Below, piece by piece: positions 1-38,615 of a DNA stretch of 38,615 nucleotides (position 1 is its first letter; the number at the start of each line of letters is the position of its first letter). Both the position numbers and the translations under genes were made by a program. The notes beneath the pieces are model-generated. The model saw only the letters and a program-made list of their open reading frames with translations, made no database searches and was not told the DNA's origin. The stretch is taken from the IMG/VR virus record IMGVR_UViG_3300001989_000001, positions 1-38,615 of that record, one strand, 5' to 3'. The DNA is from a virus.

Positions 1-79
1 AAGACGATACACCCTTCCCGGCAAGCGCTTTAAAAGCAGCTGAGGCAGCAATCAGTGCACCACCGGCAATAATGGCTGG
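1..79. repeat. Terminal overlap, copy 1 (identical to 38537..38615); signature of circular assembly or terminal redundancy
   Basis: Bases 1-79 match 38537-38615 letter for letter, read directly. Confidence 0.95.
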
Positions 80-2002
80 TATGCCCTGTAAGGTTTCTAA
101 TGATGTCTGGAATGCTTGTATAGCTAGGCCCTGCACAATTAATACTTTACCTAATTCAGATAGAAAGCCTGAAATGGCATTTACGAAACCGGCTGTAGCT
201 GCCCCTATATCTCCGGTGGCCAGCGCCGTACCGATACCTTCAGCCAGGCTGGAAATACTGTTTTGTGTGCTTTTATTTATCAAATCGTTAAGCTCTTTGG
301 TAAATGCATTTAACTCCGGAGCAAACTCTTGTTTCAAGCCCTTCATTAATGTGGCTATAGTATTCGCATTGCTGGCAGCTGGCAATGGCTGTATTTTAAC
401 AGGTATTTGAAGCGTAACCGGAGTAGGCGCCAAAGTAGATTGAAGTGCCTTTATTTGATCTTTTATTGCATTCGCTAACGTAGATCCAGGCAACACCCCA
501 ACAGTGGATAATTCTTTCAACGCATCGGTTAGGCGTTTTATTTTATCTTCCGATAAATCCCTTAATGAACCACCCGCACCAGCAAAACCAGCATCCAATC
601 CGACAAGATCCTGATTTAAATCCTTCATTATATCAGATACCGTTTTCACACTTTTTGTACTCGATTCGGCAATGGGCCTAAGCGCGGATATTTGTGAACC
701 TATATCTTTTAACGCAGGCTGTGCCTGAGCACCTCCTATTTTTGACACATCTTCAAAAGCCTTAGTTAACACGGATATTTTATCCCGTGCAACGTCTTTT
801 GCAGTTTCTCCCGTTAGCTGGGCTTTAGTATTTATTGTTGATAGGTCGGAAGATAGCTTTGCTAATATCTGCGGAACGGTAGCGCCTATCTTTATATCCA
901 GCACCTTTGCGCCAAACTGTTCTACAAGTTTTAATTGTTCTTGCTGGATGGCCGATGCCTGTAGATCCAGCTTGTTTTGTTTTGCTTTGTTATCATTTAT
1001 TTTATTCTGAATGGCAGCAATATCACGGCTATTATCTAACACGCTTTTACCAAACAATAATGAACCTTTATTCCCATTCTGTTGTAGGTCTATCAATTCA
1101 TCATTAAGTTTTCTGGCTTCTAACCTCAATTCAAACAATTCTTTACCCTGAGCCGATATTGCATCGTTTCCTGCTTTTACAGCTGCCTGTGCAAGTATTG
1201 TTTTTGTAAGTGATTTATACGCTTCATCTGCTTTCCCGGCTGCAATGGCTTCAGCTGTTAATCCATTAAAGGTATCGGGATACTGCTTAATTAATTGATC
1301 GGTAATTAACTTTCTTTCGCTCAGAGGAATGTTCCCGTCTTTAACAGCGGTGAATAATAGGCTTAATTGGGCTATTTGACCGGTAACGGCTGGGCCGCCT
1401 TCAACAATGGCCCTATTCAGCGCCAGAACGCCTTTTTCCTGCTCAGTTATGAAAGGATTTAATGCTTGTAAGGCATTGGAAAGGCTGCCGTATTTTTGTA
1501 TTAAGGTGGTTACAGCAGATGAGACAACACTAAATGCAAGTGCAATACCACCAGCTCCCAACAATGCAGAGCCTATAGCCTTGAAACCTTCAGCTGCATT
1601 TTTAGATTGGGAAAATATAGATCCAAAGGATTGTACCAATGGATCAAGGTTATTTTGTATTGCGATAAATCCGAACGGAAGATCTGAAGCAACGCGGCCC
1701 AGATTTGTTAAAGCCGCACCGGCATTAATGGTACCTTTGTTTACATTATCTATAGGAGTTTTAACAGACTGTATGGCCTTTCCGGCGGCCGATACCGAAT
1801 TGGCTACTTTTGCTGTGCTGCTGGAAGCGCTGTTATTTGATTTAGTATAATCGTCCAGGCTCTTAGATAGGCCGCCAAATTGTGCAGAAAGATCCTTGGT
1901 TATTTTGGTCAGTTCGTCCGCTGCTTTCTCAAAAGCTAAAATGCCTTTTAGACCATCCCCTATATCGGTCGATATGACAACTTTGAGTTCTTCTTCAGTC
2001 AT
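1..2002 (-). CDS. Tape measure protein, N-terminal about 667 codons (ORF continues across the circular junction)
   Basis: Hand translation is open from ATG 2002..2000 to base 1: MTEEELKVVISTDIGDGLKGILAFEKAADELTK... The sequence is long and Ala/Gly/Ser/Gln/Lys-rich. It lies directly after the chaperone genes, with an ATGA overlap with the stop of 1999..2298. It is absent from the ORF track only because no stop falls inside this end of the window. Confidence 0.9.
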   Translation of the reverse strand, partial: MTEEELKVVISTDIGDGLKGILAFEKAADELTKITKDLSAQFGGLSKSLDDYTKSNNSASSSTAKVANSVSAAGKAIQSVKTPIDNVNKGTINAGAALTNLGRVASDLPFGFIAIQNNLDPLVQSFGSIFSQSKNAAEGFKAIGSALLGAGGIALAFSVVSSAVTTLIQKYGSLSNALQALNPFITEQEKGVLALNRAIVEGGPAVTGQIAQLSLLFTAVKDGNIPLSERKLITDQLIKQYPDTFNGLTAEAIAAGKADEAYKSLTKTILAQAAVKAGNDAISAQGKELFELRLEARKLNDELIDLQQNGNKGSLLFGKSVLDNSRDIAAIQNKINDNKAKQNKLDLQASAIQQEQLKLVEQFGAKVLDIKIGATVPQILAKLSSDLSTINTKAQLTGETAKDVARDKISVLTKAFEDVSKIGGAQAQPALKDIGSQISALRPIAESSTKSVKTVSDIMKDLNQDLVGLDAGFAGAGGSLRDLSEDKIKRLTDALKELSTVGVLPGSTLANAIKDQIKALQSTLAPTPVTLQIPVKIQPLPAASNANTIATLMKGLKQEFAPELNAFTKELNDLINKSTQNSISSLAEGIGTALATGDIGAATAGFVNAISGFLSELGKVLIVQGLAIQAFQTSLETLQGIPAIIAGGALIAASAAFKALAGKGVSS

Positions 2003-2298
2003 GATGCAGCTTTTTGTTGTAATAATTTCCTCTGCCTGTTGGCTTCCTGAGCACGTTTAAAGCGCTCTTTCATTTCATCAATATTATCCACCGTAATCCC
2101 ATCTATCATATCAAGAGGCCAATGTTTTGATATTGCAGATCCATATACAGGATGTTTTGATGAATTAACATTGTATAGTAACTGGTACAGCTTTCTAAAT
2201 GGTACCTGATCCTTTTGTTTTCGCATTAAAAAACCGTGGGAAGCCTGGTGATATTCATTTAATGACATATTCCGGAAGTCCCACGGTTTAAGGCCCAT
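1999..2298 (-). CDS. Tail assembly chaperone T-like ORF, probably expressed as a G-T fusion by -1 frameshift
   Basis: ORF track. Its frame stays open upstream to 2364 and is the -1 frame relative to 2349..2669. It sits between the chaperone and the tape measure gene. Confidence 0.75.
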   Translation of the reverse strand: MGLKPWDFRNMSLNEYHQASHGFLMRKQKDQVPFRKLYQLLYNVNSSKHPVYGSAISKHWPLDMIDGITVDNIDEMKERFKRAQEANRQRKLLQQKAAS

Positions 2299-2348
2299 TT
2301 CACCAAACGCAAACTGTTGTATTTGATGAAATAATATGGGCTTTTCAG

Positions 2349-2669
2349 TTAGCTTTTTTTTTCCTCATCAGTTGATTGCATCCCATTCACACGGGCCGAA
2401 TTTACATAGGCACCCAGTAGTTCCGCAATTTCAACACCGGAAAAATCCTTCAGCATTTTCTTTACCTGTTCAATGCTGAATTTTATCGGTCGCTCTGCCC
2501 TTTCATCTACTCTGGCCAATGCTCCGTATAATACGAATGCAGCCTGATCGCCAATGGCGGTAATGCCTAACAGGGGATTAGAGGGATCATTGCCCGTAAT
2601 GGCCCCGATAAGCTCAAAAGTACCCCAATCAAAACGTAGGGTGTACTCAGAAATGGTTACATCTTTCAT
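2349..2669 (-). CDS. Tail assembly chaperone (G-like)
   Basis: A 106-aa acidic protein between the major tail protein and the tape measure gene. It ends in the slippery run. Confidence 0.75.
   Translation of the reverse strand: MKDVTISEYTLRFDWGTFELIGAITGNDPSNPLLGITAIGDQAAFVLYGALARVDERAERPIKFSIEQVKKMLKDFSGVEIAELLGAYVNSARVNGMQSTDEEKKS
2354..2362 (-). promoter_or_regulatory. Slippery A9 run (G AAA AAA AAA GC) for a -1 programmed frameshift giving the G-T chaperone fusion
   Basis: Nine T on the + strand lie two codons before the TAA of 2349..2669. The -1 frame reads GGA AAA AAA AAG CTA ACT GAA AAG CCC... with no stop until it enters the 1999..2298 ORF. Confidence 0.7.
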
Positions 2670-2685
2670 ATGCCAATATTAATTA

Positions 2686-3129
2686 TTAAGTAGTAGGGGG
2701 GATAGTGATAACGCCACCAACGATACTAATAGCAACGGTGGCACCTACCACGTCATTGTTATTAAACGTCTCATTGAATGATGTGATGGAGCCCCGGAAT
2801 TCACGGTAAACAATTGACGGATCATCAATATGGATTATCCTCCAATGTTTAACAGCACCATTACCATTATAGTTCAGATCGGCCATTGTTACCTGGCTTA
2901 CCTGGCCTACATCCGGTGTTTTATTCCAGAACATGGTAAAGTTCGCAGTAAATGTTGCGGTACCTGCAAGTGTTGCATCACCGCACTTACTATTTGCGTC
3001 GATAGTATCGCGGGAAGTGTCCAGATCAGTATCAGTTACACAACCAATTACAAGCCATTCAGGCACATCAGTAAGTGATTCGTCGTATTCGATTGCTACC
3101 TCATTACCATTAAATGGAGTGTTAGCCAT
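2686..3129 (-). CDS. Major tail (tube) protein
   Basis: A 147-aa ORF immediately upstream of the chaperone pair, the conserved siphovirus position. No sheath gene is present. Confidence 0.7.
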   Translation of the reverse strand: MANTPFNGNEVAIEYDESLTDVPEWLVIGCVTDTDLDTSRDTIDANSKCGDATLAGTATFTANFTMFWNKTPDVGQVSQVTMADLNYNGNGAVKHWRIIHIDDPSIVYREFRGSITSFNETFNNNDVVGATVAISIVGGVITIPPTT

Positions 3130-3134
3130 GGTGT

Positions 3135-3569
3135 TTAATTTTCTGTTATTGAATAAGTTATTCTTATGTTCTTGTCAATATATTTGTTAGATCCATCTTC
3201 ATAGGTTTGATTGCCTATAATAAACCCCTGAGCGCGCCATAATGTAAATTCAGGACCTAAATCCATTGTCGGATAAAGGGGTACTAATCTGGTTAGTATT
3301 TCACTAGATATATGATCCACTGCATCTTTATTGACCCGCGCGGTTCCCGGAAATATTTGTGTAACCTTAATAACCCTGGACCAATCTCCACCAAAACCGC
3401 ACTTGGTGGAAGGCGCGCCACCCCCGTTTATTTCCTGGAATATTATCCGTATATCCGGAGCAGTATCCGGCGCCATTTCATCATATACCGGAACTTGATT
3501 TCCGGCCCATAAGATGCCAGCCAGCAACTCAGCTTCAGCAACTCGTATGTTATATGATGGATCTTTCAT
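3135..3569 (-). CDS. Tail terminator / tail completion protein (assigned by position)
   Basis: A 144-aa ORF between the gp10-like protein and the major tail protein, with a 4-nt overlap upstream. Confidence 0.5.
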   Translation of the reverse strand: MKDPSYNIRVAEAELLAGILWAGNQVPVYDEMAPDTAPDIRIIFQEINGGGAPSTKCGFGGDWSRVIKVTQIFPGTARVNKDAVDHISSEILTRLVPLYPTMDLGPEFTLWRAQGFIIGNQTYEDGSNKYIDKNIRITYSITEN

Positions 3570-4180
3570 TTTATGGATTCTCTTATTACTGTCTGAACTC
3601 TTTCAATTATTTGCGGCCTAACCTTAACAAAAGCTGGCCATAAAAATGGATGTGCATATATCCCATTTTGGACTATTCCCAGGTAAATAGCATATGCTAT
3701 TTTTTCATCTTCATTTCGCTGAGTTTTTTTTGATCCTAATCGCCGCTGCGTTTTAACAGAGTACGAGCCGGCTAATCCCTTTGACCTTACCCACTCAGTA
3801 AGGCGCTTTATCATTTCGATACCGCCAGCCCTATTACTCCCTCTTTTAAATAGAGCTGCATAATCTTTCCATTCTGCCGGTATATTTATTCTTGCACCGG
3901 TTCCGAACTCCACATATGCAGCATATGGGGCTGTATTGATTATTTCAAATATGCCGGGTGCGCTTTCGATCATTTGCTGACTTCCCAGCAGTCCACCCCC
4001 GCCACCTGAGGCGCCAATACTGCCGTTGGCAGCAATATTTTGGGCAGCTAATGAATTTATTTCCAATGCGGATGCTTCCAGCTCTTTAATCACATCTGTT
4101 TTAATAGCAATAGTCAAGTTCTTTAACTTTTCTTTCAGACTTTCAATCCCCTCTATTTTGAAGCCGTTAGACATTTGCAA
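3566..4180 (-). CDS. HK97 gp10-family head-tail/tail component
   Basis: Contains the PYAAYVEFGTG motif typical of the HK97 gp10-like family, and sits in the connector cluster. Confidence 0.7.
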   Translation of the reverse strand: MQMSNGFKIEGIESLKEKLKNLTIAIKTDVIKELEASALEINSLAAQNIAANGSIGASGGGGGLLGSQQMIESAPGIFEIINTAPYAAYVEFGTGARINIPAEWKDYAALFKRGSNRAGGIEMIKRLTEWVRSKGLAGSYSVKTQRRLGSKKTQRNEDEKIAYAIYLGIVQNGIYAHPFLWPAFVKVRPQIIERVQTVIRESIK

Positions 4181-4487
4181 CCGCTATTATTTCAAAAAAT
4201 CTTTCCCTATTTTCTTTCAGCTGCCGGATACTGTTGATAGTATAATTAATCCCTTCAAATTGTACAAGTTCCTTTTTGGTCGGAGCCGGAGATCTGTATC
4301 TAATGATGAACTGAAAGCCATTTTGTAGCTCCACCTGATTATCCTGCAATGTCCTGCTGCTGGATAGGTCTATCACTTTTGCCCAACAAGTAAGTAAAGG
4401 ATTGTATTCTGTGCTACCACCCGCGCCAGGTAGATCTGTATCAACCGGCTGAAGGAAGGTAATCCTATCTCTCATCGCTCCTATCAT
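4167..4487 (-). CDS. Head-tail adaptor / head closure protein (Phage_H_T_join-like)
   Basis: A 106-aa ORF whose N-terminus, MRDRITFLQP...GGSTEYNPLLTCWAKV, resembles head-tail joining proteins. The position is consistent. Confidence 0.65.
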   Translation of the reverse strand: MIGAMRDRITFLQPVDTDLPGAGGSTEYNPLLTCWAKVIDLSSSRTLQDNQVELQNGFQFIIRYRSPAPTKKELVQFEGINYTINSIRQLKENRERFFEIIAVANV

Positions 4488-5050
4488 TAGAACCCAATAT
4501 TACGCCGGTAAGGAAAGGCCTTTTGCCGCGCTTTAGGCGCAAAAGAACTACTATTTTCGTCCAGATCTTCACCACGATGTTCATAGGCGAATGCAATATA
4601 TGATTTCATTGCACCTAGTAACGGCTGTGGAATCGGATCATACCCAGACACATAAGACACTTTGAACTGACCATATCCCATAAGTACAGGAAAATTATTA
4701 TCAAAACCCTGTATCTGTATACATCCGGTGCTTATGGCATTATCGTTAAGGTCGGTTATCGTAATAGCGGAAAGATCCCTAACAGGACCATATGGTAATT
4801 CTTGCCTATTTTTAACCGATACAAGGGCGTCTACCTGGCTTTCAACCAAACATATGCCGCAATACTTTTCCAGCCATTGACGGGCCTCTGTGATAAGATC
4901 TGTTATAATTTCATCGTCTGTATCAATTTCTTCCATCTTCAGCCATTCTTTTGCCTGCTCCTTTGTAACGGGTTCCGTTGGGGCAGGATTGACCGCCACA
5001 CGGGCACGCGCACTGTTTATCAGCTGGCAATCGGATGGGTAGATATTCAT
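4487..5050 (-). CDS. Head-tail connector (gp6-like, DNA-packaging QLRG-type)
   Basis: The N-terminal segment TKEQAKEWLKMEEIDTDDEIITDLITEARQWLEKYCG matches the gp6-like connector pattern. It is the first gene after the capsid gene. Confidence 0.65.
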   Translation of the reverse strand: MNIYPSDCQLINSARARVAVNPAPTEPVTKEQAKEWLKMEEIDTDDEIITDLITEARQWLEKYCGICLVESQVDALVSVKNRQELPYGPVRDLSAITITDLNDNAISTGCIQIQGFDNNFPVLMGYGQFKVSYVSGYDPIPQPLLGAMKSYIAFAYEHRGEDLDENSSSFAPKARQKAFPYRRNIGF

Positions 5051-5105
5051 ATACTTTTTTTGTTATATTGGATATTTCTTTCTTTTCTTTCATGGCTTAA
5101 AATAT

Positions 5106-5132
5106 GGCCGATGGCTTTTTACACCACCGGCC
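5106..5132 (-). terminator. Hairpin just downstream of the major capsid gene (candidate attenuator/terminator)
   Basis: GGCCGATGG (5106-5114) pairs with CCACCGGCC (5124-5132). The single non-Watson-Crick position is G.U only in the minus-strand RNA. It is followed by AUAUUUUA. Confidence 0.45.
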
Positions 5133-5153
5133 TATTTTTGGGGCTATGGTTAA

Positions 5154-6407
5154 TTAGGTAGTAATACCAGTAAACGTGCCTTGTACGAACGCCTCTGCAC
5201 GGTATATAGCCAGTGCAACGCGGCCCTCAATACGCACGGTGATCTTGTTGGTAGTAACGTTATTGGCGTCCTGATCAAAGAACTCCACCACCGGTTGCTC
5301 ACGAATGAACAGCTGGCAGCCCAGTTCAAAATCACCTACCAGGTAGGTATCAGCATCAATAGCGGTTGTTTTGTAAACCGGTACACCAGCTACATATAGC
5401 TGACCGTTTTGAATAACCACGATACCAGGCAGATCATATTCACCGGAGCCGGTTGCCTTGTTAAGGGCAATGTCGTAGTAAGCTGCCGGGTGTACTACAA
5501 TGCCGGTAGCGGTGTAATCAGAGCTTTCCAGCTGGCTGATAGCCTTAACTAGACGCTCAATGTTCGGACCGGTAGTAACATTAGCGGCAACGGCAACGGT
5601 CAACAGACCTTCCAGCTGAGGGGATACACCAGAACCGTTTAAGACCTGATTATCTTCAACTTTAAGGTACATTTCCATTAAGCGCATTTGCAAATAGCTA
5701 CGGAAAGCGGCCATATCGTCCAGCATCTTACGGGATACACGCAACCAGCCAGCAATATATTCAGCCGGCACAGTAATCTCGATGAAATCCAGGTCGAACT
5801 GTGGTTTATCGCCATTCTCCAATACTGGGGTGAGTGTGCCCTCTCCGCCCACTTCCCGCATATAGGTCAATGAGCTGGTAGACATGGTGCCCAGCGGTAT
5901 AATCTGTCGCATGTGCACCTTACGATTGGGCAGCGCGCGAATGCCTACCTGAACGGTAGTAAAGTATGCGCCAGCATCCGTAACGTTGGTGGTAATACCC
6001 ATATCACCAGGCGCTTTAGTTTCCTGGGGGGTAATCTTAAATTTCAGACGGCGCCCACCGGTGCGATCTTTAAATTTCTCAATCTCGCTCCAATTATCTT
6101 CAACAGCCTTGCCGATCAGGTCTACAAATTTCAGCTGTTCAGCAGGTGTAAGCTGTTTTTGCTTCATTTGCTTCTCTATGCTCTGAGCATATTCGTTTAC
6201 CGTTTTCAGGTCGGTTTCCTGTTTTTTATACTTTTCTTCCCATTCCAGGGCAGCCTTTTTCATGGCTTCAAGATCGTCGGTTACTTTTTTATGGGCTTCC
6301 TGTGCCTTTTGGGCTTCAGTTTTCAGCCCCTTCACTTCTGTGAGTAATTCCTCAACGCCACCGCCGCCAGGATCCGGAGAATAAAATTTTAAAAACGTTC
6401 TTAGCAT
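5154..6407 (-). CDS. Major capsid protein, HK97 fold, with an N-terminal coiled-coil delta/scaffold domain
   Basis: A 417-aa ORF directly after the prohead protease. About 110 N-terminal residues are charged heptad-like sequence (EELLTEVKGLKTEAQKAQEAHKK...). No separate scaffold gene is present. Confidence 0.85.
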   Translation of the reverse strand: MLRTFLKFYSPDPGGGGVEELLTEVKGLKTEAQKAQEAHKKVTDDLEAMKKAALEWEEKYKKQETDLKTVNEYAQSIEKQMKQKQLTPAEQLKFVDLIGKAVEDNWSEIEKFKDRTGGRRLKFKITPQETKAPGDMGITTNVTDAGAYFTTVQVGIRALPNRKVHMRQIIPLGTMSTSSLTYMREVGGEGTLTPVLENGDKPQFDLDFIEITVPAEYIAGWLRVSRKMLDDMAAFRSYLQMRLMEMYLKVEDNQVLNGSGVSPQLEGLLTVAVAANVTTGPNIERLVKAISQLESSDYTATGIVVHPAAYYDIALNKATGSGEYDLPGIVVIQNGQLYVAGVPVYKTTAIDADTYLVGDFELGCQLFIREQPVVEFFDQDANNVTTNKITVRIEGRVALAIYRAEAFVQGTFTGITT

Positions 6408-6410
6408 AAA

Positions 6411-7142
6411 TTAAATATTATAAAATTTATTAATGGATTTTAACTCCGTAAGAACAGAGCTGTAATCAATGGCCTCTATTAATTGTGCTTCCTGCTCGGG
6501 TGCCTCTGCGGCGGCGCGTTCGGAGATTGCATTATCAGTAGCAGCCTGTATCAATTGGCGCATCTTTATTTCAAGAAGCGTAAAAGTATCGTCGGTGTAT
6601 TTGCCATTACGGAGTCCCTTCATCGTAAGGGTTAATTCATCCTGAATTTCTTCCGGCGTTAGCTTCATAGATTTTATGTCTACGAATTTGGCAGCTGGAT
6701 TCGCAGCCCATAAGACTACCGAGCCCTCAAATAGCTGTATTTCAGATATTTCATTGTATCCATTTTTCTGCTGCTGACGTATGGTGCGGAACCCTATTGA
6801 TTGGTGCTTAAAATGCCCATCTGCGTACATTTGTAATGTATCGCTTGATATATCATTATCAGGCATTTTATGCCGGGCAAGTAGTCCATAGTTATCTTCT
6901 ATGAGCTCAAAGGGGGGGACTAATGGCAAATCTGGATTGTGGAATTTTATAAACCATATTTCACCCAGGCCGCCAGGGCCTTGTTCTTTTATGGTTTTAG
7001 AGAAAGATCCCTTTAGTATGACATCATTATCTCGATCCTTATTATCGAAAGCGGAATAATAAACGGATAGGATTCTACCGGTCGTATCAACGTCCTTAAC
7101 ACTATATTGCTTGGATGTATTTTTTTTACGTGAATATACCAT
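6411..7142 (-). CDS. Prohead maturation protease (HK97/S78-like)
   Basis: A 243-aa ORF 3 nt upstream of the capsid gene. Size and position are typical. No motif-level confirmation was done. Confidence 0.7.
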   Translation of the reverse strand: MVYSRKKNTSKQYSVKDVDTTGRILSVYYSAFDNKDRDNDVILKGSFSKTIKEQGPGGLGEIWFIKFHNPDLPLVPPFELIEDNYGLLARHKMPDNDISSDTLQMYADGHFKHQSIGFRTIRQQQKNGYNEISEIQLFEGSVVLWAANPAAKFVDIKSMKLTPEEIQDELTLTMKGLRNGKYTDDTFTLLEIKMRQLIQAATDNAISERAAAEAPEQEAQLIEAIDYSSVLTELKSINKFYNI

Positions 7143-7179
7143 TTAACCGCTGTTTTGCGGTTCTGGCGGGAGGTCAGCA

Positions 7180-7209
7180 CAAATATATACTTTTTTTCAC
7201 AATACCAAA
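7180..7209 (-). promoter_or_regulatory. Candidate Bacteroidota-type promoter for the protease-capsid-tail operon
   Basis: The minus strand reads TTTG (7209-7206), an 18-nt spacer, then TATATTTG (7187-7180). An AACCGC/GCGGTT hairpin (7145-7162) lies in the leader, 2 nt before the ATG. Confidence 0.5.
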
Positions 7210-7290
7210 TAATTGGGGTAATTTTGTGCCGGTTCTGATAGGAGGTCAAAACTATCAGTTTGTTACAGTTTTGGTTAAAATATTAAAATA

Positions 7291-7314
7291 ATACCCGGTA
7301 TTTCTACCGGGTAT
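7291..7314 (-). terminator. Intrinsic terminator after 7322..7576
   Basis: A perfect 10-bp stem, ATACCCGGTA / TACCGGGTAT, with a 4-nt loop. The minus RNA continues UAUUUUAAUAUUUU. The stem begins 8 nt after the stop codon. Confidence 0.75.
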
Positions 7315-7321
7315 TTTTGTT

Positions 7322-7576
7322 TTAATCCTTCTGGCCGCCATCCGCCACCGTGCCATCTGCTGCCCCGACGGTACCGCTTGCCTGTTTTGCTGATTCCGGG
7401 ATAGCCTCATCTTCCAGCTCCGCTACAAATCGGGTGTGATTTCCCGCTTCCCCTTCCAGCTTACATGCAGGATAACCATTGCTTAAATAGACACTTTTTA
7501 CTGTGAATGTTCCCAGCTGGGGCATAGCCGAGATGTGCACGCGATCGCCCGGTGAGGGCATTTTGAATTTTGCCAT
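7322..7576 (-). CDS. Hypothetical small protein (possible SH3/KOW-like beta protein)
   Basis: ORF track, 84 aa. The PGDRVHI motif resembles the N-termini of 8972..9235 and 9554..9787. Confidence 0.6.
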   Translation of the reverse strand: MAKFKMPSPGDRVHISAMPQLGTFTVKSVYLSNGYPACKLEGEAGNHTRFVAELEDEAIPESAKQASGTVGAADGTVADGGQKD

Positions 7577-7595
7577 ATATATGTGTGTTTAATAA

Positions 7596-8213
7596 TTATC
7601 GTTTAAGTCCAAAATCAGACCGTTTTATTTTGCAATGCCTGCCGTCCGGATGCCACCATACTACCCCCTCAATATCTGGGCGTACATGCAGTAAATAATT
7701 TTTTATCTCATCGAAGGTTCTGGGAAAGTTCGAGATTACATGTATGCCATGGTGTATAAGCTGATGATGATCAAATTTATCTTTATTACCATTTACTTTA
7801 GGCCCAACTAATTCATAGGTACCATTTACAGCATAAAATGTATCATTCCTATCTAATCCATTTCTGATTTTTTGGAATGCTTCCCTATAAAGGGCATCCT
7901 CTGGACCATCACCTACTAATAACCATCCTGGTACATTTCCCGTTATGGGATCCGGATCTTGCGCTGGTAAGAATCCAATGGGAGCTGCCTTCCCATTTTT
8001 AACTTCATGCCTTTTATAGAGTGCGCCTTCCCGTATCATACAACAGGTGCCGTCCCACTTTCTGGTAGCAACACCCTCTCCATTAATCACCCATTCACAA
8101 CCAGGTGTTATTTGTTCTGTAGCCAAAAATCTACCTTTATTAAGGCCTGGCATCGTGGCATAAGTTGTTGGGCTTTCAAAATCCCTTACAAATAATGTTG
8201 GTATTTTCTGCAT
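7596..8213 (-). CDS. Minimal ATP-dependent RNA/DNA ligase-like nucleotidyltransferase
   Basis: Covalent nucleotidyltransferase motifs occur in order: I ATRKWDGTCCMI (KxDG), III TYELVGPK, IV DIEGVVWWH, V CKIKRSDF. At 205 aa there is no room for an OB domain. Confidence 0.6.
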   Translation of the reverse strand: MQKIPTLFVRDFESPTTYATMPGLNKGRFLATEQITPGCEWVINGEGVATRKWDGTCCMIREGALYKRHEVKNGKAAPIGFLPAQDPDPITGNVPGWLLVGDGPEDALYREAFQKIRNGLDRNDTFYAVNGTYELVGPKVNGNKDKFDHHQLIHHGIHVISNFPRTFDEIKNYLLHVRPDIEGVVWWHPDGRHCKIKRSDFGLKR

Positions 8214-8215
8214 AA

Positions 8216-8815
8216 TTAACTGATTGATGGATCGTGAATATAAAGATATTTGTTGTCCTTGTCCCGTCGATACCTAGCAGCCAATACTATTCTTTTTCCG
8301 TTATCCACACCTTCATATTGGATCATGTAGAAAGGAAGTTTGATAGACCATGCTTTTGTATGGCCATCAAATGGTCCTCCCTGAAGGGTAATACGATCAG
8401 GAAGCTGGCTTGTTATGGGGTTCACATCCCCTGGCACAGACGTATCAATCGTTATTTCTAAGGGTCTGGTATCTTGTATCTGAGAATCCAATTTAGCCCA
8501 CTTATGATTTTCTAATGCCAATTTTTCAACTGTAGGCAATTGAGAGACATTCTTCAGTTTTACCCCGTTATAATAGAAATCGCCATTTACGTGGTAAATT
8601 CGGACTTCAACCGGCTCAGCGTGCCCAGGCATTGTTTTATAGAAATAATCGAAATCTTCCCCATCTGCGCGCGCAATGCGACCGTTCACAATAACCTTCT
8701 TCCCTAGCTTGTGCTCAATCTTTTCTTTTGGGCTCAGTCTATCCAGCTTGTAGATATAACCGGATTCCCGGAGCTGGACGGCAGTTAACTTTGGTTTTCT
8801 CCCCCTTTTAGCCAT
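8216..8815 (-). CDS. Hypothetical protein
   Basis: ORF track, 199 aa, co-oriented, 2-nt gap to the ligase-like gene. Confidence 0.65.
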   Translation of the reverse strand: MAKRGRKPKLTAVQLRESGYIYKLDRLSPKEKIEHKLGKKVIVNGRIARADGEDFDYFYKTMPGHAEPVEVRIYHVNGDFYYNGVKLKNVSQLPTVEKLALENHKWAKLDSQIQDTRPLEITIDTSVPGDVNPITSQLPDRITLQGGPFDGHTKAWSIKLPFYMIQYEGVDNGKRIVLAARYRRDKDNKYLYIHDPSIS

Positions 8816-8975
8816 TTTTCTTTTTATTAAGCCACTTACGCAGCAGGTTATTGATTAACTCTGACCTGTTAAGATCTTTGGTTGCCAAATACAGATCTGT
8901 ATCAATGTAAGTATTAACAACCGTTTTCCCGTCCGGATTCGATTTGGGGCGTCCTTGCCCTGCTTTATTACTCAT
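8808..8975 (-). CDS. Small ribbon-helix-helix-like DNA-binding protein (55 aa; below the ORF-track cutoff)
   Basis: Hand translation: MSNKAGQGRPKSNPDGKTVVNTYIDTDLYLATKDLNRSELINNLLRKWLNKKKNG. It has an ATGA overlap with the upstream stop and an 8-nt overlap with the downstream start. The order is beta strand then two helices. Confidence 0.55.
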   Translation of the reverse strand: MSNKAGQGRPKSNPDGKTVVNTYIDTDLYLATKDLNRSELINNLLRKWLNKKKNG

Positions 8976-9235
8976 AGTTTAACTGTTTTCTTTTTCCTTG
9001 GTGCTGCCTTCAATAGTTTGGCGCGTAATTTAATACCATCATCTTTATCGTCATAACACCATACATGGAACGGATTAGGGGCATTAGTTACCTTTACATA
9101 AAGCTCCTGACCTCCTGCGCATGTAATACTTTCTTTTACAACCTCCCCAGTAAACGGCTGTGATACCGCATGTGGTATGTTCACCCCTTCTAACACCCTT
9201 ATTTTATCCCCTACCTTAAACCTTCTCTTTGGCAT
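8972..9235 (-). CDS. Hypothetical small protein (paralogue-like to 9554..9787)
   Basis: ORF track, 87 aa. Shares a VGD.I.V..G.N...F.G pattern and a later WCY/YCY with 9554..9787. Confidence 0.65.
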   Translation of the reverse strand: MPKRRFKVGDKIRVLEGVNIPHAVSQPFTGEVVKESITCAGGQELYVKVTNAPNPFHVWCYDDKDDGIKLRAKLLKAAPRKKKTVKL

Positions 9236-9246
9236 AATAGTTTGTT

Positions 9247-9561
9247 TTAATCGTTATCAAAAACATCATATCTACAGGCAATATCATACATTTCTTTACG
9301 CATCCTTAAAGTACGTGTATTTCCATCGTATTTATTGAACTGCCTTTCGTATTTCATACCTGGAAGTATCCATTTATTGTTGGGGTCATTCCTCCATTTG
9401 ACAAGTATACGCGCATCTGCAAAGCTAATTTTACCTGGTGTACCTACATATTTACCAGGAACATAATAGCCACTATCTATCCATTCTGTTATTTCATCCC
9501 ATAAGTCATCCCTATATTTTTTCCTGGCAGTATAAATACCAGAATGAATTGTTTCAGTCAT
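9247..9561 (-). CDS. Hypothetical protein
   Basis: ORF track, 104 aa, 8-nt overlap with the upstream gene. Confidence 0.65.
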   Translation of the reverse strand: MTETIHSGIYTARKKYRDDLWDEITEWIDSGYYVPGKYVGTPGKISFADARILVKWRNDPNNKWILPGMKYERQFNKYDGNTRTLRMRKEMYDIACRYDVFDND

Positions 9562-9787
9562 TGTTTGCGGATTTAATTATTTCAACATTAAACTCGTTCC
9601 CCCTACCTGGATAAGGATAGCAATACATTCCAAATTCATAATCAGGATGAGAAACAATAATGCATGGCTGAAATAGACACTTTTTATCTACTTCTGTTAT
9701 AATGCCCAGAAATGGCATTGTGTTAGCTACATTTGCACCTGTATGCACTATCACTAAATCACCTACATTATATTCCTGTTGTGACAT
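9554..9787 (-). CDS. Hypothetical small protein
   Basis: ORF track, 77 aa. First gene of the leftward accessory unit. Confidence 0.65.
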   Translation of the reverse strand: MSQQEYNVGDLVIVHTGANVANTMPFLGIITEVDKKCLFQPCIIVSHPDYEFGMYCYPYPGRGNEFNVEIIKSANND

Positions 9788-9814
9788 ATTTAATCATTTC
9801 TGCAAACCTAATAC

Positions 9815-9866
9815 TAATTACGCAAATAAAAAAATAAACTTTCTTAAATAATTATTTGCGCAATTA
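9815..9866. promoter_or_regulatory. 15-bp inverted repeat (operator-like) in the divergent control region
   Basis: TAATTACGCAAATAA (9815-9829) matches the reverse complement of TTATTTGCGCAATTA (9852-9866) at 14 of 15 positions. The spacer is 22 bp. An exact third copy lies at 23730-23744. Confidence 0.55.
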
Positions 9867-9886
9867 AATAATTCATCTTATCTTTG
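9855..9886 (+). promoter_or_regulatory. Bacteroidota-type promoter of the rightward accessory cassette
   Basis: TTTG (9855-9858), a 20-nt spacer, then TATCTTTG (9879-9886). This is the TTTG/TAnnTTTG consensus, 28 nt upstream of the ATG at 9914. Confidence 0.6.
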
Positions 9887-9913
9887 TTTTATCAATTCAA
9901 AAACACACGAAAT

Positions 9914-10180
9914 ATGGCACACGCAAACTTAACCGAACAGCTTAAACAAATTGGCATCTATGAAGGTGCTGTACTTAATTGTTTTTACACTACCGGGGAG
10001 CAGCACGGATCAATAACCATTACCCGTGTAACTGAAAAATCAGTATTTCATGCTAAGCACGGATTAGGTAATGGTGAATTTCGTGATTCCCATCTCACCG
10101 TTATAAAGAACGTAACTAAGCTGAATGTTTGGCGTCCTACATTCAATAAAGTGATTGGGGGAAAATCGATTATAAAATAA
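9914..10180 (+). CDS. Hypothetical protein
   Basis: ORF track frame. The ATG at 9914 (MAHANLTEQ...) was chosen because the track start at 9884 is TTG lying inside the -7 box. Confidence 0.65.
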   Translation: MAHANLTEQLKQIGIYEGAVLNCFYTTGEQHGSITITRVTEKSVFHAKHGLGNGEFRDSHLTVIKNVTKLNVWRPTFNKVIGGKSIIK

Positions 10181-10192
10181 TTCATCACCTAC

Positions 10193-10207
10193 CAGGGCTC
10201 GGCCCTG
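10193..10207 (+). promoter_or_regulatory. Intergenic GC hairpin 1 of the rightward cassette
   Basis: CAGGGC tcg GCCCTG. TTAAA follows at 10210, then 14 nt to the ATG at 10224. Confidence 0.45.
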
Positions 10208-10223
10208 TCTTAAATCATACAAT

Positions 10224-10376
10224 ATGGTACCGGAATCAAGAGTGAACGAGTTCATAAGAAAATATACAGGTGCTGATAAAAGAGAGTTGCGGGATAGGAT
10301 AAAATCCTTAAAGAAGAAAAGTAAGACAACAGCCGTACAGGCGGAAATAAAAGCCATAACGGCGCTATTAGCATAA
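10224..10376 (+). CDS. Hypothetical 50-aa basic protein (below the ORF-track cutoff)
   Basis: Hand translation: MVPESRVNEFIRKYTGADKRELRDRIKSLKKKSKTTAVQAEIKAITALLA. It fills the gap between two hairpin-punctuated spacers in the same orientation as its neighbours. Confidence 0.5.
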   Translation: MVPESRVNEFIRKYTGADKRELRDRIKSLKKKSKTTAVQAEIKAITALLA

Positions 10377-10387
10377 TTAATTCACCT

Positions 10388-10407
10388 GCCGGGCTTACGG
10401 GCCCGGC
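10388..10407 (+). promoter_or_regulatory. Intergenic GC hairpin 2
   Basis: GCCGGGC ttacgg GCCCGGC. TTAAA follows at 10408, then 15 nt to the ATG at 10423. Confidence 0.45.
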
Positions 10408-10422
10408 TTAAAACACTATTCC

Positions 10423-10653
10423 ATGAAAAAATATTACTTCCCTGTTGGGCGTTATGGACCAACACCAGATATTGTAAATGCTAAGGATTTTTGGGGTTAT
10501 GCTATGCATTTAAGAATAATACAATTGCGTAATTGCTTGTCAGCACGGCGCATGTTTCATGATTCGGTTGAAAAGGTCGAATGGGATGTGCATATTTCTA
10601 ATATTATAAAAACCATCCGTTTTTGTAAAAACCGGTTAGCTTCTTATAATTAA
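10423..10653 (+). CDS. Hypothetical protein
   Basis: ORF track, 76 aa. Confidence 0.65.
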   Translation: MKKYYFPVGRYGPTPDIVNAKDFWGYAMHLRIIQLRNCLSARRMFHDSVEKVEWDVHISNIIKTIRFCKNRLASYN

Positions 10654-10660
10654 CTTATTT

Positions 10661-10672
10661 GGCCTTCGGGCC
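10661..10672 (+). promoter_or_regulatory. Intergenic GC hairpin 3 (UUCG tetraloop)
   Basis: GGCC ttcg GGCC. TTAAA follows at 10677, then 15 nt to the ATG at 10692. Confidence 0.45.
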
Positions 10673-10691
10673 TGGTTTAAATCTTTATATA

Positions 10692-10970
10692 ATGGCAAAA
10701 TCTGACAAACCACAGACGAGATATATCGCAGTCCTGCATCCTAAAAGGGGTTATACTAACTGCGGATACGGCGATGTATTAAATCGTCGTTGGAGAGGCA
10801 AGAAACAATTCCATAGCCTATCTGATGCCCTTATATGGATAGATAAGGTGAGGGGAACAATGCATAAACATAAAAGGCCCTGGCGCGCATTCCAGGTATT
10901 GCAGCATAAGAACTACGAAACTGAAACGCTTATTTTTGCATATATGGAAAACGAAACAATTGTAATATAA
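10692..10970 (+). CDS. Hypothetical protein
   Basis: ORF track frame. The ATG at 10692 (MAKSDKPQ...) is preferred because the track start at 10659 lies inside hairpin 3. Confidence 0.65.
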   Translation: MAKSDKPQTRYIAVLHPKRGYTNCGYGDVLNRRWRGKKQFHSLSDALIWIDKVRGTMHKHKRPWRAFQVLQHKNYETETLIFAYMENETIVI

Positions 10971-11006
10971 CACGCCTCATATCCGCTGTGTAAATACAAA
11001 ACAATA

Positions 11007-11366
11007 ATGAGACTTACGTATAAGAAACTTATTGAGTACATTAACCAAGCACTTGAAAGAGTGGGGGCAAATGACATAGAAGCATTTGAGGCCTATAATC
11101 CAAGATTTAGGGGACAAGATATTGAGAATGGGGCGGCGCTGATAATTGTTAGGTTTGGCGCTAAGGGTGAAAATATGTTCGGTAGTGCGGAAATGTTTTC
11201 GTTCTGTTATACAATAAAAGATTTTGAACGGGAGCTGAACAAAGGCGCAGTAATCGGCTTTGATCTTAACCCAAGATTTGGACGCTTAGGCGGATGGAAT
11301 GATGCAGAAATAAAACCTGTTTACTTAAAACCGCACCCGCTACGGACACGGGCAAATAATGGATAG
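11007..11366 (+). CDS. Hypothetical protein
   Basis: ORF track, 119 aa. Confidence 0.65.
   Translation: MRLTYKKLIEYINQALERVGANDIEAFEAYNPRFRGQDIENGAALIIVRFGAKGENMFGSAEMFSFCYTIKDFERELNKGAVIGFDLNPRFGRLGGWNDAEIKPVYLKPHPLRTRANNG
11331..11358 (+). promoter_or_regulatory. Conserved 28-nt pre-start motif, copy A (CCCG ctacggaca CGGG hairpin)
   Basis: CCGCACCCGCTACGGACACGGGCAAATA followed by the ATG at 11359. Copy B lies at 11590. Confidence 0.5.
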
Positions 11367-11589
11367 AATAATGAAAGTTTTGTTTGAAGAGGCAATCGGC
11401 GGGTTACTGGATGCGGACCCATCAGCTGTAGGGAAAATACATTTAATGGGGCCCAGCATGGATATAGATAGCACTGCCTGTGGGTTGCCAGTTGATGAAT
11501 TTATAGTCGTTGAAACAACAGGCAAAATAACATGTGATACCTGCAAGCAGTTTCAAGAATGGGCTAAAAAAGTCAGTAAAATAAAATAA
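11359..11589 (+). CDS. Hypothetical protein
   Basis: ORF track, 76 aa. Confidence 0.65.
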   Translation: MDRIMKVLFEEAIGGLLDADPSAVGKIHLMGPSMDIDSTACGLPVDEFIVVETTGKITCDTCKQFQEWAKKVSKIK

Positions 11590-11616
11590 CCGAACCGGCT
11601 ACGGACACCGGAAGTA
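11590..11616 (+). promoter_or_regulatory. Conserved pre-start motif, copy B (CCGG ctacggaca CCGG hairpin)
   Basis: CCGAACCGGCTACGGACACCGGAAGTA followed by the ATG at 11617. The stem differs from copy A by a compensatory C-G to G-C swap. Confidence 0.5.
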
Positions 11617-11859
11617 ATGAAAAATTTAAGTATAAATCAATGGGCCAGTAAGGTAGAAGCATTAAAGAAAAAGCACAAGCTCACACCAAAATACCTTACA
11701 GCGGAAATTCACTACCGGAACCATACACATCTGGATTGTGCACGGATAATATATGTATTATATTTAGATGATCCAAGGATGATTATTGAAAACGCACACC
11801 CACATCTATGCCTTAGCTACGCAGAAGAATTAATAACATCAATAAAATTATCAACATGA
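11617..11859 (+). CDS. Hypothetical protein, tandem paralogue 1
   Basis: MKNLSINQW...KKHKLTPKYL...IHYRNHTH aligns with MKNLTIKQW...EKHGLTQSYM...IQYREHTA of the next gene. Confidence 0.7.
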   Translation: MKNLSINQWASKVEALKKKHKLTPKYLTAEIHYRNHTHLDCARIIYVLYLDDPRMIIENAHPHLCLSYAEELITSIKLST

Positions 11860-12110
11860 AAAATCTTACTATAAAACAATGGACGCGAATCTGTAAAAAG
11901 GTTCAGGAAAAGCACGGACTGACACAATCCTACATGTGCGTAAACATCCAATATCGTGAACATACTGCACATGGATGGGTGCCTTTTGTGGAGTATGGTA
12001 TATATTTCAGTGAGCTGGGCATTGCCACCGAATGGGATCAGGATTGGAAGAAATGTATCCGTATTATTGAGGCACAAATTTTATTGTATAAATCACGTAA
12101 ACAAGATTAA
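11856..12110 (+). CDS. Hypothetical protein, tandem paralogue 2
   Basis: See 11617..11859. The start overlaps the upstream stop by 4 nt. Confidence 0.7.
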   Translation: MKNLTIKQWTRICKKVQEKHGLTQSYMCVNIQYREHTAHGWVPFVEYGIYFSELGIATEWDQDWKKCIRIIEAQILLYKSRKQD

Positions 12111-12111
12111 T

Positions 12112-12348
12112 ATGGATAGGACTATGATCCAGTGTCTTATAGAGTTGCCGGAACCATACAGAACTGAGGCGCTTAATAATATACCAGAAAACACACCAAA
12201 TTACATGTGCCGTAGTGTATGTGATGCCCTGGCGCGTGCATTCGTATGGTGGAAAACGCCACAGGGAACTAATTATTGGATGGAAATATTTATTTCATTC
12301 CTTCAAAAACTGCATAATGACCAAAACGAATGTGCCGACAATTCATAA
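12112..12348 (+). CDS. Hypothetical protein
   Basis: ORF track frame 11956..12348. The ATG at 12112 (MDRTMIQCLIELPEPYR...) lies 1 nt after the upstream stop. Confidence 0.6.
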   Translation: MDRTMIQCLIELPEPYRTEALNNIPENTPNYMCRSVCDALARAFVWWKTPQGTNYWMEIFISFLQKLHNDQNECADNS

Positions 12349-12592
12349 GCTGGCAGGTCTTATTCTTCAGGAATCTGGCTATAGCGGACTGATAACGGCA
12401 GCTTTTGAGGAAAACGCGCTGGTATTCAGGTTCAAGGAGAAATGGCAAGGAGAGGCAGCTATGTTTGAATTAAAGAGGTTGGCAAAGAAACATAGATTGC
12501 TGTTTGACCTGTCATTATTTTTTATAAACGGGAAACATACCATTATATTGGTTGAACGGGGAAATGGCGTAAAAACACTATTAAGGAGTTAA
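12317..12592 (+). CDS. Hypothetical protein (last gene of the rightward cassette)
   Basis: ORF track frame 12215..12592. The ATG at 12317 (MTKTNVPTIHKL...) was chosen. Its 3' end overlaps the convergent 12581..13414 by 12 nt. Confidence 0.6.
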   Translation: MTKTNVPTIHKLAGLILQESGYSGLITAAFEENALVFRFKEKWQGEAAMFELKRLAKKHRLLFDLSLFFINGKHTIILVERGNGVKTLLRS

Positions 12593-13414
12593 TCTTACAA
12601 GGCGTCCGGAAGCATCTCTCTCTGCTTCATAAATAACCTTGCATAAACAGTTGCAGATGTTTCCGGCACTTCCTTCCTGATCTCCGGGATAAAGCATAAA
12701 TTCCCCACCCGTTTTACTGGGAACGAGAAACCTTTCATCCTGGCGCACCGTAACCATGTGCATATTGAAATGATCAAATTGATCTTTTGGTAACCTCCTG
12801 GTGCTCCAACGACGGGCACTTATCCATCGTTTTATGAGCACCAAGCCTGTTTGGTTGGCGGCAACGGTAGCGCCAAAGCTGGCAGCACCTAAAGACTCAG
12901 TGCGCGTTATCAGGCGGGCGCGGGCATCATTTACATCAGGCGATAATAGCAACCTCCTGGTGTCCCATACGTCCAGCCCTTGATCCTGTGCTTTCTGTAA
13001 CAGTATATTGATCCGCTGTTGCTCTGTGCGGGTCATTTGGGTTATTTTCCTGGCCGATATAATATCAAAAAATCCCTGTATCAATCCCCTCCATATAGAA
13101 TTGAACCCAAAGGATTTATTTTGCCTTATCTCCGGATAAAGCGCCAATAAATTACCATATTCGCTATTGGCTGAATCCAGACCAACGGCAATCCACAGTT
13201 TATTGATAGATTTTATGGTGTTTGTGGACCGATATAAAGAAGGAGCCAGCACTAGTGTCTCAGCTATACTATGTGAAGTGAGGTAATCCAGAACCGGCTT
13301 TAAATCGGCCTGGATAGCGGATAATATCCGGGGTGCCCACTGCTTTTCATATCGGATCTGTTGCCGCTGTAGCTGCCGAAAGCGCTTATTTATCTGTACC
13401 GTTATCATTTTCAT
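12581..13414 (-). CDS. Head morphogenesis protein, Mu F / SPP1 gp7-like
   Basis: 277 aa with ITRTESLGAASFGATVAANQ, KRWISARRWSTRR and a C-terminal GNICNCLCKV (NCxC) region, typical of the Phage_Mu_F family. Confidence 0.75.
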   Translation of the reverse strand: MKMITVQINKRFRQLQRQQIRYEKQWAPRILSAIQADLKPVLDYLTSHSIAETLVLAPSLYRSTNTIKSINKLWIAVGLDSANSEYGNLLALYPEIRQNKSFGFNSIWRGLIQGFFDIISARKITQMTRTEQQRINILLQKAQDQGLDVWDTRRLLLSPDVNDARARLITRTESLGAASFGATVAANQTGLVLIKRWISARRWSTRRLPKDQFDHFNMHMVTVRQDERFLVPSKTGGEFMLYPGDQEGSAGNICNCLCKVIYEAERDASGRLVRLTP

Positions 13415-13784
13415 GATTGAATGGCGATCTAAATTTTATTGGATCTAGGGAGGGAAGGTACAATTTATCAAGGGACTCATAAACACCCTTTGATGCTTTA
13501 TTGATGGCTATTTTATTTAGGTCGGCCTCCGGGATAAAATACTCAGGCCCATCCAGATCATTTCCCGTTGTTGCCATCTGCGGGCCAAATATAACCCCTC
13601 CGGATGGGTGCGGCGGAATAGGGTTGTTTCCTGATGATAGCTGATGAGCTGCCAACATGAGCTGTATATATTGTGAAATCCTGGTTTTAGTTTCCTCCCT
13701 GAGCCATTCCTTTTTAGCCCTGATCCGCTTGCAGTCTGACGGTGCGAATGGTATAGCTTTTTCTATGATTTCATCTATGGTCAT
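13386..13784 (-). CDS. Hypothetical protein
   Basis: ORF track, 132 aa, 4-nt overlap with the upstream glycosyltransferase gene. Confidence 0.6.
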   Translation of the reverse strand: MTIDEIIEKAIPFAPSDCKRIRAKKEWLREETKTRISQYIQLMLAAHQLSSGNNPIPPHPSGGVIFGPQMATTGNDLDGPEYFIPEADLNKIAINKASKGVYESLDKLYLPSLDPIKFRSPFNHENDNGTDK

Positions 13785-14350
13785 GTTGTTGGAATTTTTG
13801 ATGTTTTAATTAAATGATCATATTTACTCCCAGGGTCTTGCTCTATACCGGCACGGTAGGCGTGCATGAGGTATAGCCCCTGAGCCACTCCTAATTTACC
13901 ATTATTCCGCCGCACTTGGGTACAAAACATGGAATCGAAATGCGGGGTGTTCTCTTTAAAGCCCCGGCATAGCTCCCATGTCTTTTTCTGGAAGATCATA
14001 CAGGCCGCCGCAATCGGGCCGCTTGTAGGCGCCACTAAATCGTAATACCGGCCTTTACGGTCAGCTGCCACCTCTTTATGAAAGATCAGATTATAATTTG
14101 TACTTGGATAGGTTCCCACCAGCTGAGCGGATACGCAACAACGGCTGAGCATGGCACCTATTACCATATATTTATTATAGTTTTTACTTATAATATCCTC
14201 AATCTGCTTTCCCCAATAGTCGGTAAGGAACATCACATCCCCATCCATCAGTACCACCCAATCATTGGCGTCAGGTATTAAGCTCAGCTCCCGGTTGATA
14301 GCCCTACCAAAGTTTTTGCCGGTGTCCCATATAGTGCGGTAATATATCAT
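13781..14350 (-). CDS. Glycosyltransferase, GT-A fold (small, single domain)
   Basis: 189 aa. WVVLMDGDVMF is a DxD motif in a context resembling GT2-type transferases (GKNFGRAINRELSLIPDANDW...). Confidence 0.6.
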   Translation of the reverse strand: MIYYRTIWDTGKNFGRAINRELSLIPDANDWVVLMDGDVMFLTDYWGKQIEDIISKNYNKYMVIGAMLSRCCVSAQLVGTYPSTNYNLIFHKEVAADRKGRYYDLVAPTSGPIAAACMIFQKKTWELCRGFKENTPHFDSMFCTQVRRNNGKLGVAQGLYLMHAYRAGIEQDPGSKYDHLIKTSKIPTT

Positions 14351-14547
14351 AATTTCACATTATCTATTTCCTTACTTTTCATTTTGTTGAAAAGCCTTAA
14401 TCCAGACCGGGCGGCAATGGCATTGTGTATCATATCCACCATGTGCCCCATTTGCTGCCTTTCATTCATGCATTCTTCCGGCAGCTGGACAAACTTATTC
14501 CAAAAGGCCTGCATGTGCTCTATAAGCTCTTTTTCTTTCTTTGTCAT
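14347..14547 (-). CDS. Hypothetical small protein
   Basis: ORF track, 66 aa, 4-nt overlap downstream. Confidence 0.55.
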   Translation of the reverse strand: MTKKEKELIEHMQAFWNKFVQLPEECMNERQQMGHMVDMIHNAIAARSGLRLFNKMKSKEIDNVKL

Positions 14548-14571
14548 AATAATGTTATTAAAATGTGATAA

Positions 14572-15975
14572 CTATTTATGTTTCCACCAGGCAGCTGACT
14601 GTGTTTGCTCAGCCTTAAATACTGTCGTTACCTGGCGCCCATGAACTGGCTTAAAATGGCTATATGCTACCAGGTTGAATATTCCCATGTCAGTCAATCC
14701 GGCACCGTGCATACGCCGTAGCTTCGCATCTTCTTCAAATTGGGTGTAATAATCGATCATTTTGCCACAGAAATCTATCACCGTATCTACATCACCGCCC
14801 AGGATGCCGGCATTTAATAATGGCTGCGTACGCCATTTTATTATCATATTCTGAATGACCGGGTGTTTGTGATGTGTCTTTAACCATGCATTATTGACAG
14901 TGCCCGGCTCATCTCCGGTGTAAAGAACGCCCCGACTCATGTGAGGATATGGATTATTGAGCATTATCACATCTGTTGCATCCACACACCATACGAATCC
15001 CAGTGTATGCCGGTGATCTATCAAATATTTTCGGTAGCTGATCCAGCGCTGAAAATACGGATTAATTAAACACTCAGCCCCGGCGCCGTTGGGGGGAGGA
15101 ATCAACATACAGTCATTCAGCACCATTATTTCACGATAAGGAATAGAATTGAACAGCGGCATAACGGCTGAGGCATCAGGTTTCCAGCTCTCCCCGCGTT
15201 GCGGATCTGGCTGCCCAACGAAAAAGGAGGTCAATACTAGGTTTTTCCCCTCCCGGTATGGCACATACTCCTTACTGTACTTCCGGGCGTCATACATAGG
15301 CTTATTTCGCTGAATGGCAGCAGATCGATCCCTACCTATGCAGGTAGATATAACTGCCTGATGCTCATCGCCTGCAAAAAATAATTTATTGCTCCCTGGT
15401 ACATCCATATAACGAAAAGTGGTTAAGCCTGCATTATAGATCCTATTGGATAGGTCCGGATGTTCATATCCCCATTTACCGAACCCTGGATGCATACCAC
15501 CCACTTTGCTGAGGCACTCCTTGGTTAAATATAACATGCAACCGCGCGGATGTGAATAGGTTATTTTAGTGCTGTCCTGGTAAATAATAGCTGTGTCATT
15601 GAGCCGTATGTTAGTGCTGAAGTCCGGAAAGATGTACATAAGGTGTGGCTCCGAATGCTCCACATATGGTTTCCACCAGTCAGCCACAACCGGAAATGTA
15701 TCTTCATCAAATAGAAAAAAATGGGTGCAGCCGATATTTTCTAGTAATTCAAGACACTTATTTTTAGCCCTGGCAATACCCACGTTATTATTAAAACGGT
15801 AGCCTATTACATCCCATTTATTTAATACATATTGTGCAATGTTTTCATCGCTTGCATCATCAACAACGACTATGCAGCACTCAATATTTTTAGGAAGTAA
15901 ACAAGTGAGGTGATCCAGGCAATCTGCCAGCTCTTTCTTGCGGTTATGCACCGTTACGCCAATTCCTATTTTCAT
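14572..15975 (-). CDS. Two-domain glycosyltransferase (N-terminal GT2-like half plus a C-terminal nucleotide-diphospho-sugar-transferase-like half)
   Basis: N-terminal half: IGVTVHNRKKEL, CCIVVVDDASDE, FFLFDEDTF (DxD). C-terminal half: FVWCVDATDVIMLNNPY and LNAGILGGDVDTV, which resemble a second GT-A domain. Confidence 0.7.
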   Translation of the reverse strand: MKIGIGVTVHNRKKELADCLDHLTCLLPKNIECCIVVVDDASDENIAQYVLNKWDVIGYRFNNNVGIARAKNKCLELLENIGCTHFFLFDEDTFPVVADWWKPYVEHSEPHLMYIFPDFSTNIRLNDTAIIYQDSTKITYSHPRGCMLYLTKECLSKVGGMHPGFGKWGYEHPDLSNRIYNAGLTTFRYMDVPGSNKLFFAGDEHQAVISTCIGRDRSAAIQRNKPMYDARKYSKEYVPYREGKNLVLTSFFVGQPDPQRGESWKPDASAVMPLFNSIPYREIMVLNDCMLIPPPNGAGAECLINPYFQRWISYRKYLIDHRHTLGFVWCVDATDVIMLNNPYPHMSRGVLYTGDEPGTVNNAWLKTHHKHPVIQNMIIKWRTQPLLNAGILGGDVDTVIDFCGKMIDYYTQFEEDAKLRRMHGAGLTDMGIFNLVAYSHFKPVHGRQVTTVFKAEQTQSAAWWKHK

Positions 15976-15999
15976 GGTTATAGTGATGGTTTTGGTTAA

Positions 16000-17445
16000 T
16001 TATTCGCTCTCGTATGGATTCGCATTATTATCCTGCAATGTACGCATTTCATTTGTTAAATCGTTCGGCTGGGCGAATAAATCTGATAATAAACTTACAC
16101 CAGACGGAACCGGTATTGCGTTAAGCTGCTCATCGGTCAATCCTTCAGGCATATCCTCACCCATAATCTCATACCTGCGACGTAAAGGCAAATATGATTT
16201 ATCCAGCCATTCAACTTGATCTTTCTTGGACTCTTCCAGCTCAGTGTAGCACTGAAGATCTGGACTTACTATTATGTTTGAGTTCTTGTATTTGGCCAGG
16301 CTACGGAGCTTCCTGTTAAAACTGGCCTCACGGGACAAAATAAGAGGTATAGCGCAGTTTGCCGTCAATGAGCGCTCTCCGGTAGACTGGTTATTATACG
16401 TACTGGCATCTGTGCTGAATAGAACGGGAGGGGCATTATATATCAGCGCGCCCATGGTCAAATCAAATTTACTTGCCTCTAACAGATCCATTTCAACAGA
16501 CGTAAGCCCCAGCCGGGTAGCGCCCAGCTTAAAAGGGCTCCATACAGTGCTGCCGGCATTGTTAACGCCTTTCTGTTCTGCGTTCCATTCCTGTTTGAGC
16601 TTACCGCTTTGTTCAAGGGCTAATTTAAACTCATCTTCACCGGTAATACGCTGATCATCCAGGTATACCACTACATCAGCGCCGCCGTTCTGTGCCATCT
16701 TAATGGCGCGGATCTGGCCGGTGTTATTCCGCTGCAATCTCATGCAATATGCCTTTAATGGAGACATGCCATATAGCTGATTGCCGTATATATCCCATTC
16801 CGGATTGAAATATTTTTCATGCAATATATCTTCCTTGGTAAAGGGTACTTCCGTTCCTACCTGAAGCAAATAACCGGCTTCCGTTAACGGGAGAGAATTA
16901 GAGGAAAGAATGCTGGTGTATTGAGGGGGCAGCCCATAATGCTGCAAGGGGATGCCGCCATCCAAGCCGCCGCTGGCTAAATTATCCCATCCAGCTTCAA
17001 AGTAGTCACCGGTAGCCAGCTTATAGGTGTAATGACCATACAGCAGCTGGGAGCCGGTTTCATTTTCATTTGGGAACTCTAACAGCCGGGTTAGGCCCCC
17101 ATCATCTACTTTTACCAGGGACTTCTTTAGCAATTGCATAGCCCTTTTGTAGTCCTGAGAAGTATCGTGTTTTGATATTGATACTTTCTTTAATATTGAC
17201 TGGGCCAGCAGGTAATCCTTTTCATCAACTACTTTATAGGCTCCCCAGGTTGGAATAACAGCCTTTTCAACTATCTTTTTGATAACGCTGTATACGATGT
17301 CATTGTAGGCGTAGCCGCGTTCTATGTAGGTCAGCTTATCGTGTTTATATGGCACAAGCTGGCCACCTATAAACCTAAAACCCGGTATGCTTGGAAGATT
17401 GGCAGCTTTGCGGCCCCCAAAAAGGCGAGAGAATATATTAGCCAT
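16000..17445 (-). CDS. Portal protein
   Basis: A 481-aa ORF 3 nt downstream of the large terminase. Size and position are canonical. Confidence 0.8.
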   Translation of the reverse strand: MANIFSRLFGGRKAANLPSIPGFRFIGGQLVPYKHDKLTYIERGYAYNDIVYSVIKKIVEKAVIPTWGAYKVVDEKDYLLAQSILKKVSISKHDTSQDYKRAMQLLKKSLVKVDDGGLTRLLEFPNENETGSQLLYGHYTYKLATGDYFEAGWDNLASGGLDGGIPLQHYGLPPQYTSILSSNSLPLTEAGYLLQVGTEVPFTKEDILHEKYFNPEWDIYGNQLYGMSPLKAYCMRLQRNNTGQIRAIKMAQNGGADVVVYLDDQRITGEDEFKLALEQSGKLKQEWNAEQKGVNNAGSTVWSPFKLGATRLGLTSVEMDLLEASKFDLTMGALIYNAPPVLFSTDASTYNNQSTGERSLTANCAIPLILSREASFNRKLRSLAKYKNSNIIVSPDLQCYTELEESKKDQVEWLDKSYLPLRRRYEIMGEDMPEGLTDEQLNAIPVPSGVSLLSDLFAQPNDLTNEMRTLQDNNANPYESE

Positions 17446-17448
17446 ATT

Positions 17449-18810
17449 TTATATAGTTGCGGCCCACAGAGTTTGCCGGGGCCTTATTTCATCAAAAATA
17501 GACATTATTAAGTTGTCCAGGTAATCTGGGGACCTACCTAATATCTCTTTTATTTTTATTTTGGGCATTAACCGGAATGGGCCGTCTTTGTCAATGTCGG
17601 CTTTCTTCAGCTGCTCTAGCTCTGCAATGATCATTTCCTTTACCTCCGGATCGTCACATTCAATATATAGCATAGAGGACATTATGCGCTTTGCCAGCCA
17701 ATAACCGCACTGGCTTTTCAGGTGATCGTAATTGCCGGGCAACTTTTTTCCAGTTTTGGGATCTATCTTTGGGTTTTCCGGCTCAGGCACTGGTCGGGAG
17801 TTATTCACGAACCCGGTACAACCCGGTATCTGGTCCACAACCCCCCCGCCTATGCCATCTTCATCAATTATTATCTTGCTGGCCGGCACTCCATGTTCCT
17901 TAGCAATACCCTTCAGGCGCTGTGAAACCTGCGTAGTGCTGAGATGTTTATGTGTCTCAAATTTAAGGTGAAACGGGCTGAACCATTTACTAATGGTAGT
18001 CTTATCCTTACCGAATCGCGCCACGTCACAGCCCAGGCGCATAACCTGGTCAGAGGGAGATTTTAAGTGCACATTGGTAAAGCACTCTACAATTTTATCG
18101 AAATCTATCAGGGTAGCTGGATCATCGTCATACTCCCAATTACCATGTGCCAGGCGCATTACGCTTTGCTTGTCCAGGCTAAGTAATGTTTGTAGATAAT
18201 GCTTTGAAATATCCGGGTTATCCTTCGCCAGAGCCTGTATAAATTTCCGATCAGGCGGCAATGTGCCATCTTTCCACGGCTTATAAAATCGGGTGTAAAC
18301 ATAATTCTTAGCAGGATTGCAGCTGCCCAGCAATTTGGGCCTGAGCCCGTATTCATCCAGCCGGTAGCGCATTCGGCTCTTAACAATATTGAATGCTTTT
18401 TCTACGGTCTGGTTACACTCATCAATAAATCCATCCGTTATTTCCAGGGAGCCCAGCTCATCAAAATTGGGATCTGTAGGATAAAAAAACAGATCTTTCA
18501 GGAAGATCATGCTCCCGTTTGTGAAGGATATTACGCCCTGTTGCTGGTGGTAATTATAGTGATCAACCACCCGGCAGTCCTGTAAGCGACAAACCTCAAA
18601 GAAAGACAACAGCGTTGTTTCTTTAAGGGTTTTAAGTGAAGCCCTGCCCAACAATCCCCTGGTGCCAGGGTATTTCATGCGCCGTTTAAGCTGAAAGTAT
18701 GAGCCCAGTATAGATTTACCGCCGCCAGCTCCGCCGCCGAAAAGCAGCTCATTTGTTACATCGTCTTCCAGATAATCAAGCGCCTGCGTCTGCTTTAGGT
18801 TCAAGATCAT
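17449..18810 (-). CDS. terL: Terminase large subunit
   Basis: Walker A LFGGGAGGGKS near the N-terminus. The start at ATG 18810 (MILNLKQTQALDYL...) is preferred. The track ORF extends to 18912, which would overlap terS by 137 nt. Confidence 0.9.
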   Translation of the reverse strand: MILNLKQTQALDYLEDDVTNELLFGGGAGGGKSILGSYFQLKRRMKYPGTRGLLGRASLKTLKETTLLSFFEVCRLQDCRVVDHYNYHQQQGVISFTNGSMIFLKDLFFYPTDPNFDELGSLEITDGFIDECNQTVEKAFNIVKSRMRYRLDEYGLRPKLLGSCNPAKNYVYTRFYKPWKDGTLPPDRKFIQALAKDNPDISKHYLQTLLSLDKQSVMRLAHGNWEYDDDPATLIDFDKIVECFTNVHLKSPSDQVMRLGCDVARFGKDKTTISKWFSPFHLKFETHKHLSTTQVSQRLKGIAKEHGVPASKIIIDEDGIGGGVVDQIPGCTGFVNNSRPVPEPENPKIDPKTGKKLPGNYDHLKSQCGYWLAKRIMSSMLYIECDDPEVKEMIIAELEQLKKADIDKDGPFRLMPKIKIKEILGRSPDYLDNLIMSIFDEIRPRQTLWAATI

Positions 18811-19291
18811 TTCCCGGTTTTTGGTAAGTCTTTGTTTCCTGCCATACGATGCCCATATTCCCGCTGTGTTCAGTTTCCACCTTATCCTTCCACCCCATGT
18901 TTTTGAGGGCAAAGATGGAGCCCGTAGGGGTGCTGCCGTGTAGATTTGATTCGTATCCCATTTCCACCTGCATCCTTGCGCGCTTTATTAGGTGTGAAAA
19001 CTCTGGTCTATCCTGGTATTCATAAAGCATGGATTTATCACTAAATCCCAGGTACAGCGCTAGGCCGGTAACCGTATAAGGCTTGGGCCTACGCGAATAG
19101 GGATCATCCGGCGCGTTGCCATCCTCATCAACCAGCTGCCCTTCCTCATTCACCTGTACCCCGGGCTTCAGCTTGCCGTTGCACCATTCAAAATATGCGT
19201 CAATCTCTACGGCCATTTCTTCCGGACTTCCATACATCCGGGGGCGGCCGCCATTATTACCAACTGAAAATTTGTTTCCTGGCTGAAACAT
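18776..19291 (-). CDS. terS: Terminase small subunit
   Basis: 171 aa with GGRPRMYGSPEEM, PYTVTGLALYLGFSDKSMLYEY and FALKNMGWKDK, typical of the small terminase (gp3-type) family. It lies immediately upstream of terL. Confidence 0.85.
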   Translation of the reverse strand: MFQPGNKFSVGNNGGRPRMYGSPEEMAVEIDAYFEWCNGKLKPGVQVNEEGQLVDEDGNAPDDPYSRRPKPYTVTGLALYLGFSDKSMLYEYQDRPEFSHLIKRARMQVEMGYESNLHGSTPTGSIFALKNMGWKDKVETEHSGNMGIVWQETKTYQKPGNDLEPKADAGA

Positions 19292-19294
19292 AGC

Positions 19295-19327
19295 TAATTA
19301 TTTGCTCAAATATAAGCAAAATAATTA
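19295..19327 (-). promoter_or_regulatory. Palindrome bracketing a -7 box just upstream of terS
   Basis: TAATTATTTGCT (19295-19306) and AGCAAAATAATTA (19315-19327) are inverted arms. On the minus strand the 8-nt centre reads TATATTTG, matching TAnnTTTG. Confidence 0.5.
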
Positions 19328-19345
19328 ATCTGGATAGTAAAATGG

Positions 19346-19603
19346 TTATGGCCCGGTTATCTCTCCGCTTGCCGGGTCCATAGCCCTTGCTACACATTTA
19401 TCTGCTTTACTATACCCGCATGTCCATGCCTTAAAATACCATATTCCTACCTGTATTTCATCATCATAATCAGAATCGTTAGTATTCTCAAACCGTGGGC
19501 TACGTCCTTCGTAATAATAAGCCATTTCCCCCGGCTGAAGATCAGCCCCGCATGTCTCGCATTTATGTGGCTTCCTTATTTTTATTTCTCTCATGTTAAT
19601 CAT
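19346..19603 (-). CDS. Hypothetical zinc-ribbon-like protein
   Basis: 85 aa with CETCG near the N-terminus and later Cys residues (WTCGYSKADKC). Confidence 0.6.
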   Translation of the reverse strand: MINMREIKIRKPHKCETCGADLQPGEMAYYYEGRSPRFENTNDSDYDDEIQVGIWYFKAWTCGYSKADKCVARAMDPASGEITGP

Positions 19604-19959
19604 TTTAGAATATAGTTAATAAACCTGAGCTGGCTCTTTATCTTGTCTACATCGTGCTCTTTTTTCCACTTCATCAGCTTCTTTTTATATTCCGGATTTT
19701 TATCACCTCCCAGTCCCGGAGGCGGTGCGGGCCATGAACTCATTATCGCTTTATATTGCTTTTGCACAGTCTTTAACTGGCCCTGCAAAAATTCAGCTGT
19801 TGGATTATTCTCCAAATAGATAATGACCTTATTTAAGAACTGAATCTGCTTTTTATACCGGGCAATAAGCCTTTTTCCGCCATCTGTATTCAGATCTATC
19901 TGTTTTGCTTCATCCATGGCTTCCAAGTAGCTATTTTTAACTTGTAATAATGTTTTCAT
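19600..19959 (-). CDS. Hypothetical protein (helical/coiled-coil-like)
   Basis: ORF track, 119 aa, 4-nt overlap downstream. Confidence 0.6.
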   Translation of the reverse strand: MKTLLQVKNSYLEAMDEAKQIDLNTDGGKRLIARYKKQIQFLNKVIIYLENNPTAEFLQGQLKTVQKQYKAIMSSWPAPPPGLGGDKNPEYKKKLMKWKKEHDVDKIKSQLRFINYILK

Positions 19960-19969
19960 GTTATTTGTT

Positions 19970-20680
19970 TTAACAAGTGATGGGTTTATCTATTTTTTCA
20001 AAGTCAATAATCCAATAAAATTTGTTTTCATCCCATGCTTTTTTATTCTTCCATTCTTTCATACCTCCGGTGATGTATCCCATAACAATAGGAGAGTGTT
20101 CCCATCCCATACAAAAACATTCCTGTATTTCTCCACCGGCTTCGTAATATCCAAATCCAATACATGAATGGGGCAATTCCTCCACTGCTTGTTTTATGAA
20201 ATCGGTATCTTCTAACTCCTGCACCCTCATCACCCGTATATTGGTAATACGCAGGAATAACCGGGCGGCTTCATGAGGCATAGTGGTGGGTGATTTCCAG
20301 GGTGCTGTTTCAAAATAATGATCCCCATCAAACCAACCCTGGTGCTGGTGAATAGCTTTGTAATAATACTGCATTACATATTCGCCCTTATCATCTTTCA
20401 CAAAATCTTCACCATCCATTTTATTGCCATAAACCCAAGATTCCCGCACCGCTATAACATCCCCAACCTTACCGAATGGGCACGCTTCCATCATATGATT
20501 GCATAATGACTGCATATCAGTGTTCCACAGGTAGGAATCGCTTTCAGGACCTTTTGGGCTCCATGCAAATCCGGCTCCCGTACCTGGCCAAGGCTGCGGT
20601 TTAACCACCTCCATAAACTGGGTCATTCTGACGTCCTGTATAGCGCGTATCTGGTCTGTTATGAATATTTTACTTTTCAT
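19970..20680 (-). CDS. Hypothetical protein, possibly ASCH/PUA-like
   Basis: 236 aa. The N-terminal IRAIQDVRMTQFMEVVKPQP and later LFLRITNIRVMRVQEL resemble a widespread phage family that is often annotated ASCH-like. This is recognition from memory only. Confidence 0.35.
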   Translation of the reverse strand: MKSKIFITDQIRAIQDVRMTQFMEVVKPQPWPGTGAGFAWSPKGPESDSYLWNTDMQSLCNHMMEACPFGKVGDVIAVRESWVYGNKMDGEDFVKDDKGEYVMQYYYKAIHQHQGWFDGDHYFETAPWKSPTTMPHEAARLFLRITNIRVMRVQELEDTDFIKQAVEELPHSCIGFGYYEAGGEIQECFCMGWEHSPIVMGYITGGMKEWKNKKAWDENKFYWIIDFEKIDKPITC

Positions 20681-20691
20681 TTCAGATTTTT

Positions 20692-21042
20692 TTAATCGTC
20701 GTATCCGTGAAGTAGTTGGAATAAAATAATATTTCGCAGGTGGTCCGGGTTAGTGGGATTGCTGTCCTCTCCATACCACACCGATACCTCATTGTCATTA
20801 TTGACGCAAATTTCTCCCTCCCAGCGGATAGGGTTTATTCCATTGCCGGTTACTGTGATTAAATATGATGTACTTTCTTCATCCTCATTAACCATTTCAG
20901 CAACAACCGTTACACCTCCCGTTTCAAGTGTACGCCAAAAGTAAAATGTTTCTGAAATGAGGTGTTTTAAAAGATTGAAGTGTTCCCTGTTATCTCCTAC
21001 CTGTGGATGATCCCACAAATAAATTTCTTGTTTACTTTTCAT
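20692..21042 (-). CDS. Hypothetical protein
   Basis: ORF track, 116 aa. Confidence 0.6.
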   Translation of the reverse strand: MKSKQEIYLWDHPQVGDNREHFNLLKHLISETFYFWRTLETGGVTVVAEMVNEDEESTSYLITVTGNGINPIRWEGEICVNNDNEVSVWYGEDSNPTNPDHLRNIILFQLLHGYDD

Positions 21043-21111
21043 ACTGTTTATTTTTATAAGATTAACTTTTATTGTTTATGGAAATATTCTTTTCCCCGGC
21101 CTCCTTGCCGG

Positions 21112-21309
21112 TTATATTTCAGTTACTATTACTTTAACCACTCGCCACCCGTTATAATAGTATTTATGCCATTCAGCTGCCCGATCTTTGTTATCTATAT
21201 CATACCCGGTTAAGTGGGTGATAGCATCCCGCTTAAAAAGAAATGTGGCTGCATACAGTTCACCTGTGGGTAATTTCACCGCATAGGAAATAAAATTATT
21301 TTTTTTCAT
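21112..21309 (-). CDS. Hypothetical small protein
   Basis: ORF track frame 21112..21348. The ATG at 21309 (MKKNNFISYAV...) has AGGAGG 9 nt upstream. Confidence 0.55.
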   Translation of the reverse strand: MKKNNFISYAVKLPTGELYAATFLFKRDAITHLTGYDIDNKDRAAEWHKYYYNGWRVVKVIVTEI

Positions 21310-21625
21310 CTTCCCCGGCCTCCTGGTCCGGTAATCCTCCATATCCACGCATAAACTTTGTAAATTGACTGCTTTTGTCCTCCTGATCCGGTATTAAACC
21401 CTGCTCTTTTACGTATGTACCTGCTCCCATGCAATGACCATCTTCAACAGCCAAATATGCATTTCCCGCAGCATTAGCCATGTACTTAACTGCTATCCGG
21501 GCAGCCTCCATATACTGTGCAGTTATTTCGTCCCGTTCACGAAAACATTGTTCCCATTGTTTAGGCCGTGATTTGGCCGCCATTTCTTCAGCAATGGCCT
21601 GAACTCGTTCTTTATACGTTGGCAT
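21296..21625 (-). CDS. Hypothetical protein, tandem paralogue B
   Basis: Shares Y.ERV...AE.MA, ARIA and KEQGLIPD with 21612..21944. Confidence 0.7.
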   Translation of the reverse strand: MPTYKERVQAIAEEMAAKSRPKQWEQCFRERDEITAQYMEAARIAVKYMANAAGNAYLAVEDGHCMGAGTYVKEQGLIPDQEDKSSQFTKFMRGYGGLPDQEAGEDEKK

Positions 21626-21944
21626 CGTGGCTGCCCTCCTGCGCGCTATCGGGGATTAAACCTTGTTCTTTTAGAACACGATCCATATAATCAAATTCCT
21701 GTCCTTGTTCTACCAATTGCTTATAATCTTCCAGGCTGCCAAAAGCATAAATGATCACAGCTTCTGCCGTTTCTGCAATTGCTATCCGGGCATCTTCCAT
21801 TTTCTTAGAGTAGTAATAATATTTATTACTACATCGGTCCCATGGAATACTGTAATTCATTTTGTCATACGAAGCTTTTGCCATCTTTTCGGCCAGCAGG
21901 CGCACACGCTCTGTGTAGGTTATTTTATAATTTAACTTTTCCAT
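21612..21944 (-). CDS. Hypothetical protein, tandem paralogue A
   Basis: See 21296..21625. Confidence 0.7.
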   Translation of the reverse strand: MEKLNYKITYTERVRLLAEKMAKASYDKMNYSIPWDRCSNKYYYYSKKMEDARIAIAETAEAVIIYAFGSLEDYKQLVEQGQEFDYMDRVLKEQGLIPDSAQEGSHDANV

Positions 21945-22114
21945 ATAGCAATAATTAAAAGGAATAAAATAAAAATAGCAAACACAATTAAAATTGTCTT
22001 ACTGAGGATATTATAATGCTTAATATTTTCCTGTGCATACTCAATACATCTTTCATTATAACGCTCTTTTGTTTCTCCCGGCTCAGGTGGCGGGAATGGT
22101 GGAATATATCCCAT
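21932..22114 (-). CDS. Small membrane protein (one C-terminal TM helix)
   Basis: 60 aa with a hydrophobic stretch ILIVFAIFILFLLIIAIW. Confidence 0.55.
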   Translation of the reverse strand: MGYIPPFPPPEPGETKERYNERCIEYAQENIKHYNILSKTILIVFAIFILFLLIIAIWKS

Positions 22115-22117
22115 AAT

Positions 22118-22444
22118 TTACATTTCAGATATGAAAGGATCACTACCAGGCATTACAAACGCCCGCTGTAATTCATCAATTACATATTGCATATGCTCGC
22201 CTTCTTTCCACCATCCGCGTGCGGCGCCCATTCGCATGTTAACTATAAGTCCATGAATTAGCGCCTGTGTAATTGGCTTCAGAGCTTCTTTTGTAGGCAG
22301 CTCGTTCCTAATATACATGTCCTTATTCAGGTTATTTGATAGCTCCAATCTTAGATCGCAGCTTTTAAACTGTGAATTGACAGCACCCTGCGTATGCTCG
22401 ATGGTTAGCCTTGATATTGCTGTGAAACTGAAATCTGTAGTCAT
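22118..22444 (-). CDS. Hypothetical protein
   Basis: ORF track, 108 aa. Confidence 0.6.
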   Translation of the reverse strand: MTTDFSFTAISRLTIEHTQGAVNSQFKSCDLRLELSNNLNKDMYIRNELPTKEALKPITQALIHGLIVNMRMGAARGWWKEGEHMQYVIDELQRAFVMPGSDPFISEM

Positions 22445-22453
22445 ATTATAATT

Positions 22454-22822
22454 TTATTCTTTCCAATTGATAGGTATAGTACAAATATATTGTACGCCAA
22501 AAGCAAGACTGGGAGCTCCTTCCGGCCGTTCTTCAAATATTTTACTACTACAAAACATCCGCCCATTTTTGTTCCGATAAATATTTATAAATCCGCCATA
22601 TTCAACCTCTCCCATATACAAATCAAGGGTACTTCTTGATCCACAAAGCATAAAACAACCATTGTCATCATAATGACATATCCTACCGGTATGATCAAGG
22701 ACTATTAATTTCTGCTTTTCATTCAATTCTTCAACATATGCAATGATCTTTTTTATTGGCATACCGTTTTCATGTACAACCGGCTCTCCGGCAAGCGCGC
22801 GTTTTAAATCGAAAGGTTTCAT
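22454..22822 (-). CDS. Hypothetical protein, MKPF(D/N)L-family tandem paralogue 2
   Basis: The ATG at 22822 gives MKPFDLKRALAGEPVV..., aligning with MKPFNLQKAKEGAQVV... of 22840..23274. Both also contain (F/W)INIY. The track start at 22846 is GTG. Confidence 0.65.
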   Translation of the reverse strand: MKPFDLKRALAGEPVVHENGMPIKKIIAYVEELNEKQKLIVLDHTGRICHYDDNGCFMLCGSRSTLDLYMGEVEYGGFINIYRNKNGRMFCSSKIFEERPEGAPSLAFGVQYICTIPINWKE

Positions 22823-22839
22823 TTGATTTTTTTTATTGA

Positions 22840-23274
22840 TTAACACTCTTTTATTTCTATCAAAACAGTATTAACATACGACTGGTTTTCATCTTCAATG
22901 ATCTCATCCATGGCTTGTCTGCGTGAACAATATGGCGTTTTAGAGCACTGTAAATAACCAAAAATATTACAATAAATGTTTATCCATTTTTCAACAATTA
23001 TCGGAGCCATGGATAAATCGTAATATTCCGTCCTGGAACCGTCTGTAATGCGAAACGCCTCCCCCACATCATTTGTTCTTATAACAAACTGGCTTATTTT
23101 ATGCTCAACTCCATCAGGGGTTTTAAATGGACTTGAAATTTTATCTTCCAATGAAAAAAAATGCCAAATACCATCCACCTTGTTAATAGATGTAAATTTG
23201 TAATACCCCTTAGATCCACATGGTGTCACAACCTGAGCACCTTCTTTTGCTTTTTGTAAATTGAATGGTTTCAT
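22840..23274 (-). CDS. Hypothetical protein, MKPF(D/N)L-family tandem paralogue 1
   Basis: See 22454..22822. Confidence 0.65.
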   Translation of the reverse strand: MKPFNLQKAKEGAQVVTPCGSKGYYKFTSINKVDGIWHFFSLEDKISSPFKTPDGVEHKISQFVIRTNDVGEAFRITDGSRTEYYDLSMAPIIVEKWINIYCNIFGYLQCSKTPYCSRRQAMDEIIEDENQSYVNTVLIEIKEC

Positions 23275-23286
23275 ATTATTTATTTT

Positions 23287-23520
23287 TTATTGATCAATAC
23301 CAAAATGCTCCTTAATAGCCGGTAGCCCAATTTCATCTATAACATCAGCAATTCCTTTTTGTTTTATAAAATCCACAATGGCGATGTTTTCAGCTGCACA
23401 GCTAAGTAGTTCATCATATTCAATATTTTCAAGTTGGACTACCACATTATAGGGATGGCGGGCAAGCCTATTAGGTATAATCTTTGCCGATGTCGCGGTA
23501 AGTTCTAAATCAAGTGCCAT
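23287..23520 (-). CDS. Hypothetical protein
   Basis: ORF track, 77 aa. Confidence 0.6.
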   Translation of the reverse strand: MALDLELTATSAKIIPNRLARHPYNVVVQLENIEYDELLSCAAENIAIVDFIKQKGIADVIDEIGLPAIKEHFGIDQ

Positions 23521-23521
23521 G

Positions 23522-23716
23522 TTATTTTATTTTTGGTTTAATAATAAATGCAAGAGTATCATGAGTATGGGGCCATAAGGATAGCCATAATGGGAAATAC
23601 TGATTACTGTAAACAATATCTTTGTATACATATATCTTACCACCAGATTTCAATATTTCCACAACTCTCTTTTGCTGCATTTTATGCAGTCTATATTTTG
23701 TTTCTGTTGTTTCCAT
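23522..23716 (-). CDS. Hypothetical protein
   Basis: ORF track, 64 aa. Confidence 0.55.
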   Translation of the reverse strand: METTETKYRLHKMQQKRVVEILKSGGKIYVYKDIVYSNQYFPLWLSLWPHTHDTLAFIIKPKIK

Positions 23717-23729
23717 AATGCGAAGATAA

Positions 23730-23744
23730 TTATTTGCGTAATTA
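23730..23744. promoter_or_regulatory. Third copy of the 15-bp operator-like motif
   Basis: TTATTTGCGTAATTA is the exact reverse complement of 9815-9829. It lies 14 nt upstream of the ATG at 23716. Confidence 0.5.
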
Positions 23745-23770
23745 AAACAAAATAAAAAATGTTATAGAAA

Positions 23771-24043
23771 TCACAATGTAGTAGATTTTATATAATTCCT
23801 TAAATGTTGTTCACTGCTTATCTCAGACCACTTATTATTTTTCTTATTCATTATCTTTTTCCCCATAGGATAAAAGTCGAATTTATGCTGACCTATAATT
23901 AACCTGAGATGCCAGCATGTAATTTCAATTATTTCATCTATTAGAAGCTCATTGTAGGCATGGTAAGCCCATGATGTGCCAATAGCCCATCTTTTATATT
24001 TTTCGTTTTTAGGACCGTTTAAGAAATTAATTTGTGATTCCAT
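23771..24043 (-). CDS. Hypothetical protein (first gene of the leftward operon)
   Basis: ORF track, 90 aa. Confidence 0.6.
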   Translation of the reverse strand: MESQINFLNGPKNEKYKRWAIGTSWAYHAYNELLIDEIIEITCWHLRLIIGQHKFDFYPMGKKIMNKKNNKWSEISSEQHLRNYIKSTTL

Positions 24044-24103
24044 GTATTTAATATAAAATGTTAAATCGATGTTTACTGACAGAGAGAGCGGTTCAAGAGA
24101 GGG

Positions 24104-24188
24104 AAGGTCTCAAAGAAGTGTTTGCAAGTAACAAAAAAACTACCCCTACCCCATAAAAAAATTACCTGCAAACCTTCTTTGAGACCTT
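24104..24188 (-). repeat. 85-nt long imperfect hairpin (27-position stem, 30-nt A/C-rich loop)
   Basis: AAGGTCTCAAAGAAG(t)GTTTGCAAGTAA (24104-24131) pairs with TTACCTGCAAACCTTCTTTGAGACCTT (24162-24188). There is one bulge and one position that is G.U only in the minus-strand RNA. The loop contains CTACCCCTACCCC. Confidence 0.8.
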
Positions 24189-24403
24189 ATAATAAATTAT
24201 GACGTCGGTCGGGACTTTCGTTGGTATGGCTGACCCCGGAAAGTGTTGCGTCCTGGCAGGTCATTTAACTCATATACATTGCCGCCCTTTGTTCGGATCG
24301 TTGTACGCACATTTAAGCCGTCCCGGTGAAAGGCACACCAGCCCTATAGGGCGGTGAATTATCTGCATTATGTGAATTTCCTATCTGCTGCATAAAAAGA
24401 AAA

Positions 24404-24438
24404 AACCCGCTTGTATCGTGCGACCGAGAAAGCGGGTT
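24404..24438 (-). terminator. Intrinsic terminator downstream of the tRNA cluster
   Basis: The minus RNA has AACCCGCUU, a 17-nt loop, then AAGCGGGUU followed by UUUUCUUUUUAU. Confidence 0.75.
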
Positions 24439-24598
24439 GTATTTCTTACCATCACTGGCAATATCTTTTATTTCTCGGTCGCGGATCAAAAGTAAAACTT
24501 TATTTCAATTCACCAAATTTTATTTTCCCACAAATAAAAACAGCCCCAGTAAAAGGGCCGTCTGTTGTAAACTGTCTTAATGTATAATCAGCAATGTG

Positions 24599-24663
24599 TG
24601 GAGGCCCCCGGAATCGAACCGGGCCGCACCTAATAAGCCAGTTTGCGTACTGGTTTGGCCCCC
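24599..24663 (-). ncRNA. Truncated tRNA-like element (acceptor stem plus T arm, 65 nt); possible pseudo-tRNA
   Basis: GGGGGCC aa ACCAGUACGCAAACUGGC UUAUUAGGUGCGG CCCGG UUCGAUU CCGGG GGCCUCC A. It has a 7-bp acceptor stem with G3.U70 and a canonical T arm, but only 33 nt between them and no regular anticodon arm. Confidence 0.55.
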
Positions 24664-24727
24664 AGATAAAGGCAATTATTGCAGTATTCGTAAATCTTGA
24701 AAGAAGTAACTGCAATTTGGCCTATAG

Positions 24728-24799
24728 TGTGTAAAATTGGAATCGAACCAATAACCACGGGACTTCAACCCGCCGCTCTACCGTTGGAGCTATTTACAC
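24728..24799 (-). tRNA. tRNA-Phe (anticodon GAA)
   Basis: Hand-folded cloverleaf: GUGUAAA ua GCUC caacggua GAGC g GCGGG uuGAAgu CCCGU gguu AUUGG uucgauu CCAAU UUUACAC a. Length 72 nt, no encoded CCA. Confidence 0.9.
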
Positions 24800-24913
24800 A
24801 TTTCCGCCCTTGACGTTTAGCGGTACACGGGCTAAATCTTTTCAGATCAGGTAGTTTTAACTACGTTTAGGCATACGCCTTTCGCCACATATCCGGGATT
24901 TCGCCGGAACTCG

Positions 24914-24984
24914 CATGGGTTGCAGGAATCGAACCTGCACACTGGGTTTTGGAGGCCCATATACTACCATTATACTAAACCCAA
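24914..24984 (-). tRNA. tRNA-Trp (anticodon CCA), atypical
   Basis: Fold: UUGGGUU ua GUAU aauggua GUAU a UGGGC cuCCAaa ACCCA gugu GCAGG uucgauu CCUGC AACCCAU g. It has a U1.U72 mismatch, a C31.A39 mismatch and a D stem with two G.U pairs. The CUCCAAA loop is typical of Trp. Confidence 0.7.
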
Positions 24985-25120
24985 CCCTAGTATTTTAACA
25001 TAAATACCAGTAAACGCAGATTGTCCTTAAAAACAGTACAAATAAAGTAATTTAATTTGAACAAACAAAATATATTTTTCGTTTCCGCGAATGTTACTAT
25101 CTTAGCTAAAATTATTATTG

Positions 25121-25318
25121 ATGGAACAAAAAGCGATAAGCGTACAGGAATACGCCCAGTTAATTAAGAAAACAGACCGATGGGTACAATTGAAATGCGC
25201 TTCTAAAGAATCTTTACCTGGAATACGTACATACCAAATGATAGGCCGGACGTGGGTTTTATACCCTTCAGGCGCTATGTTAAAGAAAATAGAAAAATAT
25301 TTGGAAAATAACTCCTGA
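25121..25318 (+). CDS. Helix-turn-helix DNA-binding protein (excisionase/AlpA/MerR-like HTH)
   Basis: MEQKAISVQEYAQLIKKTDRWVQLKCASKESLPGIRTYQMIGRTWVL fits the HTH_17-type pattern. It is the first gene of the rightward operon. Confidence 0.6.
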   Translation: MEQKAISVQEYAQLIKKTDRWVQLKCASKESLPGIRTYQMIGRTWVLYPSGAMLKKIEKYLENNS

Positions 25319-25323
25319 AATAT

Positions 25324-25354
25324 TTTGTTATTTCGTTTGAACGAATTATCTTTA
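25324..25354 (+). promoter_or_regulatory. Candidate promoter with an embedded palindrome
   Basis: TTTG (25324-25327), a 19-nt spacer, then TATCTTTA (25347-25354; one mismatch to TAnnTTTG). The spacer contains TTCGTT tg AACGAA (25332-25345). Confidence 0.4.
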
Positions 25355-25426
25355 CAGCAGCAAGTCAAGGTTAAGAAAATATTGCTCGATTTGGAATAAT
25401 TAATAAACCTTATAAAACCAAACAAA

Positions 25427-25798
25427 ATGAAATCACTTATCACTATCGCAATCGTTTTAATTTCTCTTACTGCTTCAGCTCAGACAAAAGTACAGCATAT
25501 TAAGCAATCATATCTACATGTTCATGAAATGACCGACACGGTTATAGTTCTGGGATGTGCTGACAAGTTTACTGGAAAGGTAAAAGATGGCCTGTTTAAA
25601 TCAAGGATCTCTCAGCAATCAAATGAGCTGGCAATCGTTTCCGGATATGATCATATGCTTACCTACTATAAAATATATAATGAAGCTGGTAAGCTCATTG
25701 CAGACGGCAAGCTATCAAAAAATGAAGGTGAATATGCTATTATTAAAATGGGTGTTCACTTCCCAAAATCATATTGTTTAATGCTTTCAAGTAATTAA
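25427..25798 (+). CDS. Secreted/periplasmic small protein (Sec signal peptide)
   Basis: The N-terminus MKSLITIAIVLISLTASAQTK has n, h and c regions ending in A-x-A-Q. Confidence 0.65.
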   Translation: MKSLITIAIVLISLTASAQTKVQHIKQSYLHVHEMTDTVIVLGCADKFTGKVKDGLFKSRISQQSNELAIVSGYDHMLTYYKIYNEAGKLIADGKLSKNEGEYAIIKMGVHFPKSYCLMLSSN

Positions 25799-25799
25799 T

Positions 25800-26036
25800 A
25801 TGGATCGTAATTATTCTAAAATACCCGCGTTCCCACATCCGGCATTCGATCATGAAGGTCTAACAAAGCTGGAATATTTTGCAGCACAAGCCTTACAGGG
25901 AATGTGCGCCAATTCAAACCTTGTTTATAAGGATGCTATAGGAGTAAGAATACAGCCATCAATGTTTGAGGCCGCCCTTAGCATGTCTTTGGAAATGATC
26001 AAAAAGTTAGACGAATATGAAAACACAGGAGAATGA
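25800..26036 (+). CDS. Hypothetical protein
   Basis: ORF track, 78 aa. The ATG lies 1 nt after the upstream stop. Confidence 0.6.
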   Translation: MDRNYSKIPAFPHPAFDHEGLTKLEYFAAQALQGMCANSNLVYKDAIGVRIQPSMFEAALSMSLEMIKKLDEYENTGE

Positions 26037-26211
26037 ATTTATAAGCTCATTACAGGCTGTTTTAGGCTTCACAACATACAGAGGATGTATTATACAGCGT
26101 CTGCCGAATGGGGAATATGCCAGGGGAGGAAAGCAATTTAAAAACCTGGAAGCGGCAAAGGAGGATCTGGACAAAAAATTCGATAACTGGGCTAAAGCAA
26201 TACAAAAATGA
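26017..26211 (+). CDS. Hypothetical protein
   Basis: ORF track, 64 aa, ATG start. Confidence 0.55.
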   Translation: MKTQENEFISSLQAVLGFTTYRGCIIQRLPNGEYARGGKQFKNLEAAKEDLDKKFDNWAKAIQK

Positions 26212-26417
26212 TAGACTGGCTTTCTACAGCAAAACATGCATTCAGCCTTTCTGAGCTGGAATTAGATCTAGCAAAAAACATTATTTTCACCTCAGAGAAA
26301 ATAGCAATGGAATATTTGACACGCGCTGCCAGATACCGAAGCATAGTAAATTACTGTATTAAAAGATATGATATTCAAAGAATAGGGTTAAATAGGAAAC
26401 AATCACAGATGAACTGA
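26208..26417 (+). CDS. Hypothetical protein
   Basis: ORF track, 69 aa, ATGA overlap with the upstream stop. Confidence 0.6.
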   Translation: MIDWLSTAKHAFSLSELELDLAKNIIFTSEKIAMEYLTRAARYRSIVNYCIKRYDIQRIGLNRKQSQMN

Positions 26418-26421
26418 ACAA

Positions 26422-26449
26422 TGGCAGCTGTTCACGGCTGCCAATTTTT
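26422..26449 (+). terminator. Intrinsic terminator/attenuator inside the early operon
   Basis: TGGCAGC, an 8-nt loop, then GCTGCCA followed by ATTTTTC. It starts 5 nt after the stop of 26208..26417. Confidence 0.6.
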
Positions 26450-26467
26450 CACATACAACATTAAAAA

Positions 26468-26779
26468 ATGAGAAAATTAATTCCGTACTTGTCAGGCATA
26501 GCCACATTCCTTTTTTTAATATTTGTTATTGATTCTGAAATAGTTGATTTTATAGTTGAATCATTTCCGACATCGGCAGATGAGTATTTACAAATTATAT
26601 ATATCATTACGTGGATTGCCATTATACTTTTAACCACAGGATTCGCTATAGGCATAAGCTGTTTTGTTGCAGGGATTGTATTAATTTTAATGTGGCGACC
26701 GGAAAATAACAGTACGGATTCTGAAAATACATGGACTAATTACCATAAGGAAATGAAGAAAAAACATAACCAAAATTGA
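26468..26779 (+). CDS. Small integral membrane protein (about 3 TM helices)
   Basis: Hydrophobic stretches LSGIATFLFLIFVI, IIYIITWIAIILLTTGFAI and ISCFVAGIVLILMW. Confidence 0.65.
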   Translation: MRKLIPYLSGIATFLFLIFVIDSEIVDFIVESFPTSADEYLQIIYIITWIAIILLTTGFAIGISCFVAGIVLILMWRPENNSTDSENTWTNYHKEMKKKHNQN

Positions 26780-26963
26780 TCAAAATGAAAAGATTTTTGT
26801 TTAACTTAAAGTTCACTTTATATGTTGTTATTTCGTCCGTATCGATACTTATCCGTAGAGGAAAAAAGAAAAAAAGGACATCTGATAGATAAAGCAATTT
26901 TATATTTTTGGCGTTTAACTTTCACGGCTATCTCAGCATGGGCTATTTTAAAAATTATAGGTA

Positions 26964-27155
26964 ATGTGTAATAAGCCAATTTATGATACGCGTCAGGATG
27001 CAATTAAAAATTGCAGCTTTTCCAGGAAGAAAGGAAGTAAAAAGGTATCCGGACATCTTCATCCATATTATTGTTCTGAATGCGACGGCTATCATAATAC
27101 AACGCAAAAACCAAATTCCTTTAAATCAAAAGGTTTTAATAATAAAAAACGTTAA
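26964..27155 (+). CDS. Small zinc-ribbon-like protein
   Basis: 63 aa with YYCSECDGYH. It ends 1 nt before the RecT start. Confidence 0.5.
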   Translation: MCNKPIYDTRQDAIKNCSFSRKKGSKKVSGHLHPYYCSECDGYHNTTQKPNSFKSKGFNNKKR

Positions 27156-27156
27156 C

Positions 27157-28095
27157 ATGTCACAAGAAATTGCATTGTCAGAAAAATCATTATTTGAGGT
27201 GCTCAGTCCTAAAATGACGGATCTTATTAGAATGATAGGACAAGATCAGTTAAAAAGGGAAGCATCATTTGCTATGCAGGCTATCAATTCCAATTCTTAC
27301 CTTGCAAAAGCGGACCCAAAAACGGTAGCCAAAGCGATATTTAATTTAGCGCTCACCGGCCTTTCATTAAATCCCATATCAAAACTTGCATACCTCACAC
27401 CGCGCGCCGCTAAAGACGGCCGCGTTGAGGCCACTCTTTCCCCTTCTTATCAGGGTCTTGTTAAATTAATTGCAGATACCGGCAGTGTTAAAAACGTATA
27501 TGCATATGTGGTTTATGATGGGGATGAGTTTGAGGAAATATTAGGCACCTCTGTTGAAATAAAGCACTCTCCAAAGAGGAAGAGTAAGGAAATGACCTAC
27601 GTGTATGCCGTTGCAGAACTTCCGGATGGTACCAAGCTGGTCGAAGTTATGTCAAAGAATGAGGTTTATGAGATTAGGAGCCGTAGCGACGCATACAGGG
27701 CCTATGCTTCTGGTAAAACAACTTCATGTGTATGGATAACTGATGAGGGAGAAATGTCCCGTAAAACGGTTATAAAGCGCATTACGAAGTATGTTCCTAA
27801 AACTGATCGCTGGATCAAGGTTAACGAAGCTATTAATATTGATAATTCTGATTTCCCCGCTTCGGTACATCAACAGGATTATATCTATTCTCTTATTGGT
27901 ACTTCATCCTATGATGAGGATACAAAAGGTATCTTGGCTGACAAAGTTAATGGCGGCATAACCTCTGATGAGGCATCTAAAATGATTGATGATCTTCAGG
28001 CCAACCAGTTGAATCCAGTAACGCATGGACGCAACATCAGCGCTACCGATGCTAAAAATGCAGTTAAAGAACAATTAGAAAATGAAAAGCAATGA
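27157..28095 (+). CDS. recT: RecT-family single-strand annealing recombinase
   Basis: The ATG at 27157 (MSQEIALSEK...) lies in the track frame 26983..28095. LSPSYQGLVKLIADTGSVKNVYAYVVYDGDEFEE fits the RecT core pattern. Confidence 0.75.
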   Translation: MSQEIALSEKSLFEVLSPKMTDLIRMIGQDQLKREASFAMQAINSNSYLAKADPKTVAKAIFNLALTGLSLNPISKLAYLTPRAAKDGRVEATLSPSYQGLVKLIADTGSVKNVYAYVVYDGDEFEEILGTSVEIKHSPKRKSKEMTYVYAVAELPDGTKLVEVMSKNEVYEIRSRSDAYRAYASGKTTSCVWITDEGEMSRKTVIKRITKYVPKTDRWIKVNEAINIDNSDFPASVHQQDYIYSLIGTSSYDEDTKGILADKVNGGITSDEASKMIDDLQANQLNPVTHGRNISATDAKNAVKEQLENEKQ

Positions 28096-28355
28096 AACCA
28101 GGAAGTATAGTTGAATGCCAAATCGGTGGCGGATGGATGGATACGGAAACATTTGAAGATAGACCTGGACCTGGATATAAAGAAGTGTGTGTTGTATCCG
28201 GTTTTGATCCAAAAAGTGAAACATATATAACTCTTGAAGAATATAATATATTAGACGAAGATGGAGAGATGCCGTCTTATAATAAACATTTCTTCAGAGA
28301 ACTACTTCCACCTCAGAGTATAGAAATTGAACAATTTTTAACCCAAACCGTATGA
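28092..28355 (+). CDS. Hypothetical protein
   Basis: ORF track, 87 aa, ATGA overlaps on both sides. Confidence 0.6.
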   Translation: MKPGSIVECQIGGGWMDTETFEDRPGPGYKEVCVVSGFDPKSETYITLEEYNILDEDGEMPSYNKHFFRELLPPQSIEIEQFLTQTV

Positions 28356-28729
28356 TAATACCGAATACAGTCAGCGCTGCATGGGCATTCCCTGGCCTTA
28401 TGATCAATGCACAGGAATCAATTAAAACGCTCCTATATGATCAGAACCGGATTATTACTGAAATATGTGATTACTTCCATATTCAAGAAAAGGAATTGAA
28501 ATCAATTAGTAGGAAAAGTGAAACTGTATATGCCAGGCAAATAGCCATATATTTACTCCGGGAACACTGCCGGTTCACTTTCAAAAAAACGGCTGATATA
28601 TTCAATCGGGATCATACCACGGCAATACATTCAGTAAAATTCATTAAGGATATGCTCAAACTCAGCCTGGATTATCGGTATAAAACGGATATAGATAATT
28701 TATTATACAAACTTTCAAAGTATCAATAA
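28352..28729 (+). CDS. DnaA domain IV (C-terminal DNA-binding domain)-only protein
   Basis: SRKSETVYARQIAIYLLREHCRFTFKKTADIFNRDHTTAIHSVKFIKDML matches the DnaA C-terminal HTH signature (R..ARQIAMYL ... DHTTV.H). No AAA+ domain is present. Confidence 0.7.
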   Translation: MIIPNTVSAAWAFPGLMINAQESIKTLLYDQNRIITEICDYFHIQEKELKSISRKSETVYARQIAIYLLREHCRFTFKKTADIFNRDHTTAIHSVKFIKDMLKLSLDYRYKTDIDNLLYKLSKYQ

Positions 28730-29046
28730 TGGAATATCAGGAATTACCGTACACAGAACCCGAATTTTTCGCCACCTGGTCGGAGTGGGTAGAATACAGG
28801 AAGGAAATAAAAAAACCTTATAAGTCACCTAAAAGTGCTCAACGGCAACTTAAATGGTTTGTGAATCACGGTTATAATTTTCGTCAGGCTATAGAGCTGA
28901 TTGAGACCGCAATACGTAATGGATGGCAGGGTATCTGGCCGGAAAAAAATACTTCATATGGATATGCAGGAAATAAACAACAGCCTTTCCCACCTAAACA
29001 AGGGGGAACTAGCATCAACAGAACACAAGGCCTCATTAACTGGTGA
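28729..29046 (+). CDS. Hypothetical protein (replication-module associated)
   Basis: ORF track, 105 aa, TAATG overlap upstream. Confidence 0.6.
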   Translation: MEYQELPYTEPEFFATWSEWVEYRKEIKKPYKSPKSAQRQLKWFVNHGYNFRQAIELIETAIRNGWQGIWPEKNTSYGYAGNKQQPFPPKQGGTSINRTQGLINW

Positions 29047-29062
29047 TCAAAATTCGCTTTAT

Positions 29063-29779
29063 ATGGCCTTAAATGGGCAGAAAATAAAGAATCTTTATGA
29101 TGATCAGAAAATTGAGAATGCGCTTAAATATGCCATGTCTTTATGCGGAATACGGGCAAACAATCTACCATCACCCCAGGAAAAGAAAATATTACTTTCT
29201 TTTTTTAGGCGTCATTATGGTGGCCATACGCCGGCTGAAATATATCTTGCTTTTGATATGGCAATGGCGGGTAAGCTTGACTTGTCAGATAATGAGATAA
29301 ATCCATATGAAAATTTCACCTGTCAATATGTGGCGCGGATAATGTCAGCTTACCGGCATTGGGCCGCCGAAGAAAAAAAACAAATTGAAATGCCGAAAGA
29401 AGAACAAAAACAATTAAGTGAGGGTGAGGTAGACTGGTCGGATCAGTGGCATACTTGCATAGCTCACGCCGCAATAAATGCATTGAATGAATTATTTGTG
29501 CCAACTGCTGTATATGATTGGCTGGAAAAAAGGGGAGAGATAAATCTTTCCCCTTTGCAGAAATGGGAATACATGGATAAGGCTGCACGGAAATATTTAC
29601 AGGATATGCAGCAAGGGATACATAATGATATGCCGACAAATGAATTTAAGAGAGTCATGAACCTGCTTTATAATGGTGGCTGGAAGAAAGATTATTATGT
29701 AGGCATAACCGTTAGGAACATGGCTAAAATATTAATAATAAAAAACTTAGCAATTGAAAAAGCAAAAGATGTCATTTGA
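29063..29779 (+). CDS. Hypothetical protein (replication-module associated; start uncertain)
   Basis: Track frame 28901..29779. The ATG at 29063 avoids an 83-146 nt overlap with the upstream gene. Alternative starts are 28958 and 28964. Confidence 0.55.
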   Translation: MALNGQKIKNLYDDQKIENALKYAMSLCGIRANNLPSPQEKKILLSFFRRHYGGHTPAEIYLAFDMAMAGKLDLSDNEINPYENFTCQYVARIMSAYRHWAAEEKKQIEMPKEEQKQLSEGEVDWSDQWHTCIAHAAINALNELFVPTAVYDWLEKRGEINLSPLQKWEYMDKAARKYLQDMQQGIHNDMPTNEFKRVMNLLYNGGWKKDYYVGITVRNMAKILIIKNLAIEKAKDVI

Positions 29780-30092
29780 ACCTCTAACAACATCGGAGAT
29801 AACGAACAAAGCATTGGCTGAGCTTAAATATAGAGGTTGGTATTGCTGGCGCCAGAATCAAATCAGAGTTCCTGGAAGAGACTTTGTAGGAGAGCGGGGG
29901 CTATCTGATATTATCGGATTCTATAAGTTTGATGGAAGAATGCTCATGTGTGAGGTAAAGAAAATTGGAGATACTTTTAGCGAAAGTCAAAGAGATCTAT
30001 TAACAAAATTAAAAAGGTCAGGAGGGGTTGCATTATGGGCCACAGACGATAAAAAAGGTGGAATTATAATACAGGAATATAACGGTGAATAA
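29769..30092 (+). CDS. VRR-NUC domain nuclease
   Basis: GLSDIIGF...GRMLMCEVKKIGDTFSESQRDLLTKLKRSGGVALWA fits the D...E-x-K core of VRR-NUC/PD-(D/E)xK. The ATG at 29769 is preferred over the TTG at 29754. Confidence 0.7.
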   Translation: MSFEPLTTSEITNKALAELKYRGWYCWRQNQIRVPGRDFVGERGLSDIIGFYKFDGRMLMCEVKKIGDTFSESQRDLLTKLKRSGGVALWATDDKKGGIIIQEYNGE

Positions 30093-30117
30093 AGGCCAGG
30101 GTAAACACCCCGGCCTT
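30092..30117 (-). terminator. Hairpin at the convergence of the lysis and early operons
   Basis: AAGGCCAGGG, a 6-nt loop, then CCCCGGCCTT. The one odd pair is G.U only in the minus RNA. It lies 15 nt after the amidase stop. The U-tract is weak. Confidence 0.5.
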
Positions 30118-30132
30118 ATCACTGTAACCATT

Positions 30133-30552
30133 TTATTGAATATTGACAGACTTTAACCAGGTTTTTACATCAAATGATGGACAAGCCTTATGAACATTCG
30201 GGAAATCCCTATGTCCTTGTATAATTGCTTTAGGGTATTTCTCTCTAAGCCTTACAACCATTTCCTTCATTGATCTTATCTGCTCAGGCGTCCTGGTATC
30301 ATGTGGCGCACCATTGTCATCTATACCACCAATATAGCTTACATGGACGGATTTGCTATTGTAACCTGCAACACCATTGCATACAATAGACTCATCCGCC
30401 AGTTGATGAATAATACCATCGGATGAAATAAGATAATGATACCCAGGGTTTTTCCAACCTAAATTATTTTTCCAATATGATTGAATGGCTTCGGGCTTTG
30501 CATTGGGATTAGTTGCTGTACAATGAAATACAATATATGATATATTCCTCAT
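30133..30552 (-). CDS. Endolysin, N-acetylmuramoyl-L-alanine amidase (Amidase_2/PGRP, T7-lysozyme-like)
   Basis: YIVFHCTAT, GYHYLISSDG, SVHVSYIGG and GHRDF...KACPSFD. The ATG at 30552 is preferred over the track TTG at 30585. Confidence 0.85.
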   Translation of the reverse strand: MRNISYIVFHCTATNPNAKPEAIQSYWKNNLGWKNPGYHYLISSDGIIHQLADESIVCNGVAGYNSKSVHVSYIGGIDDNGAPHDTRTPEQIRSMKEMVVRLREKYPKAIIQGHRDFPNVHKACPSFDVKTWLKSVNIQ

Positions 30553-30634
30553 GTTAATATGATTAATGTTGCATAGATAACCCAAAGTATTACGATTGCT
30601 AAACGGGTGCCTATTGGCATGTTTAATACTTTTT

Positions 30635-30913
30635 TCATTGTCTATCTTGTTTGTTCTGCAATAATATCAGAATAGATGTTTGTGAATCATTCATCTTGTC
30701 CAGCTTATTATATAATTCCTGTCTGTCTTTGTTAGCTGTCTCTCTATCTTCCTTCATTTGTTGCTCTACTTTATCTAGGCGCATATTTTGCGTTGCATTC
30801 ATTTGTAACATTTCACCGTTCTTCGTGCCGCTATTATAAAGCATCATAAGTATGGATATAATAAATACTATGCATCCAATAATAAATTCAACTAATTTCA
30901 GCGGTCTATCCAT
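30635..30913 (-). CDS. Membrane-anchored coiled-coil protein (spanin- or holin-accessory-like)
   Basis: An N-terminal TM helix (LVEFIIGCIVFIISILMMLY) followed by a charged helical tail, within the lysis cluster. Confidence 0.5.
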   Translation of the reverse strand: MDRPLKLVEFIIGCIVFIISILMMLYNSGTKNGEMLQMNATQNMRLDKVEQQMKEDRETANKDRQELYNKLDKMNDSQTSILILLQNKQDRQ

Positions 30914-31310
30914 GGCATAGGGGTTTTCTTAATCTCTTAACAAATAATTTATATGCTGCCCATACTATTATTAACCCTTCAATTGAAAGGATTAATTCAT
31001 TGTGACGGGCACACAGCACATAGTGCACAATGTCTATAAGATAGTTTGCAAATATGGCACCAAATGTACGTAGAACATCTTTATCTTTTTTCATATTGCT
31101 GTTGATGTATAGCCATAATGAAAAAAATATGATGGCTGTTGATACAGCGTCAAGTATACTGTATATATACCAGTGCCAGGTAAGCTGATATTCTTTGTCC
31201 AATGGAAATGGGTTTGTAAAAACCACCGGCGAATTATTCCATAGCCGGTGGAGATTGGTTATTACCCAGGAAAGAAATAAAAGCAGTATTATATATGATT
31301 TTCTGGTCAT
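30906..31310 (-). CDS. Integral membrane protein (about 4 TM), lysis-cluster member
   Basis: ORF track, 134 aa, several hydrophobic helices, overlaps with both neighbours. Confidence 0.5.
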   Translation of the reverse strand: MTRKSYIILLLFLSWVITNLHRLWNNSPVVFTNPFPLDKEYQLTWHWYIYSILDAVSTAIIFFSLWLYINSNMKKDKDVLRTFGAIFANYLIDIVHYVLCARHNELILSIEGLIIVWAAYKLFVKRLRKPLCHG

Positions 31311-31612
31311 GGTTTTGACGGTGGTGGATCTTTGGGGCCTGTGCCGGGGCCTGGATCGTCGAATGACTTAATAGCGGTGTCTGTATCCGTCTCCTTTATC
31401 TTAATGCCTAAGATGCGGGAAAGCCCCCATATAAATGTCACGATAATTCCTGACCAATATACGATACTTAGTTTTGTCGGCTCAGTAATTCCGGGCGCGC
31501 TGACAATGGCTGTGTTTAGGGTGGCAGCCCCCAGCAATATAGCGCGGAATACATATTTAGCCCATGCTGGTGTGGGGTTCTTGATACTGATAATTGTTTT
31601 CTGTTCGGGCAT
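31307..31612 (-). CDS. Holin-like protein (2 TM, charged Pro-rich C-terminus)
   Basis: 101 aa with two hydrophobic helices. It is the first gene after the tail fibre genes. Confidence 0.5.
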   Translation of the reverse strand: MPEQKTIISIKNPTPAWAKYVFRAILLGAATLNTAIVSAPGITEPTKLSIVYWSGIIVTFIWGLSRILGIKIKETDTDTAIKSFDDPGPGTGPKDPPPSKP

Positions 31613-31643
31613 ATAATTTATTTATCTGTTATTAATTTTATCA

Positions 31644-34286
31644 TTAAAAAGTTGATAGTGTTGCGCGCTTCCAGCCAGCACCGGTTTTAATGTATATAAA
31701 ACTTGCATCCCATGTAACATCCCCGGTATTACCATTGGCGTCCGCTGTTGATGTTGGAGTATAGGATGTACGCAAGCGTAATTGGTTATAGCCTGTAGCG
31801 CCGTTAATATCTACCTTGGCCGTGGGGGTGGCTATATTAAAGCCTATATTGGCAGTACCTGTGAAACTGGTATAGCTATTGGAGTTATTGAAATCGAGCC
31901 GGCCGCCAGTTAGCTGAATATTAGCTACCGGATTAGTCCCGTCATTAAAGGCAACAAGCGGATTTGTTGTGCCCTTAAGGGTTAGGGTGCGTAGATTCCC
32001 AAACTGCGCCCAAAATGATTTGGTTTCCTCCGATAAAGTCTGATTAAGTATGCCAGTATTAGTAAATGTCCAGGTTCTATTTGTAGATAAATCTTGCGTG
32101 CCACCAGATATACTCATACCGGCTCCGGCTGCCATCGTGTGGGTAGATGCAGATAAAGCGAAATCGGTAGAATTATAACCATCCAGGCTATCAGCTATGA
32201 GCCCACTACCTGCGCCATCATTGCCGGCATTCCATATTTTGAACCCGTTGATTACCGCAACTGAAGTGCTACCAACTGATGCGTTGCCTATGACTACGCT
32301 ATCAGCTGTAATTCCTAGCCGCTGAAGTGGCATAGCCGAAGCAGCAGAAAATGTTAATGAGTTAGTCGCGCTTCCAGACTTTGCATACTGTAAATATGCC
32401 CCCTCTATACCGCCGGCATTAGATGCACCCGTCAGGTATCCATTACTATTACCTACGCCTATACGCATTGTACCAAGACTGTTATCAAATAAAAAGTCCG
32501 TACGGGTATTCCCATTGGATTGAAATCTCATATTAGTGAAGGAACCGGTTCTATTCACTTGTAATTCTTGGTTTGCAGGAACATAGCTAATATCATAACG
32601 AAGAGTGGTGTCAAAGCTACCAAAGCCAACTACCGGCGTCTTAACAGTAGACGCAAATTCCATCCCGGTGGTAGTAGAAAAATTTGCACCCAAATACTTA
32701 TCATTTAATCCAATATGATTTGCAGCCAATGTAGTGCTGGGCAATATCATGCGATTAAAAACATAGCCGGCCGTCCTTACCGCTATTTGGTTGCTGTATA
32801 TGCTATTGCTTTCGCTGGTAGCATCTAGTGAAATACCATTATAATTTCCTGCATTACCCTTCCCAGTCCATGAAAAGTCCTTAATATAATTTCCTGTTAT
32901 TATGCTGTTAGTGGTATTTATTAAGGATATACCATTGTTAGCCACTTGCAAAATATTATTACCATTAATAGTTATATTCTTACAATTAGTAAGCAATACA
33001 CCATCTCCCCTAGTAAGATAGCTTCCTCCCAAATAATAGTTGCTATTAACTTGTGCACCATTTACGCCTGTTAATTTAACAAGACCGCCGCGCCCAATTG
33101 CTATATTATTACCAATAACCTGTACGGCGCTGTCGGCGGTTATGTCAGCTAACATGCCATTGGGTTGCCCATCAAGTTGATTATTATTAACCCATATCTG
33201 GAAAGCATTCTGATCAACACATTTTACAAATGCGCGATTTATACAGGTATCCCCGTTTGAATGAACCCAATTACCCTGGATTTTAAATCCTCTCTGCTGA
33301 CCTGTATTGGCGTCAAGTATAACTATCGGCTGCTTGTCCTGTGTAAAAATGTTATTGATTATATCAGCATTACGCGCCTTGAAAGTAATACAGGTATCTA
33401 AATAGATCATTGTACAGTTCTGCACTTTTAAGTCACCATTGGCGCCGGCATCACCCTCTACGCGTATGCCGCTTATGGTGGCCCCATCTGCCCACCTTCC
33501 AGCTCCGGTGCTTGGGTCTATAAGTGTAAAGGAACCATTGCCGCGCAATGTTAATCCCTGAAATCCAACTTCAGCAACCGTAACAATGAACATAGGATAA
33601 TTACTACCAGTACCTTTAATAGTTGTGCTAAATTGCTGATTGAAATTATCACCCTTCAATGTGAGAGCTGTCTTATTAATAGTTATAGTGCTTGTTATCT
33701 TATAGAATGGGCCGGCAGACGGGTATATTGATCGTGTAGGGAATATAATATTATCTCCGTTATCAGCTGCTGCCACTGCATCTTTTATAGGCTGGGTGTC
33801 ATCATTAACGCCATCTCCAATTGCACCGAACCAGCACACATTAATGCCTATTGCTTCATCATATACCCGCCACCATCCGGGGAACTTAGTGCCGTTGTTA
33901 TTTGCCACAGAGTTTACCTTTCTAAACAGACCCCCACGTAAGCTATCAGTAACAATTAATAATTTAGCATTACCTGTATAAGCCAAAAGAGCGGTAATAT
34001 TTAAAACAGTATCAATAGGAAGATCGGCGGCGCCTACAAATGTTCCCCATCCGGCATTGGTATACCCCCAAAACTGGTTGTGATAATAGGCAATACGGCC
34101 ACTATCTCCCACAGGGGCGCCCAGGTAAAGAGCATTATTAGTAGCTGCTGTGTCACGTGGGACAATCAATACGCTATCAATTTTGACACGGTTTATTTTA
34201 TTGTTTGTGACCTGTGGCTGCCAAATCCCTTGCCCAAATGCAATAAGCGGTAAAATGGTTAATAGTAATAACGATAATCGTTTCAT
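31644..34286 (-). CDS. Tail spike/fibre with a right-handed beta-helix (pectate-lyase-like) depolymerase domain
   Basis: 880 aa. INVCWFGAIGDGVNDDTQPIKDAVAAAD is the usual start of Pectate_lyase_3-type beta-helices, followed by many N/G/I-rich repeats. The N-terminus MKRLSLLLLTILPLIAFGQG looks like a signal peptide. Confidence 0.7.
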   Translation of the reverse strand: MKRLSLLLLTILPLIAFGQGIWQPQVTNNKINRVKIDSVLIVPRDTAATNNALYLGAPVGDSGRIAYYHNQFWGYTNAGWGTFVGAADLPIDTVLNITALLAYTGNAKLLIVTDSLRGGLFRKVNSVANNNGTKFPGWWRVYDEAIGINVCWFGAIGDGVNDDTQPIKDAVAAADNGDNIIFPTRSIYPSAGPFYKITSTITINKTALTLKGDNFNQQFSTTIKGTGSNYPMFIVTVAEVGFQGLTLRGNGSFTLIDPSTGAGRWADGATISGIRVEGDAGANGDLKVQNCTMIYLDTCITFKARNADIINNIFTQDKQPIVILDANTGQQRGFKIQGNWVHSNGDTCINRAFVKCVDQNAFQIWVNNNQLDGQPNGMLADITADSAVQVIGNNIAIGRGGLVKLTGVNGAQVNSNYYLGGSYLTRGDGVLLTNCKNITINGNNILQVANNGISLINTTNSIITGNYIKDFSWTGKGNAGNYNGISLDATSESNSIYSNQIAVRTAGYVFNRMILPSTTLAANHIGLNDKYLGANFSTTTGMEFASTVKTPVVGFGSFDTTLRYDISYVPANQELQVNRTGSFTNMRFQSNGNTRTDFLFDNSLGTMRIGVGNSNGYLTGASNAGGIEGAYLQYAKSGSATNSLTFSAASAMPLQRLGITADSVVIGNASVGSTSVAVINGFKIWNAGNDGAGSGLIADSLDGYNSTDFALSASTHTMAAGAGMSISGGTQDLSTNRTWTFTNTGILNQTLSEETKSFWAQFGNLRTLTLKGTTNPLVAFNDGTNPVANIQLTGGRLDFNNSNSYTSFTGTANIGFNIATPTAKVDINGATGYNQLRLRTSYTPTSTADANGNTGDVTWDASFIYIKTGAGWKRATLSTF

Positions 34287-34288
34287 AA

Positions 34289-35635
34289 TTAAATATTTAT
34301 TAAAGCTGGTAATCCTACATTTTCTGGGCGCGCCTCAACTGCGTTTCCTTCAACGGCCATTGCCCTGGAATTTAACAAATTAGGTTCAGTTCCGCTGGGA
34401 TCATTATTGTCTACAAACTGGACCGTCCCAAACCCATCATGTAGTAAAATCCGATTGTATCTTTCGTCATCCACGGCGGCATGGTTATGGGCTTTATTGG
34501 CGCTTGCCTGTGAGCTGCCAACGGTTGCGCCTGGTATAATGCCCCTATCAGGATCCTTATTGGCGCCCAGGTCCAGGAAGCGCGGAAACCAGCCACGTAA
34601 ATCCGGAGTCCTTATTATAATGCCATCTGTGGCCCATTTAGTTTTATCCCCGGCATTCCATGCGGCAATTGTGATCACACTACCAGGGAAAATTGTATTC
34701 AATGTCGTTATATAATCACTTACTCCGGGATAATCCGTAATCTGCAAATCCTGTCCATTGGCTGCAATTCTATCAGGTCCAGGGATGCCGCCCATCACAA
34801 TAGTACCGACATTTTTCCACCTTTCTCCGGATGCTACTACACGCCAAACGGTACCTATTCTTACCAAAGCAATATAATCTACCTGGCCTAAGACAATACG
34901 ACCGCTCATACCACCTCTCCAAATTGTTTGCCCACCAGGCGCCGCAATTATGGTTTGCTTATTGGCTCCACCACCGGTTTCTATGACACATAGCACATTT
35001 TCCGGATACGCAGCTCGCAAGGTATAAGTAATGGCAGCAGATGTGCCACCCTGTATAAGGATCAATTTCCGGTCATTTGCAGCTAGGGCGTTCCCTGTTG
35101 CACTAACTACAGCCTCACCCAAAGTAAAACGAGCTATGGCGTCCGGAGTGACCAATACGTTGCTTATAACGGGTTTGTAGATATGAAAATATTCCTGACC
35201 GGGCTCAAATTGATCGCCTGCCTCTTTAAGAGACCATCCTCCCCCAGCTACATCATTTTGCCATTGCTGCCCCTTTACAAAATATTCCACACCGCGCCGG
35301 AACATTGACCAGTCTTTACCATCCAAATAAGGGTCATGTAGAATACGCGGAAAGCCACTTATATCATTTTCAATTGTAATATCTGGATCAAGTACACCAT
35401 TTATGAAAACGGACATATCAGGTTGTATCTGATATGCCCTATCCGGGACTAACACAGCTGAGCCAACAATACCGGATACCACTTCACCAACCATATTGAT
35501 GGTTGTCTTTTTCGTTATTTTACTACCCACAGCCGGATCGCCAATAGGTAGGAACCAGTCGGCGGTTGGGCTTGCTTGTGTGGTTAATTCTTGTGTAGCA
35601 ACAAGCGTTACTACATCAACATCTGGCTTAGGCAT
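34289..35635 (-). CDS. Tail fibre protein with a C-terminal phage tail-collar domain
   Basis: GTIVMGGIPGPDRIAANGQDL...TPDLRGWFPRFLD...SANKAHNH fits the tail collar domain pattern. Confidence 0.7.
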   Translation of the reverse strand: MPKPDVDVVTLVATQELTTQASPTADWFLPIGDPAVGSKITKKTTINMVGEVVSGIVGSAVLVPDRAYQIQPDMSVFINGVLDPDITIENDISGFPRILHDPYLDGKDWSMFRRGVEYFVKGQQWQNDVAGGGWSLKEAGDQFEPGQEYFHIYKPVISNVLVTPDAIARFTLGEAVVSATGNALAANDRKLILIQGGTSAAITYTLRAAYPENVLCVIETGGGANKQTIIAAPGGQTIWRGGMSGRIVLGQVDYIALVRIGTVWRVVASGERWKNVGTIVMGGIPGPDRIAANGQDLQITDYPGVSDYITTLNTIFPGSVITIAAWNAGDKTKWATDGIIIRTPDLRGWFPRFLDLGANKDPDRGIIPGATVGSSQASANKAHNHAAVDDERYNRILLHDGFGTVQFVDNNDPSGTEPNLLNSRAMAVEGNAVEARPENVGLPALINI

Positions 35636-36386
35636 AACCGGGGCTTATTGCGTTATTGTTATCTTGATCATTACTTATTGCTTCATTATTGTTTCCTGTC
35701 CACATGGCCAAGGATGGAGCTTGTTCCGCCAATATGAATGTAGGAATGAATGGCGCATTATATGAAGAAAGAAGACTGAAATCACAGCCGGTTGTATATC
35801 CGGTCAGCATATAATATAAGTTGCCTATATATGAATTATATTGATCAATTACTTCATCTGCATTATTGGCTATGCCGATAAATGTTTGATCATACCAATA
35901 TAATGCAACAGGATATGGATCTGGGCACCCTGGCAGCCTATTCCCTGCGAAGTTGGCTAAATACACATTAGACGCTATGGGTAATTTCTGCGTAATCTTA
36001 GGGCCGCAACCAATGGCAGAAAAATCAAATCTGGCCGCGTCTTTGTTTACCGATGTCAGATTTAGTTGTGTGGCTAATATTGTTCCAGAGTGCACAACGC
36101 CGCCATTGTCCGAATCAGAAGCCGTCCATTGAAACTTTTTACGTGCATGTGCAAGTGCTTCAAGCTCTAAATAATTCATAGCACTTTGCCAGTTAATAAG
36201 CCCGGGAACACTTATGGTATATCCGGAAAACCCCCCTATATAATCCCGCCATTGACCTTGTGGGCCACTTATTTCTCTAGCTTCAAAAATCTGGTTTATA
36301 GCACAATCGGTAGAGAAGCAAATATCTACCGGAGAGCCATCTACCAGAATTGAAATCATAAAGTCAGATCCTCTTATAACACCCAT
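35628..36386 (-). CDS. Tail/baseplate structural protein (assigned by position)
   Basis: 252 aa, between the post-tape-measure protein and the fibre genes, 8-nt overlap downstream. Confidence 0.5.
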   Translation of the reverse strand: MGVIRGSDFMISILVDGSPVDICFSTDCAINQIFEAREISGPQGQWRDYIGGFSGYTISVPGLINWQSAMNYLELEALAHARKKFQWTASDSDNGGVVHSGTILATQLNLTSVNKDAARFDFSAIGCGPKITQKLPIASNVYLANFAGNRLPGCPDPYPVALYWYDQTFIGIANNADEVIDQYNSYIGNLYYMLTGYTTGCDFSLLSSYNAPFIPTFILAEQAPSLAMWTGNNNEAISNDQDNNNAISPGYA

Positions 36387-36403
36387 AAAGCAAATATAAT
36401 ATA

Positions 36404-38335
36404 TTATTCGTCGGTTTGATCTTTAATATCATATTGGGTAATGGCTGCATTACCGACCCCTTCAGATAGCACTTCCATTAACAATAAATTATGGGTACAT
36501 GTTCTATTGTCGTAAGTGTCTGTCATCTGCATAAAACGTTTTCCCGGCTTATGAATCATTTCTATAACATGATAAAATTCCAGTGAATTTGAATAAGCAC
36601 TGCCCTCCCAGGAAGTGAGAGAGCGCGCATATTGATCAATATGAGATTTACCCATGTGATTTTCAATATCATCATCCTCTACGCCAGCTTTATTTACTGT
36701 CCACGAAGATGCCGGAACAATTGGATTACCGGTAAATATAGTATTGCTTATACCATCCTCTCCGGTATCAATAAACGTGAAATCTTCAGTATCTTTTGTT
36801 TGGCTGAAATTTGCTGGATTTATAGCGGTAACATGCCTACCAGCATCAGAAAGGGATATTATTCCCACCTTTATTGGGTATATCTCTACAGCTGGGGCCA
36901 TGGCTCCATCATCTGTAATAGGATCTACGGGCCGAACTATATATATATCCAATCTTGCGGGATTAGGGAAATCTCCTGTAGGGATACTGCTTGGAATTGG
37001 CGCGCTTTTTAATGTAAAAGATCCATTTCTTTTTTTACCTGATCTTGTTATGGGCATTTCACCGCTACTTACACCAAATGTATATTCCCATGAACCACTA
37101 TTATTTAGGGTCATATAATCAGCCCCGGTTCCACCGACTCTAATCCTTATAGCAAATCCATTTACATTTGAAAATAAATATTTAAATGATATTTCAATAA
37201 TATCACCTGCATTTATTGAGCCCATTGCTGTTATTTGATCTACATGCAATGTGCCTGTAGATACCTGATTATATGGGAAATATAACCTATATGGATCTTC
37301 CAAGATGCCGGATCCGGTCCTTCCTATTGTGGGAGGTGGAGAGCCAAATCTTGACCAATCATCAAAATCAGATCCATCAAAAACGGACCAGTCAAAATTT
37401 TTGAGTTGATTTATACTTTTGTATGTTACTTCAAATTCAGATTTTTTTATTGCCGGCAGCATTTTATTATTTGCCAAATTATCAACAGGCATCAAATCAA
37501 AAGATGAAGGATCAGGCCCTAATGTGGATAACAAATCAAAATTTGTTATTTCAGTAACCGTACTTGGATATTCATATTTTTCTATATTAAATGAACTATT
37601 ATATAAATCCTGCGATCTTATTATCCATATTGCACCCATTGAACTGAATATCCTAGCATAAAAAGACATACAAAAGGCTTCCAGTACATCTTTTATAGAT
37701 ACGGCGCCCTTTACAAAATCATAAAATATATCAGTATGAAAATAGCATCCTGTAAGCAGATGTTGACCTAATTCCATATTCAATGGTTCCAGGCTGTTTA
37801 ATAAATATACATCAGTGCTATTATCGAATATCTGATATAAACATCTTTCAACAATTATTTCATATATAGATAGTTTATCATAAATAAATGACCCGTTTTC
37901 ATCTGATAAATTAACTGGGAGATTAGAATATCCGAGTCCATCAATGGCCTTTATTTGAATTTCATAATTTATGAAATCATCTGGGTATTCGCAGAAATCG
38001 GGCTTCACAAAATAAACTCCATCAACCATCCCATTCTTCCTTACTTCAATCTTAAATCTGCGTTCGTTTGCTTCAAAAAACTCTGTAGGAAGTGGAACTC
38101 CCGGTTCATCTGTAAAAACATACGTTACTGTTATTTGCCTTCCTATAATCCATGTAGTTTTATCTTCATTAGAGTCTACCCTTTCTGTAACTAGTGGAGA
38201 ATTGCCCATTGTAAGTAAAAATGGTTCTGTTGGGACACTTCCCTCACTATCCATTATATCCACTCTCCACGTAGCTGGATTAGTTACATGGTTATCTTGA
38301 AATTCAAAATAATATTTGCGAAAATAATTAGCCAT
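36404..38335 (-). CDS. Distal tail / tail-tip protein (assigned by position)
   Basis: A 643-aa ORF whose ATG overlaps the end of the tape measure gene by 8 nt. Confidence 0.55.
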   Translation of the reverse strand: MANYFRKYYFEFQDNHVTNPATWRVDIMDSEGSVPTEPFLLTMGNSPLVTERVDSNEDKTTWIIGRQITVTYVFTDEPGVPLPTEFFEANERRFKIEVRKNGMVDGVYFVKPDFCEYPDDFINYEIQIKAIDGLGYSNLPVNLSDENGSFIYDKLSIYEIIVERCLYQIFDNSTDVYLLNSLEPLNMELGQHLLTGCYFHTDIFYDFVKGAVSIKDVLEAFCMSFYARIFSSMGAIWIIRSQDLYNSSFNIEKYEYPSTVTEITNFDLLSTLGPDPSSFDLMPVDNLANNKMLPAIKKSEFEVTYKSINQLKNFDWSVFDGSDFDDWSRFGSPPPTIGRTGSGILEDPYRLYFPYNQVSTGTLHVDQITAMGSINAGDIIEISFKYLFSNVNGFAIRIRVGGTGADYMTLNNSGSWEYTFGVSSGEMPITRSGKKRNGSFTLKSAPIPSSIPTGDFPNPARLDIYIVRPVDPITDDGAMAPAVEIYPIKVGIISLSDAGRHVTAINPANFSQTKDTEDFTFIDTGEDGISNTIFTGNPIVPASSWTVNKAGVEDDDIENHMGKSHIDQYARSLTSWEGSAYSNSLEFYHVIEMIHKPGKRFMQMTDTYDNRTCTHNLLLMEVLSEGVGNAAITQYDIKDQTDE

Positions 38336-38615
38336 TTATTCTACTTTGTGAATTATTACCTCTCTGCAATACAGCAGCTAATGTTGTGCCTCTTGCAAAT
38401 AATTCCACCCTATCCGGGAAGCCACCACCACCTGAAAGCTTATCTATCACCTCAGAGGGCACAATATGTTCCTCCCGGCCAGGGTTATCACCTATCATTG
38501 CCAGAGTAGGCCCAAAGACAGTACCGCCTGTAGCAAAAGACGATACACCCTTCCCGGCAAGCGCTTTAAAAGCAGCTGAGGCAGCAATCAGTGCACCACC
38601 GGCAATAATGGCTGG
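38328..38615 (-). CDS. Tape measure protein, C-terminal part (same ORF as 1..2002; 736 aa in total once the duplicate is removed)
   Basis: The frame is continuous with 1..79. It ends ...ATGGTVFGPTLAMIGDNPGREEHIVPSEVIDKLSGGGGFPDRVELFARGTTLAAVLQRGNNSQSRING then TAA at 38330..38328, overlapping the ATG at 38335 of the next gene by 8 nt. Confidence 0.9.
   Translation of the reverse strand, partial: PAIIAGGALIAASAAFKALAGKGVSSFATGGTVFGPTLAMIGDNPGREEHIVPSEVIDKLSGGGGFPDRVELFARGTTLAAVLQRGNNSQSRING
38537..38615. repeat. Terminal overlap, copy 2 (identical to 1..79)
   Basis: Same 79-mer as the window start. Base 80 continues the same minus-strand ORF. Confidence 0.95.

Follow-up and report, generated by a model that had tools for sequence, protein, structure and literature searches.

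The phage sequence analysed here probably encodes a cassette that O-glycosylates the C-termini of its own major capsid protein (MCP) and tail-tube protein, with the small glycosyltransferase (GT) GT189 starting on threonine and the large two-domain enzyme GT467 extending the glycan. All evidence for this is comparative, and no glycan has been shown chemically. The window, i.e. the whole stretch of DNA that was analysed, comprises 38,615 nucleotides. Virion glycosylation is favoured because Thr-Thr tags on the MCP and the major tail (tube) protein (MTP) co-vary with the GT189 family across phages. A preliminary description of the window had offered two readings, a virion-glycosylation module and a late modifier of cell-envelope glycans; our analysis supports the former and leaves the latter less favoured.

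Organization of the cassette

The cassette is bounded upstream by the portal gene (16000-17445, minus strand; Pfam Phage_portal, 4.9e-23) and downstream by a MuF-like head-morphogenesis gene (12581-13414, minus strand; phrog_2468, 3.9e-27). The 2.6 kb between them hold four genes, all on the minus strand: GT467 (14572-15975), a soluble protein of 467 amino acids with two tandem GT-A domains; orf66 (14347-14547), a small open reading frame from the ORF list to which no role is assigned; GT189 (13781-14350), a minimal GT-A enzyme of 189 amino acids with its DGD motif at 14237-14245; and orf132 (13386-13784), which lies between GT189 and the MuF-like gene and has no assigned function. The three GT domains previously placed at 13781-15975 were all recovered, with each ORF at the expected position and strand, and AlphaFold2 and Foldseek identify them as GT-A. 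The motifs VVVDDASDE, FLFDEDTF, VWCVDATDV, LNAGILGGD and LMDGDVMF, quoted in the same description, are all found. Its 4-nt overlaps hold for only two of the five junctions, i.e. ATGA at orf66/GT189 and GT189/orf132; the overlap of orf132 with the MuF-like gene measures 29 nt, and the two remaining junctions are 24-nt gaps.

Relatives L009-L015 and L025 have no insert, and in them the MuF gene directly follows the portal gene at a distance of 159-312 nt. This justifies naming the stretch an insertion and agrees with the earlier claim that it separates two normally adjacent genes. The cassette has the orientation of the late genes and shares the operon layout of the terminase, portal and head genes. 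Promoter- and terminator-like sites between 11500 and 19800 are no commoner than in shuffled sequence in a scan that did not include Bacteroidota promoters, and a single weak terminator-like candidate falls within the portal gene, immediately upstream of the cassette. As the sites occur at chance level, the scan provides no positive evidence either way on transcription.

In Pfam and PHROG searches orf66 yields only weak matches (phrog_13916 at 4e-4 and HSA at 0.08). It has no tblastn match in the related loci and is not conserved in relatives, where unrelated small genes take its place, e.g. an Acb2/Tad1-hairpin-like gene in L222. No match to orf132 was found in Pfam or PHROG; its N-terminal approximately 40 amino acids are kept at the same position in L008, L018, L020 and L029, and it may belong to head morphogenesis rather than glycosylation.

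Structural features of GT467 and GT189

The preliminary description would have been refuted by fold or profile searches showing that the domains are not glycosyltransferases; such searches return GT-A folds for both halves of GT467 and for GT189. Residues 6-189 of GT467 match Pfam Glycos_transf_2 (PF00535, above cut-off) and Glyco_transf_7C, and the full-length protein matches phrog_1579 'glycosyltransferase' at 4.9e-144. Its AlphaFold2 model (pLDDT 93) comprises two GT-A domains. The N domain (approximately 15271-15975, minus strand) carries a DxD motif, D90/D92 (15700-15708), and the C domain (approximately 14575-15249, minus strand) D332/D335 (14971-14982) within D-A-T-D instead of the canonical DxD; these residues are invariant in a 50-sequence alignment. 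No transmembrane segment was detected in GT467. The best Foldseek matches, extending over more than 500 columns, are heparosan synthase 2 (PmHS2), the chondroitin polymerase K4CP, COLGALT1 and LARGE1, while GT2-like matches of the family profile to PDB sequences are limited to the N domain. The enzyme aligns over its full length with gp101 of mycobacteriophage Rita (E 5e-117). At least 80% of GT467 is covered by 383 phage records and the family has approximately 1,470 detected members. The arrangement, which had been called unusual, is so when held against the literature but is not rare in sequence space. Homologues are named 'glycosyltransferase involved in cell wall biosynthesis' in the sources.

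GT189 has no Pfam match and matches the PHROG families phrog_26101 and phrog_14179 'glycosyltransferase'. The AlphaFold2 model (pLDDT 96.4) adopts a minimal GT-A fold without any transmembrane segment. Residues D36, D38, R70, H163 and H179 are invariant in 87 homologues, and the family comprises 567 representative clusters. The top fold matches in the PDB are the polypeptide GalNAc-transferases ppGalNAc-T2, T1, T12 and T4. These matches are modest (E of about 1e-4), and any GT-A enzyme might score alike. Searching PDB sequences with the GT189 family profile gave nothing significant; the GmaR match, at E = 0.55, is too weak to use. GT189 has no significant BLASTP match to the gp110-type GT of Cronobacter phage ENT39118, and profile-profile comparison of the two families with hhalign (probability 5.5%) detects no relation. 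Because the families are not detectably related, the acceptor specificity of GT189 is inferred and not carried over by homology. The ...IPTT end of GT189 itself was rejected as a conserved feature, since it is missing in homologues and its final codon overlaps the ATG of the following gene.

C-terminal tags and their co-variation with the small glycosyltransferase

Among 168 six-frame ORFs of at least 50 amino acids in the window, only three end in Thr-Thr, i.e. the MCP, the MTP and GT189. The MCP (gene at 5154-6407, minus strand; phrog_10 major head protein) terminates in ...TGITT (5157-5171), which follows the conserved ...AFVQGTF core, and the MTP (gene at 2686-3129, minus strand; phrog_1407, phrog_41) in ...IPPTT (2689-2703). 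Judging from the sequences, we propose these two tails as putative glycan acceptor tags, for which chemical evidence of a glycan is lacking.

In close relatives, defined by an MCP 60-83% identical to that of the window, the MCP tail changes in concert with the MTP tag within each genome, being TT, VS or EE, and the same tag is also present on the head-closure protein and sometimes on the portal. TT tags accompany GT189 with or without GT467, PVS tags accompany a GT467 homologue without GT189, and PEE tags accompany the absence of any cassette. Cassettes of relatives also contain GT-B, acyltransferase and sugar O-methyltransferase genes, resembling polysaccharide loci.

A survey of related phages, which the preliminary description had suggested, covered approximately 200 related loci with GT467 homologues and their small-GT partner. 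The partner belongs either to the GT189 family or to the Che8 gp110/Corndog gp38 family, never to both. In GT189-type loci the last residue of capsid- and tail-size proteins is Thr, usually as part of TT, and in gp110-type loci it is Ser, usually as part of GS. The tag residue is Thr in 27 and Ser in one of the GT189-type loci, compared to 0 Thr and 27 Ser in the gp110-type loci (Fisher p = 7.6e-15, kinship ignored); since the loci are phylogenetically related, p-values overstate their independence. TT ends are found on 61 of 834 genes in GT189-type loci, with at least two such genes in 22 of 49 loci, and on two of 2073 genes in gp110-type loci, where GS ends number 64. Proline occupies position -3 in 20 of the 61 TT tags. 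GT467 homologues accompany both the Thr-tag and the Ser-tag type, and GT467 is therefore not tag-specific.

The identity of the tagged proteins was checked in five loci. All five TT-ending capsid-size ORFs match major-head PHROGs (phrog_10, 29 and 617); of the five tail-size ORFs, two match major tail phrog_1407 and two an unnamed family. For both ORFs of L040 no match was obtained. L119 is an exception, combining a GT189 homologue with GS tags. The cultured Cellulophaga phage phi18:1 carries a GT189-domain GT, gp41, between the MuF and protease genes, and its capsid and tail proteins end in ...SGT and ...VGT, respectively. A general rule that the GT189 family implies tagged virions was rejected: in coliphage nieznany a GT189 homologue is part of a four-GT cluster among replication genes, and the virion proteins are untagged.

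It remains possible, although in our view unlikely, that the phage proteins are glycosylated while the tags are not the acceptors, serving assembly or another modification, or that the roles are reversed, GT467 initiating and GT189 elongating. No biochemical data bear on the enzyme roles. L025 carries a concerted capsid and tail PEE tag, which offers no hydroxyl, and inspection of 27 of the 36 kb of its contig revealed neither a GT nor any other enzyme that would explain it; a shared C-terminal tag is therefore possible without glycosylation. L023 and L024 have PVS tags together with a GT467 homologue and no recognisable initiating GT; what a search for one turned up was limited to a WDGH-domain protein and small ORFs of unknown kind. 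A reversal of roles is at odds with L021 and L221, which combine TT tags and GT189 without GT467, and GT467 occurs with Thr and Ser tags alike while the small-GT family switches with the tag residue. In mycobacteriophages the glycans are found at C-termini and the small GT gp110/gp38 is reported to be the essential one (PMC12619734, PMC12363180).

Even less probable is that, in lysogeny or at a late stage of infection, the enzymes modify a glycan of the host envelope, be it LPS/O-antigen, capsule or a lipid-linked intermediate, thereby blocking superinfection or keeping progeny from re-adsorbing to lysing cells, with the tags being unrelated. Both proteins are generically GT-A/GT2-like with homologues named for cell wall biosynthesis, GT467 most resembles polysaccharide polymerases in fold, and the GT-B, acyltransferase and O-methyltransferase genes of the relatives' cassettes are those of polysaccharide loci. 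However, the GTs have no membrane segments, and their genes lie inside the head-assembly module and not in a moron or lysogeny region. Neither an integrase nor a flippase, GtrA/B-like or polyprenol-linked partner is present among the window ORFs searched, several small ORFs being unscanned. In addition, modification of the envelope does not account for the co-variation of the small-GT family with the C-terminal residue of capsid and tail proteins. The absence of GtrA/GtrB-type and DNA-hypermodification partners, already remarked upon in the preliminary description, was confirmed by Pfam and PHROG for the window ORFs searched, with the same reservation for small ORFs.

Glycosylation of the phage DNA (a hypermodified base) against restriction is very improbable: while phage GTs are classically DNA glucosyltransferases and the GT189 homologue of nieznany lies among replication genes, no hydroxymethylase, TET/5mYOX, cytosine methyltransferase or nucleotide-modifying gene was found by Pfam and PHROG in the window ORFs searched (several small ORFs being unscanned or without detectable family), the genes belong to the packaging/head module, the fold matches are protein and polysaccharide GTs and not T4-type DNA GTs, and the tag co-variation is left unexplained.

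Proposed mechanism and comparison with known systems

According to our proposal of virion glycosylation, modification would take place in the cytoplasm late in infection. The GTs would be expressed from the late operon along with terminase, portal and head proteins; the gene arrangement is seen, co-transcription is inferred. GT189 would recognise a short, often Pro-containing tail ending in Thr-Thr and attach the first sugar, donated by a host nucleotide-sugar, to the Thr hydroxyl, both steps being inferred from the co-variation and the fold. GT467, with two GT-A active sites like those of heparosan and chondroitin synthases, might then add at least two more sugars or a repeating disaccharide. 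It would act irrespective of the tag, being shared with mycobacteriophages and enterobacterial prophages that use Ser tags. The outcome would be a virion coated by hundreds of identical glycans, for which shielding, stability and adhesion are all possible roles.

We lean only slightly towards the broader view that such 'glyco-tags' constitute a general, modular and sequence-readable system found widely among siphophages and prophages, in Bacteroidota, Enterobacterales and Actinomycetota alike. In this view at least two unrelated initiating families would write the tags, GT189 on -Thr (TT/GT) and gp110 on -Ser (GS/TS), the shared two-domain GT would extend, and the variable parts of the cassettes would contribute methyl-, acyl- and GT-B enzymes. 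To date only mycobacteriophages have been shown to glycosylate their virions, and Freeman 2023 reportedly saw little evidence of it elsewhere. If the broader view holds, virion glycosylation is common among phages and no peculiarity of mycobacteriophages, and PVS and PEE may mark further, undescribed C-terminal virion modifications. If our main proposal is right, Bacteroidota phages cover their own particles in glycans, and by the same reasoning so do numerous enterobacterial prophages whose tags are -GS. Which phages are glycosylated, and at which sites, could then be predicted from sequence, using the small-GT family and the C-terminal dipeptide of capsid and tail-tube proteins. Two unrelated initiators with different residue specificity would provide a toolkit for site-specific C-terminal glycosylation of proteins and therapeutic phages. 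Glycan shields change antibody recognition, clearance, stability and adhesion, and unexpected mass shifts can account for capsid peptides that are missing in virion proteomics. Cultured phages available as test cases are Cellulophaga phi18:1, phi12:1 and phi17:1 and Cronobacter phage ENT39118, the last being of gp110 type with -GS tags.

Seroconverting prophages likewise encode GTs (GtrA/GtrB/GtrX), but these systems depend on a bactoprenol carrier as well as on membrane proteins, and their target is the O-antigen in lysogens, none of which applies to the window; no multi-TM Gtr-like ORF is present among its 66 called genes, and no Gtr family was found by Pfam or PHROG in the scanned ORFs. Chlorovirus PBCV-1 encodes multidomain GTs (A111/114R) that act in the cytoplasm and build glycans on the major capsid protein of the virus itself (PMC7826918). 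It differs in being a giant virus of eukaryotes whose atypical glycans are N-linked to internal Asn residues, and in having unrelated enzymes and no C-terminal tag.

PmHS2 of Pasteurella, the E. coli K4 chondroitin polymerase, COLGALT1 and LARGE1 share the architecture of two GT-A domains with GT467 (E down to 2e-12), which suggests that one polypeptide performs two distinct transfer reactions. Identity is about 12% and the global TM only 0.3-0.4, because the domain orientation differs, and nothing indicates polymerising activity for GT467. The ppGalNAc-transferases (GT27, mucin-type), the best solved-structure matches of GT189, have a GT-A fold with DxD and begin O-glycans on Thr/Ser in Pro-rich peptides, and tags of the window and its relatives often contain Pro. 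GT189 has 189 amino acids and no lectin domain, with an identity of approximately 10-13% and a TM of about 0.54; as judged from the predicted model, the likeness is one of fold and chemistry, not of family membership.

The closest counterpart is the glycosylation of mycobacteriophage virions (Che8 gp108-110, Corndog gp35-38, Myrna), where soluble phage GTs are likewise encoded beside or inside the structural operon. Corndog, whose virions are glycosylated, carries its GT cassette just downstream of the portal gene, between portal and protease (PMC4351075), and Che8 gp110 and Corndog gp38 are reported to be essential GTs for capsid glycosylation (PMC12363180). The glycans are located C-terminally on the capsid and tail-tube subunits (Freeman 2023, cited in PMC12619734). 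These subunits, like those of the window, end in a hydroxy amino acid: the capsid and tail proteins of Che8, Ramsey and Corndog all end in Ser (GS, GS, GS, GS, GS and DS). In contrast to the mycobacteriophage system, the small, presumably initiating GT of the window is of a different family (GT189, not gp110/gp38), the tag reads Thr-Thr instead of Gly-Ser, the phage is of Bacteroidota type, and experimental proof is missing for it. The gp110 family has no tblastn match in the window, nor is there a significant BLASTP match between GT467 and Che8 gp110. Homology of GT467 or GT189 to Che8 gp108, gp109 and gp110 was considered and none was found, and the link to mycobacteriophages therefore runs through the Ramsey/Rita-type GTs and the tags. 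The large two-domain GT is common to both systems: it is present in many cluster F phages, and Ramsey gp106 as well as gp101 of Rita, a cluster F mycobacteriophage reported to be glycosylated (PMC11256854), is 41% identical to GT467.

Gene order and the glycosyltransferase cassette

A 79-bp direct repeat at the two ends of the window (positions 1-79 and 38537-38615) indicates that the assembly is circular and the genome, of about 38.5 kb, complete. The phage is of the siphovirus type and HK97-like. Its minus strand carries the small terminase (18776-19291), large terminase (17449-18912) and portal (16000-17445) genes, then the cassette and the MuF-like gene (12581-13414). Between MuF and the head genes, the run of minus-strand late genes is broken by about eight small plus-strand ORFs without family matches (9884-12592); similar opposite-strand blocks occupy the same site in relatives, and the block looks like a moron region, with no function assigned. 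The protease (6411-7142, minus) and major capsid protein (MCP; 5154-6407, minus) follow, then adaptor, head closure, neck and the major tail protein (MTP; 2686-3129, minus), and the tail genes wrap round to 31644-38335. As listed, with a TTG start at 18912, the large-terminase ORF overlaps the small-terminase gene by 137 nt (18776-18912); its true start is probably further downstream. A 205-aa protein (7596-8213, minus), encoded within the head module and upstream of the protease, matches phrog_14301 'RNA ligase' (1.9e-62) and Pfam RLIG1, and tRNA-Phe(GAA) and tRNA-Trp(CCA) are encoded on the minus strand within 24727-24984. The only nucleotide matches are weak ones to Flavobacterium and Cellulophaga phages, and protein relatives occur in Chitinophaga, Dysgonomonas, Proteiniphilum and Flavobacterium genomes, which makes a Bacteroidota host likely.

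All ORFs and motifs quoted in the preliminary description are present. Its reading of 14572-15975 as a two-domain glycosyltransferase (GT467, 467 aa) is supported by an AlphaFold2 model built from 50 homologues (pLDDT 93), which contains two GT-A domains, and by Foldseek, where the bifunctional two-GT-A enzymes heparosan synthase 2, chondroitin polymerase K4CP, COLGALT1, LARGE1 and LH3 take the first ranks. The Pfam matches of GT467 (GT2 and Glyco_transf_7C) are confined to the N-terminal half, and phrog_1579 is matched end to end (4.9e-144). The small GT-A protein proposed at 13781-14350 (GT189, 189 aa) has no Pfam match; it matches two PHROG glycosyltransferase families and is modelled as a minimal GT-A fold (pLDDT 96.4), with polypeptide GalNAc-transferases as best solved-structure matches. 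D36-G-D38, R70, H163 and H179 are invariant in its family. Neither enzyme has membrane segments. Of the small ORFs flanking GT189, orf66 is not conserved, and orf132 is conserved beside MuF without a recognisable function. At the position of orf66, the related locus L222 encodes between its GT467 and GT189 homologues a 109-aa protein (8712-9041) with a precomputed Pfam match to Acb2_Tad1_hairpin, an anti-CBASS/Thoeris sponge family. The 4-nt overlaps described earlier exist at only two of five junctions (ATGA), the others being one 29-nt overlap and two 24-nt gaps. In relatives lacking glycosyltransferases (L009-L015, L025) portal and MuF lie 159-312 nt apart; thus the cassette is a real insertion at a defined site, as had been suggested.

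C-terminal tags on capsid and tail proteins

In mycobacteriophages the glycans are carried by the C-terminal ends of the capsid and tail-tube subunits, according to Freeman 2023 (as cited in PMC12619734), and Che8 gp110 and Corndog gp38 are named as the essential glycosyltransferases (PMC12363180). We therefore read the C-termini of MCP and MTP, which in the window end in TGITT and IPPTT, respectively. Among the window's 168 six-frame ORFs with 50 aa or more, only MCP, MTP and GT189 end in TT. The end of GT189 itself, KIPTT (13784-13798), resembles its proposed substrate tag. Its homologues lack this extension, and the last codon and stop codon overlap the ATG of orf132; the resemblance is probably coincidence, although GT189 could still glycosylate itself or act as a pseudo-substrate.

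In close relatives, fetched from IMG/VR with portal and MCP as probes, a variable short tail follows the conserved MCP core (AFVQGTF) and the conserved MTP end, and the two tails vary in concert within each genome. MCP and MTP end in GVTT and APTT in L020 and L018, which carry GT467 and GT189, and in VPTT and APTT in L222, which also carries both and has QYTT on its head-closure protein. The ends are FPTT and LPTT in L021 (= L008), where GT189 accompanies a hexapeptide-acyltransferase::GT2 fusion and a GT-B without GT467, NIPVS and LPVS in L023 and L024 (GT467 homologue, no GT189), and EPEE and APEE in L025, which has no cassette and 166 nt between portal and MuF. The head-closure protein and sometimes the portal bear the same tag. 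Cassette content differs among relatives and may include RMNT_CmcI-type methyltransferase, GT-B, acyltransferase and WDGH-domain genes, giving the look of a glycan-diversifying locus.

Tag residue and small glycosyltransferase across loci

At E ≤ 1e-5 the GT467 family numbers about 1,470 detected members, many of them on contigs of 37-42 kb, and it extends to prophages of Bacteroidota, Actinomycetota (Micromonospora, Dactylosporangium), many Enterobacterales, Pseudomonas and Luteimonas. Across 80 viral and 69 genomic loci the GT467 homologue adjoins a small glycosyltransferase of either the GT189 family or the family of gp110 and gp38, never both. With duplicates removed and genes of at least 100 aa counted, TT ends occur in 61 of 834 genes at 49 GT189-type loci (at least two such genes in 22 loci); at 110 gp110-type loci 2 of 2073 genes end in TT and 64 in GS (at least two in 21 loci). 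A tag was called where a capsid-size ORF and a tail-size ORF encoded on one strand had an S- or T-terminal dipeptide in common. Among GT189-type loci it was Thr in 27 and Ser in 1; among gp110-type loci it was Ser in all 27 and Thr in none (Fisher p = 7.6e-15). As loci are not phylogenetically independent, such p-values are indicative only. TT-ending capsid-size ORFs matched major-head PHROG families (phrog_10, 29, 617) in all five loci checked; two of the tail-size ORFs match major tail phrog_1407 and two an unnamed family, and neither ORF of L040 had a match. These matches indicate that the tag is attached to divergent structural proteins. Proline is common at -3 or -4. The cultured Cellulophaga phages phi18:1, phi12:1 and phi17:1 encode, between MuF and protease, a 407-aa glycosyltransferase with a GT189-like C-terminal domain, and their MCP and MTP end in SGT and VGT.

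Many Enterobacterales prophages (Pantoea, Enterobacter, Citrobacter, Kosakonia, Superficieibacter), one Pseudomonas prophage (L151-L219, e.g. L170, L174, L180, L182, L187, L188, L210) and the cultured Cronobacter phage ENT39118 (L001/L006) combine a GT467 homologue with a gp110-type enzyme. In these, the proteins of capsid size and of tail size carry a GS end (TS in some cases), which predicts virion glycosylation in enterobacterial phages.

The tags, the head-module position and the co-variation favour virion glycosylation, one of the two readings offered in the preliminary description, and we consider it probable that the cassette serves this function. A milder alternative, in which the tags do not serve as acceptors or the two enzymes have swapped roles, is kept open by four exceptions. 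L025 (IMGVR_UViG_3300049579_000065), whose MCP is 61% identical to that of the window, has capsid and tail proteins (6444-7754, 9602-10024) ending in PEE, a tag without hydroxyl, and no glycosyltransferase or ATP-grasp enzyme in the 27 of 36 kb inspected; its tag may reflect some other modification of the C-terminus, or serve a structural role. The observation extends to L150. In L023 (117-1586, 9944-11158) and L024 (11767-12099, 13086-13529) portal, capsid, head-closure-like and tail proteins end in PVS without a recognisable initiator: the GT467 homologue is extended at its N-terminus (539 aa), homologues of GT189 and gp110 are missing, and next to it lie a gene for a WDGH-domain protein (PF25311) and small ORFs without assigned function. 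L119 has GS tags beside a GT189 homologue. In Escherichia phage nieznany (L223 20001-23145, gp197-gp200), one of the Phapecoctavirus coliphages, a GT189 homologue opens a row of four glycosyltransferase genes among replication genes, and no S/T tag is common to the capsid, decoration, sheath and tube proteins. Modification of an envelope glycan is disfavoured by the absence of membrane components from the window ORFs searched and by the location in the head module, and would leave the tags unexplained. DNA glycosylation is disfavoured, as the window ORFs that were searched gave no match to base-modification genes.

Proposed roles and relation to mycobacteriophage systems

What is established is that the window's late head module encodes three soluble GT-A domains, that MCP and MTP, the two most abundant virion proteins, end in Thr-Thr, and that tag and small glycosyltransferase co-vary at family level across loci. 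For virion glycosylation we infer that GT189 would be the tag-specific initiating polypeptide O-glycosyltransferase, because it switches with the tag residue, accompanies TT tags even without GT467, fills the role of the essential gp110 and gp38, and has a fold closest to ppGalNAc-transferases. GT467 may then elongate the glycan through its two active sites, whatever the tag.

In the literature searched, we found no extension of virion glycosylation past actinobacteriophages and no description of these tags; in one study none of ten other phages stained was glycosylated (PMC12894461). Hundreds of cluster F mycobacteriophages encode a large glycosyltransferase (e.g. Ramsey gp106, Rita gp101) that aligns with GT467 end to end at about 41% identity; GT467 also matches ENT39118. 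Kinship with Che8's own three glycosyltransferases was rejected, as no relation was found. MCP and MTP end in KTGS and SDGS in Che8, PDGS and SDGS in Ramsey, LVGS and KGDS in Corndog, and SSGS and AAGS in ENT39118. The variable cassettes of the window's relatives parallel that of Corndog, where a methyltransferase and three glycosyltransferases lie between portal and protease (PMC4351075). The window module would work like the Che8/Corndog system and has the large glycosyltransferase in common with it, but lacks the gp110/gp38-family enzyme, one of the features that define membership, an unrelated family taking its place, and uses Thr where that system ends in Ser.
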